A DNA stretch of 64,000 bases, taken from UHGV virus genome UHGV-0277313. One strand, written 5' to 3'. Below the pieces are notes generated by a model. It searched no databases. It was given only the letters and a program-made list of their open reading frames with translations, and was not told the DNA's origin. The position numbers and the translations under genes were made by a program. Within the stretch, counting starts at the first letter, position 1; every line of letters starts with the position of its first letter. This stretch comes from a virus. Shown piece after piece: positions 1-64,000 of the stretch.

Positions 1-258
1 AGACTCCACAAACATCAACGCCACTGTAAAACTTTCAACAAAATCCGTTGTTGCTTCTGTTTCCATTCCATTGTAAAGAATATGTTTAGATTCTACATCA
101 CAAACGAAAGTAAATGACTTTTTGCCTTTTAAGGTCTCTTTTTTCAATTGTTTCAATGTAACACTATCATTAAAATCAAATTGTAAATGTCCTTTAGCAA
201 GTGAATTTAAATCACTACCATCTTTTATCATTTCGTTTATGATGTTGTACAAATTCAT
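1..258 (-). CDS. hypothetical protein, 5' part only (ATG at 258, runs off window start)
   Basis: Minus-strand reading frame starting ATG at 256-258 (MNLYNIINEMIKDGSDL...), open to coordinate 1; protein-like composition. Confidence 0.4.
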   Translation of the reverse strand, partial: MNLYNIINEMIKDGSDLNSLAKGHLQFDFNDSVTLKQLKKETLKGKKSFTFVCDVESKHILYNGMETEATTDFVESFTVALMFVES

Positions 259-273
259 TGTAATCTCAACTTA

Positions 274-3200
274 TTAATTACTTTTCTTCGGAAGGCGTTT
301 TATCCGATATTTAGGAGCTTCAGATTTATTATCAAAAACTGCCAATGAATACATATTTGCATTACTCTTAATTACTTCTTTAGATTTACCCTGATTTGCT
401 TTAAAGTAATTCAAAAGAGTATTTTCAATTTTGTCAACATTCAAATTTAATAACAAATCTTTTTGACTGCCAACACGATTAAGAACAGCATTAACAAAAA
501 GTTTGAGCTGATATTTTTTATCATCATCTAAATTCTCTTTAACAAACTGTTCCCAAAATTCCATAGTTTCGACTTTATTTACCTTTAATCCTTTAACAAA
601 ATCATCAGAATATGTTGCTCTTCCGGAATTTGATGACAGATTATCTGTTTTATGTATTGAAGATAAACTATAAAGATTTTGTGATTCAGCTGTTTTATTC
701 AAACCGTCAACATTTATAATGTATTCAATAGATTTTGAAAACGTTTCACGATCATCTTTCATAATGATATTAATCAAGTTTTCAATCTGATCTTTTTTGA
801 AACTTGTTAAGACATTTAAAATCTCTTTTTTATCTGTCTTTTTGCATTTCTCAATGAAATTAACAATAATTTCTTTTTGTCCATCTATTAAATCAAAATT
901 TCTCACCCAAGCGTTAATGTTTTCAGGACTGTTCTGATTTGTATCAAAGACAAAAGGATTGCTTTCTTTTTTCAAATTATCAGGTTGTTCTTTTTTGAAA
1001 GCATCAAACATTGATAATTTCCATGTTGAATAAATATTCTTCAAGAACATATTCGTAATCTCATCAAGACCTTCGTCTTTGAGTACTTCACTATCTGCAT
1101 CAACCGCTTCTAAATCTTTTTTGGAAGGGTTGATTCTCTTGATTTCATCATTGATATATTCTTTTAACTTCTTTTGTATTGTCTTGTAATTATCATACAG
1201 GTTTGTCATTTCATCGAATTTAGCAAGCAACCAAATATATTTATCACCAAGAAGATCACTACTATCAATGATGTTTTTCATCGCGTTAATTTTTTCTTCT
1301 TTTGTGCCAGAAATTTTACCTGAAACAATTTTAATATCGTTAACAAGTTTTTCTCCTAATTTACTGTTTTTATTTTTCACTAACTTGCTTAAGTCATCAG
1401 TGAAGACATCTAGACTCCCAACGATATCAGACATTCTTGATTTATAGTATGTGCTCAAATCACGCAAACTATAATTTTCAGTACTTATTCTATTATACAA
1501 CGAAGCTATTTTTGTTGTTTTATAACCAGAATAATTCAATATTAGCTGTTTTATTGCTTTTACAAAACATTCTTTAAACTTTTCATTTGAATCAGATCCT
1601 TCAAAACTTTCGCGCTCTTTTTCTAAATCAAAGCCAAAACCTTTGGCAATCGTGTCTCGCATTTGCCAAATTTCATCATCTGACAACTCTTTATAAAGCA
1701 AAGTGTTTAAGAATGAATAATTATAGGAATCTTTTAATTTATCGAACTGTTTCAAAAATGAATCCACAGAATCTCTAGTTGACGCTGCTGCCTTAAAGGC
1801 TGATGAAGTTTTTATCATTCCTTTATTATCTTCATAGCTTAATTGATTATAATCAGCATAAACATCTTTCATATCACTAAACGTATTTGATTCTGTATCA
1901 TTTTTAATGTCTGTAAATATTTCAGAAAATGCATTAGCAACGCCTCTTGCGCTCCCAGAATATTTTAATGCAGAAAACAGAATTGATTTTGTTGTAAAGT
2001 CAAAAGGAATATCAGCAACCTTTGTTGCAAACTCTTTTAATCTAACAGTAAGTTTTACACCTTGAGTCAATCGCTGTTGACTTTTAGCCAACTCTCTTAA
2101 TTCTTTATATTCATCCTCCATAATCTTTGGATAAATATCAAAATTAATATATTGACACAATCTATTCCATTTTTCTTCTTGTTCGAAATTAACGTTCGAC
2201 TCATCAGAATGGCCAGAATACAACTTCACGTATTCATTGATATTCTTTGTCTTGAACTCATTTTGACCTGTTTCTTCATCTTGCGTTTTTTGATTTAAAT
2301 GGTATCTCGAATCTTTAAATTTTTCATGCATTTCTTGAAGGATTTCCTGACAATCTTCTAACTTATCCTTCAAAATTAATAAATCATAAAGATCCGCTGT
2401 TGCTGGTAATAAAGATTCTGGTAATTTGAAATATGTATTCAAACGATTTAAAATGCTATTATACTTCATTACACCAAAAGCATAAGGTGCCAAATTATTA
2501 ACGATACTATTACCATTAACCTTTTCCCAGAAACCACCAACATAACACCCATTTTCTAAACCAAAACGAACAACGTTTGCAATGTCTAGATATAGACAAT
2601 GATCACCTTGTTCATAGCTTTTTTTGATTGATTCTAATTCTACCTTTTTATCATCACAGAATTCATCAACAGGTTTAAAATCAATATTGTCATTATCATC
2701 ATATGAACAAACAACCAATTCTTCGCCAGAATCAGTTTCTTTATAAAACACTTCATTAATAAAGTTCACATGTTTTTTAGCAATAACTTTTTGACCATTG
2801 AATTTGGTATAAAACCTTATTGAACCATTTTCAGTCTTTTCTACATACAATTTTGCTGCTGGATTAATTGACTTGTTTTTATCAATTTCATCAACAATTT
2901 TGTCAATAACTGAAGGAACATCAGCCTGTATTCTTTCAAGTATTTCACTTCTTGATGTTAACACGCTTGTCAATTGTGATCTGACAATGCTATCACCTTC
3001 GGGAATATTATTTAAGACTGAATCTGACACTGTTTTTGCAATAAAGTTATCCAAGAATTTAAATTCAACAGTATCACCAATATCAACACCATTATTAACA
3101 ACAATGCCTTGATAGCCTTGAGTTGTTACTATTTTTTCACCAGCGTTTTCAATGATTTGAAGTCTATCTAAATAATATTTTAACTTCACATTTAAAGGAA

Positions 3201-5820
3201 TAGCATAATGAACAAAGAATTCGTTTAATGCAAAACCTTCAGCATTTGTTTTCTTAACAGAAGCCCAATTGACACCGTCATTGCACAAAACCTTTTTTAT
3301 CCATTCTTTGTGACTTTCAATCGACAATTTACTTTCATCAATATCATTTTCGATATCCGTTTTAATAAACGAAAATGCAGGAATTGCACGCTCAATTTCA
3401 AGATAACCACGTCTCATATGTGTTTGTTCATCATAATCTGAACGTATACTGTTAATCTTATATTCACGTTCCAACCACTGATAAATTTTCAATGCAGCCT
3501 TATTCTGACGATATTCAGATTCTTTAGGCATACCTGGATATTCTGTTTTCATAGTAATTGCAAAAAGTTGAAACAGATAATAATCTTCATCTATTTTAAC
3601 TTCTGACAAAGCTCCATTTTCAATCAAATAATTAGGTGCTGACACAATCCACTTATAAATGTTCTCTTCTTGATCTTCCCCACCGTGAACTGTATACAAA
3701 CAAAACTTATCAGACAAAGTTAAAGGTTCTTTATCTAAACCTACAGTATCCGAGTTTTTATTTTCATCAACGAAAGTAAAATCACCAAAATAATTATTTG
3801 GTAATTGCCCTTTATTTGTCGCCAGATAGAAACCTTCAAGATCCAAAGTCTTTACATCAAAATCTTTATAATCTTTTGCATTGGCAATATAAACTTTACA
3901 ATTTGCAGGTTCTTTCTTTTCCACTAAATCTTTAAAGTTACAAGAAACATTATTGTTTGTAAATTCCGCTACAACGAATGTGACATTTTCTTTGTTTTCT
4001 AAACCATTAAAATATTCATTACATTTTTCAATATAACTTTTAACATCGTCTGATTTTTTGAATACATAGAAATATGACAAATTATTAATATTGCCAGATT
4101 CAAGAATACCACTTGAGCTATTCTTAACAAAATCAACAGATGTATCATCACAAACAACATAAACAACAGAAAACTTCTGCGCATGCTCATTTGTTGCTAC
4201 AGGAATTTTATACATATTCTCTGTTGATTGTATTCTACCATCATCACCAACTTTAACAGGTTTGTTAAAAATTGATGCATTTGGTATTTGCCTTCTATAC
4301 TGGTATACAGTCTTTGGTTGAGCCAGTGATAAAGTTCTCACCATACTGTATTTCTTATTTTTTAAATTACCAGCTGATAACATTTTTTCATCAAGTTTAA
4401 CGACATCACCGTTTTCATCAACAAAACTAAAAAAGTAAGTCAAGTAAAAAGGTATGTTATCTTCAAACCCAGCAGCACTTTTGGATCGTGATGTCTTTTC
4501 ACCTTGCCCAAACGGATAGTATGTTTTCGCTGCTGAATCAAGCGTTCCAATACCTTTTACATTAAATACTGTTGTTGTATTTAAAATTTTATCGGCATTA
4601 TCTACACCTTTTATAAACGTATCTTTAACAAGATTTCCATAATTGTTAATTTGATCATTTATAAAATCTGTGCGAAGTGTTGGAATTATAACACCAAGAT
4701 CACTTATCTTACCAGCAGATGTTGAACCAATCGATGATTTCGTATCAAAATCTGTTAAGCCAATATCTGCAATCTCGTTTCTTTTAAAAATGTGACCAGA
4801 CTTTGTTTTTATAAATTCAAATTTTGATGTTTCTTTAATATAGTCGTCAATTTTTTCTTCTAATTCTTCATCACTAGGAATTCTGTTTTCATTATCAGAA
4901 TCACCTATCATTAAATCATCAATGTTGCCTTCAGGGATCTGATCTAATTTAACAGTTCCGTCAATGTAATCTTCTACAACAGCTACAGATTCTGAAATGG
5001 AAGATGTTCCTTTTTCATTTCTCACATCAACAATACCTGAATCATTACGATCAGAAGGTTGTTCAATTTGGGCAACATCTTCAATATTTACCAACTCACC
5101 ACGTTCATTACGAACTTCTACTTTTATAACATCAATATTATCTGATGATACAATATCTTTAGTGTTTATTGATTCAACTTCAATGCCAACAAATTTAAAA
5201 AACTCATGACTTTCTTTTGCAGCACGAATTTGTTCTTTTGTCCAATCTGCAAAATCAGCGACCCACCAATCTTTTGGATTGTTATAAAAATATTTGAAAG
5301 ACTTCCAAATTTCTTCTGGAACAACTTTATAAAAATAGTGAAAATCTTCATTGACACCTAAAGTTGGATCAAAGATGTCTCCGTCTTTATCAACAAAGAA
5401 GCCGTGAGGAATTAAATCAATATAAACAGGGGCAAAATCATTTTCGATATCTTTATTGACTTTATCTAAATCATCTTTATGAACAATAAAGCCAACAGCT
5501 AATTGCAAATTTTTTGGTTCATACTTTTTTGCATAATCAATAGTGTTAAGCCAACAACCATGTTTAATTGACAAATAATTAGAAATTGACGTTTGTACAA
5601 CTGAACCAAATTTATGTCCGTTCAAAATAGCAAAATCAAAGAAACCGGGCATTATATTATCTTCAAATTTATTTGCTAATTGAATATCTGATAAACCATC
5701 ATCTTTGAAAGTATCTTTATATTTAAGATACATTTCTTTAAATGTATTGATTACAAAATCTTTTTGTGTTTTATCTTCAGCTTCTTTAGATTCAAAGACT
5801 CTATTCATTTCTTTTGACAT
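274..5820 (-). CDS. giant hypothetical protein (1848 aa), possibly virion-associated
   Basis: Uninterrupted 5.5-kb ORF; only short antisense ORFs overlap it; no catalytic motif recognised. Confidence 0.6.
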   Translation of the reverse strand: MSKEMNRVFESKEAEDKTQKDFVINTFKEMYLKYKDTFKDDGLSDIQLANKFEDNIMPGFFDFAILNGHKFGSVVQTSISNYLSIKHGCWLNTIDYAKKYEPKNLQLAVGFIVHKDDLDKVNKDIENDFAPVYIDLIPHGFFVDKDGDIFDPTLGVNEDFHYFYKVVPEEIWKSFKYFYNNPKDWWVADFADWTKEQIRAAKESHEFFKFVGIEVESINTKDIVSSDNIDVIKVEVRNERGELVNIEDVAQIEQPSDRNDSGIVDVRNEKGTSSISESVAVVEDYIDGTVKLDQIPEGNIDDLMIGDSDNENRIPSDEELEEKIDDYIKETSKFEFIKTKSGHIFKRNEIADIGLTDFDTKSSIGSTSAGKISDLGVIIPTLRTDFINDQINNYGNLVKDTFIKGVDNADKILNTTTVFNVKGIGTLDSAAKTYYPFGQGEKTSRSKSAAGFEDNIPFYLTYFFSFVDENGDVVKLDEKMLSAGNLKNKKYSMVRTLSLAQPKTVYQYRRQIPNASIFNKPVKVGDDGRIQSTENMYKIPVATNEHAQKFSVVYVVCDDTSVDFVKNSSSGILESGNINNLSYFYVFKKSDDVKSYIEKCNEYFNGLENKENVTFVVAEFTNNNVSCNFKDLVEKKEPANCKVYIANAKDYKDFDVKTLDLEGFYLATNKGQLPNNYFGDFTFVDENKNSDTVGLDKEPLTLSDKFCLYTVHGGEDQEENIYKWIVSAPNYLIENGALSEVKIDEDYYLFQLFAITMKTEYPGMPKESEYRQNKAALKIYQWLEREYKINSIRSDYDEQTHMRRGYLEIERAIPAFSFIKTDIENDIDESKLSIESHKEWIKKVLCNDGVNWASVKKTNAEGFALNEFFVHYAIPLNVKLKYYLDRLQIIENAGEKIVTTQGYQGIVVNNGVDIGDTVEFKFLDNFIAKTVSDSVLNNIPEGDSIVRSQLTSVLTSRSEILERIQADVPSVIDKIVDEIDKNKSINPAAKLYVEKTENGSIRFYTKFNGQKVIAKKHVNFINEVFYKETDSGEELVVCSYDDNDNIDFKPVDEFCDDKKVELESIKKSYEQGDHCLYLDIANVVRFGLENGCYVGGFWEKVNGNSIVNNLAPYAFGVMKYNSILNRLNTYFKLPESLLPATADLYDLLILKDKLEDCQEILQEMHEKFKDSRYHLNQKTQDEETGQNEFKTKNINEYVKLYSGHSDESNVNFEQEEKWNRLCQYINFDIYPKIMEDEYKELRELAKSQQRLTQGVKLTVRLKEFATKVADIPFDFTTKSILFSALKYSGSARGVANAFSEIFTDIKNDTESNTFSDMKDVYADYNQLSYEDNKGMIKTSSAFKAAASTRDSVDSFLKQFDKLKDSYNYSFLNTLLYKELSDDEIWQMRDTIAKGFGFDLEKERESFEGSDSNEKFKECFVKAIKQLILNYSGYKTTKIASLYNRISTENYSLRDLSTYYKSRMSDIVGSLDVFTDDLSKLVKNKNSKLGEKLVNDIKIVSGKISGTKEEKINAMKNIIDSSDLLGDKYIWLLAKFDEMTNLYDNYKTIQKKLKEYINDEIKRINPSKKDLEAVDADSEVLKDEGLDEITNMFLKNIYSTWKLSMFDAFKKEQPDNLKKESNPFVFDTNQNSPENINAWVRNFDLIDGQKEIIVNFIEKCKKTDKKEILNVLTSFKKDQIENLINIIMKDDRETFSKSIEYIINVDGLNKTAESQNLYSLSSIHKTDNLSSNSGRATYSDDFVKGLKVNKVETMEFWEQFVKENLDDDKKYQLKLFVNAVLNRVGSQKDLLLNLNVDKIENTLLNYFKANQGKSKEVIKSNANMYSLAVFDNKSEAPKYRIKRLPKKSN

Positions 5821-5869
5821 TACAATGCTACTTTCTTGATTTAAACTAAATTTTTAATGAAAATGTATT

Positions 5870-7588
5870 TTACATAATTTCATCTTCATCAGGTTTAACA
5901 CTGGATGCAACAACTAAATTTGTATAAGGCTCTTCAGAGGTTGAACCGTCTATATAGTTGATTTCAACTTTCATAGGTTCACCTTCGACAGTTTCACCAA
6001 CAACGCCAACTTCATAATCTATTTTGTTTTCATCTGAATCTTCATCACTGGCAACAGAATCAGAATTAGATTCATCACTAACAAGTGTGTCACCCAAAGA
6101 ATCACCGACATCATTAGACAGAGCGGAATCAAGATTAAAACTATCGGTAACAGAAGAGTCATTATCAAGTCCTTCAATACCGACATCTTCACCATCTTCT
6201 TTTAAATCTTTATTTAAACCCATAACTTTATTGTATTGATCTTCAATACCCATTTCGCGTAAGATTGCTGCCCGAAGATCGTCATTAACTTTAATAACAT
6301 CTTTTTCTTTCTTTTTGGGCTGCTTTTTCATAGGAGCTAAAACTTTACCTTCAATCCCATGAATATCTTTAGAAGTCATACCAGCTGTGAATACACAACG
6401 ACTTGCATCTAAACAACCATCGCTGACAGTGGCGGCAGGAGTAACAGCAGCAACTACATCTAAACCGCCAATACCTGCACAATCACATTCCTTGAACAAT
6501 TTTTCTGTTTTATTTAACTGAATCTGTTCAGCTACCATATTTTTAACAACTTTATTAATATCCATACCGTTCATTAAAGCAAAAACTGCTTTATCCATAG
6601 GTGTGGATTCATGTAAAGGTGTACGGTGTGTAATATAAACATTTTCTGAAAGTAACCGTCCCATAACAAAATCGTCTTTTAAGATTTCATCTGTTTTATC
6701 ACCTTGAATTTCGAAATAGAACAGGCCTTTATTTACATCTTCTTTAATTTCTGAAACTTTCCAATTTCTGGCTGTTGCTTCAGGGTGAACATGAAACATT
6801 GTATTAGACAAATCATTCAAATCGGTTGATTCAAAAACAACGATATGCGAATCAATTAAATCATCAACCGAAAAACATTCTTGAATTGTATCAATTTCTT
6901 GAACTTCATTAGGATCGCGTGAAATAACTGACATTGTTTGAGGTGTCTTTAATGCAGTCTTTAAAGATTCTAAATCTAATTCAATACCACTATTACCAAA
7001 AACTAACACAACAGAATTTGCAAAAGAATCTTCGTCTTTTGGTGAAATAACCATTGGAAAATATTTTCCATCTTCTGTTGCAAAAGCAATCTGCCGATCG
7101 TCAGACTCTTTAAATGTACGAACAACAACTTTCTTTAAAAGATGTGTTGATTCTTTCATAACTAACATCAAATTGATTAATGAAGATTTCTTCATATCTC
7201 CTAATAAACATTCACCTAAAGGAATTTTAATACCTGGTAAAAATTTAATACCTTCTTGCATGTCACGAGGGTAAATCGTTAATTCTAATTCACCATCAAT
7301 ACCTTTACGTAATCTCAAAAATTCAAGTAAACTGAAAGGTGACATGTGTGACATATCGGCATTGTTTGCGTTAACCTTTTCAAGAGGATAGTTCGCCATA
7401 AAACGAGGAGCAAAAATTCGTGCGCCATTAACTTCTAAAAATGTGCAAACATGAATTTCATCGCCTTCAATTAGTAAATCACCTTTTTCTTTACTAATAA
7501 CTTTAAAGGTTTGTGACGGATCATCATAAGAAACTAAAACATTAACGCCGGAAATTGATTCGGTTACAAGTTTATTCAATTTAATCAT
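5870..7588 (-). CDS. hypothetical protein with D/E/S-rich acidic C-terminus
   Basis: 572-aa ORF, low-complexity acidic tail (DSSVTDSFNLDSALSNDVGDSLGD...). Confidence 0.55.
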   Translation of the reverse strand: MIKLNKLVTESISGVNVLVSYDDPSQTFKVISKEKGDLLIEGDEIHVCTFLEVNGARIFAPRFMANYPLEKVNANNADMSHMSPFSLLEFLRLRKGIDGELELTIYPRDMQEGIKFLPGIKIPLGECLLGDMKKSSLINLMLVMKESTHLLKKVVVRTFKESDDRQIAFATEDGKYFPMVISPKDEDSFANSVVLVFGNSGIELDLESLKTALKTPQTMSVISRDPNEVQEIDTIQECFSVDDLIDSHIVVFESTDLNDLSNTMFHVHPEATARNWKVSEIKEDVNKGLFYFEIQGDKTDEILKDDFVMGRLLSENVYITHRTPLHESTPMDKAVFALMNGMDINKVVKNMVAEQIQLNKTEKLFKECDCAGIGGLDVVAAVTPAATVSDGCLDASRCVFTAGMTSKDIHGIEGKVLAPMKKQPKKKEKDVIKVNDDLRAAILREMGIEDQYNKVMGLNKDLKEDGEDVGIEGLDNDSSVTDSFNLDSALSNDVGDSLGDTLVSDESNSDSVASDEDSDENKIDYEVGVVGETVEGEPMKVEINYIDGSTSEEPYTNLVVASSVKPDEDEIM

Positions 7589-7644
7589 TTAAAAAGTCTT
7601 CCACGACAGCTCGAATAGATTAAAAACACACTACAAAAAAGAAC

Positions 7645-7683
7645 AACGCCGTGTGTTTTAAAAAACACACGGCGTTATTTTTA
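7645..7683 (-). terminator. rho-independent terminator (palindromic, usable on both strands)
   Basis: AACGCCGTGTG-loop-CACACGGCGTT stem flanked by A-run upstream and T-run downstream; sits just after stop of ORF 7699..8430. Confidence 0.6.
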
Positions 7684-7698
7684 TATCAACAATAAAGA

Positions 7699-8430
7699 TT
7701 ATGACCAACTATCAATCGCGTTCTTCGCTTCCTGTTTGACAGAATCATCAATCAAATCATCGTCTTCAACAGGTTGCGCTTCGGGCAGTTCACCTTCCGC
7801 TTCAGCAGAATCTTTATTTTCTTCAGGAACTGCAGGTGTCGCAACACGATCATTTGGCTGTTCTTCACGAATTTTATTCGCTAGAGCAGAACGCAAAGAG
7901 TCTTTATCATCTGCATCAACTCCAACAAATGAAGTCAAAGCTTTCAAAGGATCATGTTCTGTACCAAAATCATAGCTACGACCAACATATTCATTTACCA
8001 TTGAATTGTAAATGCTATTGAATTCCTGTAAATCATCTGATGAGAAAACATAAGAAGAATCTTCTTCTTCATTTTCCTCTTCAGGATTTTTTGTATTCGT
8101 CAGTTCAATAGCATATTCAGGAGCAACCCAAGGTTTACCATCAACTATTGAAGCTGATAAAACACAAAACGCGCCATCCTCTAACTCTTTATAAAGGATG
8201 ACATCATCACGAGTGACACCGTTATCATCAACAACAATATCACCACTCATTTCCCAACCTTCAGGTAAGGCTGGTTTAACCAAAGTGTTCATAAACGCTT
8301 CAAAATCTGCAGCATTTTTAAACACTGATTCATATAAGCTTTCAGATTCACCATAAACACTTTCAATGAAGGCTTTACGGCATTCAGCTGTCGCTTTTCT
8401 TGATTCATAAAGGATCATAATATTCTCCAA
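7699..8430 (-). CDS. hypothetical acidic protein
   Basis: 243-aa ORF, acidic C-terminal half. Confidence 0.5.
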   Translation of the reverse strand: MENIMILYESRKATAECRKAFIESVYGESESLYESVFKNAADFEAFMNTLVKPALPEGWEMSGDIVVDDNGVTRDDVILYKELEDGAFCVLSASIVDGKPWVAPEYAIELTNTKNPEEENEEEDSSYVFSSDDLQEFNSIYNSMVNEYVGRSYDFGTEHDPLKALTSFVGVDADDKDSLRSALANKIREEQPNDRVATPAVPEENKDSAEAEGELPEAQPVEDDDLIDDSVKQEAKNAIDSWS

Positions 8431-8435
8431 TTACA

Positions 8436-9200
8436 TTAAATTAAAGATTCACCATCGCAATAAGCAAATGCTGGACGATCACAACCATCAAACATCAAAC
8501 GTAAATTATTTCGAGGAGTTAAGATAATCTTAACAATCTCGCCATTTGAGCCTTCAGGTCTATTATGACGAAAATCGGAACAACACTTCTTAAAAGCTTT
8601 TTTTAAATTGGCATTGATAGGATTTGCACACAAAGCTTCACATTCAGCTAAAGTGATTTCTTTTCCATCAATGTCTGAACATTCTTCTTTTGGTTCAGGT
8701 GCAGATTCTAAAGAAACATCAACATCTTCAATAGAATTTGCTAATTGATCGGCCTGTGCAAAAGAATCTTGTGCATCTGCCATAAGATTATCCATTTCAG
8801 AAAAATCAACAGCGTTATCACTATCATCTTCCTTTAATGAACCATCAGTTTCTTGAGCGGCAACGACAGGTGCAGCAGGTTCTGGTTTCAAACCAATCTG
8901 CTGATCTGCCAATAACGCACCTTGCATATACACAAAGTTTGTTAAATCAACAACGCCATTAATAATCTCTGCTAGCGGCGTCAAATCACTAAACCCAGCT
9001 GCAGACCACGTATCACGCAAATGTTCCATATCAATTCTAATTTGCGCTAAAGAATGAATAACGCTGTCAATTTCATGAGGAATTTCAGACATCTTTGCTT
9101 CTTTTAAAGCAACAAGAGCCTGTTTGCTTTCCGCAAGCTTTTTCTTCTTTTCAGCCTTTTTAACAACTGATTCGAAGAGGGTATCAAGATAATTGACCAT
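8436..9200 (-). CDS. hypothetical protein with Cys-rich C-terminus
   Basis: 254-aa ORF; C-terminal CEALC...CCSDF...CDRPAFAYCDGE. Confidence 0.5.
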   Translation of the reverse strand: MVNYLDTLFESVVKKAEKKKKLAESKQALVALKEAKMSEIPHEIDSVIHSLAQIRIDMEHLRDTWSAAGFSDLTPLAEIINGVVDLTNFVYMQGALLADQQIGLKPEPAAPVVAAQETDGSLKEDDSDNAVDFSEMDNLMADAQDSFAQADQLANSIEDVDVSLESAPEPKEECSDIDGKEITLAECEALCANPINANLKKAFKKCCSDFRHNRPEGSNGEIVKIILTPRNNLRLMFDGCDRPAFAYCDGESLI

Positions 9201-9277
9201 TACTTTCTCCGCAATATTTAAAGCAGTTCAAAAAATAGAACGAAAAAATTTAAAAACCTTTTAAAAAACAGTTTAAA

Positions 9278-9670
9278 TCATTTCGTTGATAATTCTGTTG
9301 AAATTAATAAAGCAATAGGCGTTATATTTTGAATAATTCCAGTATATACATCCATTAAAGCTGCACCGCCAATATTTTCAACTTCGGATGCATTTTTAGG
9401 CATCTGTTCATAAAATGAATAAAAAGAATTTAACATACTTAAAGCTTGAGGAGATAAAACAACCACTTTATCTTCCAACGCTTTAACTAACGAATTGTTA
9501 AAACGAATTGAGGCTGTTACAGCTTCAGTCATTTTATTCATCAATTCACTTGTATAGTCGTATGGTTTACAGTTGCTTGAATATTGAAAATAATCATACA
9601 ATAATTCTAAAGCTTCTTCACTTTTAGCAAGTAATGCTTCTTCTTTTTCATTCAAAGGCATTTTCATCAT
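9278..9670 (-). CDS. hypothetical protein
   Basis: 130-aa ORF. Confidence 0.45.
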   Translation of the reverse strand: MMKMPLNEKEEALLAKSEEALELLYDYFQYSSNCKPYDYTSELMNKMTEAVTASIRFNNSLVKALEDKVVVLSPQALSMLNSFYSFYEQMPKNASEVENIGGAALMDVYTGIIQNITPIALLISTELSTK

Positions 9671-9977
9671 CCACTTCTAGTTTTTCTTTGATTTTGTTAA
9701 GGTTGCCATCATTATAAAAGTTTAATAAAATTTTGCCTAAAAAAGGAATATAATCTTTTTTAAGTAAAATATCTTCAGTCGTATAATAATTGTTTTTTCG
9801 AATAACTTTTGTAATTTTCAAACTATCACCAACTACAGACAAAATAACTTTAGATTTATTTGCATCTGTAAATGAAATTCCTTCTGGAATAGTAACCTTG
9901 TTAACAGCTTCTGTTTTGACATCTTCTTGAAGCTCAACTTGTCTTTTCAAAACATCCTTAAATATACTCATTAGCAT
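9648..9977 (-). CDS. hypothetical protein
   Basis: 109-aa ORF overlapping next gene by 23 nt. Confidence 0.45.
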   Translation of the reverse strand: MLMSIFKDVLKRQVELQEDVKTEAVNKVTIPEGISFTDANKSKVILSVVGDSLKITKVIRKNNYYTTEDILLKKDYIPFLGKILLNFYNDGNLNKIKEKLEVDDENAFE

Positions 9978-9995
9978 CCTTTAGACAATTTAGGT

Positions 9996-10032
9996 TTAAT
10001 TTTAGAACAAAACAATAATGTTCTAAAATTAA
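9996..10032. promoter_or_regulatory. perfect 14-bp inverted repeat (TTAATTTTAGAACA n9 TGTTCTAAAATTAA) in divergent intergenic region; candidate operator
   Basis: Read directly; located between divergently transcribed ORFs 9648..9977(-) and 10059..12392(+), 27-63 bp upstream of the + gene ATG. Confidence 0.5.
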
Positions 10033-10058
10033 GTTTTTGTCAACAGGAATTATATATA

Positions 10059-12392
10059 ATGTCAAAATATTCTTTAAAATTTACAACAATAAAAGAATGG
10101 AAACCTGAACTTTTATCACCTGATGAAAATCCCGACAATCCAATTTGTTTAATCATTAATGAATCGCAAGAAGCTATTGCGATGCTAGTTCCACATGTTG
10201 ACAATACTTTTAATGAAAGTTTTATATTCCATTCTGAATCGGATACAAAAACTTTTAAAACAATTGTTGAAGCTTGCAAGTATGTCGGACTATCAGAAGA
10301 AAATAAAGAATGCTCTCAGTTTTTAACAAACACTGAACATTTTATTCTTACGGAAAAAGCACGTCTAGAGCGTTTAAATCCATTTTATGACGGGATTCAC
10401 ACACCTTATAATGACGCTTTGCAATTACATGAATTAAGAAATTCTTATTCAGAAGAAAAAGAAGCTCTGTTTGAAGATTTGATTACTGGAAGAACAAACC
10501 TTTTTGAGCCATCAGAAAGTTTTGATAGTGCTGCTCCAAAAATCTTTAAAATTTGTAAAAAACATCAAGGTATTAACATTTTAATTTTTAACAATCAGGC
10601 TTACTTTGATGCTTTAATTGAAAAGAGCGACTTTGCTTTGTTGAAAGAAAATTTTCAATGCAAACTAAACTTATCAGAAATATTCGGTGTTGGTCGTAAC
10701 AACAGCGGGGAAATTGAAAAACTTTTTAATAAAGATAAAATTGAAAAAGAATATCTTCCTTTGTTTGTTGAAAATGCTGGATCTTTAGGTGTTAAAAACA
10801 GAACAGTAACAGTATTTGACAATACAACAGGGTTAACTATTGAAATCATATTAAAAAATAAAACCATTGACACTGTTTCGCCAAAAGAATTGTCAATTAA
10901 TAATTTAGAAACAGGTTACAGTTTAATATACACTAAAAACAGTGATATAAAATATAAAGACATTTACTTTAATGAATCTAATAATGAATATAACACAATT
11001 GCAAAAATTAAAAGTGTTATTTCAGAAAATTCACATTCATATACATTTTCTAAAATAGAGGATGGTGAAGGCTCTTCATGCGAACTAAACAACGGCATTA
11101 CCGCTGTTCTTTCTGAACCTCGAAACAATTCACAAGCTTTAACACTGTATAAAGGTAAAGAAATTATCAATATTGGTAATGAACCTAGTGAAGCTTCAAA
11201 ACTTATGAAAAAAGGATTGCCACCTATTTCCATGAGATTGAATGAGCCAACAATAATGAACATTCTTCATTCAGTTGAAGGCATGACTTTTAAAACAAAA
11301 CCAGAAGTGGACATAAATCAATTTTACAACGAAGAACGATTCGACAAATTATTTGACGACGAACACAATACTGCGACAATTAAATTTTCAAAGAATGACT
11401 ACATGGCTACATTTACAAGATTAGAAGATGGAAGCTTCTACATGCGTCTCTCTTCTCAAAAATCGCCAGAAGTTACCATTGAAGACCAAATGTTTTCTCA
11501 AGAAGAAAAATCAGATATGCTAGAGATTTTAAATCAATACATATCAATGAGAGCTATTGAAAATACCGTCATTAATATTAACAGTTCAAGTAATGATTTA
11601 ACAGAAAATGATGTGTTTGTTAAAAATGCGCTACCGTTAACTATTAACATTACAGGTAAAAAACCTCATAACATTACTGCTATTGTAAAGTTTATTGGAA
11701 AAGATTCAGAACATAAATCAAAATATTCGATAACAGTACGTGAACAATCAAACTTCTCAAAGAATAAAGAAGATACTTATTATGATACAAGTGTCGAAAA
11801 TATAATTGGCAGTGGAAGATATCCATCACTTGAACAATATATAACAGAGAAAAATTTTAAATTTCCTACAACAGATAAAAAACAAATTATAGACTGTTTA
11901 AACTTTATTAAAAACAATGACATTGGCACTACAAGTCGTTCAATTAATAATATTCTTAACAGTGAAGGAAATAAAGACAAAGACATAAGATACATTTACC
12001 CAACAGATGTACCGTTGACTGCTAAAGACATCTTTAATGATTTTAAAGATAAAAATGAAGGTGATTCAGTATATTATGTATTTGCAAGAAAAGTTCAACT
12101 TGCAGGAAGATTGAACCCTCAAGACATAAAATCTTCTGATATTTATGACAGCGTAATTGTTGTCACACTGACAAACAAAAAAGAAAACAAATTTAGCTAT
12201 GATTATAATCAGTATTCTGAAAAAGATGACACAGAATTAGGGTATAAACCATTTGAGCTAAAGCCCATATTTAAAACAAATAAAGAAACAGGAAAATTAG
12301 AAGTATCTTCACATTTACACACTGATCAAACAATTGATAATTTAGTGGATAAGTTTGAAAAAACACAACGTGAAGTTTTAATAAAAAGATAA
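10059..12392 (+). CDS. hypothetical protein (777 aa)
   Basis: Long + strand ORF with AGGA RBS 11 nt upstream; followed by strong terminator. Confidence 0.6.
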   Translation: MSKYSLKFTTIKEWKPELLSPDENPDNPICLIINESQEAIAMLVPHVDNTFNESFIFHSESDTKTFKTIVEACKYVGLSEENKECSQFLTNTEHFILTEKARLERLNPFYDGIHTPYNDALQLHELRNSYSEEKEALFEDLITGRTNLFEPSESFDSAAPKIFKICKKHQGINILIFNNQAYFDALIEKSDFALLKENFQCKLNLSEIFGVGRNNSGEIEKLFNKDKIEKEYLPLFVENAGSLGVKNRTVTVFDNTTGLTIEIILKNKTIDTVSPKELSINNLETGYSLIYTKNSDIKYKDIYFNESNNEYNTIAKIKSVISENSHSYTFSKIEDGEGSSCELNNGITAVLSEPRNNSQALTLYKGKEIINIGNEPSEASKLMKKGLPPISMRLNEPTIMNILHSVEGMTFKTKPEVDINQFYNEERFDKLFDDEHNTATIKFSKNDYMATFTRLEDGSFYMRLSSQKSPEVTIEDQMFSQEEKSDMLEILNQYISMRAIENTVININSSSNDLTENDVFVKNALPLTINITGKKPHNITAIVKFIGKDSEHKSKYSITVREQSNFSKNKEDTYYDTSVENIIGSGRYPSLEQYITEKNFKFPTTDKKQIIDCLNFIKNNDIGTTSRSINNILNSEGNKDKDIRYIYPTDVPLTAKDIFNDFKDKNEGDSVYYVFARKVQLAGRLNPQDIKSSDIYDSVIVVTLTNKKENKFSYDYNQYSEKDDTELGYKPFELKPIFKTNKETGKLEVSSHLHTDQTIDNLVDKFEKTQREVLIKR

Positions 12393-12421
12393 AAAAAAAG
12401 CGGGGGGTAACCCCGCTTTTT
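12391..12421. terminator. bidirectional rho-independent terminator
   Basis: A9-GCGGGG-loop-CCCCGC-T5 between converging ORFs 10059..12392(+) and 12420..12812(-). Confidence 0.8.
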
Positions 12422-12812
12422 ACATGACTAACTCGTCTTTCTTTTTCATATAAATTATAGGATTAATGTTCATATTTGGAATTTTCCAAACAGCAACAAT
12501 ATAATCAACACCTTCAAATTGGCAAACATGTCCGATAAAAGAAATGTCTGACGTCTCAATTGCTCGTTCAAATTTCTCATTACTTAATAGTAAATTATAA
12601 AATTCAGAATCTTCTTTTAAGAAACCAAAACGTTTTTTCCATACATTCACGAAACTTATATCGCCAACATCAAACACATTACATAAAAAATCTTGATATT
12701 CTTGAAAACAATCTCCTAACATTTCAGAATATCGTCTTTCCATTTTCCCTGAACAAGAATGTGATTTGATCAGTTCATGTTCTGTATTCAATCCTAAATC
12801 TACAAATTCCAT
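12420..12812 (-). CDS. hypothetical protein
   Basis: 130-aa ORF. Confidence 0.45.
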   Translation of the reverse strand: MEFVDLGLNTEHELIKSHSCSGKMERRYSEMLGDCFQEYQDFLCNVFDVGDISFVNVWKKRFGFLKEDSEFYNLLLSNEKFERAIETSDISFIGHVCQFEGVDYIVAVWKIPNMNINPIIYMKKKDELVM

Positions 12813-12815
12813 AAA

Positions 12816-13538
12816 TCACCTATTCTTTAAAATGTCATTTGTTGTATTTATAGCTGTCTTTTTCCACTTTTCCAATTCAGCCTTTAATTGACAACGTTTA
12901 ATAAAATCTTGACCACAAGATTCCACTGTATAAACATATTTAAAAGCAGAAATCAACAAATGTAAAATTGTTGATATTTCTGTATTGGAATAACCTAATT
13001 GCATTAAACGTTCAACCGGAATTTTTAGAAAAGTTTCACCGTTTTCATTTACAGTTTCAAACTTTATATTAAAGTCATTAGCTAATTTCTGAACAGGTTC
13101 GATAAATAATTCTACACCCTTAAGATTGAAATTAACAAAACCATTCTTAAATAAAGCATTCTTACCAACTGATTCTTTTTCCAAATCAAGAAATGTTTTT
13201 ACTCTTTTTGCAATGCTTACAAAAAATGGAATAGATAATACAAAAGATAAAATCTCATCTTTCTGTTTATTACTATAAACAATCTTTTTACTTCTTTTGA
13301 ATTTAAAAATTGTATTTGGATATGTTTCAGGAATTTCAACAGTAAATTCATTACGTTTAGAATTTAACTTTACAATAAAACTATTAATACCAACAACGTG
13401 ATCTTTACATGGTTTATCTGATATACTGATACAATATCCTAAAATGCTAAAAAAGTTTTCTAATGTATCTTCATAAAGAGAATCATCATAATGTTTAATG
13501 TTAAATGTTAATTCTTCTGTCAAATCAATCAAGTGCAT
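12816..13538 (-). CDS. hypothetical protein
   Basis: 240-aa ORF. Confidence 0.5.
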   Translation of the reverse strand: MHLIDLTEELTFNIKHYDDSLYEDTLENFFSILGYCISISDKPCKDHVVGINSFIVKLNSKRNEFTVEIPETYPNTIFKFKRSKKIVYSNKQKDEILSFVLSIPFFVSIAKRVKTFLDLEKESVGKNALFKNGFVNFNLKGVELFIEPVQKLANDFNIKFETVNENGETFLKIPVERLMQLGYSNTEISTILHLLISAFKYVYTVESCGQDFIKRCQLKAELEKWKKTAINTTNDILKNR

Positions 13539-13800
13539 TTAAATCAACTCCATCAACAATGTTTGAAACTCTTTTTTGTTCATTTCGCAAATCATCAATA
13601 TATGTATCTTTTATAGTTAAATACTTACCTAAATCAATTAAACGATCCAGACGAACAATAAAGCTATTAACAAAATCGCTCCCTAAATTTGATGCATCAC
13701 ACAATTCGCGAACAAAACCAATTAATTCTTCACGATCTTGAATAAATCTGACCGCCTGATTTTCATCAAAAACTGTTTTATTTTCTTCAGGTGTACTCAT
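13525..13800 (-). CDS. hypothetical protein
   Basis: 91-aa ORF. Confidence 0.4.
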   Translation of the reverse strand: MSTPEENKTVFDENQAVRFIQDREELIGFVRELCDASNLGSDFVNSFIVRLDRLIDLGKYLTIKDTYIDDLRNEQKRVSNIVDGVDLNALD

Positions 13801-14147
13801 GCTTCGTAATCCAAAATTCCTAATTTAAATTCACGTTCAGTGTCTTCATTATCATACCTAATTTTTACAAAATCAAGTAAATTTTTTATCACAATAAAAT
13901 CTGCACTGAACCACTCACCACTTAAATGGTTAAATTTTAGATAGCGATGCATGATCGACTCCAGAATTTTTGCAGGAGCTTCTTCAATTTCTACACAATA
14001 TTCAAGTGACAATTTCTTTGGGTTACCTGTCTGAAGTTGTCTGACCCTTCTTTTTGGATCCTTTGACAACCCTACTTTAAAAGCTTCACCATTCGAAATC
14101 ACATAAATAAAACTACTCATTTCTAAAATATTTAAATAACATTTCAT
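13797..14147 (-). CDS. T5orf172 / GIY-YIG-superfamily domain protein
   Basis: YVISNGEAFKVGLSKDPKRRVRQLQTGNP matches the T5orf172 (GIY-YIG-like) signature. Confidence 0.5.
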   Translation of the reverse strand: MKCYLNILEMSSFIYVISNGEAFKVGLSKDPKRRVRQLQTGNPKKLSLEYCVEIEEAPAKILESIMHRYLKFNHLSGEWFSADFIVIKNLLDFVKIRYDNEDTEREFKLGILDYEA

Positions 14148-14173
14148 AACCTGCGATTAGAAAAATCAAATTT

Positions 14174-17100
14174 TTAGATTTCAATTACTTCCTGTTTCTT
14201 CGAGTCATAAACAAAACTATCTTCAGCTTTAACCTCTTGTGTTTTAGCCTCAATATATGGAAACTCTACAGGAGTTGCATCTAAATATGCATTATTAACA
14301 GCACCTACGCAATTGTGTACAAACACATTACAATCCAATGCAAAATTATGAATTGAATTTAATACAATATCATATACAGGTTTTGTATTTTCAATTTTTG
14401 TAATCTGTGTAACATACACATGTAAATTTTCAACTTTAGATTTCTGTTCTGCTAATTTATCACCTAAATCGTGTTTTAGCAAATATCGTCTATATCCTTC
14501 TGGATTTACTTGCTTCATTAACGCTAACCCTTCGTTAATGATTTTTGTTCTAGCCCGTTTCATAACAGTACGATCATGAAAAGCTTTAATTTCACGACCA
14601 GTCATTGCATGTAAATTTGTATGTTCAATATTTGTTAAAGGGACCAAATTTTCAGGTCTATCATCATTTTTATTATGTGACTTGTGATGAATAACTGTAA
14701 ATTTACTACCATCAATTACAGCACGTTTTTTTGCTTCTGCAATAGCGTTTGACAATAAGTCTTGAGAAACAATTTTATATAAAAATTTCGGCGTTCCTTT
14801 AAATGGATTAACAACTTTTCTATATCTATCATGATAGTTTAATTCATGATAATAATTAAAAGGCATTAACTCATCATACAGAGCAATATCTTCTGCCTGT
14901 TTATATTCACCGCTTTTCATTAGAATTAAATGATCATCAGTACATGCAAAGGTTTTTCCGTTGCTTAAAGTAAACTGCAACAAAGTTTCAGGAATATGTT
15001 TTTCTAACACACGTTCAATCTTAACAGGCTTTAACTGTTTTGATTCACAATCACATGCTAAAACCCATTCATGCTCAATATCAGAATTGTATAACTCTTC
15101 TATTGTTAAAACTTTTCCAGACAATAAAAAGATTTTTGTATCGTAAGCCAAACAACTATCAGCCATATCTTTTTTGTGCGTTGTTACTAGTTTTTTATCT
15201 GCAACACCAATATAACCTAATTGTTCACGCAAATATGGGCAATCACCAACTTTAATACGTCCTGTAATCATCCACTGTGCAAAATTTAAATATGCCGTAA
15301 TATCACGATCTACTGATTGATAACGTACGTTCTCAAATTCATGATGCTGCTGTAATGATTGTCTTACATATTCAGAATTGTGAACGAACACACCAGCCGA
15401 TAATGCGAAATTTGGAGCTTTATCTATACTAATATCATACACATCTTCATATTCGTCTAGAAATTCAATATATTTGACTTTATGATTAATTCTATGCTTT
15501 TTGAACCACTCTTCACGATATTTAGTCTTTTCTTTGTTGATAGTTTCTAACGAAACAGTTTTTTTATAATTTTTTCCAAACAATTTTATTAAATGACCTC
15601 TAGAGCCAGGATATCTCACTTTCATTTTCGCAACATATTCTGGATTTTCCCATTTTAATAAATTTGCTTTTGTTATATTCTGTAATGCAATATCTGATGT
15701 TTTACTACCTAATCTCGGTTTTCTTGTTTTATTTAAAATTTTAATTCTTTCAGATTGCTCTTTAGCTCTTTTGCAATCATCTTTTTTAAACGATTTTTTT
15801 GTACAATCAATCATCTCTTGTTTATATTTTTTTGCAACTAATTTCCCAGATTCACTTTGACACTTCCTTGCATATGCTGATTTATTTTTATCTGCATAAA
15901 ATTTTTCTTTTATTTTCTTGCATTTGATAGATCTCTTCTTTCTGGCTTCTTCTGTTTGAGATTTTTCTACAACCCTATTCCAAACAGTTGGATCTAATCT
16001 TAATAATTCTTGAAAATGCTCAACATGCACTTTCAAATGTTCATCTTTTGTTAACAATACTAAATTGTTTGGATTATTATTTAATTTATTAAAATCTTTA
16101 TGGTGTATGTGAAAGCCTTTAGTTGACCCATATAAACTATTTGCTATTTTTCCATAAGTTAACCCCCAACTATTTGTTAAAGGGTTTAATACATTTTCAT
16201 AACCTTTATCAGAATATTTCCTATATAAAGGCATCAATGAATCACCACAATTTAAATATTGTGCCTGAATAAAATCACCATTCCTTAACATAAAACGATG
16301 ATCTAATGTGCATCTTATTTCTTCATCATTATCTAACACAACTTTCATAATGCGTTTTTTGCCATTATTTTTAGCATTAATAATTCGTCCAGGAACAACT
16401 TTTTTTGTTTTCAGGTCTAACGTATATGTAAACAACTCCTCGCCACTATTGAATCTTTCTAAAATATCTTTAAAAGAAACTTCCTCACCATTTAATAATG
16501 ATACTTTTGTATCACCTGTGAAACATTGAAACTGATCATACGAAATTGTCTTAATATACACACCTGCTTTATCACGCAAATCCAATGATAATTGTTTAAT
16601 AGCATCATGATCAATTCGGTTTGGCGCTGAAATCCATGATACAAAATCAGCCACAAAAACAGTTTGATGTTCTCCTAAATCATTAACAACATACTCTTTA
16701 TGCCATAACGAATATCCTGCTTGTGACGTTGACTGTGAAGCTAGATCAACGTGAACGAACCTCGGTGCATTTGGATACCTTGCTAAACGTGGTCCTAAAG
16801 TTGTTTCTTGAAATAATTCTTTTGGCAACTTATCAAGTAAAGGTATCTGATCACCTAAAGGCGCTTCTAAATGAACCTCTGGTAATAATTGTTTACAATC
16901 ACCGATACGTGACAAATCGTCAAAAGGTCTATCAGATGTATCTGTCGTTCTACCAGCAATGTTTTGAATAGCCGCTTCAATATTATTTTCAAACTCACGT
17001 CTATACTCAATAGGAACTTCTAATAATTCACAACCTGCAGGTGGTACATAATTTAGTTTTTCTAAAGGTACATCATTATATTCTTCAGGCAACACTTTTG

Positions 17101-17521
17101 ACGGGTGTGTTTTAGTACCAATATAAATCCAAAAATGTTTACCTGATAATCCTAAAGCATCACCCTTAACTTCCCAAATAGCTGGATCTAACAATAATGT
17201 TTCTGGATCGTCAGGTTTGATTTTATGTATATATTCCCAAACCATTCCTGATTTTGATTTAGATGATGAAATCAACGCACAATAAATTAATGATGAATTT
17301 AAAAAACGTGATCTAATACGTTCGCGTAAACCTGTATAAAGTTTAAACGCTTCAGATGAATCCTTCTCTTCAGCTTCGTCAAAAATTGAGTTACATGTTA
17401 CAACTCCAGACGATAATAGATAATTGTGCAAATCATTATTTACTTCTAAATTATATACTTTTACAGGTTGTTCAAGTTTTTTAGTTTTTATGGAATTAAT
17501 CTTCATAAGTAAAACTTTCAT
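14174..17521 (-). CDS. terL: terminase large subunit, C-terminal precursor fragment: split-intein C-half (Int-C) + Walker B + nuclease domain, interrupted by two HNH-type inteins
   Basis: Starts with DnaE-Int-C-like 44 aa (VYNLEVNNDLHNYLLSSGVVTCN then S); extein SIFDEAEE (Walker B) continues the upstream fragment's ...IGYSVFG, aligning with T4 gp17 RGNSFAMIYIDECAF; RFVHVDLASQ nuclease motif; two full inteins with TxxH and HNF...HN blocks. Confidence 0.8.
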   Translation of the reverse strand: MKVLLMKINSIKTKKLEQPVKVYNLEVNNDLHNYLLSSGVVTCNSIFDEAEEKDSSEAFKLYTGLRERIRSRFLNSSLIYCALISSSKSKSGMVWEYIHKIKPDDPETLLLDPAIWEVKGDALGLSGKHFWIYIGTKTHPSKVLPEEYNDVPLEKLNYVPPAGCELLEVPIEYRREFENNIEAAIQNIAGRTTDTSDRPFDDLSRIGDCKQLLPEVHLEAPLGDQIPLLDKLPKELFQETTLGPRLARYPNAPRFVHVDLASQSTSQAGYSLWHKEYVVNDLGEHQTVFVADFVSWISAPNRIDHDAIKQLSLDLRDKAGVYIKTISYDQFQCFTGDTKVSLLNGEEVSFKDILERFNSGEELFTYTLDLKTKKVVPGRIINAKNNGKKRIMKVVLDNDEEIRCTLDHRFMLRNGDFIQAQYLNCGDSLMPLYRKYSDKGYENVLNPLTNSWGLTYGKIANSLYGSTKGFHIHHKDFNKLNNNPNNLVLLTKDEHLKVHVEHFQELLRLDPTVWNRVVEKSQTEEARKKRSIKCKKIKEKFYADKNKSAYARKCQSESGKLVAKKYKQEMIDCTKKSFKKDDCKRAKEQSERIKILNKTRKPRLGSKTSDIALQNITKANLLKWENPEYVAKMKVRYPGSRGHLIKLFGKNYKKTVSLETINKEKTKYREEWFKKHRINHKVKYIEFLDEYEDVYDISIDKAPNFALSAGVFVHNSEYVRQSLQQHHEFENVRYQSVDRDITAYLNFAQWMITGRIKVGDCPYLREQLGYIGVADKKLVTTHKKDMADSCLAYDTKIFLLSGKVLTIEELYNSDIEHEWVLACDCESKQLKPVKIERVLEKHIPETLLQFTLSNGKTFACTDDHLILMKSGEYKQAEDIALYDELMPFNYYHELNYHDRYRKVVNPFKGTPKFLYKIVSQDLLSNAIAEAKKRAVIDGSKFTVIHHKSHNKNDDRPENLVPLTNIEHTNLHAMTGREIKAFHDRTVMKRARTKIINEGLALMKQVNPEGYRRYLLKHDLGDKLAEQKSKVENLHVYVTQITKIENTKPVYDIVLNSIHNFALDCNVFVHNCVGAVNNAYLDATPVEFPYIEAKTQEVKAEDSFVYDSKKQEVIEI
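14312..15154 (-). mobile_element. intein 5 of terminase (281 aa, HNH-type endonuclease domain)
   Basis: CLAYDTKIF...TDDH...VIHHKSHNKNDDRPENL...HNFALDCNVFVHN followed by +1 Cys. Confidence 0.75.
15377..16525 (-). mobile_element. intein 4 of terminase (383 aa, HNH-type endonuclease domain)
   Basis: CFTGDTKV...CTLDHRF...HIHHKDFNKLNNNPNNL...NFALSAGVFVHN followed by +1 Ser. Confidence 0.75.
17390..17521 (-). mobile_element. split-intein C-terminal half (Int-C, 44 aa) of terminase intein 3
   Basis: MKVLLMKINSIKTKKLEQPVKVYNLEVNNDLHNYLLSSGVVTCN closely resembles Npu DnaE Int-C (MIKIATRKYLGKQNVYDIGVERDHNFALKNGFIASN). Confidence 0.75.
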
Positions 17522-18458
17522 TGAAAATCAAATTAATTGTACTAACAAACTTAGATACTGAACCAAATTTTTTAATTAAACTATCCCACAAAGGCAAAGA
17601 TCTTTTGTTTTTATCCGAAAGATTTCTTGCTTTCTGATATGACAACTTGTTGACAACATTACCTTCAATTAATTTAACAACATTATAATATCTAGCTAAC
17701 GTAGCTAACTCTTGTTTTTCTCTTGCTCTTTCTGGATACAATTTATTAAACTCTTGCGTATTTTTTGAATGCAATTTTCGTGTAGAATCTGTAATTACCC
17801 TGTTTTTATTTGAATTAACAACTACATCGTGATGCCTTTGTGATGAATTAAATTTTCTCATCAATTCTCTTCCATGTTCTATACAATGCATCTTTCCTTC
17901 CTCTGAACGTAAATACTGTTTCATTCTTTTTGATGCACTTTCTCTACCCTCTATACTTTTGCTATAAGGTATTAAAACTTTTTTAACACGTTCTGCTCTT
18001 CTTTTTATAAACTCTTTATCGTTATTAATCTTGTTTAAATTATTTCTTGCACAAGATTTCATATATTCTGAAGACATCAGATCTTTCATTCTATTTCTAG
18101 CCCTATTCTTTGCTTCGACAGTTCTAGAATATTCAACAAGATGTTTTGCAGTATTTAGCAATTTTGCTGAATCACTTGATAAACCTTTCCCACCTTCAAC
18201 TAAATTATAACATTTATCATCATTTACAGTGTTACTATTAACAAGTACGCGTTCAAAGTTAAATGCATCTTTCTCTGAATCAAAAAAACGTAAAATTTTT
18301 AATTGAAAATTTTCTTTTCCATATTTTTTTATGGCTTTTTTTATTAAAACGCCAGAACCTAAATACCTATCATTAAGGTTATTTGTTGCATGTTTTCCAT
18401 AATAAAATTTACCGTTTATTAAATTAGTTATTTTATAAACAAAAATAAATTTACTCAT
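17496..18458 (-). CDS. free-standing GIY-YIG homing endonuclease located between the two halves of the terminase split intein
   Basis: N-terminus FIFVYKITNLINGKFYYGKH...NDRYLGSG is a canonical GIY-YIG motif; first ATG is 2 nt after upstream stop (track start 18470 is GTG); 3' end overlaps Int-C ORF start by 26 nt. Confidence 0.8.
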   Translation of the reverse strand: MSKFIFVYKITNLINGKFYYGKHATNNLNDRYLGSGVLIKKAIKKYGKENFQLKILRFFDSEKDAFNFERVLVNSNTVNDDKCYNLVEGGKGLSSDSAKLLNTAKHLVEYSRTVEAKNRARNRMKDLMSSEYMKSCARNNLNKINNDKEFIKRRAERVKKVLIPYSKSIEGRESASKRMKQYLRSEEGKMHCIEHGRELMRKFNSSQRHHDVVVNSNKNRVITDSTRKLHSKNTQEFNKLYPERAREKQELATLARYYNVVKLIEGNVVNKLSYQKARNLSDKNKRSLPLWDSLIKKFGSVSKFVSTINLIFNESFTYED

Positions 18459-18459
18459 A

Positions 18460-21213
18460 TTACATAACACCTAACAATTCGTCTTGATCAGTTAAATCTT
18501 TTGCATGCTTGCACCATTGATTATTATACATTATTAAAGTTTTATCAATTCCTATCTTTGGGTTTTTTATAGGGAATTTATGATCTGGCGTGCATCTTAT
18601 GCTCTGTCCGTTTTCCAACTCTATTTCAACTAACTCATTTACTTCTTTAGTACATTCACAATTATTAATATTATTCCAAGTAAACGTCCCATCAAGTTCT
18701 CTAGTTTTTACTTTATATTGATTACAACTTTTTGCAATATCTTCTATTCTTATATTTCCACTATCTGTTACAACTTCTGTATCACCTGTTAAACAACCAA
18801 AGACACTGTAACCAATAATGTGATTAATATTTGAACCTACCGACAAGTATACATTGTTTGGAAACCTAATGCCATTGCCTTGACGACAGAATGGAACCGG
18901 ATCATTTGGCCCAAACGAATCGAAAGCCGTCATTTTACGAACTTCATGAAAACATGGCGAATTACGAATCATTTCCAATACAGGCTTTAATGCAGTATCC
19001 TGCGCTTGCTGCAATGTAACAGAAATCATCAATGCAGATAAAACAGTATCAGGTGCAATATTGAATAATTTATGAGGCGATCTTAAACAACATATACGAT
19101 AAAGTGCATAAATTAAACCTCTACGCGCAATAGTTGATTTTCCTGAATTGTGTAAAATAATTAAATTTCCTGAATCCGTTACTACAGCAAAATTGTGATA
19201 AACAGGGACTTCTATATCATAGACCGCACATTTTTTATCAAGATCCTGCACATTTTTAACAGTAACACTACCATTATTTGCACACAATATATCATTCTTT
19301 TTTAAATCTTTCGCTTCAACATAATGACCTGAACTCAATAGAAATCTATGATCGCTCGTACATTCTAACGTTGTTCCGTCAGATAAACTAACACTTAATA
19401 CCTTTCTATTCTTTCCAGTACAACGCGCATTAAAAGCTTTTGCTTTTACAAATACATTATTTTTAATGTCATACGATAAAACATTAAATTCATTATCTTC
19501 ACCTAAACTTGCTAAATTTTCAATGGACACTAGTTTGTTATCAGACAATATTTTTGTATCACCAGACAAACAACCAATACTTCCACGAAAAACACAATTA
19601 GAAGCATATACCCCACTGTTAATTGCAAAATTATGATTGCCACGAATACAAACGTTGAAAGTGGATTCGCTTTTTTCTAACAATTTTATACTAACAATTT
19701 TATGATTATATTTGATTTCAACTTTTGTGTTAATATCAAACTTATTGCACCAGGCCTTTAAAGTCTTTACTTTAATACAAGCATTACTTGCACATTCCTC
19801 TATAGTATAACCACAACTTAATATATACCTAACTTCTTCTTCAGTCACCTTTTTTAATAAATCTTTATGATTGATATTATAAAGTTTTAACTTATTGATG
19901 ATATAACATCTGGAACAATTTAATTTCCTTTCAACTTCTCTTAATGAAAAACTATTTTTTAAAGTTTCAATAAAACGCTCCTTTGATATATCTAACCTTG
20001 CTGAAGGATTATTTTTTAAGTTTTTTTCTCTTTGTTTTATTCTTAAATTTTCTTTTAATAATGCACCTTTTTCGCTATTCCAAAAAGCAACAGAAATTTT
20101 GGAAGCATAATTATCTTGCAAATTCCTCAATGACATACGTTTTGAAGCCAACTTATGTTGTTGTTCGTCTGCCCACCTGTTTGCTGAACCTTTTTTTAGT
20201 CTATTTTTTACAGAATCAACAACTTCTTTGACACCATTCTTATAAGCTTCGTTATACAATTTTAATTGTTTTCTTGCGAATTTTGTATGATAATCTAGAT
20301 GTGTCTTACTATCTAAATAAATTAAATTAGTTGGATTGTTATTGTATTTGTTACCATCTTTATGGTGTATGACTTCATAACGTACCCTTTCACCTCTATT
20401 CTTTACAGGTGCTTTATATTTTCTGCCATATTTCCACAATGCACTTAAACGATGTGTGTATTCTGAACTTGCAACAGAAATTTTTGAAGGTATGATTACT
20501 TTTTCATATGATTTCACACCTCTTGCAGTTTTGTCTTCAACAAACCTCTCAAAAGGCATTAATGAATCACCGACTTTTAAATCCTTTGTCAATACCCACT
20601 TATTATTTCTATTCAAAAATTTATGATTTTCAGTACACTTAAAAACTTTTCCATTATCTAAAGTTATTTCATAAACTCTCTTTTCACCACTATATTGAAT
20701 ACCTTCTATTTCACCGGGTTCGACAGAATGTTTTTGTTCGTTCCACGTGTATACATAACAACCTTCATAACCAAATAAACATAAATCTGCTACAGTTTTT
20801 ACAGAACCATCCATTAATGGAATTTCTACATCACCAGTAACACATTCAAAATATTGATTAGATGGATCAAATATTTTTGCTAAAATCTGTCGCCAATAAG
20901 GATAAATAATGGCATACGAATTGCCCATATATGCATCATCTTTCAAGAATTCTTGAATAGTTGGCATATGTTTTTTATAAAGCAAAACATCAAGCTGATT
21001 TAAAAACTGTTCCTGCCCTGTATAATACAAATAGAAACCCATTCTTTTTTCAAAATCAGGCAACTGTTCTAAACGTGAACCACGGGGAATTTGTTCTGAA
21101 TAAAACGAATAAATATCATTAAATTCTTTTGAATGTATCAAGTTAATAATGTTATCTTGATCTTCAACTGAATATACAGGAATTTGATAATTATTGTGTA
21201 AAATCTCAACCAT
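18460..21213 (-). CDS. terL: terminase large subunit, N-terminal precursor fragment: ATPase Walker A region interrupted by two inteins, ending in split-intein N-half (Int-N)
   Basis: Exteins YFE / CVFRGSIG / SGKSTIARRG...IIGYSVFG give P-loop GSIGSGKST and an ATPase domain aligning with T4 gp17; three Hint N-terminal blocks (CVTGDVEIP, CLSGDTKIL, CLTGDTEVV) with TxxH blocks. Confidence 0.8.
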   Translation of the reverse strand: MVEILHNNYQIPVYSVEDQDNIINLIHSKEFNDIYSFYSEQIPRGSRLEQLPDFEKRMGFYLYYTGQEQFLNQLDVLLYKKHMPTIQEFLKDDAYMGNSYAIIYPYWRQILAKIFDPSNQYFECVTGDVEIPLMDGSVKTVADLCLFGYEGCYVYTWNEQKHSVEPGEIEGIQYSGEKRVYEITLDNGKVFKCTENHKFLNRNNKWVLTKDLKVGDSLMPFERFVEDKTARGVKSYEKVIIPSKISVASSEYTHRLSALWKYGRKYKAPVKNRGERVRYEVIHHKDGNKYNNNPTNLIYLDSKTHLDYHTKFARKQLKLYNEAYKNGVKEVVDSVKNRLKKGSANRWADEQQHKLASKRMSLRNLQDNYASKISVAFWNSEKGALLKENLRIKQREKNLKNNPSARLDISKERFIETLKNSFSLREVERKLNCSRCYIINKLKLYNINHKDLLKKVTEEEVRYILSCGYTIEECASNACIKVKTLKAWCNKFDINTKVEIKYNHKIVSIKLLEKSESTFNVCIRGNHNFAINSGVYASNCVFRGSIGCLSGDTKILSDNKLVSIENLASLGEDNEFNVLSYDIKNNVFVKAKAFNARCTGKNRKVLSVSLSDGTTLECTSDHRFLLSSGHYVEAKDLKKNDILCANNGSVTVKNVQDLDKKCAVYDIEVPVYHNFAVVTDSGNLIILHNSGKSTIARRGLIYALYRICCLRSPHKLFNIAPDTVLSALMISVTLQQAQDTALKPVLEMIRNSPCFHEVRKMTAFDSFGPNDPVPFCRQGNGIRFPNNVYLSVGSNINHIIGYSVFGCLTGDTEVVTDSGNIRIEDIAKSCNQYKVKTRELDGTFTWNNINNCECTKEVNELVEIELENGQSIRCTPDHKFPIKNPKIGIDKTLIMYNNQWCKHAKDLTDQDELLGVM
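18463..18795 (-). mobile_element. split-intein N-terminal half (Int-N, 111 aa) of terminase intein 3
   Basis: CLTGDTEVV...IRCTPDHKF... ends at ORF stop without C-terminal HN block; complementary Int-C begins the next terL fragment. Confidence 0.75.
19147..19572 (-). mobile_element. intein 2 of terminase (142-aa mini-intein, no endonuclease domain)
   Basis: CLSGDTKIL...LECTSDHRF...VYHNFAVVTDSGNLIILHN then +1 Ser of SGKST. Confidence 0.75.
19597..20844 (-). mobile_element. intein 1 of terminase (416 aa, HNH-type endonuclease domain)
   Basis: CVTGDVEIP...FKCTENHKF...VIHHKDGNKYNNNPTNL...GNHNFAINSGVYASN then +1 Cys; codon positions checked against sequence. Confidence 0.75.
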
Positions 21214-21242
21214 TAGAAACCTATTAGAAAATTTTTAATGAA

Positions 21243-21962
21243 TTACTCTTCGTTCAATTTCTTCTTTTCTTCTGCTTTTATTTCATGAAAAGTTGCATCT
21301 AACATAGTTGCAATCTTTTCAGTTCCAGTTTGTATTTTTTCTTCTGGCTTGTATTCAACCTGACTTTGTCTTGGAACACCTATTTGACCCCAAACACCTG
21401 CCGCTTCCGCCATTTTAGTCATGCTGCTGACTGTTTTAGGTTCAAGTGATTTCATTACATTTTCATTATTACTATAAACATTTTGTTGTTGATTCAATTG
21501 ATTTTCAACATGATTATCATAAACATTATGTGTTGGACCTTGCATGTTGATATTGATACCACCGGACCGTGCGCCAAAAATTCTATCTAAATCAGCAACA
21601 CCTGCTTCATTAATAGCTCGATACATGTCAGTTAACTCTGCGGGCGTGCAAGAAACCATTACTTCATTAAAACGTGACAACAAATTTCGTTTCATATCTT
21701 CTGCAATCAACCCGTTTTGAAAACGATAATTCAAATATGTCTGCGAAATAAAATCAGTCATATTTTTTAAAGTTGATGCACTTTCTTTAGAATTGATCTC
21801 TTTTAAAGCATTTGCAAAATTTATTACTGACTTAAAAATTCCTAATGTATGTTTATTGCTTTCATCACGATTATAATCATCAGCACTAATCATACCTGAT
21901 GACCCACACCCTTTTACAGGAACCATATCTTCTTCAAAATCGTCATTGTAGTAATTGGCCAT
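21243..21962 (-). CDS. hypothetical protein; possible terminase small subunit by position (immediately upstream of terL)
   Basis: 239-aa ORF; position and weak resemblance of ELTDMYRAINEAG to T4 gp16 C-terminal region only. Confidence 0.3.
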   Translation of the reverse strand: MANYYNDDFEEDMVPVKGCGSSGMISADDYNRDESNKHTLGIFKSVINFANALKEINSKESASTLKNMTDFISQTYLNYRFQNGLIAEDMKRNLLSRFNEVMVSCTPAELTDMYRAINEAGVADLDRIFGARSGGININMQGPTHNVYDNHVENQLNQQQNVYSNNENVMKSLEPKTVSSMTKMAEAAGVWGQIGVPRQSQVEYKPEEKIQTGTEKIATMLDATFHEIKAEEKKKLNEE

Positions 21963-22363
21963 TATTTTAAATCCACAGCTTTTTGTAGCAAATACTTAAC
22001 GTTTATACCTTTTGCTTTCATTGATTTTATCCATTGTTTTGCTCTCTTTTTAATAGCCATTAAAGTCACTAAATCAACTTCATACGCTTGAATAAAATCT
22101 TTTTCAGACATTGGTTCAACATACAAATGATAAAGATACAATGAAGCCATTAACGAAGTTGACAACTCCATTGCAGTCGGAACCTTAAGACTTGCACCAC
22201 CTAAAACTGTTGCTAAACGTAGAAAATTTGCTGGGCCAATAACCGCACAAATAGCGGAAATAGAAGGGTACCCTTCTTCAGACAAAACAGATAATGCTAG
22301 ATACAAAAAACTGTTTTCACTATTCAGTACCTTTGCACACTTCTTCGTTGCTTTCGATGGCAT
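21962..22363 (-). CDS. hypothetical protein
   Basis: 133-aa ORF; stop overlaps downstream ATG (TAATG). Confidence 0.4.
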   Translation of the reverse strand: MPSKATKKCAKVLNSENSFLYLALSVLSEEGYPSISAICAVIGPANFLRLATVLGGASLKVPTAMELSTSLMASLYLYHLYVEPMSEKDFIQAYEVDLVTLMAIKKRAKQWIKSMKAKGINVKYLLQKAVDLK

Positions 22364-23063
22364 CTAGACGTCTCTCGATTCGTTTGACTGCATCTTTCAC
22401 GTTTGACTTTACAGCATTTAAAAGAAAATCGTTCTTTTGCATTTTGTAAAACAAACTTGAATAAATGTACTCTAAATCAAAAGAACCTAAAAACATTGAA
22501 ATAAAAACAAATATATTAAAATTTAACTTATCTTCAACAAAAAAGTTGTTCTCATACAACCTTTCCATTTCTCTGCAAACTAAATCATCAAAAATTAAAT
22601 ATTTGTTCTTATCATCTATTAAAGAATACACATAATCTAAATGTTCACTGATAGGTACTGTATATTTATCAAAGTCACATAATTTGCGACGATACTCATA
22701 AAGATTCAAATAATGTGATGCTCTTTTAACTTCATCACTCGACAATTTATCAACTAAAGTTTTATACGACTTTTTCTTCTTTTCTCTAGCTTTTAAAGAA
22801 AAACCTTGTCGTTGCCAATTTATTAGGAAATCTTCAACCATCTCTTCATCAAAACAAGGATATGGCAAACTTCCTTTTGAATAACAATACTCTTGAGTAA
22901 AGAATTCTTTCAATAAATCATGCAAGGAATTATAGTATACGTTAAAATCCTTGCTATCTTTTATATTTTCATAAATTTTATTTATTTTAACACATAAATC
23001 AGATTGTTTTAATTCTTGATTATGTTTAAAATCCCTCTTTTTTAAAGACATCTTTACTATCAA
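22320..23063 (-). CDS. hypothetical protein
   Basis: 247-aa ORF. Confidence 0.4.
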   Translation of the reverse strand: MIVKMSLKKRDFKHNQELKQSDLCVKINKIYENIKDSKDFNVYYNSLHDLLKEFFTQEYCYSKGSLPYPCFDEEMVEDFLINWQRQGFSLKAREKKKKSYKTLVDKLSSDEVKRASHYLNLYEYRRKLCDFDKYTVPISEHLDYVYSLIDDKNKYLIFDDLVCREMERLYENNFFVEDKLNFNIFVFISMFLGSFDLEYIYSSLFYKMQKNDFLLNAVKSNVKDAVKRIERRLDAIESNEEVCKGTE

Positions 23064-23338
23064 ATTTTATTTTTTCCAAATAACAAGAACCTTTTAAAAA
23101 TTTCTGGTGAAACATTGCCTGTGAAAATATCATCAATATACTGTGTATTATCAACAATTTTCAACATTTTATTCTCACGATCAATTTGCATAACGCCAAA
23201 CATTGTTTGATCATCATTATGAACAAGTATATTATTTAATGTTAACGCCATGTAGGAATCTAAAATAGATTTTACTAAATCTTCAGACAATTCAAAAGCG
23301 TTTGCTATTGTTTTTATTTTTTTCTCTTCTAACTGCAT
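23060..23338 (-). CDS. hypothetical protein
   Basis: 92-aa ORF. Confidence 0.35.
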   Translation of the reverse strand: MQLEEKKIKTIANAFELSEDLVKSILDSYMALTLNNILVHNDDQTMFGVMQIDRENKMLKIVDNTQYIDDIFTGNVSPEIFKRFLLFGKNKI

Positions 23339-25131
23339 TATGCATAATCCGAAACACTAACAACTGTACTTAAAAAATCTTTTGTGAACAAATGTTTGTA
23401 TTTACTCAACAAAAAATTAATATTATTATCAAGACAAAAAGTTGCTGCAACATCAGTTTCAGATCTAACTGAACGGCCGACACCTTGCAAAATCTGTAAA
23501 ACAGCATTATTGATATACCACTCTTCATCCAACTGTAAACGTCTAGCAACGACTTTATCAGCCAAACTCATATATGGTACTTTAATAAAGATTTGGAATT
23601 CAGACAAATCCCCCTTGAAATCGAAACCTTCAATTAAAGAAGGTGAAATCAAAACACTATTTTTTGACTTAATAAACTGTTCCAATACATGATTTTTACT
23701 TACCTGATCATGAATTAAAACTCTTTTACTGTTTTGCATATGATCACGTAAATAAATAGCGTTTTTAAATGATACTGAATGAATAATTCCCTTTTGATCT
23801 GGATACATATCCAAAATTGCATCACATGCTTCAGCAATTTTTGGCATATTTTCATCCATGTTTTTATATGACATCGAACAAATAGGCCACTTCACAAAAG
23901 GACGATTTTCAACTGGAAACGTTGCTGGAACATCAATAAATTCCACTTCGTCAAAAGGAATGCCTAAACTCTTTGCAAATCTTTCTGGATCGCCAATCGT
24001 TGCTGACATCATAACAACTTTATTTTTTGCAATCTTATTGAACAAATCAGTTGTTAACAATTCAATTGTTACAGGCTTTAATTCAAAACCTGTAATAGCA
24101 CCTCTCGCAGTTTTGTGATCCTGAACAACCCACTCCACTGAATTTCTTAAACGAATATAATCTTTAATTGTAGACAATAAATGTTTCAAGAAGTCACACT
24201 TCTTAATCATTTCCTTATATTCTTTATTTTGCAGTGCTTCGACTTCGTTCCCACCACAAAACTCACTAGTATACCTGTCTAAAGCATTTGACAAACTCAA
24301 GTAAAGGCTTCCAATATCTTTTGCAACCTTTTCAACGAATTCATTTACTTCATTGATGTTATTATAATCAATTTTTGTAATATCAATCTTTTTAAAATTA
24401 TATTTAAATCTTTTCAATGACTGCATGCAAATAGATAAAATCTCACTCTTAACCTCTTTACGCATGTTTTCTTTTAAATCATTAATAACCTGTAATGTAC
24501 TTTCCGTCATTTGAACAACAAATTCATCACGCAAAACAGATTCAATTGCCTGACATTCATCAACAATACACAAATCTTTTTGAATAAATGCATCAGTCCT
24601 CATAATCTTCAACAAATATGCAAAATTCGTTGCAGATACATTAGCACTCATCATACGACGTTTAGCTAATTGATACAAACACGTGCTATAACACGGCATT
24701 AAGGAAGGCCTTTTACTTTTCAAACATGAAGCTTCATTGCAAGGCTTATGATCCAAATTGCACAAATAATGACCACGACCTTTGCAAATTGGCATGTGTC
24801 GGTTAAAATCTCTAAAATATTGATCCAACAACAAGTTTTTTGAAGTCAATAGATATGCATCTTTAACAATATTTGAATAGTTATATTCATCTAAACAATT
24901 CATAACATGTTTTGCATAATCTGTTAGATACCTCGCAGCAACATATGCCATAATAGACTTCCCTGAACCTGTCGGAGCTTGAACAAACAAAAAACGCTTT
25001 GGTGAACTATGACAAAAATCAACAATCTGTTTAATCGTTTCTTCCTGATGTTTACGAAAACTAGGAAAAATATTATACTGTTGAAAATCGTACTGCTTCA
25101 TGATGTCGCCTTTAAAAACCTTTACAAACAT
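23338..25131 (-). CDS. ATP-dependent DNA helicase, DinG/XPD (Rad3) family with FeS cluster domain
   Basis: Motif I VQAPTGSGKS, motif II IVDECQAI, four-Cys cluster CKGRGHYLCNLDHKPCNEASC...C between them, motif VI LQGVGRSVRS. Confidence 0.65.
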   Translation of the reverse strand: MFVKVFKGDIMKQYDFQQYNIFPSFRKHQEETIKQIVDFCHSSPKRFLFVQAPTGSGKSIMAYVAARYLTDYAKHVMNCLDEYNYSNIVKDAYLLTSKNLLLDQYFRDFNRHMPICKGRGHYLCNLDHKPCNEASCLKSKRPSLMPCYSTCLYQLAKRRMMSANVSATNFAYLLKIMRTDAFIQKDLCIVDECQAIESVLRDEFVVQMTESTLQVINDLKENMRKEVKSEILSICMQSLKRFKYNFKKIDITKIDYNNINEVNEFVEKVAKDIGSLYLSLSNALDRYTSEFCGGNEVEALQNKEYKEMIKKCDFLKHLLSTIKDYIRLRNSVEWVVQDHKTARGAITGFELKPVTIELLTTDLFNKIAKNKVVMMSATIGDPERFAKSLGIPFDEVEFIDVPATFPVENRPFVKWPICSMSYKNMDENMPKIAEACDAILDMYPDQKGIIHSVSFKNAIYLRDHMQNSKRVLIHDQVSKNHVLEQFIKSKNSVLISPSLIEGFDFKGDLSEFQIFIKVPYMSLADKVVARRLQLDEEWYINNAVLQILQGVGRSVRSETDVAATFCLDNNINFLLSKYKHLFTKDFLSTVVSVSDYA

Positions 25132-25193
25132 TTTAAAATCTGATATAACTTATCATTAATAATAAAAGATGTCAATAGCTATTTAGGTTAACA

Positions 25194-25973
25194 ATGAAAA
25201 TTCAGATTTTTTCCGACGTACATGCGGACATAAATAAAATACAATCACCTTCAGAAATTTTAGACACATCTGAAAAGGTTGATCTTTTTATTGACGCTGG
25301 CGATACTGGTAGTTTGCTCGCAACTAAAAGTTTCTATCAAAACCAATTTTGGAAAAACAAACAATCTGTTTTCATTGGTGGAAATCATTTATGTTATGGT
25401 GTTGATAAAACATTATCACAAGTTGAAGATGAACTTCGTAACGAATTTCATATAAACAACAATGTTACATTCTTACAAAACGAAGAAAAACATTTCGATG
25501 ACATTATTGTTTTAGGAACAACATTGTGGACAGATTTTAACGTCTTTAATAATAAACAATTTCACATGAAAGTATGCAACAAATCAATTAATGATTTTCG
25601 TTCTGTTTTATACACTGAAGACTCTTATTTGACACCTAAAAATGTCATAACATTACATAACTTGTCTAAAAAATATATACATAAACGTTTAATCAAGAAC
25701 CCAAACAAAAAATTCATAATAGTAACACATCATACACCCTCTTTAAGAAGTGCTGCTACTAAATATTTAAATGATCCTATTACTGCTGGATTCTGTAATG
25801 ATATGGAATCCTTTATAAAGGAACATAACAATATTCTATTATGGATTCATGGGCATGTTCACAATAATTGTTCATATTTTATTGATAAAACACCCGTTGT
25901 TTGTAATCCGTTAGGATATGTTAGATTTGGTGAAATGTCAGGTTTCTTAAATAATGCTATTTTAGAATTCTGA
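25194..25973 (+). CDS. calcineurin-like metallophosphoesterase
   Basis: MKIQIFSDVHAD, GDTG, GGNH, GHVHNN motifs typical of metallophosphoesterases. Confidence 0.65.
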   Translation: MKIQIFSDVHADINKIQSPSEILDTSEKVDLFIDAGDTGSLLATKSFYQNQFWKNKQSVFIGGNHLCYGVDKTLSQVEDELRNEFHINNNVTFLQNEEKHFDDIIVLGTTLWTDFNVFNNKQFHMKVCNKSINDFRSVLYTEDSYLTPKNVITLHNLSKKYIHKRLIKNPNKKFIIVTHHTPSLRSAATKYLNDPITAGFCNDMESFIKEHNNILLWIHGHVHNNCSYFIDKTPVVCNPLGYVRFGEMSGFLNNAILEF

Positions 25974-26012
25974 TTGTTGTTCTAGAATTTAGACTATTTA
26001 AAGGATTTCTAC

Positions 26013-26381
26013 ATGTCTGCTAAATTTAAACTAAAACGTTTTAATGTGTATAATGAACAAATGATGAATGCTTGGAAGAAATATAATTCTCAAAGCAACC
26101 TAATTGGTGAATCATTTTTAGTTAAAAAACGTAAATGGTTTAAAACAACTCTAGAAGAAAAAATCTTAACAGACTCATGGATTGAATGTTCATACAACGT
26201 TATTGATAAAAATAATGTTGTTACAAAAGTCAGTAATAAACGAATTCGTGAATTCGAAGATTTTGATAATCTTCTTAAATCCTTGCAACGAACTGTGATG
26301 ACAAAACCTGATTCAGTTATTCAAGACTTTTCTGTAAAGTGTAATTGCAGTTATATTGTAAAACAAGTTGACGATTTATGA
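26013..26381 (+). CDS. hypothetical protein
   Basis: 122-aa ORF on + strand island. Confidence 0.4.
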   Translation: MSAKFKLKRFNVYNEQMMNAWKKYNSQSNLIGESFLVKKRKWFKTTLEEKILTDSWIECSYNVIDKNNVVTKVSNKRIREFEDFDNLLKSLQRTVMTKPDSVIQDFSVKCNCSYIVKQVDDL

Positions 26382-26987
26382 TGTCAATTCATAAATTCTT
26401 TTTGCAAATTCATTCGCAGCAAAATATGCACGGCTTCCTTTACATGTTGATGATAATGTCAAGTTGACATTATCATCAACAATTACTCGATTTTTATCGA
26501 ATAAAAGGTTGAAATCTTTTCTAAACTCTTTTGAAATCAAATATTCTAAAATCATCAATGGCTTTAAATCCGTCAATATAAAATCAACATATAGGTTGAA
26601 CTCTCCGTGACCACAACAAGAACACGTTGTCGTTAAACCTTCAAGTTTGTTTAAACATTCAACAAGAAAAGACACCTCTTCATCTAATTCATCTATGTTA
26701 TTGTCACGATAAATATCAGCATCAATGATTTCGTTTGAATAGCACCAATCTACAACATTTAAATGATATTGTTCATTATTGAAAAATTTTTGTTCAACAG
26801 GTTTATTACTTTTCTCAAAAATAAAATTATCAGAATCTAGATTAAAATAGAAATTGCCATCAACACTAACATGATTGAATTTGGCTTCACATCTGGAAAT
26901 TGTTTTTCTTCCGACAACTTTACCACTTGCTAGAATATTGCCTTGCAAATCTTTTATTGTCAAAAAGTCAAAATTCAAACCAAACAT
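26376..26987 (-). CDS. hypothetical protein
   Basis: 203-aa ORF; CSCCGHGE motif. Confidence 0.4.
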   Translation of the reverse strand: MFGLNFDFLTIKDLQGNILASGKVVGRKTISRCEAKFNHVSVDGNFYFNLDSDNFIFEKSNKPVEQKFFNNEQYHLNVVDWCYSNEIIDADIYRDNNIDELDEEVSFLVECLNKLEGLTTTCSCCGHGEFNLYVDFILTDLKPLMILEYLISKEFRKDFNLLFDKNRVIVDDNVNLTLSSTCKGSRAYFAANEFAKRIYELTS

Positions 26988-28930
26988 TAGAACCGCACCT
27001 TTGCTTCATCATATGAAATCACTTCAATACCTAAATCTTTTGCTTTTTTCACTTTTGATGAAGATGAATTTGGATCTTTTGCAATAACTAAATTGCATTC
27101 TTTTGAAACAGATGACAATACAACACCACCGTTTTGTTTGATATTCTGTTCCATATCTTTGTCACGAACACCAGTAAAAACCACTTTTACATCTTTGAAT
27201 TTATCAGACAATTTCTCTACAGTCTTGAATACAACAATGTTCTTTAAATGTTTTTCACAAAAAGACTTCCAATAGCGTAAATTACTCAAACCTGATTCAT
27301 ACTTTTTAATAGTCTCTTCGGCAAAACCAGGAATTGATTCAAGTTGTTCTTTTGTAACATCTAAAGTCCCAAAAACTTCAAAAACTTTTTCCAAACGTTT
27401 TTCAGCTATTAATGAACCAAAAACATCAACAGCAGCAAAGAATGCGGGTTCAGTTACATTAGACAATTTGTCACGTAATGACTGAAACAACCTCTTTCCA
27501 TTTACACCAATTGCTTTTACAAACCTTGATTCAGGTTCAATTAAAAAATTTTCTAACGTGTAATCTTTTTCTTTAATGAATGATGTATTCATCATTTTAA
27601 TAACATTTGCTAAACCAGCTTGTTCAACTTTTAAAGACGAACAAAAATATGCAATCTTTTTAGCTGATACTAATGAATACAAATCATCTAATGAACCATC
27701 ATTTACATTTCTGTCCAAACATAAATCAACACCTTCAACATGTGAATGATTTTTGATGTTTTCAGCAATCCCAAAATCACTTGAATGAGTTAAAACTTCT
27801 ACAACATTTGGAATTACTTCACCACAGCGTTTAATTACAACTTCAGATCCAATCCCAATGCCATTATCTTCAATCCATTGATAATTATTCATTGTTGCTC
27901 TTGATACTGTTACACCATTCAAATCAACAGGTGCAAGAATTGCAACAGGTTTTAGTTTATAGTCTTTAGAAGGATTCCATTCTATATCTTCTACAACTGT
28001 TTTGGCTTCTAAATTTGTTGCCCCAATTTTAAATTTTCTGGAATCTTTAGGGTTTAAAGTTCCTGTTTCATTTCCTTTATGTTTTGCATCAGGATTATTC
28101 AATGTTAAAATAATACCGTCGCATTCATACGGATCGTTTTCTTTAACGTTTTTAACGGTTTCAATCAAGAAATCTTCCGTAATTTCTGATCCTTTTAAAA
28201 CACCATGAACATTTGCAACAAGAAAACCTGCAGCCTTCAAAATATCTAAAGATTCTTTAAAAGTTGATATTTCATCAACATAATCAATTAATTTATATGT
28301 CACAAAATTTGCATATTTATAAAAAGCTTTTGTTGCTACTTTTGAATTCATTTGACCAGCAACTGCATTACGGGCGTTTTTATAACGTTTACCTGTTTCT
28401 TCTTCGACTTCATCAATAAACTTTTCAATATCAGCTTTCGGTATGATAATTTCGCCACGAACTTTTCCTTCAGGAATATACCCCTTCACCTTAAATTTAT
28501 TATAGTGACGAGTAATATCAGCTCCTTCAATACCATTTCCACGTGACTGCGCACACTTTAACTTTCCATTTTCAAAAGTTAAGCCACAAGAAATTCCATC
28601 TAATTTCGAAGTGATGACGTACTCACTATCGTCTTGTTTCCACTTTTCCCAATCACCAGATTTCAATTCATTCATTGAACCCATTGTGAATTCAAGCGGA
28701 ACTTTACTTCCACGTTCAGGTGCACCAACCTCATTAAAAAATTCATCATTAGGAAACTTTTGTTTAAAGAAGTTATACATCTGATCATATAATGCATCAG
28801 TGACTTCATCACCAACATTAGCTGAAAAGTCTTCACCTTGCAGAATCTGAACATCTTCATCTGTCAAAGTGTACACATCACCAACATTATAACTATCAGC
28901 GCATTTTCTTAAAACATCTAAAACTTGCAT
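26987..28930 (-). CDS. ligA: NAD-dependent DNA ligase (LigA family)
   Basis: Adenylation motif ITSKLDGIS (KxDG), OB-fold signature VVIKRCGEVIPNVVEV (cf. E. coli RRAGDVIPQVV), C-terminal BRCT-like domain. Confidence 0.75.
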   Translation of the reverse strand: MQVLDVLRKCADSYNVGDVYTLTDEDVQILQGEDFSANVGDEVTDALYDQMYNFFKQKFPNDEFFNEVGAPERGSKVPLEFTMGSMNELKSGDWEKWKQDDSEYVITSKLDGISCGLTFENGKLKCAQSRGNGIEGADITRHYNKFKVKGYIPEGKVRGEIIIPKADIEKFIDEVEEETGKRYKNARNAVAGQMNSKVATKAFYKYANFVTYKLIDYVDEISTFKESLDILKAAGFLVANVHGVLKGSEITEDFLIETVKNVKENDPYECDGIILTLNNPDAKHKGNETGTLNPKDSRKFKIGATNLEAKTVVEDIEWNPSKDYKLKPVAILAPVDLNGVTVSRATMNNYQWIEDNGIGIGSEVVIKRCGEVIPNVVEVLTHSSDFGIAENIKNHSHVEGVDLCLDRNVNDGSLDDLYSLVSAKKIAYFCSSLKVEQAGLANVIKMMNTSFIKEKDYTLENFLIEPESRFVKAIGVNGKRLFQSLRDKLSNVTEPAFFAAVDVFGSLIAEKRLEKVFEVFGTLDVTKEQLESIPGFAEETIKKYESGLSNLRYWKSFCEKHLKNIVVFKTVEKLSDKFKDVKVVFTGVRDKDMEQNIKQNGGVVLSSVSKECNLVIAKDPNSSSSKVKKAKDLGIEVISYDEAKVRF

Positions 28931-28995
28931 GTTAAACCCCTACCCATTGAAAGTAAACTGATTCTAGAACAAAATAGCTTAATTGTCAACATAAA

Positions 28996-29020
28996 AGAAA
29001 CGGGGCTTTCGCCCCGTTTC
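28996..29020 (-). terminator. rho-independent terminator downstream of recombinase gene
   Basis: On minus strand GGGGC-GAAA-GCCCC followed by GTTTCTTTTAT. Confidence 0.65.
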
Positions 29021-29021
29021 G

Positions 29022-30272
29022 TTATACATCAATTTTGTCTAAAGCTTCATCAAGTTTACTATCAAGTTCATCAGATTTTGCTTTTGATTCGCTTGACGTT
29101 TCTTTTGCCTTGAGCAAGTCATCTAATTCAAGATACAACTTTTTTAACAAAGTTTCATATTTAATTCGCCACATTTCATGTTCAGCAGATTTATTATAAT
29201 AAGCTGCATATTCTATCAGTTTCATCAAATACGGATCTTCACGCAACTTAACAGTCAACTTTTTAGTTCCGTTGATTTTGCAATATTCATTATTATGATG
29301 ATCAATTACTGTAATCCATGCACCAGAACCAGTTATAAAAGGTTGAGCATTACCATTTTCCATCGCAAAAGTTGCAGCAGAAGCGTATTTGTCAAACCCT
29401 TCAATTAGATTCATAATAACAGGTACAGGTTTAGCAACACCTGTCACTTTGTTTTTCAACATATCCAATTCAACTTCGTACCCAATGATTGGATTTTTCA
29501 TATTGTCATCTTTATAAATAGGCGCACGTCTTTTAACAAACACTCGTGATGAACAATAATGTTTTAGAGCCTGACCACCAGTTGTTGACCACTTCATGTT
29601 TCCATACATGTCTTTACCAGCTTCACGAACCTGTTGAATGATGATAGCTGAATGACCATATTGGGCACAACGATAGTTTAATTTTCTTAATTCACGTGAA
29701 TTAATTCGAGCATTTAACATCATACCAGACCCATAAACATCGTCACTTTCCATTTCTTGACGAGGACCTGCTGCTGTCAACGTATCCCAAACAATCAGTA
29801 AAGGTACTTTGTCACCATACTTTTCGTATACTTTTGTTTGTACTTTAGCAATTTGGTCGTAACCTTCTTCCATAATTGCTGTTTCAAATACAATAACACG
29901 ACTTAAATCAATACCAATCATTTCACAACGAATTTTATCCATCGTTGATTCTGATTCAATACGTAAACACAATGCATGTTTATTTGTTTTAAGCCAACTA
30001 GCAACAACACTATCACATAAAGTTGATTTACCATGCGATTCAGGGCCTGAAATTTCATATGTACGACCTCTTGTAATGCCACCACCAAAAGCAAGATCAA
30101 GCGGAATCAAACCTGTGGAAATCATTTTACTAGGATCAACAGATTCAATGTCATTAGCACTAATTGCTTCAATTTCTTTGTCACCACATAACAAATCACT
30201 AACAAGATCAATATTGTCTAGTTCAGATTCATCTTCGATACGTTTTACTGGTTCTTCTTTCTTTTTAGCCAT
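29022..30272 (-). CDS. uvsX: UvsX/RecA-family recombinase
   Basis: GLIPLDLAFGGGITRGRTYEISGPESHGKST (Walker A) and GGQALKHYCSSRVFVKRR align with RecA [26 protein letters not shown] and GGNALKFYASVRLDIRR. Confidence 0.85.
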   Translation of the reverse strand: MAKKKEEPVKRIEDESELDNIDLVSDLLCGDKEIEAISANDIESVDPSKMISTGLIPLDLAFGGGITRGRTYEISGPESHGKSTLCDSVVASWLKTNKHALCLRIESESTMDKIRCEMIGIDLSRVIVFETAIMEEGYDQIAKVQTKVYEKYGDKVPLLIVWDTLTAAGPRQEMESDDVYGSGMMLNARINSRELRKLNYRCAQYGHSAIIIQQVREAGKDMYGNMKWSTTGGQALKHYCSSRVFVKRRAPIYKDDNMKNPIIGYEVELDMLKNKVTGVAKPVPVIMNLIEGFDKYASAATFAMENGNAQPFITGSGAWITVIDHHNNEYCKINGTKKLTVKLREDPYLMKLIEYAAYYNKSAEHEMWRIKYETLLKKLYLELDDLLKAKETSSESKAKSDELDSKLDEALDKIDV

Positions 30273-30330
30273 TAGAATTCCTCATTAAAAATGAAGGGCA
30301 GACAATATTTATTGCCTACCCTTCGGCAAA

Positions 30331-31635
30331 TTAATCAACGATACCCAATTCTTTTGTATGATCAATACCTGTCAACGCCTTAATGCACAATGCACAATTT
30401 GAAGAGAAAGGATCGATTAAACAATCGTAATTATTTAAAGCATCGTATTTGTCATGACGACCAAAACACTGCATTTTACAGCCATCACGATATTTTTCAA
30501 CAATCGCCTGTTGCTGTGGTGTTAAATGATCATAGTCAATATTTACAGACGGCGCAGCTGCAACTGGCTGTTCTGGTTGAGTGACTGTTCCTGCAACCGC
30601 CTGTGTGTCAAAAGGGATTTCGTCATCCAAAATTTCTGAATTCTGCATTCCCTGATTATACGTATTAAATGTCGGCTGCTGCACATTTGGTGCTAATGAT
30701 ACATTCTGAACAGGCTGCTGCATTGGCATCTGAACAGGTTGCTGAACAAACTGCGGTTGCATATTCATTGCCGGTACTGCCTGCTGCAACGGATTCACAA
30801 TAGGAATCTGTTTAGTAACAGCAACAGGTGCAGGTGCTTCTGAAACAGATACAGCAGACATCTGGTTAACTGAATTTTCAATCAAACCTTTGGCACGCAA
30901 AATCTTTTCTTTTACTTCTTTTGCTGTCTGTTTAATTGTCATCATTTTTTCATCAGACGGAAGTTTAAAAATCTTCTTCAACTGAATTCTTTCGTTTTCA
31001 GCAAGCAATTCATCACGATTTTCAACTGAACCACCCAAAATACCACACTGTGGCATTGAAGAATCCATCAGCTTAACATTCCAATGTTTTTCTTTCTCGC
31101 CACGTGACAAAACATAGGCGACGCCAACATTAGGATCTAAAACATCAGGAGAATCAGGACTGTTATAAAGCGTTGCAATGCTCTGGAAAACAGGCAAAGG
31201 AACTTTAAAAAATGAAATCTTATTCATTGGTAAAGAATCTTCATTTGGTGCTTCCATCATTAAGACTTTCATTGCAACCATTTTTGAAGCCTTCATTTTC
31301 CAAAAACCTTTAACATCAACGCCCATATTTTCTAATTCGCGAAAAGCTTCGCAAACAGGGCAGATAGCACCTGGTGCATCAAAATTCTCTACACAGGGGA
31401 CGTATTTTGATTTCTCATCATCATTAAATTTAATCCAATGATTACCGACAAACTCACCAAAAAAATTATTCTGATCGGCCGTCATTGGCATAATACGAAA
31501 AACATAACGGCCAAATCTTTCCAAATTAAAGAATTTAGATTTTTCATATTCTCCCGATTCGTTTTTCTGACCATTAACCGTTTCAAACTTTTTATTCAAA
31601 ATTGCCAGTCTTGCTGGATCTAACGCTACTTTCAT
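30331..31635 (-). CDS. gp32-like single-stranded DNA-binding protein with Q/P-rich C-terminal extension
   Basis: H...C...CPVC zinc-binding pattern (NHWIKF...CVENFDAPGAICPVCE) and SFFKVPLPVFQ resemble T4 gp32 core; adjacent to uvsX. Confidence 0.65.
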   Translation of the reverse strand: MKVALDPARLAILNKKFETVNGQKNESGEYEKSKFFNLERFGRYVFRIMPMTADQNNFFGEFVGNHWIKFNDDEKSKYVPCVENFDAPGAICPVCEAFRELENMGVDVKGFWKMKASKMVAMKVLMMEAPNEDSLPMNKISFFKVPLPVFQSIATLYNSPDSPDVLDPNVGVAYVLSRGEKEKHWNVKLMDSSMPQCGILGGSVENRDELLAENERIQLKKIFKLPSDEKMMTIKQTAKEVKEKILRAKGLIENSVNQMSAVSVSEAPAPVAVTKQIPIVNPLQQAVPAMNMQPQFVQQPVQMPMQQPVQNVSLAPNVQQPTFNTYNQGMQNSEILDDEIPFDTQAVAGTVTQPEQPVAAAPSVNIDYDHLTPQQQAIVEKYRDGCKMQCFGRHDKYDALNNYDCLIDPFSSNCALCIKALTGIDHTKELGIVD

Positions 31636-31647
31636 GATTCACCTATA

Positions 31648-32103
31648 CTAAACATTATTTGACAAGATTTTATTTGTGGAATTCAAAACAAAATACAAAT
31701 CAGTCAGAGTCGATACCCACTTTGTACAACATCTATTCTGCTTTAACAGAGAAGCGTATTTTGAATTGGTATTCTCAAGGTCAAAGGATTCTCTAGTTGC
31801 TTTAATCAACTCCTCCGTATACTTTAACCCTTGTTGTTTGATACTATTAAAAGCGTTTAAATATGCTACAGAATCTTGCTTTCTTAATGCTGCTTCAGTT
31901 TTGATCCTCATATTTTCCAATTCATTTTTAAAAAAAACTATATCGGTCAATATTACTGTTCGATCATCTAAATTCTTTCGATTAAAGTTTCTTGCGCTTT
32001 CTAACAATGCATAAAAAGTAACCGCAGTATCCTCTTCAGCAAAAACACAAGACATCTCTTCAACCAACTTTCCTTCAGAATAAAACTGTGAAATTGTTGA
32101 CAT
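31648..32103 (-). CDS. hypothetical protein
   Basis: 151-aa ORF. Confidence 0.4.
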   Translation of the reverse strand: MSTISQFYSEGKLVEEMSCVFAEEDTAVTFYALLESARNFNRKNLDDRTVILTDIVFFKNELENMRIKTEAALRKQDSVAYLNAFNSIKQQGLKYTEELIKATRESFDLENTNSKYASLLKQNRCCTKWVSTLTDLYFVLNSTNKILSNNV

Positions 32104-32203
32104 TAAAGAAACCTCCGATTCCTTGACTTGTTCAACCGCTTTTTGCGGGTAATGAATAACTTATCAAAGAATCGAAGGTTTTGCAAGAAGTATTTTTAAA
32201 ATT

Positions 32204-32446
32204 TTAAAATTTATATGTTCCAGACCACACACCTGTTGCATCTTGGACATGCAAAGTCACGTCACTTAACTCAACAGTATCATTCTTAAAAACTTCAATT
32301 TCATTGCCTTTTCCTAAAACTTCATCTTGCGATTGCATCATTCGCAAAGATTTAGAAATATTTTCTTTTAAAGGTTTTATTTTGAAACGTTTTTTCTTTT
32401 TATCAACTGTGATTTCAGCTTCATCATTTTTAAAATAAAAAATCAT
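32204..32446 (-). CDS. hypothetical protein
   Basis: 80-aa ORF. Confidence 0.35.
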   Translation of the reverse strand: MIFYFKNDEAEITVDKKKKRFKIKPLKENISKSLRMMQSQDEVLGKGNEIEVFKNDTVELSDVTLHVQDATGVWSGTYKF

Positions 32447-32453
32447 TTTAACC

Positions 32454-32699
32454 TCAAATGATTGGTGAATTTAGAATTTTAACAATATAGTCATCTAGAA
32501 ACAATGTCAACAATTCTCTTTTGTTAACAACATCAAATTTTTTATAAAGCTTTTTAATTTGATATTCTAAAGTTGGTTTAATAATATTTAACTCTTTTGA
32601 AATTTCTGAATTTGAATACCCATAAACCATTAACTTTAGAATGCTTCTTTCTTTTTCATCTGTATCTTGCAATGCAAAATAAATAGCATCTTTTGACAT
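32454..32699 (-). CDS. LuxR/GerE-type HTH DNA-binding protein (sigma region-4-like)
   Basis: ERSILKLMVYGYSNSEISKELNIIKPTLEYQIKKLYKKFDVVNKRELL matches LuxR-family HTH. Confidence 0.55.
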   Translation of the reverse strand: MSKDAIYFALQDTDEKERSILKLMVYGYSNSEISKELNIIKPTLEYQIKKLYKKFDVVNKRELLTLFLDDYIVKILNSPII

Positions 32700-33491
32700 T
32701 TATTTAGGCTTTCTTAATCCGTAATTGCGCCATGTATCATCAGCAACAGCAATACTTTTTAAAATTAAACTGGGATCTACACCTAATTTAATCAAATTCA
32801 TTCCAATAATTTCTTTTATTTTACTCATTTTGGAATACTCAATACCTAATTCTTCGCAAATTACTTTTGCTGGTATTCCTTTATTTTTATGTGGATTCTT
32901 TGGGTTTGTAATTCGAAGCCATTTTTCATATCTGGCTTCCGTACTATCTGAAGGTGAAATTGATTCTTTTAAATAACCGATTGTTTCGTACGGCATTTCA
33001 GATACTTCTAAATTCTGAATCAATCTTTCTACTAGATTATTTGCTTCTGAAACACTTTCTTCATCTTGATAGTATGTGATTTGGATAGGTGCATCTGTCG
33101 TACTAAATTCATAAATATCTTTTTCTGGATTTCGTTCATCTGAATCATCTAAACTATTGATGAACATTGAAGTATCTTTTTTCTTTGAAAATTCCATACT
33201 TAAGTCTGCAAATCTATTATGAATAATTCTAACAGCCATAAATATCAAATCTTGAATAGTTGCATCCTCACGTAAAATTGTTAATTCAAATTCATATTGT
33301 CGAAACACTCTCAAAGCCTTCAGCTTTAACTCTTGTTTGTAATCGTCAGTCGTTCCTATAGCGTTTCTTAAACGGAATGCAAATTTATTAATATATTTAT
33401 CAAGATGCTGAATAGCTAGCAAACAACAATTATCATAATTTCGACATGTTAAAATAATCTTTTTTTCATCTTTTGTCAGTTGTCTAGGCAT
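32700..33491 (-). CDS. putative transcription regulator with C-terminal HTH (sigma-factor-like?)
   Basis: C-terminal PAKVICEELGIEYSKMSKIKEIIGMNLIKLG HTH-like; immediately upstream of LuxR-type ORF; weak. Confidence 0.3.
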   Translation of the reverse strand: MPRQLTKDEKKIILTCRNYDNCCLLAIQHLDKYINKFAFRLRNAIGTTDDYKQELKLKALRVFRQYEFELTILREDATIQDLIFMAVRIIHNRFADLSMEFSKKKDTSMFINSLDDSDERNPEKDIYEFSTTDAPIQITYYQDEESVSEANNLVERLIQNLEVSEMPYETIGYLKESISPSDSTEARYEKWLRITNPKNPHKNKGIPAKVICEELGIEYSKMSKIKEIIGMNLIKLGVDPSLILKSIAVADDTWRNYGLRKPK

Positions 33492-33573
33492 AAGTTATCC
33501 CTTTAACTTGATTTAAAATTCAAGTTAAAGTTTAACGGCTACAAATATTATGTCAAACAAAAAAATTACAAAC

Positions 33574-34536
33574 TTAAGATTGCGTTATTTTATTGAAACT
33601 CTTGAAGTATAATTTTAAGAAATGTCTGTACTCAATTCTCTTTTTATACCTATCAGAATACGAATCAGGCTTCATATTATCAGGATCTTCGTCGCCATTT
33701 AATTTAATTATTGTAACTGTTCCATTATAAAATTTTCTTAAGGTTTTGTAATTATTTATAATTTCAGCTCGTGAAACATCCCCGTCGAAACTAAACGAAA
33801 TTTCCGTTGGGTTTTTCGACGCGATAATTCTTGCTTGCGAATCAGCTAATACTTTACCAAAAATAGATACTGCAGTCACATCTTCAGGTGTATTACGGTT
33901 AGCTGCAATACCCGAAAAAACACCTTCAGTAATAATTACTTTACCATTTGTTGATACATTCTGAATATTCCAAACAGCAAATGATTTGTGACTTCCTTGA
34001 GGATTGATATATTTTGCTTCAGGGTTTTCTGATACATAATCACGTGCAACTAAATAAACAACGTTATTATTCAAATCAAACGTCGGAACAATAATCCTTC
34101 CCCGATATCTTCCTTGCCCAATACGGATATCGTATTTTTTAATTTCTTCAAACGTTATATTTCTTGAACGCAGATACTCAACTGCATTAACAAATGAACG
34201 ATCTATTTTTACTGAAATATTGTCCAAATCAATCAATTCAGCTTGAATTAACAGACCACTCGGTGATGTATATTTTATACGCTGTTTAGTATCAATGTTG
34301 TCTAGTTTATATCTTAATAATGCACCACCATTTACATAACCTTGTAATAGCTGATCTACTCTTCCAGACCACCCACATCGATAACAATGAAATACGTTTT
34401 TTTCAAGTGATAAACTTAATTTATAATCATCATAACGTTTACCTAACATTTTACAATTTGGACAATGTGTCACATATTGATCGACATTCGATGTTAAGCT
34501 TACATCTCTCAAACTTTCAACGCGTACATCACACAT
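33574..34536 (-). CDS. DNA primase (gp61-like: zinc ribbon + TOPRIM)
   Basis: CPNCK...HCYRCGWSG zinc ribbon; TOPRIM-like IITEGVFSGIAANR...FSFDGD; directly downstream of DnaB-like helicase as in T4 41-61. Confidence 0.65.
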   Translation of the reverse strand: MCDVRVESLRDVSLTSNVDQYVTHCPNCKMLGKRYDDYKLSLSLEKNVFHCYRCGWSGRVDQLLQGYVNGGALLRYKLDNIDTKQRIKYTSPSGLLIQAELIDLDNISVKIDRSFVNAVEYLRSRNITFEEIKKYDIRIGQGRYRGRIIVPTFDLNNNVVYLVARDYVSENPEAKYINPQGSHKSFAVWNIQNVSTNGKVIITEGVFSGIAANRNTPEDVTAVSIFGKVLADSQARIIASKNPTEISFSFDGDVSRAEIINNYKTLRKFYNGTVTIIKLNGDEDPDNMKPDSYSDRYKKRIEYRHFLKLYFKSFNKITQS

Positions 34537-35408
34537 TATTTAACACCATTAGCAGCTTTTTTCATTTCCTTAACGTCATACGGCTCACATTCTTTCACTT
34601 GATTAGCCGCTTTATCAAAGTTTACATACACAGTTGTATTTGTTTTACCACGACGGGCTTTAGCAACATATAATCTCATTTTACCATTGTCAGACTCTTC
34701 ACGAGTTTGGTTTAATGTAACAATGCCATATGCCACATGCGCTTTTCTTGATGAATCAGCTAACATGTCTTGCGATGCCACTTCATTGTCTTCAGTGTTC
34801 CATGCAGCCTTTCCTAACTGTGAACCTGTAACAACAGGACAATTAAATTGGTCAGCTAACGCCTTCAAGTCATAAAAAATTGTACCCATTTCTTCATATG
34901 TACTTTCAGATGACCGTCGCGTTTGTTTGTTCGGTAACATTAAATCTGCATAGTCTACAATAATTAAACCAGGTTCAAAATTTTCCAAAGAATGTAACTT
35001 CGTCAAATATGTTCTCAAATGATTAGCAGATACTGTTTTATTAGAATAATAAATAGTCCTTACATTAGGTGCCCAATATTTAATTTTCTGCACACGCTGT
35101 TTGTATTTTTCAATTTGTGATTCATCCAATAAATCTCTCATTGACATACCAGTTGAACAGGAAATGATATTTGATAACACTTCCTTTTCAGACCACTCAA
35201 ACGAAAAATACACAACCGGGCGTCTCTGAAACATTGCCTGATATGCCAAAAAGCTCAAGAACTTACTTTTTCCACGACCAGGCGCTCCGCAGTTTTTACT
35301 GTAAAAACAATGACTTAGCTCGAAGTTGTGATACTTATTATTCACCGTCAAATTGTAAACAGGCACCTTTTCATCAAGGTGAATGCGTTTTTTATTTACT
35401 AATTTCAT
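34536..35408 (-). CDS. gp41/DnaB-like replicative helicase, C-terminal fragment (split-intein Int-C + RecA-like ATPase domain)
   Basis: MKLVNKKRIHLDEKVPVYNLTVNNKYHNFELSHCFYSKN (Int-C) then CGAPGRGKSKF (Walker A) and DnaB-like ATPase fold; ATG at 35408 with AAGGAAG RBS (track start 35411 is TTG). Confidence 0.8.
   Translation of the reverse strand: MKLVNKKRIHLDEKVPVYNLTVNNKYHNFELSHCFYSKNCGAPGRGKSKFLSFLAYQAMFQRRPVVYFSFEWSEKEVLSNIISCSTGMSMRDLLDESQIEKYKQRVQKIKYWAPNVRTIYYSNKTVSANHLRTYLTKLHSLENFEPGLIIVDYADLMLPNKQTRRSSESTYEEMGTIFYDLKALADQFNCPVVTGSQLGKAAWNTEDNEVASQDMLADSSRKAHVAYGIVTLNQTREESDNGKMRLYVAKARRGKTNTTVYVNFDKAANQVKECEPYDVKEMKKAANGVK
35292..35408 (-). mobile_element. split-intein C-half (Int-C, 39 aa) of helicase
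   Basis: DnaE-Int-C-like sequence ending ...HCFYSKN followed by +1 Cys. Confidence 0.75.
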
Positions 35409-35518
35409 CAATTACTTCCTTACTTAAACCCAACTTCAGAACATAATCCAAATCGTTTTTGTATAAAAACTTCAGTGATGTTATCACAAAATCAGACAGT
35501 TCGTCAACCTTTAATGTT

Positions 35519-36475
35519 TTAAAATTCATCATCTTCCGACAAATCTTCCGCTTTTTTATATGCAACACCTTCTGACCATATAACTTTTTCATCACCTTTT
35601 TTTGGATTTGTAATTCTAAATTTATGATCAGGTGTACATTTAATTGTATACCCATTATCAAAAGTTAATTCGATCAATTCGTCTGTATCTCTAGTTTTCC
35701 ATACATTATAAATATCAGTTTCGAAAGAGTTTCCATTCTCATCAACTGAATAGGCTTTTTTATCTTTAAAGTTGTTTACCAAATCTTTGATTTCGATGAA
35801 ACCTTTATTTGTTTTCACTTTTGTATCACCTGTTAAACAGAATACATACAGTTCACCTTTTGCAATGCCGCCACCAAAAGCGTCATCTAATGAAGGAATG
35901 CCTGTTGTGAACATATTATCTTTGCCATAACTGTCACGTAACATTTGAGGTAATTCATCAAGTGAACTAACCAAATCTAACCCAAGATTTGTTCCTGCAC
36001 CAACAGACAATGCATCATCGATAATAGATACGGCTTTTTCGTAATCATTTGTTTTATCATACATATCGACCAATTTACCAATTGCATCACGCATTGCAAC
36101 GCTTTTAGCAAAATCTAAAGCTTGATCTTTTATGTACTGTGCGTCTTCAATAACAGTTGTTGTTAAGCTACGAATCACTGAAGCAAAATTTTCTTGTTCG
36201 ACAATAGGAATTGCATATTTACTCGTATAATTATTCAATTCAGTCAACAAAACAGATTCAGTCGGTTTTGTATGATACTGTTCGTAATATGAAATAATCC
36301 ACTGACAAATATTTTGCAAATAGACATTATCAAAAAAAGAAGGTTTAATTAATTCCACGCCAACTGTTGATAAATAGGTGAAATCTTGAAATAATAATGC
36401 AACAATCTTTTTCTGCATTTCAACTTCAAAATTATATGTTGTATCCTGTACAACTTCTTCGTTTTCATTGTCCAT
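35519..36475 (-). CDS. gp41/DnaB-like replicative helicase, N-terminal fragment (DnaB N-domain + split-intein Int-N)
   Basis: DnaB N-terminal-like domain; ...GGGIAKGELYVF then CLTGDTKVKT...IKCTPDHKF... to stop. Confidence 0.8.
   Translation of the reverse strand: MDNENEEVVQDTTYNFEVEMQKKIVALLFQDFTYLSTVGVELIKPSFFDNVYLQNICQWIISYYEQYHTKPTESVLLTELNNYTSKYAIPIVEQENFASVIRSLTTTVIEDAQYIKDQALDFAKSVAMRDAIGKLVDMYDKTNDYEKAVSIIDDALSVGAGTNLGLDLVSSLDELPQMLRDSYGKDNMFTTGIPSLDDAFGGGIAKGELYVFCLTGDTKVKTNKGFIEIKDLVNNFKDKKAYSVDENGNSFETDIYNVWKTRDTDELIELTFDNGYTIKCTPDHKFRITNPKKGDEKVIWSEGVAYKKAEDLSEDDEF
35522..35839 (-). mobile_element. split-intein N-half (Int-N, 106 aa) of helicase
   Basis: CLTGDTKVKTNKGFIEIKDL...TIKCTPDHKFRI...; Cys codon position verified (aca at 35837-35839 on + strand). 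Confidence 0.75.
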
Positions 36476-36514
36476 AACTTTTTCCTTTTAAAAGAGAACT
36501 ACGGTTACCTTATA

Positions 36515-38479
36515 TCAACCTATTCTCGATTCACCCATTTTTTTAATCAACATTTTAAATTGTTCTTCATTTATTTCTGGAATTCCTTCGTTTTCTAGAT
36601 GTTGTTTCCTTTCTCTAGTCCAAGACTCAAGATATGGATGTCCTTTGTCATTAAAATCTACAAACACTGAACAGTTCAATCCTTTATCTTTTCTTCTGGT
36701 TACGCGGCCGATTCTTTGAACATGTGAAATAATATTTTTTCCAGCATCCATCAAGATACCAACATCAAATTCAGGAACATCAATACCTTCATTAAAAACA
36801 ACGTTTCCAACAATTACACGATATCCTTCTTCACGAATTGCCTTTTTAATTGTTTCAGCATTTCCCTTGCGTTCGACAACAACATGTTGAACAATACCTT
36901 TTTTTGTTTTTTCAGTCGCGTCAATAGCTTCATAAATCGTATTACCACCACACATAAATAAAGCTTTAATTCCTTTATCCTTCATTTCACGTACTATTGC
37001 TTTTCCATGTTCAATACGATTAACCATAACCAAAATTTTTAAATTATTCTTGTAACAAAATTCAATACAACGATATGCTGCTTCATTCCTATTAAAACTT
37101 TCTGCAACATATTTCTTATATACATCTGTGCAAGATTTACAAAACACAAATGATTTTGGTGCATAATTAATATAATATGAATAAACTAAAGACGAATATC
37201 CTTTATCACGAAGATACTTTGATGAAATATAATAAAACGAATTACCAAACAACGCTTTTAAAACAATATCATCAACACATTGCCCACCTTCTTTAAAAGG
37301 CGATGCTGTAAACCCAATTAAATATTCAGGATTCGCAACCATTGCGGGTATTGCAATGCTCTGACAGCTGCCGTGATGACATTCATCAACTATAATAGCT
37401 CTTACACTTTTCAGATATCTCATAATTTTTGGATCGTTACGTTTCACCATATTCCAAACTAAATTATTAGTTGAAACAATAATATCTGAATTATCCAAAA
37501 CAGGGTTTCTGTTAAGATATTCAATTTTACGGTCAATACCACGAAGTTTAGCACGACCTTCAATTTGATTTAAAATATTTGTTCGATTATTAATAACTAA
37601 AATTTTCCCATCAATTAATTTAAACAAAGATGCAATGATTTCAGTTTTACCAGAATTATGTACAATCACACCGTTGCTTAATGCAAAATTATGCAAATCA
37701 CAATCAACCTCAATATCATATACAGGAATAGGGTCTACATAATGTTCAGCAAATACTTGCTCAACAACACGACTCCCATAAACACCAGCTACAGGTGATT
37801 CAGCTAAAAGATTGATAGCTTCTACATATTTTCCATTACTTAAAAGGAAAAGATGATCGGGCGTGCATTCAACTTTAACACCATCATTAAATTTAATCTT
37901 CAATGTATCTTTAACATATTTTGACAAATGTGCCGAAACAATTGAATGAAACTTTCCATCTGAACAAAAAACAGACTTTCCATTAAAATTCATACTTAAT
38001 GAACTTAAAGTTTCAAAACCAGTATTTGTTAAAATTAAAGTATCGCCAACAAAACAACCTGTCGCAGCTTCACAGATACCATGTTTATTAATCAAACATT
38101 TTAAAGTACCAATCAATTGATGTTCACGTACTTCAAAACCAGGTGAAGCTAGTGCCATTTCATTATACGCTTGCCTAACCTTTTGCATTGTTGACTTTAC
38201 ATCAATATCAATTACTTTACGCTGATCGATTACAGTTTCAAAATGAAAATACGGTAAAATCAAATCATCAACACAACCTGATTGTACATATAAAGAAGTT
38301 TTTGTATTTTCAACTTCCATATACAATGTAATCAAACTCTGCCCATCAGCTGACAGTAATGTCAAACGTTTTTTTATACGGTTAATAAAATCAGCATCTT
38401 CATCTGAAATTAAAGACCACATCGATTTCGTAATCGTTAACATTTTATTTCTCTCAATTAGACTGTGTTTGAAAAACAA
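36515..38479 (-). CDS. SF2 (DEAD/DEAH-like) DNA helicase with a mini-intein inside the Walker A motif
   Basis: Extein ...KHGICEAATG / SGKTEIIASL (AxxGSGKT); DECHH motif II; helicase C-terminal motifs (TASPFKEGG, HRIGRVTRR). Confidence 0.7.
   Translation of the reverse strand: MFFKHSLIERNKMLTITKSMWSLISDEDADFINRIKKRLTLLSADGQSLITLYMEVENTKTSLYVQSGCVDDLILPYFHFETVIDQRKVIDIDVKSTMQKVRQAYNEMALASPGFEVREHQLIGTLKCLINKHGICEAATGCFVGDTLILTNTGFETLSSLSMNFNGKSVFCSDGKFHSIVSAHLSKYVKDTLKIKFNDGVKVECTPDHLFLLSNGKYVEAINLLAESPVAGVYGSRVVEQVFAEHYVDPIPVYDIEVDCDLHNFALSNGVIVHNSGKTEIIASLFKLIDGKILVINNRTNILNQIEGRAKLRGIDRKIEYLNRNPVLDNSDIIVSTNNLVWNMVKRNDPKIMRYLKSVRAIIVDECHHGSCQSIAIPAMVANPEYLIGFTASPFKEGGQCVDDIVLKALFGNSFYYISSKYLRDKGYSSLVYSYYINYAPKSFVFCKSCTDVYKKYVAESFNRNEAAYRCIEFCYKNNLKILVMVNRIEHGKAIVREMKDKGIKALFMCGGNTIYEAIDATEKTKKGIVQHVVVERKGNAETIKKAIREEGYRVIVGNVVFNEGIDVPEFDVGILMDAGKNIISHVQRIGRVTRRKDKGLNCSVFVDFNDKGHPYLESWTRERKQHLENEGIPEINEEQFKMLIKKMGESRIG
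37655..38056 (-). mobile_element. mini-intein (134 aa) in SF2 helicase P-loop
   Basis: CFVGDTLIL...VECTPDHLF...VYDIEVDCDLHNFALSNGVIVHN then +1 Ser. Confidence 0.75.
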
Positions 38480-38559
38480 CGTACCACATCTAATGCTATA
38501 TTGTCAATACAAAATGCAATAAATATTATAATTTATACATCATTTTTCAATAAAATAAC

Positions 38560-39873
38560 TCACTTATCTAAACTATTATAAATTTTATATAAATTTACCA
38601 TAGATTTAGATGACTTGAGTCTAAAAACTTCAGAATCAAAAGATTCTAAAGAACGTCTATATTTCACTTTAGATGTTTTTGTTATATCAAACAGTTCTTT
38701 CCAATTCTTATAAACCCAGCTTGATGATTCCTTCCATAGGTTGAACAAACTGGTTTTGTCTATAAGCTCTGGATAGAACTGACCTTTGATATATTTGAAC
38801 ATTGCTCTACGGGCAATTTCCAAACTTGCTGCTATTGGATCTGGTGCTTCATTACATATGTTTCCAATGAATGAAGAATAAACAGGGTTGACTTCGACGA
38901 AGTCTATTTTGTTTAGAAGAAAGTGCTTTCTTAAAGCAGAAACCAGTGCTTCATGTTTCCATTTATTCTTCGTTAATCTATTGAATGATTTACCTTTTCC
39001 TGTATTCCCAGTTTTGAAAGACAAATCTTCAATGCCAAATTTACCAACTTTATAATACTTACATTTCTGGATGATATCTTTAGCTATCTCTTTAAGCTCA
39101 AAGATTTGTTTGTTATTCTGGTGTTTACTTTTAGCATCATTTGAAGATTTGTGTAAGTTCTTTGTGAAATATGACAAATCATACTGCTCTTCAAGCAAAA
39201 TCTTTCTCTTATCACCAGTCCATTTAGAAATAGAAAATCCAATATAGTTTGGATTCATATCTATAGCACCAACTATATTTGGATTTCCAACATAATTGGA
39301 ACAATAGATTTTGGAATCATCAAAGGTTATGCAGATTCTATCCAACTTTAATTCAACACTAAAGTTAGATAACTTCTGCTTACATTGTTCTTCAAGGTTG
39401 ATTAATTCATATAAATAATTCTTATGTAAAATAGGCAATTTCAAGTTGATATGTTTTGATTTAGAAAACTTAAAGATTATCTGGTTATTCGAAATATCCA
39501 ACTGGAATTTACGGTTTCCGCCTTTTGACGTTTCACCTTGTGAATAACCCCCTAAAAGCCTATTTTCTTTGAAAATATCTTTATCTAACTTATGTTTTAA
39601 TCTTTGATAAAAAGAAAATTTGCCACCGAAAATAACCTTTTCTTTATTGGTTAAAAATATGTAATTTGCTTTCTTAATAGCACACTGAATAAACCAAGAA
39701 TCCGAAGGTACATTTGATAAACTTTTAGAAAGTAATCTAATGTCTTTTTCAGATTTGGAATCTTTATATCTGTTGAAAGCATATCTTACCATATTAGACG
39801 ACTTCCGAATTTCATCTTTGATGAAGCTTCGGTCGTCATCTGAACATGTATATGGTAAGTTAATCGTTTTCAA
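38560..39873 (-). CDS. TnpB/OrfB-like RuvC-fold nuclease lacking the zinc finger (paralog 1)
   Basis: RuvC-I AIDMNPNYIGFS, RuvC-II FGIEDLSFK, VEVNPVYSSFIGN (cf. TnpB VDPRYTSQ) and RuvC-III-like NEAPDPIAASLEIARRA (cf. DRDVNAAINIARRG); no CxxC pairs between II and III. Confidence 0.6.
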   Translation of the reverse strand: MKTINLPYTCSDDDRSFIKDEIRKSSNMVRYAFNRYKDSKSEKDIRLLSKSLSNVPSDSWFIQCAIKKANYIFLTNKEKVIFGGKFSFYQRLKHKLDKDIFKENRLLGGYSQGETSKGGNRKFQLDISNNQIIFKFSKSKHINLKLPILHKNYLYELINLEEQCKQKLSNFSVELKLDRICITFDDSKIYCSNYVGNPNIVGAIDMNPNYIGFSISKWTGDKRKILLEEQYDLSYFTKNLHKSSNDAKSKHQNNKQIFELKEIAKDIIQKCKYYKVGKFGIEDLSFKTGNTGKGKSFNRLTKNKWKHEALVSALRKHFLLNKIDFVEVNPVYSSFIGNICNEAPDPIAASLEIARRAMFKYIKGQFYPELIDKTSLFNLWKESSSWVYKNWKELFDITKTSKVKYRRSLESFDSEVFRLKSSKSMVNLYKIYNSLDK

Positions 39874-39943
39874 ATTTAAAACCTTATCAAACTTTTTGTC
39901 TTTATTTGTTATAAATTATAAAAAATTAAAAATCAAGACTTGT

Positions 39944-40720
39944 TTAAAAAATAATATAAGCGTAATTAGATAAACCTGTTGCTTCAAACATGTATGCAGT
40001 TTCCTGTGTATCTTCCAATTTACAAACAGGTGTGTACTTAAAAGTTGTTCCTTCTCTATCACGTGTATATACAGAAATACCTTGATTCAGATACATGATG
40101 ACTTCCTGACGAGATTTAAGAAATTTCTTTTTATATTTAGGTACAGACATTACAGAAGCAATTTCTTCATTTGTAAAACCATACACTTTCATCAAATCAC
40201 CTAATGTGACAGGGCAATCTTCTTTAGGATTATTTTGTTCAAATTTAGCAATCACATTTTTTAAAGACTTCAACAATTCATTTTTTTCAGATGACAACTG
40301 AACTCTTTTTTCATCAATGATTACTTCTTTTTCTTTCTTTTTAGGCAAACTATTAAATGTTGGTTTAACTTCTTTAGCCTTTTCTGTCTTTTTGGGTTTC
40401 GACTTTTTAGTCTCAACCTTCTTAACAGCGACCTCTTTTTTCTTTTCAGGTTCATGTTTTTTAGCTTCAGCTTTTTCTTTAATAGCTTTAGCTGGGCCAT
40501 ACCCTTCAGCATATCCCCATTTAGTTAATGCAACTTTAGCAGCACGATAACGATTTGCTTCAGTTACAACAATTGAATTACCACAATCATTACACAAAAT
40601 AGTTTGAGTAATTGATTTATCTTTATTCTTTACATATTTAGCAGTGATGTTATGTTTTCCACATTTAGGACAATTACCCGCCTGAACATTCAACGCTTCA
40701 CTATCTTTTCTTTTAGCCAT
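39944..40720 (-). CDS. zinc-ribbon protein with lysine-rich (histone H1-like) linker
   Basis: CPKCGKH...CNDCGN zinc ribbon; KEKAEAKKHEPEKKKEVAVKKVETKKSKPKK repeat-like basic region. Confidence 0.45.
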   Translation of the reverse strand: MAKRKDSEALNVQAGNCPKCGKHNITAKYVKNKDKSITQTILCNDCGNSIVVTEANRYRAAKVALTKWGYAEGYGPAKAIKEKAEAKKHEPEKKKEVAVKKVETKKSKPKKTEKAKEVKPTFNSLPKKKEKEVIIDEKRVQLSSEKNELLKSLKNVIAKFEQNNPKEDCPVTLGDLMKVYGFTNEEIASVMSVPKYKKKFLKSRQEVIMYLNQGISVYTRDREGTTFKYTPVCKLEDTQETAYMFEATGLSNYAYIIF

Positions 40721-40837
40721 TTAAAAACACCTTTAAAAGTTAAATATCAAATATGCTTTATCATTACATAAATTTTGCTAAATAGCAACAGAAAAGTTCT
40801 TTATTTATTTGTTGTTGACAAAGGAATATGAAAACAA

Positions 40838-40981
40838 ATGAATGAACTTGATTTGCTGATTGAAGAATTTCAAAAAGAAATTAGAAATAAACTTGAAGAA
40901 AACAATCAAAAAACAAACTTTGCTAAATTGTTTGAAGATTTCATGATGACTATTGATAAAAAGGCGTCTAGCTTCAATTAA
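40838..40981 (+). CDS. possible small protein (47 aa)
   Basis: ATG preceded by AAAGGAA; helical charged peptide MNELDLLIEEFQKEIRNKLEENNQ...; a 61-aa antisense ORF overlaps on the minus strand. Confidence 0.2.
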   Translation: MNELDLLIEEFQKEIRNKLEENNQKTNFAKLFEDFMMTIDKKASSFN

Positions 40982-40993
40982 ATACCTCAAATA

Positions 40994-42355
40994 TTAAAAC
41001 TTATTAACATCTTGCATAAAGAAATTAACGAATCTTAAAGTTTTAGACTGAAAGACTCTTTCATCAAGAGGAAACCTATATTTAAATTTAGATTTCTTTA
41101 ACTCGGAATGAATCTGTTGCCAATTCACAAAACCAACAAAGCACTTTACTTCTTCCAACGAGTGTTTTACTTTGTCTAATAATGATTCTGTTAAATCTGG
41201 AAAGATCACATTCTTCGTTTTGGCTTTAATCTTCTGTATGTATTGAAGATTAAACTCATAGCATCTTCTACTGATTTCAATAGAAGATAACACCATGTCT
41301 GGTAATTCTAAATCTCTATAGACTAGATTACCAATAGTGGATGAATATTGTGGAGATATTTCTATAAACTTAATTCCATAAATATTGCATCTCTTTTTAA
41401 GATTATTGACTAATTTATTTCTACACCAATTATTATTTACAAGTCTATTGAAATTCTTTCCTTGTTTATTATCCTTGGACTTAATAGACAAATCCTCAAC
41501 ACCAAAACATTCGCAATGATAATGTTTTGCTATATCAACAAGAAACTTGGCTACTTTCAATGTTTCATATTGACGTTTATTGTTAAGATATTTTCTTTCC
41601 TTTGATGTTGAAGGTAATTTTAATTTCTTGAGTTTATACTCAATATCATTGATATTCTTTAATGATACTACACCTGAATTTATAGCCTTTAATTCATCAG
41701 ATGATTTCCAGTCTACGACTGACCAACCAACATAATTTGGGTTCATATCGATAGAAAATATTCTGTTTGATATTGGTTTAAATATCTTTTCTGACAATAT
41801 CATTTCATCAAATGAAATATATACAAATTTTTTATCTAATTTGTATGTGATTGGAGTATCTTTCAACTGTTGATGAATATATAATTTTTGTAATACTTTA
41901 ATTCTATTACCAACACCAATAAGTTTTAAGTGTATTCTGTTTTTAATTGTTGGACTAAAGTTGACTGAATAGCAATCTTCAGATAATCTGAAGAATCTAT
42001 TTCCCCTATAGTTTCTATCACCAATTGAACACAAAGATACTAATCTTTTTTCTTTAAATTCTTCATTTGATATGTTGTGTCTAAATCTTTGTTCGAATAG
42101 ACGTTTGCCACCAAATAAAACAGTTTCTTCTTTCTTCAACAAAAATGAAGCATCTTTTACACAAGATTGTCTGAACCATGATTTCATTAAATCAAGATTA
42201 TTGAATTGTAAATGTTTACAAGCAGTTTCAGATACGCCATCTTTTAATCTATTATAAAACAAATGAAGAAGATTATTATATTGCCTCTGATAATCAGCTA
42301 TCAACTGATTATCAGATTCTTTTTCTGCAATATACTTAATCTTCAATGTTATCAT
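40994..42355 (-). CDS. TnpB/OrfB-like RuvC-fold nuclease lacking the zinc finger (paralog 2)
   Basis: SIDMNPNYVGWS, FGVEDLSIK, IEISPQYSSTIGN, RDLELPDMVLSSIEISRRC; collinear with paralog 1. Confidence 0.6.
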   Translation of the reverse strand: MITLKIKYIAEKESDNQLIADYQRQYNNLLHLFYNRLKDGVSETACKHLQFNNLDLMKSWFRQSCVKDASFLLKKEETVLFGGKRLFEQRFRHNISNEEFKEKRLVSLCSIGDRNYRGNRFFRLSEDCYSVNFSPTIKNRIHLKLIGVGNRIKVLQKLYIHQQLKDTPITYKLDKKFVYISFDEMILSEKIFKPISNRIFSIDMNPNYVGWSVVDWKSSDELKAINSGVVSLKNINDIEYKLKKLKLPSTSKERKYLNNKRQYETLKVAKFLVDIAKHYHCECFGVEDLSIKSKDNKQGKNFNRLVNNNWCRNKLVNNLKKRCNIYGIKFIEISPQYSSTIGNLVYRDLELPDMVLSSIEISRRCYEFNLQYIQKIKAKTKNVIFPDLTESLLDKVKHSLEEVKCFVGFVNWQQIHSELKKSKFKYRFPLDERVFQSKTLRFVNFFMQDVNKF

Positions 42356-42425
42356 TAAATAATTCCTTAACTTACCTATTATTCTACATTATCATCTTTT
42401 TAAGAAAAATACAAGAAAGATTTAT

Positions 42426-42635
42426 ATGATCTTATACAAAATTCCTTTTACCAACAAAGCTTCATATGAAACAATTTCAAAAGTGTTTGATGATAAAGAA
42501 AATAGCAACAGGTTTTTACAACCAACATGTGAACATATTGAAGATTTCTTAAAAGATGAAGGTGTTGAAGGCCTTGATGCTGATTCTCAACAAATATGTA
42601 TTGGCTGGGAATTTAAACTAGAAGATATTTTGTAA
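42426..42635 (+). CDS. small hypothetical protein (69 aa)
   Basis: + strand ORF with AAGAAAGA RBS-like purine run; followed immediately by strong terminator. Confidence 0.35.
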   Translation: MILYKIPFTNKASYETISKVFDDKENSNRFLQPTCEHIEDFLKDEGVEGLDADSQQICIGWEFKLEDIL

Positions 42636-42640
42636 ACAAT

Positions 42641-42670
42641 AAAGGCGGGAATTGAACCCGCCTTTTCTTT
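42641..42670. terminator. bidirectional rho-independent terminator
   Basis: AAAGGCGGG-aattgaa-CCCGCCTTTTCTTTT between converging ORFs. Confidence 0.75.
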
Positions 42671-43056
42671 TAATCGTTACGCCCCAAATCAGAATCAATA
42701 CCCATTGCTTCAAGGGTTCGCATTTCTTCTTTTTTACGTAAATACTCTTCAGTCAACTTTTGTTGTGCCTGTTCCCATTCTTCACGAGCTGTTGCTGAAG
42801 TTTTCCATTCTTCCGCTGAACATGTATAAAAGGCTTGTGGATGTGGTTTATCAAGTGTGTATTCAACAGGGAATACCATTTGACCGCGTTCTTCATCCCA
42901 CATAGCGGCTGGCATTAAATTACACATACAGCCTGGAACTGACAAGATTTCGTCAACAGATTGAAAATCGGCTGTTTTCAATCCCATTTCAACATACGTC
43001 CCATCTTTTTGACGAATCTTTGATTTACCTTTTTCTTCTTTTAGTTCAATAGACAT
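42670..43056 (-). CDS. hypothetical protein
   Basis: 128-aa ORF. Confidence 0.45.
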   Translation of the reverse strand: MSIELKEEKGKSKIRQKDGTYVEMGLKTADFQSVDEILSVPGCMCNLMPAAMWDEERGQMVFPVEYTLDKPHPQAFYTCSAEEWKTSATAREEWEQAQQKLTEEYLRKKEEMRTLEAMGIDSDLGRND

Positions 43057-43080
43057 TTAGATCCACTTTCATTCTAGAGT

Positions 43081-44118
43081 TTAAGACAATTGTTCAATGA
43101 TTTTATCAACAGTAATTTCTTTCATTTCTTCATCAGAAGGAACGTCTTCCAACAAGGAACAATAATCAGAAAGATATTGTTTTAAATCACAATTTAATTC
43201 CTTGATATGTTTAGGTTCAGTTTTTAAAGCTAATTCATAACACAACGGAATCATTTTTAAAGGCAATCCTAAACAATAACTATTAATAAAATTTTCTATA
43301 CGTTTAACATGTTGAAATCCGTTAAATTCAAATTTTGTATATCTAGTTACTCCACTTTTAAGTTCCAATAAAGCAAACATTTTAGGTGACTTGCTAGGTA
43401 ATATATTAAACATGTTATTCTTTAATAAATCATGTTTACTCATGAACTTCAGCAGATAATTCATATACGATATTTTACCACCACGCGGAAGATTCTTTCC
43501 TTCAGTCCATAAACGATACCATATACGAATGCAAGGCAAATCTTGTTTACCTGTTTCTGAAATAACATCAGTTTTCCAATTTACACGTTTATTTGAATAT
43601 AATAAACCATCAATTAAATTGACTTGTTTTCTTTCAGACAACGCAGGGCCGTCATAATACAATTTAACCTTCCTAATAATTTCAGGCATTTCAGTTTTAT
43701 CAACTTGCTGATCCGCGCTTCTTTTTGCCGTATAACGAACACGAACAGGTTTGCGAATATCAATTAAAGGCAAACCTTCTCTTTCCAAAACTTTATTCGC
43801 TTCTGGAATTAAATCATAGGCTGTATAGCTTTTACCTTTATATAAATAATGTCTATATCCGTTTGGTGTTATCTTGTTATATAATAGATTTAAAACAAAT
43901 CTAAAAGTATCGCTCGTTTCCCAATCAAGAATTTCATCTTTTACACAAAAGAAATCCATATAAAAATTATACAATTGAGAATTATTACCACGCTGATATT
44001 CAATCTGCATAGGCTTTAAATCATACTTTACAGCTAAATCTGAAATAGGGATACCAAAGGCTAATTCCTTTAATAACTGATCCCTTAAATCATCAGTTAA
44101 TAGAGATGCTTTAGGCAT
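43081..44118 (-). CDS. hypothetical protein with possible N-terminal HTH
   Basis: 345-aa ORF. Confidence 0.5.
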   Translation of the reverse strand: MPKASLLTDDLRDQLLKELAFGIPISDLAVKYDLKPMQIEYQRGNNSQLYNFYMDFFCVKDEILDWETSDTFRFVLNLLYNKITPNGYRHYLYKGKSYTAYDLIPEANKVLEREGLPLIDIRKPVRVRYTAKRSADQQVDKTEMPEIIRKVKLYYDGPALSERKQVNLIDGLLYSNKRVNWKTDVISETGKQDLPCIRIWYRLWTEGKNLPRGGKISYMNYLLKFMSKHDLLKNNMFNILPSKSPKMFALLELKSGVTRYTKFEFNGFQHVKRIENFINSYCLGLPLKMIPLCYELALKTEPKHIKELNCDLKQYLSDYCSLLEDVPSDEEMKEITVDKIIEQLS

Positions 44119-44199
44119 GAAATAGAACTCATCATTAGATCAATTAGGATTTACAATTACCTAAAGAACAATTACGAATTCATCTTAAAGAAATTAATT

Positions 44200-45525
44200 C
44201 TACAATTTTGCCTTAAAGACGGCATCTTTTATTTTATTATAAATAGATTGAAATTGTTCAACAATCCCCATAGTATGATTTAATTGTTTGTTGCTTGTTC
44301 GACCAAACATAATATATTGAACGGCATCTTTAAAGGCACCTGAACGATAATGAATATTCTTGCACCACATCTTAAAATTCTGTGTAACAACATGAATTAC
44401 AGTTGAATATTTATAATTCGTACTCAAAGCAATTTTAGTAATGTTTTCATATAGATATCTTAAATCTGCAACAATAACATCATCTAAAACATCACCATCA
44501 AAACGAAAACCTAATAATTGGCAATTTTCTAGAAATTCATTGAATGTACGCATACAAGTAAAGTTATGTATATTTGGATGTGCATCAACGAAATTTTGAA
44601 TTGTCGGATCTAATCCTTCTGTAACAAATTCAACAGGAATCGTTCTTTTCTGGCCACCAATTAATAAATTTTTCTTCAGTCTTTTGTGCTCTTTTAAAGT
44701 ACGTTGCATTGCAACCTTTTCCAAACGTTTACTATGTTTTGTAAACAATTTGGCAATATTCACATCAGGAATCAATAATGAAGGAACATAATTCGCTTCA
44801 TCAAATGTTTCAGGCTCACCTTCACATGTTTTAATACCCAACCCTTTACGAGTACCATCACCATGTGTTTTACAAAAATAGTGATATGCCACTAAAACAT
44901 TGATAATATTACCCCATTCTAATGAACCAAAACCAAATTCCTTATCGTCAAACCAACCATTTTGTGTTTGAATTGCCATGATGTCATAATCAATTGCATC
45001 TAATCTGGCAAGAATAATAGCTAAAGCGCAATCATGTGTATGAAAATCTTGCACCTTAACTAGTTTTTTATGTACAAATTCTTTTAATTCCAAAAAGACA
45101 TGATTCACTAAATTTGGGTTTTTAGCTAATATATCAATTGCATCTTCAGGTTTATATCTATTCAATGCTTCAATATCATATTGAACAACATTACCTTTAA
45201 TTACCTTACTTTTTTGTACTTTATATGTGCCAAATTGATCCGCCAGTTTTTTAAATACACTTCTCTTATTTTTAATTTTTCCACCACGATCAATACACCA
45301 ATCCATATTGGCAATCTTCATCTTTTCTGGTGCATAATATTGTAAAAATGTCGGGGTGAACCAACCGTAATGACTAGACATCGGCAACCCTGATTTAACA
45401 TACTTCTTCGTGAACTGACGGCCACCTAATTTGTTCATAGTTGTTACTGCAATTTTAGACAAGTCTTTTTTCTTATAAAAGACTATTTCTTCACGTAACT
45501 TTTTTAGAACATTAATAGGTAACAA
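44200..45525 (-). CDS. hypothetical protein (441 aa), first gene of minus-strand block, adjacent to origin-like region
   Basis: Long ORF; no motif recognised. Confidence 0.5.
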   Translation of the reverse strand: MLPINVLKKLREEIVFYKKKDLSKIAVTTMNKLGGRQFTKKYVKSGLPMSSHYGWFTPTFLQYYAPEKMKIANMDWCIDRGGKIKNKRSVFKKLADQFGTYKVQKSKVIKGNVVQYDIEALNRYKPEDAIDILAKNPNLVNHVFLELKEFVHKKLVKVQDFHTHDCALAIILARLDAIDYDIMAIQTQNGWFDDKEFGFGSLEWGNIINVLVAYHYFCKTHGDGTRKGLGIKTCEGEPETFDEANYVPSLLIPDVNIAKLFTKHSKRLEKVAMQRTLKEHKRLKKNLLIGGQKRTIPVEFVTEGLDPTIQNFVDAHPNIHNFTCMRTFNEFLENCQLLGFRFDGDVLDDVIVADLRYLYENITKIALSTNYKYSTVIHVVTQNFKMWCKNIHYRSGAFKDAVQYIMFGRTSNKQLNHTMGIVEQFQSIYNKIKDAVFKAKL

Positions 45526-45619
45526 TGTAGACCAACCTGTTTATCTAGATTTTTATCATAGAACACACTATAGTCTTGTTAAAAAACTTTGTCAACGATC
45601 TTTTTAAAAAAAATCAAAT

Positions 45620-45860
45620 CCTCTACTATATATACTCTTTTATTATATATATATATAAAGATCTGATCATCAAAGTGAATTTCATATCAGAGAAGTGAAC
45701 ATAGATAATATATTTAGATCAGATCAGATCTTTAAGATCATAGAAGAAAAAATAAAAAATCATATGATCACAAAATCAGATCTTATTAAAAAATAAAATG
45801 ATAGAAATATCATTAACTTGAAAAGATCTAAAGATGAATAAAGATTTTAAGATCTCTATA
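45620..45860. promoter_or_regulatory. origin-like element: (TA)n unwinding-type tract followed by a cluster of ten GATC sites in AAGATCW heptamers
   Basis: tattatatatatatataa then agatctgatcat ... tagatcagatcagatctttaagatcat ... atgatcac ... atcagatctt ... aagatcta ... aagatctc read directly; located at divergent strand-switch. Confidence 0.5.
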
Positions 45861-45892
45861 TTTTTAAATACTTAAGATATTAACATTTCATA

Positions 45893-46010
45893 GGGACTTC
45901 GTTCGCTTCGCTTCGCAGGGCTACGCTCACTTCGTCCCTGATTTGTTTCTTTCTTGTATTGTCCTGGGACCCGCCCCTGTTCACTACGTTCACAGAGCCG
46001 ACCCAACCTA
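45893..46010. other. GC-rich (about 58% GC) 120-bp island with CTTCG/TTCAC short repeats in AT-rich intergenic region; possible structured RNA or DNA-protein site
   Basis: gggacttcgttcgcttcgcttcgcagggctacgctcacttcgtccc...gtcctgggacccgcccctgttcactacgttcacagagccgacccaacc; GGGAC/GTCCC pairing possible; not a tRNA cloverleaf by inspection. Confidence 0.35.
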
Positions 46011-46340
46011 TTACTTAAATATTTTAATAAATAAAATAAATAAATAAATATATTCCAAAACTGATTCTCTTCGAAGAAAAGTCAATTGGTGATCATAAAG
46101 CTTAAAAGGTTTTACAGATAAAAAGGAAAATGTTAAAAAGAAAATAGGAATCCCAAAGCTAAAGGATAGAAATATTACACCCATATCCCCGCCAAAAAAT
46201 TTCCGAACGAATGAAATGAAGTTCGGAATAAACAAATATCCTAGCATTCGAATTTTTTGATATTTTAAAAATCAATATCAAATCTAAATTTAATGTTCTT
46301 AAAAGAAAATGTACTGTTTCAATGAATAGGAAATAGGTAA

Positions 46341-47834
46341 ATGAAGATTACATATGGTGATCCAAACGAATTAGAAATTGAAGAAGGCAGTTTTACGAAT
46401 ATCGAAGCTATTGATATTCCTGAAGGTAAATGTTTGTTTAGATTATTCGTAAACAAACCTAAAGATGCCAAAATTGTACTTAATGATATTGAGCAGGATT
46501 CTGTTTTAGTTGATGAAATGGATGTTGTACACTGGAATGTTACTTGTGATGGATACAAATCTTCTGTCGGTGAATTCCAGGTTATCAATTCTATTGGGTT
46601 TACTATTTCCTTATTACCTGAAAGAAAAAAGAAAAAGAGAATTAAAAATCCGTATATTAAATGGTCGGTGAATAATAAATACGGGTATCAAGTTGATATT
46701 ATTGATTTATCTGATCAGGAAGATTGTGATTTACCACTACCTTCACCTGAAGGATATGATAATACATATTTGTATGCATTTGGTGGAAATGTATATTGGA
46801 AAGAAATCAAACTTGAGAATCTATTAACGCCAAAAGTATCAGATTCAGGAAAGTATTTAACTTTTGATTCTACTAAAGGATTTTCATTTAATTCACCAAT
46901 TCCTGTATTGCCTGAAGATGAAACAGGTGTCTTTATATTAAAGAATGAAAACGGAAATTTATATTGGGCTAAAGATAATGCTCTTCCTGATTTCCCTGTC
47001 GAACAATTAGGCAATAAACAATATTATATGTTGACATATAAAGATGGTAAAATGAAATGGACTTTAAACCCGTTCACTTTACCAAAACTTCCTGATGAAA
47101 CATATTTTAATGGTGACAAGTTTGTTTTGTCATATAGAAACGATGAAACATTCTGGTCTGATGGTACTGTGTATTGGAAAGATATTAAAGGTACTATAGC
47201 TGATCAACCTGAAATTAGTGAAGATTTAAATAAAGCACTTCAAGATGCTAAAGATATGTCTGAAAAGGCAAATAATAATGCTACAGACGCTTTAGCAAAA
47301 GCTGATAAAGCACTGGCATGGGAAGATTCATTTGGTGTTGAAGCTCCTGGATTTGTCTTTATTGATGGTAAAATAAAAAATGAAGATGGATTCTATTATC
47401 CTGATGGAAGAGATATTGCTCAACTTCATACAGATTTTGATATTTTTAAAAACAGGTATTCAACATTTGAAAAATATGTTATTGCACAAGTTCAAATGAG
47501 ATTAACTTCCCCTGACTATTCACAATTAAGCAATGTCGAATATGTTATGGGTAACTTCTTTTATAATTCTAAAAAAAGATATTTACATATTGAATCGTTT
47601 GAAGTTGGTTCAACTATAGAAGTGTTTAAACCTTTATATAATGAAGATTCAGGATCGGTACAAGGACCTGATTTATCAAGTGGACCAATTATGACGATTT
47701 ATAAAAATGTGTCAGGTGTTGGTGATATTCGTATGCTTGAATTAACTACAGGGTTCTTTTATAAAGTATCAAATAAAAAATCGTTTGAATTAAAATATGT
47801 CGGAGAATTACCCTATGGCGAATACCCAGGTTGA
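46341..47834 (+). CDS. hypothetical virion-module protein (497 aa)
   Basis: First ORF of + strand structural block; AGGTAA RBS. Confidence 0.55.
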   Translation: MKITYGDPNELEIEEGSFTNIEAIDIPEGKCLFRLFVNKPKDAKIVLNDIEQDSVLVDEMDVVHWNVTCDGYKSSVGEFQVINSIGFTISLLPERKKKKRIKNPYIKWSVNNKYGYQVDIIDLSDQEDCDLPLPSPEGYDNTYLYAFGGNVYWKEIKLENLLTPKVSDSGKYLTFDSTKGFSFNSPIPVLPEDETGVFILKNENGNLYWAKDNALPDFPVEQLGNKQYYMLTYKDGKMKWTLNPFTLPKLPDETYFNGDKFVLSYRNDETFWSDGTVYWKDIKGTIADQPEISEDLNKALQDAKDMSEKANNNATDALAKADKALAWEDSFGVEAPGFVFIDGKIKNEDGFYYPDGRDIAQLHTDFDIFKNRYSTFEKYVIAQVQMRLTSPDYSQLSNVEYVMGNFFYNSKKRYLHIESFEVGSTIEVFKPLYNEDSGSVQGPDLSSGPIMTIYKNVSGVGDIRMLELTTGFFYKVSNKKSFELKYVGELPYGEYPG

Positions 47835-48489
47835 TCCGTTTTATATGAAAGCTTTAGAATCATTCAAAGAGGCGGTTTACGTTAAATCTTTAAAAGAAAA
47901 AGAAGATGATGACGTTGATTTTTTGTCATCAACTGATATGAAGATTGCTTTATGTGATTTCCTAAAGACTAATAAAGATTATTTGGACAAGTTAAAGGGT
48001 TTGGAAGACTTTTTATCTGAAGTGTTATTACAAGTAATAACAAAAAGAAAACAGGTCGAAGCAAATCCAAATGAAAAGCCAGAAGAGTCTGATTTTTTCG
48101 AGATGTTTTATGATATTCTTTATAAAGGTTTATCTGAAGAAAAATTAACTTTTCTTAATGCATATCTTGAATCAAAATCTTTAGTCGAGAATTATTCTAT
48201 CGTTGACAATAATGAAGACCCGTTTAAACAGCTTTTCGGGGTGAACTATGACCCTAAAGTTTTGAGCGGCATGTCACAACAACAAAAAGATGAACTCGCG
48301 TCTAAAGCCGCTAAAATGGACCAGAAACAACGTGAAGATTTGTATAAAGAATTAGGTGCATTATGGAAACGGTTTTCCAATTTAGAATTGCCTAGAGTGA
48401 CAGCTATTTCTGCTTTAGGTAATTTTAATCCAGTTGCAGGTTTTTTAGCAAACCTTTTGACTGGTGGGTATGGCAGGATCAATAAATAA
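47815..48489 (+). CDS. hypothetical protein
   Basis: ATG at 47815 with GGAGAA RBS (track start 47797 lacks RBS). Confidence 0.5.
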   Translation: MANTQVDPFYMKALESFKEAVYVKSLKEKEDDDVDFLSSTDMKIALCDFLKTNKDYLDKLKGLEDFLSEVLLQVITKRKQVEANPNEKPEESDFFEMFYDILYKGLSEEKLTFLNAYLESKSLVENYSIVDNNEDPFKQLFGVNYDPKVLSGMSQQQKDELASKAAKMDQKQREDLYKELGALWKRFSNLELPRVTAISALGNFNPVAGFLANLLTGGYGRINK

Positions 48490-49160
48490 TGGCTGATTTA
48501 TTTGGAATAGATAATTACAGAAAAGCATTAATTGCACAAGCGGCTGATTATATTTGGATTGCAAGAGATCAGGCGTTGATGTTGCGAGGAATGTATGTCA
48601 CTGTATTAATTCCAAAAGAAGAAAATAATATTGATGAATATAGTGATTATAAAGATACTAAAACAGATTATGTTCAGATTCAGACATATATTGAACCACA
48701 ATTTGATAAATATATCTTAACTTTGTCATTGTTAGGTCAAGATATGGAAAGAGATTATCCTCTTGAAGTATCAATTATGTCAAGATTACATTTGCCGCGT
48801 AATTCTATTATTCAAATTCCTGAAATAAATTCTGCTGGACAACCTATCACTAGAGAGTGGAGAGTATTGTCAACATCAATAAAACAAGTTGGCAATATTT
48901 ATACAAGAACAGCGAATTGTACGCCAGCCCGTACTTTCGAAGAAATTACAACTGATATTGTTGAAGAATATTGTCGTAGTACTTTTGAAGTAATAGATTG
49001 TACTGTAACAAAAGATGACGAAGTTTGGGATATTCCTATAGATATTATGGGTGTTGGTACTTTAAAAGTTGTTGATTTTGTTTATTACGAACCGTATGGT
49101 TTAGTTGAATGTTCAAATAGACATAAATTTATAATATTTCAACCGACAATATCAGATTAA
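48489..49160 (+). CDS. hypothetical protein
   Basis: 223-aa ORF; start overlaps upstream stop (TAATG). Confidence 0.5.
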   Translation: MADLFGIDNYRKALIAQAADYIWIARDQALMLRGMYVTVLIPKEENNIDEYSDYKDTKTDYVQIQTYIEPQFDKYILTLSLLGQDMERDYPLEVSIMSRLHLPRNSIIQIPEINSAGQPITREWRVLSTSIKQVGNIYTRTANCTPARTFEEITTDIVEEYCRSTFEVIDCTVTKDDEVWDIPIDIMGVGTLKVVDFVYYEPYGLVECSNRHKFIIFQPTISD

Positions 49161-49219
49161 TTTTATTTGTTCTTTTTTAATATACTAGTTTAAATAACCG
49201 TTTTAAGGGGAATTATTTC

Positions 49220-49648
49220 ATGAGTACAATGACAAAAGAAGCATGTAATGCTATGATTGATTTTGTTTTTGGAAACGGTCAAGGTTTAAAGTCACCAACA
49301 AGTCTACATTTGGCATTATTCAATAATGACCCTTCCGAAGATTTGCCAGTTGAAGTTCCAAATTCTTCAGCATATGGTTATTCAAGACAAGTTATTAAAT
49401 TTTCACAAGCTAAAGATGGACGTTCCTATAATACTGAAACAGTAACATTTCCAGCAGCTAAAAAATCATGGGGCGTCGTTAAGGCTATTGGTGTTTATGG
49501 GAATATTCAGACATCTGAAGGTGATGGAAATACAGGTGAAGTTGAGACATTATTGTTTTATGCTACTTTGCCAAATCAAAAAGAAATTCCGGCTAATGCT
49601 GTTTTAGCTTTTTCACCAGGGAATATTAGATATACATTGGTTATCTAA
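49220..49648 (+). CDS. hypothetical protein
   Basis: 142-aa ORF with AAGGGG RBS. Confidence 0.5.
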   Translation: MSTMTKEACNAMIDFVFGNGQGLKSPTSLHLALFNNDPSEDLPVEVPNSSAYGYSRQVIKFSQAKDGRSYNTETVTFPAAKKSWGVVKAIGVYGNIQTSEGDGNTGEVETLLFYATLPNQKEIPANAVLAFSPGNIRYTLVI

Positions 49649-49685
49649 TATTTTTTTCTTTTATTTCTTTTCGAGGATGAATCTA

Positions 49686-49907
49686 ATGTGTACCGAATCT
49701 GAATTAAAAGCTATTATTCGTGAAGAGCATAAAAATTTAAAAAAAGCTGCTAAAACAGCAGGTATTTCCGAAGATCTTTATTTATCCTGTATTGCTAAAA
49801 GTTTTGCAGACGCTTTTAAAATTTTCCCAAAAGAACATTTTTATAATTATAAACAAAATACGTGGATTGGAAGAGTCTACAAGAGGGCGGTTGCTTTGCG
49901 TGACTGA
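49686..49907 (+). CDS. hypothetical small protein
   Basis: ATG at 49686 has GAGGA at proper spacing. Confidence 0.4.
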   Translation: MCTESELKAIIREEHKNLKKAAKTAGISEDLYLSCIAKSFADAFKIFPKEHFYNYKQNTWIGRVYKRAVALRD

Positions 49908-49915
49908 TATTTTTT

Positions 49916-51253
49916 ATGCAAGAAGCCGTTCCATTTTTTTCGGAAACTTTGCTCGAATTTTTTAAGTTCACACAAACTTTGGGTGATAGTTACGTTTTCT
50001 TTACTTTTTTAGCGATTTTTATAATAATTCTAAATAAAGCATTAGGTGCTGAAAGAATTGAAAAACTAGCATGCTTTATTTGGAAAATAACGACTTTTCC
50101 GTTTATTTATGTATATAAATTTCTTTTTAAGAAAACAAAAAGAGAAGAAGCCAATACAACTATTATACATCAACAAATTGTAAATATTGATTATTTTTCT
50201 TTAGTTAATCGATGTTTAAAAACATTTGAAGAATGTATAGCAGAAATAAATACATTTCATACAAATGATTTAGTTAAAGATATTTTATTACGTGATATTT
50301 GTGAATGTGTTTTTGAAGCTGTAAAAGAAGAGTTATATGACTTTGCAGAAAAAAATAAAGATGTAAATGATGTAGAGATTATATTATCAAATCTGTATGT
50401 GACTGTTAATAAAATTTCTGTAAATTATGATAGAAGATGGAAAAGTAAAAAGATTCAAATAAGTTTGATTCAAAAAATCTATAAAATTATTAGTGAGTTA
50501 GAGACGGTGTTTAAGGAAACTTTTAAACATATGATGAATTTTGATCATACGTCTTTTTCTATTGATACTGAAATTCGTTATATTTGTGCTCATTATCAAA
50601 CTTTAGCAGAAACTTTTAAGTCAGAAATAAAAGAAATGAATGGAACGCTTAACGGTGTTGAATATAAAAATAAAGTAATTGGATTGTATAATTCATTTGG
50701 TGCTTTAAAAATTGATCGATTTCCTTTTCCTTTAGGTATTCATGATGCAGATGTAAGTAGCGTACTGACAGTCACTATGAAAAAATTAAAATGTGATTAT
50801 GCAGGATTAGTAGATTTTTATGAAACACCTGAAATGATTGAAGATGGTTTGAATCATGAATTTAATGTACAACGTATTCTTGATTCGAAGTTTGCAGTGT
50901 CGTTTGCAAGCTGTCCAAAAAAATTCTCATATAGAGATTTTATTGAAAAACGTGCAACTGATTTATTAACTCGCGATTGTGCAGAACGTTTGATTAATAA
51001 TGAGGTTTTAATTTTTGATAGAAGTGAATTATTGGAATGGTCAAATATAAGAAGCTTTATGGCAATGAATGATTTTCAGACTATCGTAATGCAGCCGATT
51101 TTAAGCGGTCGTGAAGTTTTGATTGGTTTAATTGTTTATTTGTTTATTTATGAAAAGGATCATTCTACTGATAAACTTGATAAAGAGTATTTAAAAAGTA
51201 TGTCAGCAAGGTTTGTAAATTTTTTTCGTCATATGATAAGCTTGAAGAATTGA
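49916..51253 (+). CDS. hypothetical protein with N-terminal transmembrane segment
   Basis: FFTFLAIFIIILNKALG hydrophobic stretch near N-terminus. Confidence 0.5.
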   Translation: MQEAVPFFSETLLEFFKFTQTLGDSYVFFTFLAIFIIILNKALGAERIEKLACFIWKITTFPFIYVYKFLFKKTKREEANTTIIHQQIVNIDYFSLVNRCLKTFEECIAEINTFHTNDLVKDILLRDICECVFEAVKEELYDFAEKNKDVNDVEIILSNLYVTVNKISVNYDRRWKSKKIQISLIQKIYKIISELETVFKETFKHMMNFDHTSFSIDTEIRYICAHYQTLAETFKSEIKEMNGTLNGVEYKNKVIGLYNSFGALKIDRFPFPLGIHDADVSSVLTVTMKKLKCDYAGLVDFYETPEMIEDGLNHEFNVQRILDSKFAVSFASCPKKFSYRDFIEKRATDLLTRDCAERLINNEVLIFDRSELLEWSNIRSFMAMNDFQTIVMQPILSGREVLIGLIVYLFIYEKDHSTDKLDKEYLKSMSARFVNFFRHMISLKN

Positions 51254-51298
51254 TTGACTGAAGATAGTCAATAAACGTTCTTAACCTATAAAGATCAC

Positions 51299-51505
51299 TT
51301 GATCTATTCTAGGAGATTTGTTATGTGCACAAAATTTGAAATTAATGAATCAGTAAAAGATCGTTTAGAAAAGTCTGGTATTGAACTAACTGAACAAAAA
51401 TCTCAAGCAGAAGTTATTAGCGAAGTCAACCGTTCAAACATTGCTGTTGCTCGTTATGATGAAAAAAACGATAAAGTGACAATTAAAGAAAGTTTGAATG
51501 GGTAA
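51299..51505 (+). CDS. hypothetical small protein
   Basis: 68-aa ORF. Confidence 0.35.
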   Translation: MIYSRRFVMCTKFEINESVKDRLEKSGIELTEQKSQAEVISEVNRSNIAVARYDEKNDKVTIKESLNG

Positions 51506-51974
51506 GTTTATGGCTGAAATTAAGTATCCTATTAAATGCATTAGTTATTGTGCGTCAAATTATGGTACGTATGATCGGGCTAATTCTTTTGAATTTTGGG
51601 TTCGTGGTCATCTGATTCGTATTGTTGGTGATAAACCTTTTTCACGTGGTGATATGATTTGGTTAGATGAAATCGATTACGACGATTTACATGAAGAATA
51701 TATTGTACGTATTCGTGTAATTGATGAAGAGCCGTATGAAGAAGGTTTGCCTGTATTATCTTTAGCAACATCACGTATCGTTTATAGTTCAGATGATTTT
51801 GATGTTATTGAGAAAGACGGTGTTAAAGTATTGAAAACATTGTCGGTTCAGACTGATGATAGTTATTCTTTAGCATTCATTAGTTTGTTATACGGTGATG
51901 GTGTTATTTCTTGTAAGTCTAAATCTTCAGGTGCGGCCTTTAATTTAGACTTCAAGTTGTCATGGAAAAAATAA
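51498..51974 (+). CDS. hypothetical protein
   Basis: 158-aa ORF just upstream of portal candidate. Confidence 0.45.
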   Translation: MGKFMAEIKYPIKCISYCASNYGTYDRANSFEFWVRGHLIRIVGDKPFSRGDMIWLDEIDYDDLHEEYIVRIRVIDEEPYEEGLPVLSLATSRIVYSSDDFDVIEKDGVKVLKTLSVQTDDSYSLAFISLLYGDGVISCKSKSSGAAFNLDFKLSWKK

Positions 51975-51983
51975 GGATAGCGA

Positions 51984-53954
51984 ATGTCTGGTTTTGCTAG
52001 CAAGCTTAAAAATATGATTCCTTTTTTAGAATCTGAAACAGATCAGCTAAAGAAGGTGGCTCGTCATATGACTGATGATTCTTTACGGTCTTTTGCCGCA
52101 AGGAACAATCTTCGCGTTCAGCGTACAGAAACTGGTGATTTTATTTCAGTTCCAGTTGATACACCTGATAACATTTTTATGTCTTTTTATGAAAGCTGGA
52201 CTTCAACATTTTCAAACACTGGTAGTTTTACTGGAAACAATAAAGCTAATATTTATGCAATGTATGATGTCATGGATGAAAACATGACTGAAGCAAGTAT
52301 GATGCTTGATACATATGCAGAAGAATCAATTTCTTTTGGTGTTATTGATAACGCTATCAAAGTTACTGTTTCAGATCCAAGTGCTCAAAAAGTTCTTGAT
52401 TCTGTTTTAGAAAAAAATAAAATTTTAAAACGTGCAAAAGCTGATATTCGCACAATGTGTAAATACGGTGATGCAGCATATGTTTTAGAGTTTCCTCAAT
52501 CTTTATATGATGCATATAATAATTTACCGTCTGATATTAAAGACGAAACCGATCCTGGTGAATTCTTTAATATTATGGATTTAGATATTTATCCAATAAA
52601 TCCAAAGAATTTCGTGATTAATGCTGATGAACAAGGTCGTGTAATTAATTATAAACAAGATAATTCATTACAGTCTGATTCGAAGAGAATCGTCTCTTCA
52701 CATACAATATTAACTAAAGTTTGGCAGCCGTGGCAGTTTGCAAGATTCTCAATTGATGACGATACTTTACGCCCGTATGGAAAGTCTATTCTTTACGGCA
52801 TGCGTACATTGTTTGATCAGTTATCAACACTCGAAGCTTTATTAGCAATGTCTAGAGCGTCAAAAGTACAACGTTTAGTAATCAAAGTTCCTGTACCCTC
52901 AAGTAATGCCACTGAAGCTTTTCAGCAGATTTCAAGAACAAAAGCACAGTTTAAATCAACAATCTTTTCTGATGCCGTAAGTACTAAATCAGGTCGTAAA
53001 GTGGCCGGATTAACTGAAGTGTTCTTCATGCCTTCAGGTCCAGATTATAGCATTGATACAATTAAAAACGATATTGATATTTCTTCAACTGAAGACGTTA
53101 ATCATTTTCTTGATAAAGCTTTACGTGCAACAAAATTACCTAAAGGATTCTTTTCAGGTGAAGATGGTGAAGATTCTGGTACAGCTTTAGCTGAAAGAGA
53201 CCAAAAATTTGGTAAAGCGTTATTGCAAGTTCAAAATGCATATGCAGAAGGTTTGGTTGATTTATGTTCATGTATTTTAGCACATGCTGGTTTTCTTGTT
53301 GATCAGCTTGAAATTACTGTTGAAATTCAGCGTCCAACTCGTTTATCAAAGAATTTAATTGAAGAATATAAAAACATTTTGGACTTCGTTTCTGCATTAC
53401 GTGAAGTTGTTCAGGAAGATAATCCAAAGATTAAATATCCGGCAACGAATTTAGCGCAGTTGTTAGTTTTAGCAGGTATTCCTGTTGATTATGTTAAGTT
53501 GTTATTGGCTCAAAATCCTGTAACTGTTGTTAGTGATACTATTATGTATGACTTGATGAGTTCGTTGGAAGTTAAGCCGTATAATTATGAAAAATCAAAT
53601 AAAAAAGATATTGATGCTCAATCTGATATTTCTAGAGATGAGAAAGGTCAGTTGATTGTTAATGATGATAATACAACTTCTGATATTGATATTAATAATA
53701 TCAAACAGGCAACTATTAATGATGTAGATACAAAATCCGAAGATGATTTGTCTATTGGGTTTGGTATTGAACCTGATCATTATAAAGTAAGTTCAGTAAG
53801 CAATTCAAAAGACCTTTATTTGTGTGAACGTCGTACAATTGTTAGAGTTACAAGTCGTGAAGTTTTAGCAGCAGAACCTTCTTTGAAAAATGAGCTTCTT
53901 GAAGTAGCTAAAGATTTGCGTGGAAAGAAGTTGTTGAATGAACAATCAAAATAA
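51984..53954 (+). CDS. putative portal protein (gp20-like) by synteny
   Basis: 656-aa ORF followed by two small ORFs, protease-scaffold and gp23-like capsid gene (T4 order 20-67-68-21-22-23); no direct motif check possible. Confidence 0.45.
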   Translation: MSGFASKLKNMIPFLESETDQLKKVARHMTDDSLRSFAARNNLRVQRTETGDFISVPVDTPDNIFMSFYESWTSTFSNTGSFTGNNKANIYAMYDVMDENMTEASMMLDTYAEESISFGVIDNAIKVTVSDPSAQKVLDSVLEKNKILKRAKADIRTMCKYGDAAYVLEFPQSLYDAYNNLPSDIKDETDPGEFFNIMDLDIYPINPKNFVINADEQGRVINYKQDNSLQSDSKRIVSSHTILTKVWQPWQFARFSIDDDTLRPYGKSILYGMRTLFDQLSTLEALLAMSRASKVQRLVIKVPVPSSNATEAFQQISRTKAQFKSTIFSDAVSTKSGRKVAGLTEVFFMPSGPDYSIDTIKNDIDISSTEDVNHFLDKALRATKLPKGFFSGEDGEDSGTALAERDQKFGKALLQVQNAYAEGLVDLCSCILAHAGFLVDQLEITVEIQRPTRLSKNLIEEYKNILDFVSALREVVQEDNPKIKYPATNLAQLLVLAGIPVDYVKLLLAQNPVTVVSDTIMYDLMSSLEVKPYNYEKSNKKDIDAQSDISRDEKGQLIVNDDNTTSDIDINNIKQATINDVDTKSEDDLSIGFGIEPDHYKVSSVSNSKDLYLCERRTIVRVTSREVLAAEPSLKNELLEVAKDLRGKKLLNEQSK

Positions 53955-54297
53955 AAACTTTAAGGTTTTCAGCGGAATACGATCTTTTTTAAAATTAGAA
54001 AACGGATATGTTTCCGTGACTGATGTTGAAACTAAAGTTTCTGTCGTTGAAGATTATAAAGTTGTTTATGATATTTTAAAAATTATCTTAACAGAACAAC
54101 GGTTTGATGTTTTTCTTCGTGAGTTGTCAGCAGGTAATCTTGTTGTTTATAATTTTTTAACAAACAAACTATCATTTGTTAAGGATAAAGAAGAAGAATT
54201 AGTTAAGTTCGGTTTGTCAAAAGAGTTAAATCGTTCGGTAATTGAAGAGCGATATCTAAATGAAGATGGTAAAGAAGAATTTTTCTTAAATTGGTAG
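53938..54297 (+). CDS. small prohead core protein candidate (gp67-like position)
   Basis: Synteny only. Confidence 0.3.
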   Translation: MNNQNKNFKVFSGIRSFLKLENGYVSVTDVETKVSVVEDYKVVYDILKIILTEQRFDVFLRELSAGNLVVYNFLTNKLSFVKDKEEELVKFGLSKELNRSVIEERYLNEDGKEEFFLNW

Positions 54298-54349
54298 TTT
54301 TGTTTATTAATAAGAATTACGTTCTTTAGTTTAATTCTAGTTTCTATTT

Positions 54350-54736
54350 TTGAGAGAATTGCACATGGATAATAATTTTAATAACCCGTTTATTTTTGAC
54401 AATAGACCTGTACCGTGTGTATCTGTTAAGTTTAGGACTCTTTTAAACACAAAGGATACAAATCTGTATCAGTTGTGGAACTCTTTTATTTCAAAAGTTA
54501 TGCGTGAAGAAAAGAGCAGATATAAATATTCACAGGTTACTTTAATTCGTGAGTATTTACAAAGTCATCCAAATTTTGATATTGTCAAAGCAGCGGAATA
54601 TACATCATATACAATGCGTGAGTCTGTTGCTAGCATCAAGCCAATTTATGATTTAATTGACATTGATACACTAGCTTTTGTTTTGGCAATTTCTGGCTTT
54701 AATGTCAGAGAATTTGTTCGTAATGAAAATTGCTAA
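54350..54736 (+). CDS. small prohead core protein candidate (gp68-like position)
   Basis: Synteny only. Confidence 0.3.
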   Translation: MRELHMDNNFNNPFIFDNRPVPCVSVKFRTLLNTKDTNLYQLWNSFISKVMREEKSRYKYSQVTLIREYLQSHPNFDIVKAAEYTSYTMRESVASIKPIYDLIDIDTLAFVLAISGFNVREFVRNENC

Positions 54737-56790
54737 TTGATGATATAGGATTGTTTAAGATGAAAAAGAAAACTCTTTTGATTGAACAATCAGACTTTTC
54801 CTTTCATGTAGAAAGAGAAAGCGAAGGGTTAAAAGAAGCTCTAGAGATCAAAGAAGACGGAAACGCGATTATTGTTAAACATGTTCCTTGCACGATTTTG
54901 GGCAAGAAAAATTTAAATGGTCGTATTTATCCTGCTGCAATGATGAAAAAGTCTTTAACAGATGCAAAACCACAGATCGATGCTCGTTCCTTGATTTGTC
55001 AGGCGCACGATCATCCTGAAGGTACATATGTTAAACCTATTGAAGCTTCACATCTAGTTGTTGATGCATATATCGAAGATGTTCCAAATGTTGGTCCGGT
55101 ATTGTTCAACGATTGGGAAATTTTACCAACAAGTCATGGTCGTGATTTAGCGGCCTTAATTGAAGCTGACGTTAGTTTAGGTACTTCAATTCGTGGTTTA
55201 GGTAATATGAGCGGTTCAGTTGTCGATGATTATGAATTTTTGGGAACTGATGTCGTAGGTAACCCTTCATCTGGTACGTTCACAGGAATGTTTAATCCAG
55301 CAAAAGCGACTAAAATGTCACGTAATGAAATGCGTGAAGCTTATGGTGATCCAGATGTTGCAGTAAATAAAAATATTGACATAATCATGCAAAATGCGTT
55401 AGCTGATAAAGAAGATGATGCTGCAGATGTTGGAAATATTAGTGCTCAAAAAGAATATAATGATATTCTTAAATTAGCTGAATATATTTATGTTGCTATT
55501 GTTAATAACAATAAATCTTTTGATAGTAAAGATGGTTTGTTAGATACAATGGCAGAAATTGTTTCTGAATATTTAGAGCTTAATAATTCTGAAGTTAAAG
55601 ATCAAGTCAATATGGCAATGTGTCAATTGCATGGTGCAAGTTGGTTTGAAGATTTAGACTCTTTAGTTAATCCTGTTAAAACAGATAAAGATAGTGAGTT
55701 CTCTAATCCAGAAAATGAAACGCCTGAAATGTCAGGCGAAGAACTAATTGATAATCAACAAACTCAAGTTAGTACGCTAGGAGAAAGTAAAATGGCTACA
55801 GTTGATCTTTCAGATTTACCTGAATTAAAACAGTTACAGAAAGGTGGCGACGCTACCGCTATTCATCAGGCACCTGAAGCTTTGGACCGTCCTGAAGAAG
55901 CTGTTACAGCTGAAGAAACACCAAATAAAGGTGCTTTGAAAGCTGGTCCAAATCCCGTCGTTGGAGATGCCCCTTCTGTTGAAGATATTAAAAAAGTTAA
56001 GTTCCAGGCTTATGATGCGAACAACATTCTTGCTCGTGAAAAAGTTAAAATGGAATCTCGTTGCACTGAATTAGCGCAGATGTTGGCGGAATCTCGTCGT
56101 AATCTGGCTGAAAAAGCTGAAAAGTATAATGAAGCTCAAAACGTTGTTAAGAGTCTTGTTGAACAATTATCAGTGTACAATACCGCGTTTGGTTCAAAAA
56201 CACCTGACGAAATTAAGGGTGAATATGAAAAACAGATCGCTGATCTGAAAGAATCCAGCGCTAAAGAATATGCTGTTCGTAAAGAAAAAGCGAATGCATA
56301 TGTTAAAGGTCTAATGACCGAATCTTCCGAAAAAGTCAAAAAGATTGCTGAAGACTTTAATGGTAAATTGTCTGTTAAAGAATCTGAAATCGCTGATTTG
56401 AATAAAAAGTTGGAAGAATCTGCGGCTGAAATGAAAGTTCTGAAAGCTGAATCTTATTCCGATAAACTTCGTATGGAAGAAGAATCCAAAAAAGCGCAGA
56501 AAGAAAAATATATGGAAGCTGCTAATAAAGCCGCTAAATTGAACGAAAAGCTGATCGAAGAATCTGCTAAAATGATTAAAGTCGCTTTAGAAGAATCCGC
56601 GAAAGCTCAAAAAGAACTGAAAAAAGAAATCGACATGCAAAAAGGCTTGTTCGAAAAAGTTCAGTCAATGTTCGATATTGCTTGCTCTATCAATGAAGCT
56701 TTGTCTGATGCCGTTATGAAAGAATGCATGGGCAAATGCGGAACTCGCCGTAAAGAATCAACTGCTCGCCGTTTGCGTGGTCACCGTTAA
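54730..56790 (+). CDS. prohead protease (gp21-like) fused to coiled-coil scaffold-like C-terminal region
   Basis: KKNLNGRIYPAAMMKK...CQAHDHPEG...SIRGLGNMSG aligns with T4 gp21 NKRLYPKRILEKA...GELNHPP...SSRGLGSLTD; C-terminal 300 aa E/K/A-rich heptad-like. Confidence 0.7.
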   Translation: MLIDDIGLFKMKKKTLLIEQSDFSFHVERESEGLKEALEIKEDGNAIIVKHVPCTILGKKNLNGRIYPAAMMKKSLTDAKPQIDARSLICQAHDHPEGTYVKPIEASHLVVDAYIEDVPNVGPVLFNDWEILPTSHGRDLAALIEADVSLGTSIRGLGNMSGSVVDDYEFLGTDVVGNPSSGTFTGMFNPAKATKMSRNEMREAYGDPDVAVNKNIDIIMQNALADKEDDAADVGNISAQKEYNDILKLAEYIYVAIVNNNKSFDSKDGLLDTMAEIVSEYLELNNSEVKDQVNMAMCQLHGASWFEDLDSLVNPVKTDKDSEFSNPENETPEMSGEELIDNQQTQVSTLGESKMATVDLSDLPELKQLQKGGDATAIHQAPEALDRPEEAVTAEETPNKGALKAGPNPVVGDAPSVEDIKKVKFQAYDANNILAREKVKMESRCTELAQMLAESRRNLAEKAEKYNEAQNVVKSLVEQLSVYNTAFGSKTPDEIKGEYEKQIADLKESSAKEYAVRKEKANAYVKGLMTESSEKVKKIAEDFNGKLSVKESEIADLNKKLEESAAEMKVLKAESYSDKLRMEEESKKAQKEKYMEAANKAAKLNEKLIEESAKMIKVALEESAKAQKELKKEIDMQKGLFEKVQSMFDIACSINEALSDAVMKECMGKCGTRRKESTARRLRGHR

Positions 56791-56811
56791 TTCTTCGGTC
56801 GTGATTATAAA

Positions 56812-56841
56812 AGAGGGGTGGTTAGTTCCGCCCCTCTTTTT
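56812..56841 (+). terminator. rho-independent terminator after protease-scaffold gene
   Basis: AGAGGGGTGG-ttagtt-CCGCCCCTCT-TTTTGTTTT. Confidence 0.75.
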
Positions 56842-56872
56842 GTTTTATTTAGAATATTTATATAAATTTTTA

Positions 56873-56901
56873 TTGACATATTGTTTTATTTGTTGTAATA
56901 T
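56873..56901 (+). promoter_or_regulatory. near-consensus sigma70-type promoter (TTGACA n17 TAATAT) upstream of endonuclease-like gene
   Basis: ttgacatattgttttatttgttgtaatat read directly, about 33 nt upstream of ATG 56934. Confidence 0.5.
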
Positions 56902-56933
56902 TATTTCATAAAATAAAGTTTAAGGTGTCTTTT

Positions 56934-58592
56934 ATGAAAAAAGCTATTTGTGAATTTTGCGGTAAAGAATATGAATATGATGAAAACAATATTCGTGTTC
57001 GTGAAGAAGGAAGAAAAGATTCGTATGATTCCTCGCGGTTTTGCTGTTTTCATTGTTTTTCAAAAGAACGTGTTAGAAAACAAAAAGAGACTCTATCTAA
57101 AAGATTGGGATACGAAGTAACCAGTACATTTCATCTTCCAGGAGTTCAAGAAAAAGCTCAAGCCACTAGTCTGAAAAGATACGGTACAAAATTCGGCGTG
57201 TGTTCAAAACAGTCCGTAGAAAAAAGAAGAAAAACGTGTAAAGAACGTTACGGATTTGAAATGCCGTTGCAGAATAAAGAAATTAAACAAAAGACGTATG
57301 ATTCAAATATAAAGAATCATAACGGTACGTATCACTTGCAAACCGAAGAAGTACGCGAAAAGTGTGCTGAAGGTCATCGTACTGATGAATATAGGGAAAA
57401 AGCAAGAAGATTGTTTGATGTTAAATCGAAACATACAGAGTTTGTTGAAAAGTATGGTGTAAGCAATCCTTTTCAATTAGAGTTTGTAAAAGAAAAAAGT
57501 AAAGAAACGTTGCTGAAAAAATACGGTGTTGAAAATATTTCTAAAGATGTTTGTACTTTAGAAAAACGTAGCAATACTCGTATGCTTAATGAAGCAATAA
57601 ATGTTGACAACTTAACAAAAGATTATTTGGAAGAAAATTTTGTTAAAGAAGAAAAGTTTCAATTAAAAGAAGCAGCGGATTATTTTAATGTAACATTGTT
57701 TGCAATGGATTCGTTTAAACAGCAGTTGGATATTGTTATTCCAAATGAAGAAAAGAAGAATAATACATTAGAAACAGAATTCTTTAATTTTATTTCTTCT
57801 TTAACTGATAAAGAGATTATAAGAAATACTAGAAATGTTATTTCGCCTTTGGAGTTGGATATTTATATTCCTACAATGAATCTAGCTTTTGAGTTCAATG
57901 GTGATTATTGGCATAGTGAAAATTTTGGCAGAAGTAAATTTTATCATATTGAGAAAACAAAACAATGTGAGAAAAAAGGAATTCGTTTAATTCATATTTG
58001 GGAACATGAATGGTTAAAAAATGATGAAAAGATCAAACTATTTATCAAAAGTCTTTTTGTTAAACGAGAAAAGATTCGAGCAAGTCAATGTGTGATCAAA
58101 GATCTATCGACAGAGGAGTTTGATAAATTTGCTGATAAATATCATTTGTTAGGTGCAACGTCAACTACAGCTGTTAAGTTTGGTTTGTTTTATGATGATA
58201 CTTTAGTTTCAGCAATAGGTTTGTCTTTTGATAGTAAACATGAATTCTGGAACTTGAAGCGTTACATTATTGGAGAATACCAAGTAATGGGTGGGTTTGA
58301 AAAATTATTTAAATATTTTATTGAAAAATACAATCCGGATAAAATTATTACTTTTGTTGAGTTGTCTAAATTTAAAGGTGATGTAAACTTTAAAAATGGT
58401 TTTGTATTAGATAAGGAATTAGCACCAGATTTCTTTTGGGTTATTAATGATGTCCGTGTAGATAAATGGACAGCATGGAGACAGTTTAAAGAAAGTGATG
58501 AAAATACCGCAGAGTATCAAAAAAAGATGAAAACTTTTGCATTAAAATGTTATGATGCAGGAAAAAGACGGTTAATTTGGAATAAAAGTTAA
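56934..58592 (+). CDS. homing-endonuclease-like protein: zinc ribbon + tandem RYGV-type repeats + Vsr-like PD-(D/E)xK nuclease domain + conserved C-terminal domain (paralog 1)
   Basis: CEFCGK...FCCFHC; repeats ERYGFEMPLQ / KYGVSNPFQ / KYGVENISK; PLELDIYIPTMNLAFEFNGDYWHSE...IRLIHIWEHEW resembles Vsr/DUF559-type nuclease core; ATG with AAGGTG RBS (track start is GTG). Confidence 0.6.
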   Translation: MKKAICEFCGKEYEYDENNIRVREEGRKDSYDSSRFCCFHCFSKERVRKQKETLSKRLGYEVTSTFHLPGVQEKAQATSLKRYGTKFGVCSKQSVEKRRKTCKERYGFEMPLQNKEIKQKTYDSNIKNHNGTYHLQTEEVREKCAEGHRTDEYREKARRLFDVKSKHTEFVEKYGVSNPFQLEFVKEKSKETLLKKYGVENISKDVCTLEKRSNTRMLNEAINVDNLTKDYLEENFVKEEKFQLKEAADYFNVTLFAMDSFKQQLDIVIPNEEKKNNTLETEFFNFISSLTDKEIIRNTRNVISPLELDIYIPTMNLAFEFNGDYWHSENFGRSKFYHIEKTKQCEKKGIRLIHIWEHEWLKNDEKIKLFIKSLFVKREKIRASQCVIKDLSTEEFDKFADKYHLLGATSTTAVKFGLFYDDTLVSAIGLSFDSKHEFWNLKRYIIGEYQVMGGFEKLFKYFIEKYNPDKIITFVELSKFKGDVNFKNGFVLDKELAPDFFWVINDVRVDKWTAWRQFKESDENTAEYQKKMKTFALKCYDAGKRRLIWNKS

Positions 58593-58623
58593 TTCATTAA
58601 TATTCTTGTAACTATTAATAAAT

Positions 58624-58660
58624 AAAGCGATTGACGTGATTGTTGGTCGCTTTATTTTTA
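58624..58660 (+). terminator. possible weak terminator
   Basis: AAAGCGA-16 nt loop-TCGCTTT then ATTTTTATTT. Confidence 0.35.
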
Positions 58661-58849
58661 TTTAAAATAACTTTTTTAACTTTTTTATATTTTTTGTACT
58701 TAATTACTTGTTCTTAAATTTCAGATAGTTAAGTCTATCATTCATTTTCCTATTCGCGGCGTTATTCGGTTAACATTTCTATCACTTTCTCTATACGTTT
58801 TTGTATAGGGTATTTAATCGTTTAATAAACCTTGATTAGGAGAATTATA

Positions 58850-60346
58850 ATGGGTTTTTTCCAAACAATTAACGAATCTGTTGCCGAAAAAGCGGCTCTA
58901 ACAGAAAGCCAGACAGTTGCTCGTGGTAAACGTGCTCTAGCTGAACATGCCGATTGGAAAGGCCGTTTCTCTAAATTGGAAGCGATGATGGAATCTGCCG
59001 ATGCTGCCGAAGCGAAAAAAGCTAGTGTTACAGCGCAGGTTATGTCAAATCTGTCCAATTTGATGGAACGCCAGAAAGAATATTACACTGAAGCGACATT
59101 CACTTCAATGTTAGGACCTATGGCTATGTTAACCCCGCGCGTTTTGGACATCGTTGGCGTGTTCTATCCAAACATGATTGCGCACCTGATTACAGACATC
59201 CAGGTTATGGATCGTTCAACAGGTGAAATCTTCGTTCTGCGCCCTCGCTATGGTTCTGACGCTGCTGGTGTTACAGCTGGTCAGGAAATGTGGGTTAATC
59301 AGACAGACGGAACCTATGCTTCTGAATATCGTTCAGCTTCTGCGAACGGTGGTGAAACAGACGGGACCACAACCGAATTTGCGGTTTCTGGTTTGACAGC
59401 TTCTGGTGGTCCTTTGCGTCGTGGTTCAGTTACCATTAAATTGGCTGGCATTGTTGTTGGTCGTGATGACGCTCATGGCATCATGGTTGGTAAAGATCGT
59501 GAAGGTCATGTTGTTTCCGGTACAGTTGATTATGACGCTGGTGACATTACAGTTGCTTTCTCTGCCGCTCCTTCAGCTGGCAAGAGCATTATGATCGACG
59601 CGTATGTTGATTCAGAAGAAGATCCTTCTTTGATCAATGAAGTCAACTTTGACATTCAGGCTGTTCCTGTTACAGCCCGTGCGCATCCTTTGCGTTACAC
59701 TGTTTCTGCCCAGGCGACATTGGTTGCTTCAGCGCACCTTGACGTTGATGTCAATGAAGTTCTGACAAACATTGCTGCTGGCGCGATCAAACAGGAACGT
59801 GACGTTGCTCTGGTCAACATGTTGGTTGCTGCTGCGACACATCTGGATACTCTCGACTTCGACCTGGCTGATGCTACAGTCAACTATCGTAACAAACGCG
59901 ATCGTTTCGCTGATATCGAACTGAAAGTCAACGAAGCCCAGACGAAGATTCAGACCGTTGCTGGCCGTGGTGGCGTTTCCTTCATTGTTGCTGGTGCGAA
60001 TGCTGCGAACTGCTTCCGTTTGGTTGAAGGTTTCGAAGCGGCTCCTGAAGCGACAAATGCGACAGTTGGTCCTTACAAGATGGGTGCTATTCGCAATGGT
60101 ACCGTTCCTGTTATCTGCGTTCCTATTTCCCGTACTCTGAAAGCTGACGATTTCGTTATCGGATTCCGTGGCTTCCAGGCTGGTGATAGCGCGACAGTGT
60201 TGGCGGAATGGATTCCTTTGTATTTCACCCCATTGTTCGAAGCCCCCAATTTACAGAATAAACGTGGTCTGATGAGTTTGTACGACATGTTGACAAACCG
60301 TCCTGAATACCTCGTTTCTGGTAAAGTTAAAGGCTATAACGCTTAA
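58850..60346 (+). CDS. major capsid protein (T4 gp23-like)
   Basis: NMIAHLITDIQVMDRSTGEIFVLRPRYG aligns with T4 gp23 NLIAFDICGVQPMNSPTGQVFALRAVYG; ATG at 58850 with AGGAGA RBS (track start 58832 is TTG); GC-richer codon usage. Confidence 0.9.
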   Translation: MGFFQTINESVAEKAALTESQTVARGKRALAEHADWKGRFSKLEAMMESADAAEAKKASVTAQVMSNLSNLMERQKEYYTEATFTSMLGPMAMLTPRVLDIVGVFYPNMIAHLITDIQVMDRSTGEIFVLRPRYGSDAAGVTAGQEMWVNQTDGTYASEYRSASANGGETDGTTTEFAVSGLTASGGPLRRGSVTIKLAGIVVGRDDAHGIMVGKDREGHVVSGTVDYDAGDITVAFSAAPSAGKSIMIDAYVDSEEDPSLINEVNFDIQAVPVTARAHPLRYTVSAQATLVASAHLDVDVNEVLTNIAAGAIKQERDVALVNMLVAAATHLDTLDFDLADATVNYRNKRDRFADIELKVNEAQTKIQTVAGRGGVSFIVAGANAANCFRLVEGFEAAPEATNATVGPYKMGAIRNGTVPVICVPISRTLKADDFVIGFRGFQAGDSATVLAEWIPLYFTPLFEAPNLQNKRGLMSLYDMLTNRPEYLVSGKVKGYNA

Positions 60347-60367
60347 TTTAATTAAGTGTTATAAAGG

Positions 60368-60402
60368 AAGCGGAAGCAAGAAATTGCTTCCGCTTTTCTT
60401 TT
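60368..60402 (+). terminator. strong rho-independent terminator after capsid gene
   Basis: 12-bp stem AAGCGGAAGCAA-gaaa-TTGCTTCCGCTT followed by TTTCTTTTGTTT. Confidence 0.85.
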
Positions 60403-60449
60403 GTTTGTGATACAATTAATTTAGTTATTTTATTTTGAGGAAATTTATT

Positions 60450-62264
60450 TTGAATAGTAATTGGCAAGATGAGTTAAGAAAATTTTTCACTGAATATGAT
60501 TTTTCTGGATTTGTTTTGGAAATCAATAGTGGAAAAGAGTTTCAGTTTGGCAGTATCAGTCAAAATAAAAAGTTATTTTTAAATGTACAAAAAGAGTTGT
60601 CAAATTATTTTTCAAAACCTGGTGATTTAGGTGCATGTTTACTTTACCTAAAAGATCATTCAATAGATGAGTTGCTTAACAAATTAGAATGTCCAGTTTG
60701 TCATAAATTTAATGGTGTGTTTAGATTCAACAGACAACGTTGTGATGAGCATGTTTTTTGTTCAAGAGATTGTCGATATTCGTTAAAAGGTAAAACTTTA
60801 TTGATGAATCGATATAAAGAGAAAACAGGGTACGATAGTCCATATAGCAACCCAAAAGTTCAACAGAAACGAAAAGAGAACTTTTTGAGGAACTATGGTG
60901 TTGAATCGCCTATGCAAGTAGAAGAGTTTAAGAAAAGAAATATAGAAAGCAATAGAAACAATCACTGTGGTCTTCTAGCATGTCAGACTGAAGAAGTTAA
61001 GTTAAAAATAAAAGAAACGAATTTAAAGAATCACCATGGTGTGTTTAATTTGCAATTACCTGAAACAAAAGAAAAGTTAATTAAGCTGTCAAATGAACGA
61101 TATGGTGTAGATTTTCCTATAGCGAATAGTGACATCAGAAACAGACAGGAAAGGTTTTACGATGGTGTTGGTTTAGCATCATATATAATTAGAAAGAAAG
61201 CAGAAGAAACGTTTGGTGGGCCTTTAAACGGGTCTAATCCAATTATTTTTGAAAAGATGAAACAAACGGTAGAAAACAAAACAGGAAAGAGTTTTGAAGA
61301 AGCTGTTACTGAAAACATGCAACGTGGTTTAAAAGAAAAGTTTGGTGATGAAATAGGTTTTGCCAATGAAAAGATTGCAGCTAAAATTCAGAAACAGGTT
61401 GTTGAAAAATTTAACGTTCCTTATTTTTGTTTAACTGATAAATGTAGACAGGCAAATAAAAAGACAATTTCAAAAAGAAATGTGATGTTTGCCGAAAAGT
61501 TGAGAAAGTTAGGTTATGAAGTTGGTTTAGATTCGGTAAAGCTTGAGACTTTTTCATACGATATCTGTTTGGAAAAAGAAAAGATTTTGATAGAAATAGA
61601 TCCATCTTTTACACATAATTCGACAAGAAACCCGTTTGGTTCTGTACGGTTACCAGATTATCATTTAAGGAAATCTGAAGTTGCAAGAAGGTTTGGTTAT
61701 AGGTGCATTCACATTTTTGATTGGGATGATGAAAAAAAAGTTTTAGGTTTATTTGAAAAGAGCGAAAGAATCTATGCTAGAAAGTGTGAAGTTAGGGTAG
61801 TTGATTTTGAAAGTTGTTCAGAATTCTTAAATCGCTATAGTTTAACGAATTGTTTAACAAAAGAAGATGTTTGTTTATGTTTGTTTTATAATGAACTATT
61901 AGTTCAAATTATGGTTTTTGGAAAACCTAGAAAAGATAAAGACATTCAATATGAATTGTTGCATTTTTGTAGCAGAAAAGGTTTTAGAATCATTGGTGGT
62001 GTAAGCAGGTTATTCAGCTATTTCAAAAATAAATTTAAACCTGAATCATTAGTTTCATATTGTGATTTTTCAAAATTTGAAGGAGCTGTTTATGAAATTT
62101 TAGGGTTTCATAAAGTTGACGAATTGATACCAGTTTGTCATCTATCCAAAAAGAAACAACAATTCATTATTGAAGATAGTTGTGAAAAGATAGATTTGAT
62201 AGAAAAAGGTTTTGTAGAAGTTTTTGATTGTGGCTATAAAAAATATTTGTTTTGTGTAAAATAA
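60450..62264 (+). CDS. homing-endonuclease-like protein (paralog 2; zinc ribbon + RYGV-type repeats + Vsr-like nuclease + C-terminal domain); apparent TTG start
   Basis: CPVCHKF...CDEHVFCSRDCRYS; RNYGVESPMQ, ERYGVDFPI repeats; ILIEIDPSFTHNS...RCIHIFDWDDE nuclease core; no in-frame ATG near 5' end, TTG at 60435 or 60450 (latter has GAGGAA RBS). Confidence 0.55.
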   Translation: MNSNWQDELRKFFTEYDFSGFVLEINSGKEFQFGSISQNKKLFLNVQKELSNYFSKPGDLGACLLYLKDHSIDELLNKLECPVCHKFNGVFRFNRQRCDEHVFCSRDCRYSLKGKTLLMNRYKEKTGYDSPYSNPKVQQKRKENFLRNYGVESPMQVEEFKKRNIESNRNNHCGLLACQTEEVKLKIKETNLKNHHGVFNLQLPETKEKLIKLSNERYGVDFPIANSDIRNRQERFYDGVGLASYIIRKKAEETFGGPLNGSNPIIFEKMKQTVENKTGKSFEEAVTENMQRGLKEKFGDEIGFANEKIAAKIQKQVVEKFNVPYFCLTDKCRQANKKTISKRNVMFAEKLRKLGYEVGLDSVKLETFSYDICLEKEKILIEIDPSFTHNSTRNPFGSVRLPDYHLRKSEVARRFGYRCIHIFDWDDEKKVLGLFEKSERIYARKCEVRVVDFESCSEFLNRYSLTNCLTKEDVCLCLFYNELLVQIMVFGKPRKDKDIQYELLHFCSRKGFRIIGGVSRLFSYFKNKFKPESLVSYCDFSKFEGAVYEILGFHKVDELIPVCHLSKKKQQFIIEDSCEKIDLIEKGFVEVFDCGYKKYLFCVK

Positions 62265-62276
62265 ATTGAAAATTTT

Positions 62277-62305
62277 GTTGACATTTATTGTGTTTATGAT
62301 ACAAT
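62277..62305 (+). promoter_or_regulatory. near-consensus sigma70-type promoter (TTGACA n16 TACAAT)
   Basis: ttgacatttattgtgtttatgatacaat, about 30 nt upstream of ATG 62336; homologous to the promoter at 56873. Confidence 0.5.
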
Positions 62306-62335
62306 ATGATTATATATTGTAAGAGGTTTTTTGTA

Positions 62336-64000
62336 ATGTATAGTATTAAAGATATTGATGCTTCTCGTTTAAGAAGGGATTATTCTAAATATCCTTTAAT
62401 TGATGATGAGTATATTACAAAAGAAGAGTTTGAATATCTGTATTTAGAAGTGAATTTGTCTTTTGAAGAGATTGATATTTATTTGCAATCAAGACCTGGT
62501 ACTGCATTAAATAAAAACAGAAGAAAACCGAATGCAAAGAATTCTAATAAGTTTGGTTTAAAAAAAACAAGTGCATTAATTGCTGCTAAAATGAGAAATG
62601 CAACGTTTGACAGATATGGTGTAACAACGCCTTTTGCTTTAAATGAAGTAAAAGAAAAGGTTGTACTGTTGAATAAAGAAAGAATGCGGGATAAAGAAAA
62701 ACGCGATCAGATTGTTAAGAAAATAAAAGAAACGACTTTAAAACGTTTTGGTGTTGATAATGCAATGAAATGTAAAGAGGTGTATGAGAAGGGTGCCAAA
62801 AAGAGAGTTGAGTTATATGGAACTTGCAACAATAATGAAAAAATAAAAAAGACAAAATTTGAACGTTATGGGGATAGTGGGTATTTAAATAAAGAGAAAG
62901 CAAAAGAAACATTAAAGAATAATTTTGGTGTAGAGTCGCCTTTTGAATCGGTTGAAATTAAAAATAAAGCGATGGAATCTGTTAAAGAAAAATATGGTGT
63001 TGATAATGTTTTTAAGCTGAAAGAGTTTCAGAAAAAAGCAAAAGATGTAATTTTTGAAAGATATGGCGTTGATAAATTTTCTTTAACAGGTGTTCAGCAC
63101 CCTGAAAACTATAATAAAGATTTTATTGAAAAGAATTTTATAGAAGGTGGGTATTTTAAAATAGAAGAAGCATTGAGTTATTTTAATGTAAACAGATCGT
63201 CAATGGATTCTTTTAAGCGCAGAAATAATATCATTATTCCAAATAAACATGAAAAACATCAAATGCAAAATCAGATTTATGAATTTATTAAATCGATATA
63301 TGCAGGTAATGTTATTTGTGATACAAGAAAGGTTATTTCACCTTTAGAGTTGGACATTTATATTCCTGATTTAAGAATAGCAATAGAGTTTGATGGTTTG
63401 ATGTTTCATTCAGTATCGACTATTGAGGAAGATAGATCGTTGCGAGGTGAAATTATGATGAAAGACTATCATAAAGTCAAAACTGACATGTGTGAAGAAT
63501 TAGGAATTAAACTTTTTCACATTTTTGAGAATGAATGGTTAGATTTAAATAAGCAAGCTATTTGGAAGTCAGTCATTAGAAATGCAATTGTTCAAGATAA
63601 TTATATTTATGCAAGAAATTGTGTTGTAAAAAATGTAGATAAAACATTAAAGAAAAAGTTTTTGGAAGAAAATCATTTACAGGGTGATTGCATTTCAGAA
63701 ATTAATTTAGGTTTGTTTTATAATGATGAATTAGTGTCATTGATGTCTTTTGGCAAACCAAGATTTTCTAAAAAATATGATTATGAATTGTTGCGATTTT
63801 GTACTAAATTAAATTTGCAAGTTCGTTTTGCCGCGTCAAAATTGTTAAGTCATTTTAAAAAATTGATGAATACAAATACAAATTTAGTGTCGTATGCAAA
63901 CAGACGTTGGTCGAATGGACATTTGTATGAATCATTGTGTTTTGAAAAGCAGAATACAAAAGTTGAGCCTTCATATTTCTATTTTCGAAATAGTGAGAAA
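62336..64000 (+). CDS. homing-endonuclease-like protein (paralog 3, no N-terminal zinc ribbon), 3' end beyond window
   Basis: AAGAGG RBS; repeats DRYGVTTPFA, KRFGVDNAM, ERYGDSGYL, NNFGVESPFE, EKYGVDNVF, ERYGVDKFS; PLELDIYIPDLRIAIEFDGLMFHS...IKLFHIFENEW nuclease core; C-terminal YIYARNCVVKNVD domain shared with paralogs; open to window end. Confidence 0.6.
   Translation, partial: MYSIKDIDASRLRRDYSKYPLIDDEYITKEEFEYLYLEVNLSFEEIDIYLQSRPGTALNKNRRKPNAKNSNKFGLKKTSALIAAKMRNATFDRYGVTTPFALNEVKEKVVLLNKERMRDKEKRDQIVKKIKETTLKRFGVDNAMKCKEVYEKGAKKRVELYGTCNNNEKIKKTKFERYGDSGYLNKEKAKETLKNNFGVESPFESVEIKNKAMESVKEKYGVDNVFKLKEFQKKAKDVIFERYGVDKFSLTGVQHPENYNKDFIEKNFIEGGYFKIEEALSYFNVNRSSMDSFKRRNNIIIPNKHEKHQMQNQIYEFIKSIYAGNVICDTRKVISPLELDIYIPDLRIAIEFDGLMFHSVSTIEEDRSLRGEIMMKDYHKVKTDMCEELGIKLFHIFENEWLDLNKQAIWKSVIRNAIVQDNYIYARNCVVKNVDKTLKKKFLEENHLQGDCISEINLGLFYNDELVSLMSFGKPRFSKKYDYELLRFCTKLNLQVRFAASKLLSHFKKLMNTNTNLVSYANRRWSNGHLYESLCFEKQNTKVEPSYFYFRNSEK

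What the first reader, a model, noticed from the sequence alone, without database searches (positions are those of the whole stretch)
56873..64000. Three paralogous Vsr-like endonuclease genes bracket the major capsid gene, two behind near-consensus sigma70 promoters
Each ORF combines tandem approx. 35-aa RYGV..P[FM]Q repeats with a nuclease core resembling Vsr/DUF559-type PD-(D/E)xK enzymes (P.ELDIYIP...A.EF.G..[WF]H...........I...H[IW][FW][ED].EW) plus a shared C-terminal Y.YAR.C.V..VD......FL...HL.G domain. Two of the three also carry a zinc ribbon. Paralog 1 has TTGACA-17-TAATAT and paralog 3 TTGACA-16-TACAAT, with homologous upstream DNA, as expected of self-contained mobile cassettes. 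Insertion on both sides of gp23 mirrors seg/mob homing-gene hotspots in T4-like phages. This nuclease type may correspond to the Vsr-related homing endonuclease family reported with fractured genes.
Basis: partly seen in the sequence, partly recalled or inferred. Interest (0 to 1): 0.7.

Follow-up and report, generated by a model that had tools for sequence, protein, structure and literature searches.

The report
Hef-type homing endonuclease genes flanking capsid gene
Three distantly related copies of a known selfish phage gene type (Hef-like homing endonucleases) sit on both sides of the major capsid gene of a jumbo phage. This is an ordinary, already documented arrangement; the one curious detail is that their tail domain descends from the DNA-modifying enzyme Mom.

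Summary
Three paralogous ORFs (24-34% identity) bracket a gp23-type capsid gene. Hef1 is at 56934-58592, Hef2 at 60450-62264, and Hef3 starts at 62336 and runs off the window (605 aa in orthologs). Each lies in an intergenic spacer behind its own sigma70-like promoter.

They are Hef-type free-standing homing endonucleases of the Vsr-like EDxHD family. They match PHROG 3339 at 1e-55 to 1e-104. A profile of the nuclease core hits only PDB 3R3P (I-Bth0305I, E 1.7e-8). Hef3 is 36% identical to the Hef-like gene at the nrdA-nrdB locus of Salmonella phage SG1.

The shared C-terminal domain is a Mom-like GNAT fold: the top PDB fold hit is Mu Mom 8BV8, and the profile-profile E-value is 1.8e-5. Each of the three has lost at least one residue essential in Mom.

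Distribution is patchy among distant relatives. Within the immediate clade the genes are fixed and under purifying selection (dN/dS 0.11-0.25). Hef-like genes already sit next to gp23 in phages KARL-1 and JC221. Verdict: new members of a known kind, modest interest.

The parts
56809..56840 (+). Terminator-like hairpin ending the prohead protease/scaffold gene; left edge of the Hef1 cassette
   Evidence: 13-bp stem, 7 GC pairs, T run; sequence read
56873..56901 (+). Hef1 promoter, TTGACA-17-TAATAT
56934..58592 (+). Hef1 (paralog 1), 552 aa. Zn ribbon aa 1-45; about 23-aa helical DUF7487 repeats aa 53-203; EDxHD/Vsr-like nuclease aa 272-372 (57747-58049); Mom-like GNAT domain aa 376-552 (58059-58589)
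   Evidence: AF2 model mean pLDDT 93.5
58620..58657 (+). Terminator-like hairpin after Hef1
58850..60346 (+). gp23-type major capsid gene (context and likely target region), uninterrupted here. GC 0.476 and GC3 0.40, against about 0.30 and 0.20 in all other ORFs
60366..60397 (+). Terminator-like hairpin after the MCP
60408..60416 (+). Hef2 extended -10 promoter element TGaTACAAT (no good -35)
   Evidence: sequence read; alignment
60450..62264 (+). Hef2 (paralog 2), 604 aa from TTG. Zn ribbon aa 79-111; repeats aa 117-304; nuclease aa 338-434 (61461-61751); Mom-like domain aa 435-604 (61752-62261)
   Evidence: (604-aa ortholog call)
62278..62305 (+). Hef3 promoter, TTGACA-16-TACAAT with TG
62336..64000 (+). 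Hef3 (paralog 3), 555 of about 605 aa; cut by the window end. No Zn ribbon; repeats aa 69-249; nuclease aa 304-415 (63245-63580); Mom-like domain from aa 416 (63581-). Belongs to the same clade as the Hef-like genes of phages SG1, KARL-1, JC221 and CP220

Best explanation
These are three free-standing homing endonuclease genes of the Hef type, the Vsr-like EDxHD nuclease family. Each is a self-contained cassette inserted in an intergenic spacer next to the major capsid gene of a jumbo phage (a close relative has a genome of about 314 kb) with T4-like head genes.

Shown here:
- Family membership.
- Intact nuclease residues in all three: D309, E320, H327, H338 and K341 in Hef1 numbering.
- Own promoters and flanking terminators.
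- Patchy presence among distant relatives.
- Purifying selection.

Inferred mechanism: the N-terminal Zn ribbon, the array of about 23-aa helical repeats and the Mom-derived C-terminal domain together bind a long DNA site. The Vsr-like core then cuts it. In a mixed infection with a relative that lacks the gene, the cut falls in or beside the capsid gene. Repair from the Hef-carrying genome copies the cassette, together with flanking capsid markers, into the rival. This is homing or marker exclusion, as shown experimentally for U5 Hef at nrdB.

The Mom-like domain has lost at least one residue essential for Mom catalysis in each of the three proteins. It therefore most likely serves in DNA recognition, possibly by binding a flipped adenine, and not in DNA modification.

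In this phage lineage the three genes are now long-term residents and not recent arrivals.
For: Family:
- PHROG 3339 'homing endonuclease' at 2e-84, 6e-55 and 3e-104.
- The nuclease-core profile hits only 3R3P/I-Bth0305I, E 1.7e-8. The family D and H fall on the D196A and H213A positions.
- Taylor 2011 includes Hef-type enzymes in the EDxHD family.
- Hef3 is 35.9% identical (E 4e-57) to the SG1 Hef-like gene, which lies between nrdA and nrdB, the locus of the original U5 hef.
- 413 phage records carry relatives, many annotated Hef or homing endonuclease.

Cassette structure.

Patchiness:
- The ancestral order scaffold-MCP, with no gene between, is seen in L015, L048, L049, L052, L053, L065 and L070.
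- A Hef-like gene or fragment lies within about 1 kb downstream of the MCP in L051, L056, L064, L069 and L033 only.
- In L032 two Hef-like genes lie inside the MCP gene.

Recurrent linkage to the MCP:
- Hef1-clade members lie beside gp23-type genes in five different gene orders.
- KARL-1 and JC221 carry Hef between gp23 and gp24.

The paralogs are closer to genes in other phages than to each other, so they did not arise by recent local duplication. The genes are functional: dN/dS 0.11-0.25 against L011 and L014.

Mom-like domain:
- 15 of 30 family members hit Pfam PF25680.
- hhalign gives 78% probability, E 1.8e-5.
- The Foldseek top hit is 8BV8.
- Catalytic-site patterns are HREESN, SHSDSY and HRSNRY, against HRSDRY in Mom (essential residues from PMC13219725 and PMC7261163).
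- The same module is fused to a GIY-YIG nuclease in L032. This fits a reusable DNA-binding module.
Against: - No near-identical relative with an empty site was found. In the four closest genomes (87-88% nt identity) all three genes sit in the same places. They diverge about as much as their neighbours and show no sharp identity boundary. Current mobility is therefore not demonstrated.
- No target site could be defined.
- Nuclease activity, site specificity and the role of the repeats and the Mom-like domain are all inferred.
- The fifth EDxHD residue (D222 of I-Bth0305I) is His in this clade.
- At family level most Mom active-site residues are conserved (H 96%, R 96%, S 71%, D 83%, Y 84%). Conservation this strong is more than a pure DNA-binding scaffold would need.
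Confidence: 0.7

Rival explanations
1. Single-chain modification-plus-restriction weapons. The Mom-like domain modifies adenines in the phage's own DNA, and the fused REase-fold domain cuts unmodified host or rival-phage DNA. This is the reading that Iyer et al. 2021 gave for Mom-REase fusions in jumbo phages.
For: - The architecture is exactly that described in PMC7824862.
- The PA5oct proteins counted there as 'momylating enzymes' are structural matches annotated 'putative homing endonuclease'.
- Homology of the C-terminal domain to Mom is real.
- 24 of 123 family members keep the full H-R-S-D-R-Y constellation.
- The Mom-specific R111 is 96% conserved across the family.
Against: None of the three window proteins keeps all residues shown to be essential in Mu Mom:
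- Hef1 has S124->E, D149->E, R151->S and Y159->N, and the same pattern holds throughout its clade.
- Hef2 has H58->S, R111->H and R151->S.
- Hef3 has D149->N, as do SG1, KARL-1, JC221 and CP220.

None of the three reaches the Pfam Mom gathering score, and there is no PADLOC hit. U5 Hef behaves as a homing enzyme at nrdB. Clustering at a single conserved gene is expected for homing, not for genome-wide restriction.
Confidence: 0.1
2. Domesticated residents. These were once homing genes but are now fixed and vertically inherited. They are kept because they benefit the phage, for example by excluding co-infecting relatives or promoting recombination around the capsid gene, and they no longer move.
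For: All three are conserved in place in L001/L014, L011-L013 and (Hef1 only) L045, with dN/dS 0.11-0.25 and no identity boundary. Selfish endonuclease genes that have reached fixation are normally expected to decay.
Against: This is not exclusive of the main explanation, since marker exclusion uses the same biochemistry. The sample of close relatives is tiny: effectively three lineages. The wider family is patchily distributed and turns up in many different loci, so the type as a whole is mobile.
Confidence: 0.15
3. Local tandem duplication of one ancestral gene around the capsid gene, as opposed to three separate insertions.
For: The three share the same overall architecture, the same strand and the same neighbourhood. 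Hef2 and Hef3 are adjacent, 71 bp apart.
Against: - Pairwise identity among the three is only 24-34%.
- Each is closer to genes in other phages. Hef3 is 38.5% identical to CP220 and 36% to SG1. Hef1 is 37% identical to the L032 Hef1-like gene. Hef2 is 33% identical to the L032 Hef2-like gene.
- Their Mom-site patterns and N-termini differ by clade.
Confidence: 0.05

Closest known systems
Hef (homing endonuclease-like function) of T4-related phage U5, and annotated Hef-like genes in Straboviridae, Campylobacter phages and jumbo phages
   Same: - Sequence homology over repeats, nuclease and C-terminal domain: Hef3 against SG1, KARL-1, JC221 and CP220 is 34-39% identical, E 1e-57 to 1e-84.
- Same nuclease residues and the same Mom-site pattern HRSNRY.
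- Free-standing and intergenic, next to conserved essential genes, including gp23 in KARL-1 and JC221.
   Different: - Three divergent copies are clustered around one gene.
- Hef1 and Hef2 belong to more distant clades with an added N-terminal Zn ribbon and further-degenerated Mom sites.
- The window genes face the same way as the capsid gene, whereas the KARL-1 and JC221 copies are on the opposite strand.
- No activity data exist for these genes.
I-Bth0305I (PDB 3R3P), prototype of the EDxHD family of Vsr-like homing endonucleases found with fractured genes
   Same: The catalytic core is homologous (profile E 1.7e-8). E, D, N/E and H positions are conserved. It is phage-borne and selfish.
   Different: - I-Bth0305I is intron-encoded, uses NUMOD-type N-terminal DNA-binding motifs and has no C-terminal domain.
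- The window proteins are free-standing, use DUF7487 repeats with or without a Zn ribbon, and carry a Mom-like domain.
- The fifth motif residue D222 is His (H338) here.
Phage Mu Mom (PDB 8BV8, Pfam PF25680), the Gly-tRNA-dependent adenine-modifying GNAT
   Same: - Fold and colinear motifs of the C-terminal domain, including the Mom-specific Arg (R111) and a two-helix insertion between the last strands.
- It is the top PDB fold hit.
   Different: - The domain here is fused to a nuclease.
- The three window copies each lack at least one essential Mom residue and score below the Pfam threshold.
- No evidence of modification activity.
Mom-REase fusions of jumbo phages (Iyer, Anantharaman, Krishnan, Burroughs, Aravind 2021)
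   Same: This is the same architecture. It is probably the same protein family described from a different angle: PA5oct members match structurally.
   Different: That paper predicts a restriction-modification-like role. The residue analysis here argues against active modification for these three proteins.
T4 seg/mob free-standing homing endonuclease genes; the mobE-split nrdA of phage Aeh1
   Same: Intergenic cassettes beside conserved genes, marker exclusion or co-conversion logic, and occasional splitting of the target gene (seen here in relative L032).
   Different: They belong to different nuclease families (GIY-YIG, HNH).

Membership tests
EDxHD (Vsr-like) homing endonuclease family | Catalytic domain homologous to I-Bth0305I/Vsr | tested here: met
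   Profile A3 against all PDB sequences gives 3r3p_A as the only hit, E 1.7e-8, over 94 profile positions. Pfam MTES_1575 (a related REase fold) is only weak: 0.0026 and 0.056, below cut-off.
EDxHD (Vsr-like) homing endonuclease family | Motif residues E170, D196, N208, H213 and D222 of I-Bth0305I | tested here: inconclusive
   D309 (100% conserved in the family) and H327 (99%) align to D196 and H213. E280 (89%) aligns to E170, and N322/E320 to N208. D222 aligns to H338 (99% His), and K341 to K225. Four of the five positions are kept; the fifth is systematically His.
EDxHD (Vsr-like) homing endonuclease family | Site-specific double-strand cleavage that drives gene conversion | not testable with these tools
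   Requires enzyme assays or phage crosses.
Hef-type free-standing homing endonucleases | Sequence homology to Hef / Hef-like genes, including the nrdA-nrdB locus copy | tested here: met
   BLASTP against SG1 Hef-like (between nrdA and nrdB): Hef3 4e-57, Hef1 4e-27, Hef2 7e-20. PHROG 3339 at 1e-55 to 1e-104. The U5 Hef sequence itself was not available.
Hef-type free-standing homing endonucleases | Free-standing intergenic gene with its own expression signals beside a conserved gene | tested here: met
   The same site class (flank of gp23) is seen in KARL-1 and JC221.
Hef-type free-standing homing endonucleases | Presence/absence polymorphism among related genomes | tested here: inconclusive
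   Absent from the scaffold-MCP junction in L015 and six IMG/VR relatives. Present or absent downstream of the MCP among about 25 distant loci. All close relatives (87-88% nt identity) carry all three genes.
Mom family (PF25680) DNA adenine modification enzymes | Mom-type GNAT fold and sequence profile | tested here: met
   Foldseek top hit is 8bv8_A, E 1.3e-6. hhalign A4 against A6: probability 78%, E 1.8e-5, 124 columns. 15 of 30 family members hit PF25680, best 6.4e-9.
Mom family (PF25680) DNA adenine modification enzymes | Score above Pfam's gathering threshold | tested here: not met
   Hef3 C-terminus scores 18.3 bits against a 27.1 cut-off. Hef1 and Hef2 give no hit.
Mom family (PF25680) DNA adenine modification enzymes | Essential residues R111, S124, D149 and R151 (plus H58 and Y159) | tested here: not met
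   Hef1 is H-R-E-E-S-N, Hef2 is S-H-S-D-S-Y and Hef3 is H-R-S-N-R-Y. The essential residues are taken from PMC13219725 and PMC7261163.
Vsr / DUF559 repair-type endonucleases | Pfam Vsr, DUF559 or MTES_1575 above threshold; stand-alone small enzyme | tested here: not met
   Only sub-threshold MTES_1575 matches (18.3 and 13.9 bits against 38.2). The proteins are 552-605 aa multidomain fusions.
Known anti-phage defence systems (PADLOC) | Match to a defence-system protein model | tested here: not met
   No hit at E up to 0.01 for any of the three.

The most novel reading that the evidence does not exclude
The Mom-derived domain of Hef-type endonucleases may be a working adenine pocket and not a dead scaffold. 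In the Hef clade proper (Hef3, SG1, KARL-1, JC221, CP220), five of six Mom active-site residues are strictly kept and Asp149 is uniformly Asn. About a fifth of the wider family keeps all six.

The domain could flip and read, or in some members aminoacylate, an adenine in the target site. That would couple target recognition or self-immunity to the nuclease. These enzymes would then be the first homing endonucleases built on a DNA hypermodification enzyme, and some of them would be single-chain homing restriction-modification units.
Probability: 0.15. Interest if true: 0.7.

Novelty: new member of a known kind. Interest (0 to 1): 0.33.

Why it matters
For annotation, these three ORFs and more than a thousand metagenomic relatives currently labelled only 'DUF7487' can be named Hef-type EDxHD homing endonucleases with a Mom-like C-terminal domain.

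The case also shows that two strands of the literature describe the same proteins: 'Hef homing endonucleases' and 'Mom-REase fusions predicted to momylate DNA'. Residue patterns can separate members that might still modify DNA from those that almost certainly cannot.

Biologically it adds one more example of the capsid gene as a magnet for selfish nucleases. In one relative this goes as far as breaking the capsid gene apart. No new principle is involved.

Tried and rejected
- Megablast of 56000-64000 against 50,697 phage records gave no match, so the source phage is not a sequenced isolate.
- phmmer of single proteins against PDB gave only a weak GNAT hit. Profiles were needed.
- NCBIfam gave nothing meaningful. 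PADLOC gave nothing.
- Rfam on the region gave only sub-threshold noise.
Nothing turned up between 55% and 96% MCP identity except genomes that carry the genes. Exact insertion points and target sites could therefore not be defined.
- Genes downstream of Hef3 in L011 have no counterparts in the distant loci.
- A sliding identity plot against L011 and L014 shows no recombination boundary at the cassettes.
- I considered that the high G+C of the capsid gene (0.476, against about 0.30) marks horizontal transfer promoted by the nucleases. I rejected this because capsid genes of distant relatives show the same excess over their own genomes.
- The full-length model searched against PDB was saturated by GNAT hits, so it gave no independent structural check of the nuclease fold.
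- The literature library holds nothing on DUF7487. The original Hef paper (PMC1275590) is not held.


Full report
**What is there.** The + strand of 56.9-64.0 kb carries three long ORFs around a gp23-type major capsid gene.
- Hef1 is 56934-58592 (552 aa).
- The capsid gene is 58850-60346 (Pfam Gp23 4e-29).
- Hef2 is 60450-62264 (604 aa from a TTG behind GAGGA; orthologs are called at 604 aa).
- Hef3 starts at 62336 and runs off the window after 555 codons. Its orthologs have 605 aa.

Upstream lie a T4-type portal (51984-53954) and a prohead protease/scaffold gene (54730-56790). The three ORFs find each other by tblastn at 24-34% identity (E 1e-22 to 1e-49), and the other 57 kb of the window holds no further copy.

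**Expression signals.**
- Hef1 sits behind TTGACA-17-TAATAT (56873).
- Hef3 sits behind TTGACA-16-TACAAT with an upstream TG (62278; 11 of 12 matches, the best in the region).
- Terminator-like hairpins close the scaffold gene, Hef1 and the capsid gene (11 sites against 2.9 expected).

TTGACA-type promoters are enriched in the whole window (13 against 6.1+-2.7 in shuffles), and many lie before other genes. These are therefore the phage's normal promoter class. The claimed homology of the DNA upstream of Hef1 and Hef3 is marginal: score 22 against 17.0+-2.4, reached by 19 of 500 shuffles.

**What the proteins are.** All three hit Pfam DUF7487 (1e-15 to 1e-19) over the repeat region and PHROG 3339 'homing endonuclease' (6e-55 to 3e-104) over nearly full length. 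tblastn finds relatives in 413 phage records, many annotated Hef, Hef-like or homing endonuclease. I aligned the three with 120 metagenomic homologs and read off family-wide conservation:
- Four Zn-ribbon cysteines.
- A Tyr-Gly in each repeat.
- A nuclease core with E280, E307, D309, E320, H327, Y337-H338, K341 and E357.
- A C-terminal domain with its own set of near-invariant residues.

**Nuclease core.** A 36-sequence profile of the core, searched against every PDB sequence, returns one hit only: 3R3P, the catalytic domain of I-Bth0305I (E 1.7e-8). The crystallised protein is the D196A/H213A mutant, and the family's invariant Asp and His align exactly to those two alanines. Taylor et al. 2011 defined the Vsr-like 'EDxHD' homing endonuclease family on this enzyme and stated that phage Hef-type endonucleases belong to it (PMC3239194). 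The only deviation is that the last Asp of the motif (D222) is a conserved His in this clade. All three window proteins keep the core residues.

**Link to experimentally studied Hef.** The original Hef of phage U5 lies between nrdA and nrdB and cuts nrdB (PMC2988022). However, Salmonella phage SG1 has an annotated Hef-like gene at exactly that locus. Hef3 matches it at 35.9% identity (E 4e-57), Hef1 at 4e-27 and Hef2 at 7e-20.

**The C-terminal domain is Mom-like.**
- A 30-sequence profile gives weak GNAT hits in the PDB. Scanning the members against Pfam puts 15 of 30 in PF25680, the Mom family (best 6.4e-9).
- The full-length Hef1 model has the crystal structure of phage Mu Mom (8BV8) as its top PDB match (E 1.3e-6), ahead of generic acetyltransferases.
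- A profile-profile comparison with 39 Mom homologs gives 78% probability and E 1.8e-5 over 124 columns.

That alignment pairs the following residues (Hef1 numbering with Mu Mom numbering): H404 with H58, R443 with R111, position 456 with S124, 476 with D149, 478 with R151, and 485 with Y159. R111, S124, D149 and R151 are essential in Mom, and R111 is Mom-specific within the GNAT superfamily (PMC13219725; PMC7261163).

Across the family these six positions are 96% H, 96% R, 71% S, 83% D, 31% R and 84% Y. Of 123 members, 24 keep all six. The window proteins read as follows:
- Hef1 is H-R-E-E-S-N, the same in all eleven members of its clade.
- Hef2 is S-H-S-D-S-Y.
- Hef3 is H-R-S-N-R-Y. The Hef-like proteins of SG1, KARL-1, JC221 and CP220 share this last pattern.

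Each of the three thus lacks at least one residue whose mutation inactivates Mom, and none reaches Pfam's Mom threshold. Iyer et al. 2021 had already noted Mom domains fused to REase-fold nucleases in jumbo phages. They predicted that these proteins modify phage DNA while restricting others (PMC7824862). The PA5oct proteins they counted are structural matches annotated 'putative homing endonuclease'. So the two strands of literature describe one family. For these three proteins the residue losses favour a non-catalytic role in DNA recognition. In relative L032 the same module is fused to a SegE-type GIY-YIG nuclease, which is the behaviour expected of a portable DNA-binding module.

**Are they mobile?** Close relatives exist: a 313.7-kb contig (L001/L014/L047), a 160-kb contig (L011) and shorter ones. 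They align to the window at 87-88% nucleotide identity in one block and carry all three genes in the same places. Comparisons with L011 and L014 give these figures:

| Gene | Protein identity | dN/dS |
|---|---|---|
| Hef1 | 87-92% | 0.11-0.12 |
| Hef2 | 84-85% | 0.20-0.25 |
| Hef3 | 89% | 0.12-0.14 |
| Portal and scaffold | 91-92% | within the neighbours' 0.05-0.12 |
| Capsid | 97% | within the neighbours' 0.05-0.12 |

No identity boundary coincides with the cassettes. Within this clade the genes are therefore fixed, functional residents.

Further out the picture is patchy.
- L015 (capsid 54% identical) has the scaffold gene ending 90 bp before the capsid gene, with no Hef.
- Six IMG/VR relatives show the same portal-scaffold-capsid order without an intervening gene.
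- Among about 25 distinct distant loci, a Hef-like gene or fragment lies just downstream of the capsid gene in five or six and is absent from the rest.
- Hef1-clade genes at 74%, 51%, 49% and 37% identity all lie near gp23-type genes, but in different local gene orders.
- In cultured phages, KARL-1 and JC221 carry a Hef-like gene between the major head and head vertex genes.

The capsid-gene flank is thus a recurrent and already visible landing site. Each window paralog is closer to genes in other phages than to its neighbours, which argues against recent local duplication.

**Assessment.** The genes are new members of a known kind, namely Hef-type EDxHD homing endonuclease genes, in a known kind of place. 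Three things remain inferred: actual cleavage specificity, current mobility, and what the repeat array and the Mom-like domain do. The least ordinary aspect is the strict conservation of most Mom active-site residues in the Hef clade, with a uniform Asp-to-Asn change. This leaves open that the pocket binds, or in some relatives modifies, an adenine.

Noticed in passing
L032 (= L008/L066; contig Ga0123356_10000036) 5956-11759: In a relative the capsid gene is broken into three pieces. Codons 1-106 end at 6267 and are followed by a stop and a hairpin. Next comes a remnant copy of the unbroken junction, ATTGACATTGTTGGTGTCTTCTAA ('IDIVGVF*'). The window capsid gene has GACATCGTTGGCGTGTTC at 59147-59164. 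Two opposed Hef-like genes follow (6379-8010 on + and 9529-7985 on -), and the capsid sequence resumes at 10001. It is either a giant intron or a split capsid gene. No Rfam intron match was found for this 3.7-kb piece, and there is no good ribosome-binding site before the ATG at 9998.
   Followed up: partly
L032 10186-10683: A genuine group I intron (Rfam RF00028, 68.4 bits, E 3e-16) interrupts the same capsid gene at the position of codon 149. It carries a small decayed nuclease-like ORF (10403-10561).
   Followed up: partly
L032 11886-13373 and 13499-14821: Downstream of that capsid gene, one ORF fuses a Mom-like N-terminal domain to a SegE-type GIY-YIG nuclease (PF19835, 2.8e-7). The next ORF has a Zn finger, DUF7487 repeats and a Vsr-like 'GNYWHGH' nuclease without a Mom domain. 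The modules are shuffled among endonuclease types.
   Followed up: partly
window 58850-60346: The capsid gene has G+C 0.476 and GC3 0.40, against about 0.30 and 0.17-0.30 in every other long ORF of the window. Capsid genes of distant relatives show the same excess over their own genomes. It therefore looks like codon and amino-acid bias of a very highly expressed gene, not foreign origin.
   Followed up: yes
window 14174-17521 (-) and 18460-21213 (-): Two large ORFs contain intein splicing domains with HNH_3 endonucleases (Pfam 4.9e-32 and 9.9e-34, several stretches each). The host proteins were not identified. The genome is heavily colonised by selfish elements of several kinds.
   Followed up: no
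window 36515-38479 (-): A ResIII/Helicase_C helicase has a weak match to the C-terminal end of an intein splicing domain at residues 249-275 (5.4e-6, below cut-off). It may be a mini-intein or a remnant.
   Followed up: no
window 58789-58810: A 9-bp hairpin (CTCTATACG-TTTT-TGTATAGGG) lies 40 bp before the capsid start codon. The surrounding spacer is 94-95% identical to L011 and L014, more conserved than most coding sequence nearby. It may be a 5' UTR element of the capsid mRNA.
   Followed up: no
L045 6816-9880: In the relative whose Hef1 is 74% identical, about 3.2 kb with six small ORFs separates the scaffold gene from Hef1, while Hef1 stays 260 bp upstream of the capsid gene. The scaffold-capsid spacer is a variable region.
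   Followed up: no
L046 1-1127 and 2773-3297: A phage contig with a Hef1-clade gene and a Hef-like gene abutting its capsid gene also encodes a Cas12f1/TnpB-like protein and a stand-alone DUF559 nuclease close by.
   Followed up: no
window 274-5820 (-), 5870-7588 (-), 10059-12392 (+): Very large ORFs (1848, 572 and 777 aa) have no Pfam match at E up to 0.001. No tRNA genes are found in the 64 kb.
   Followed up: no
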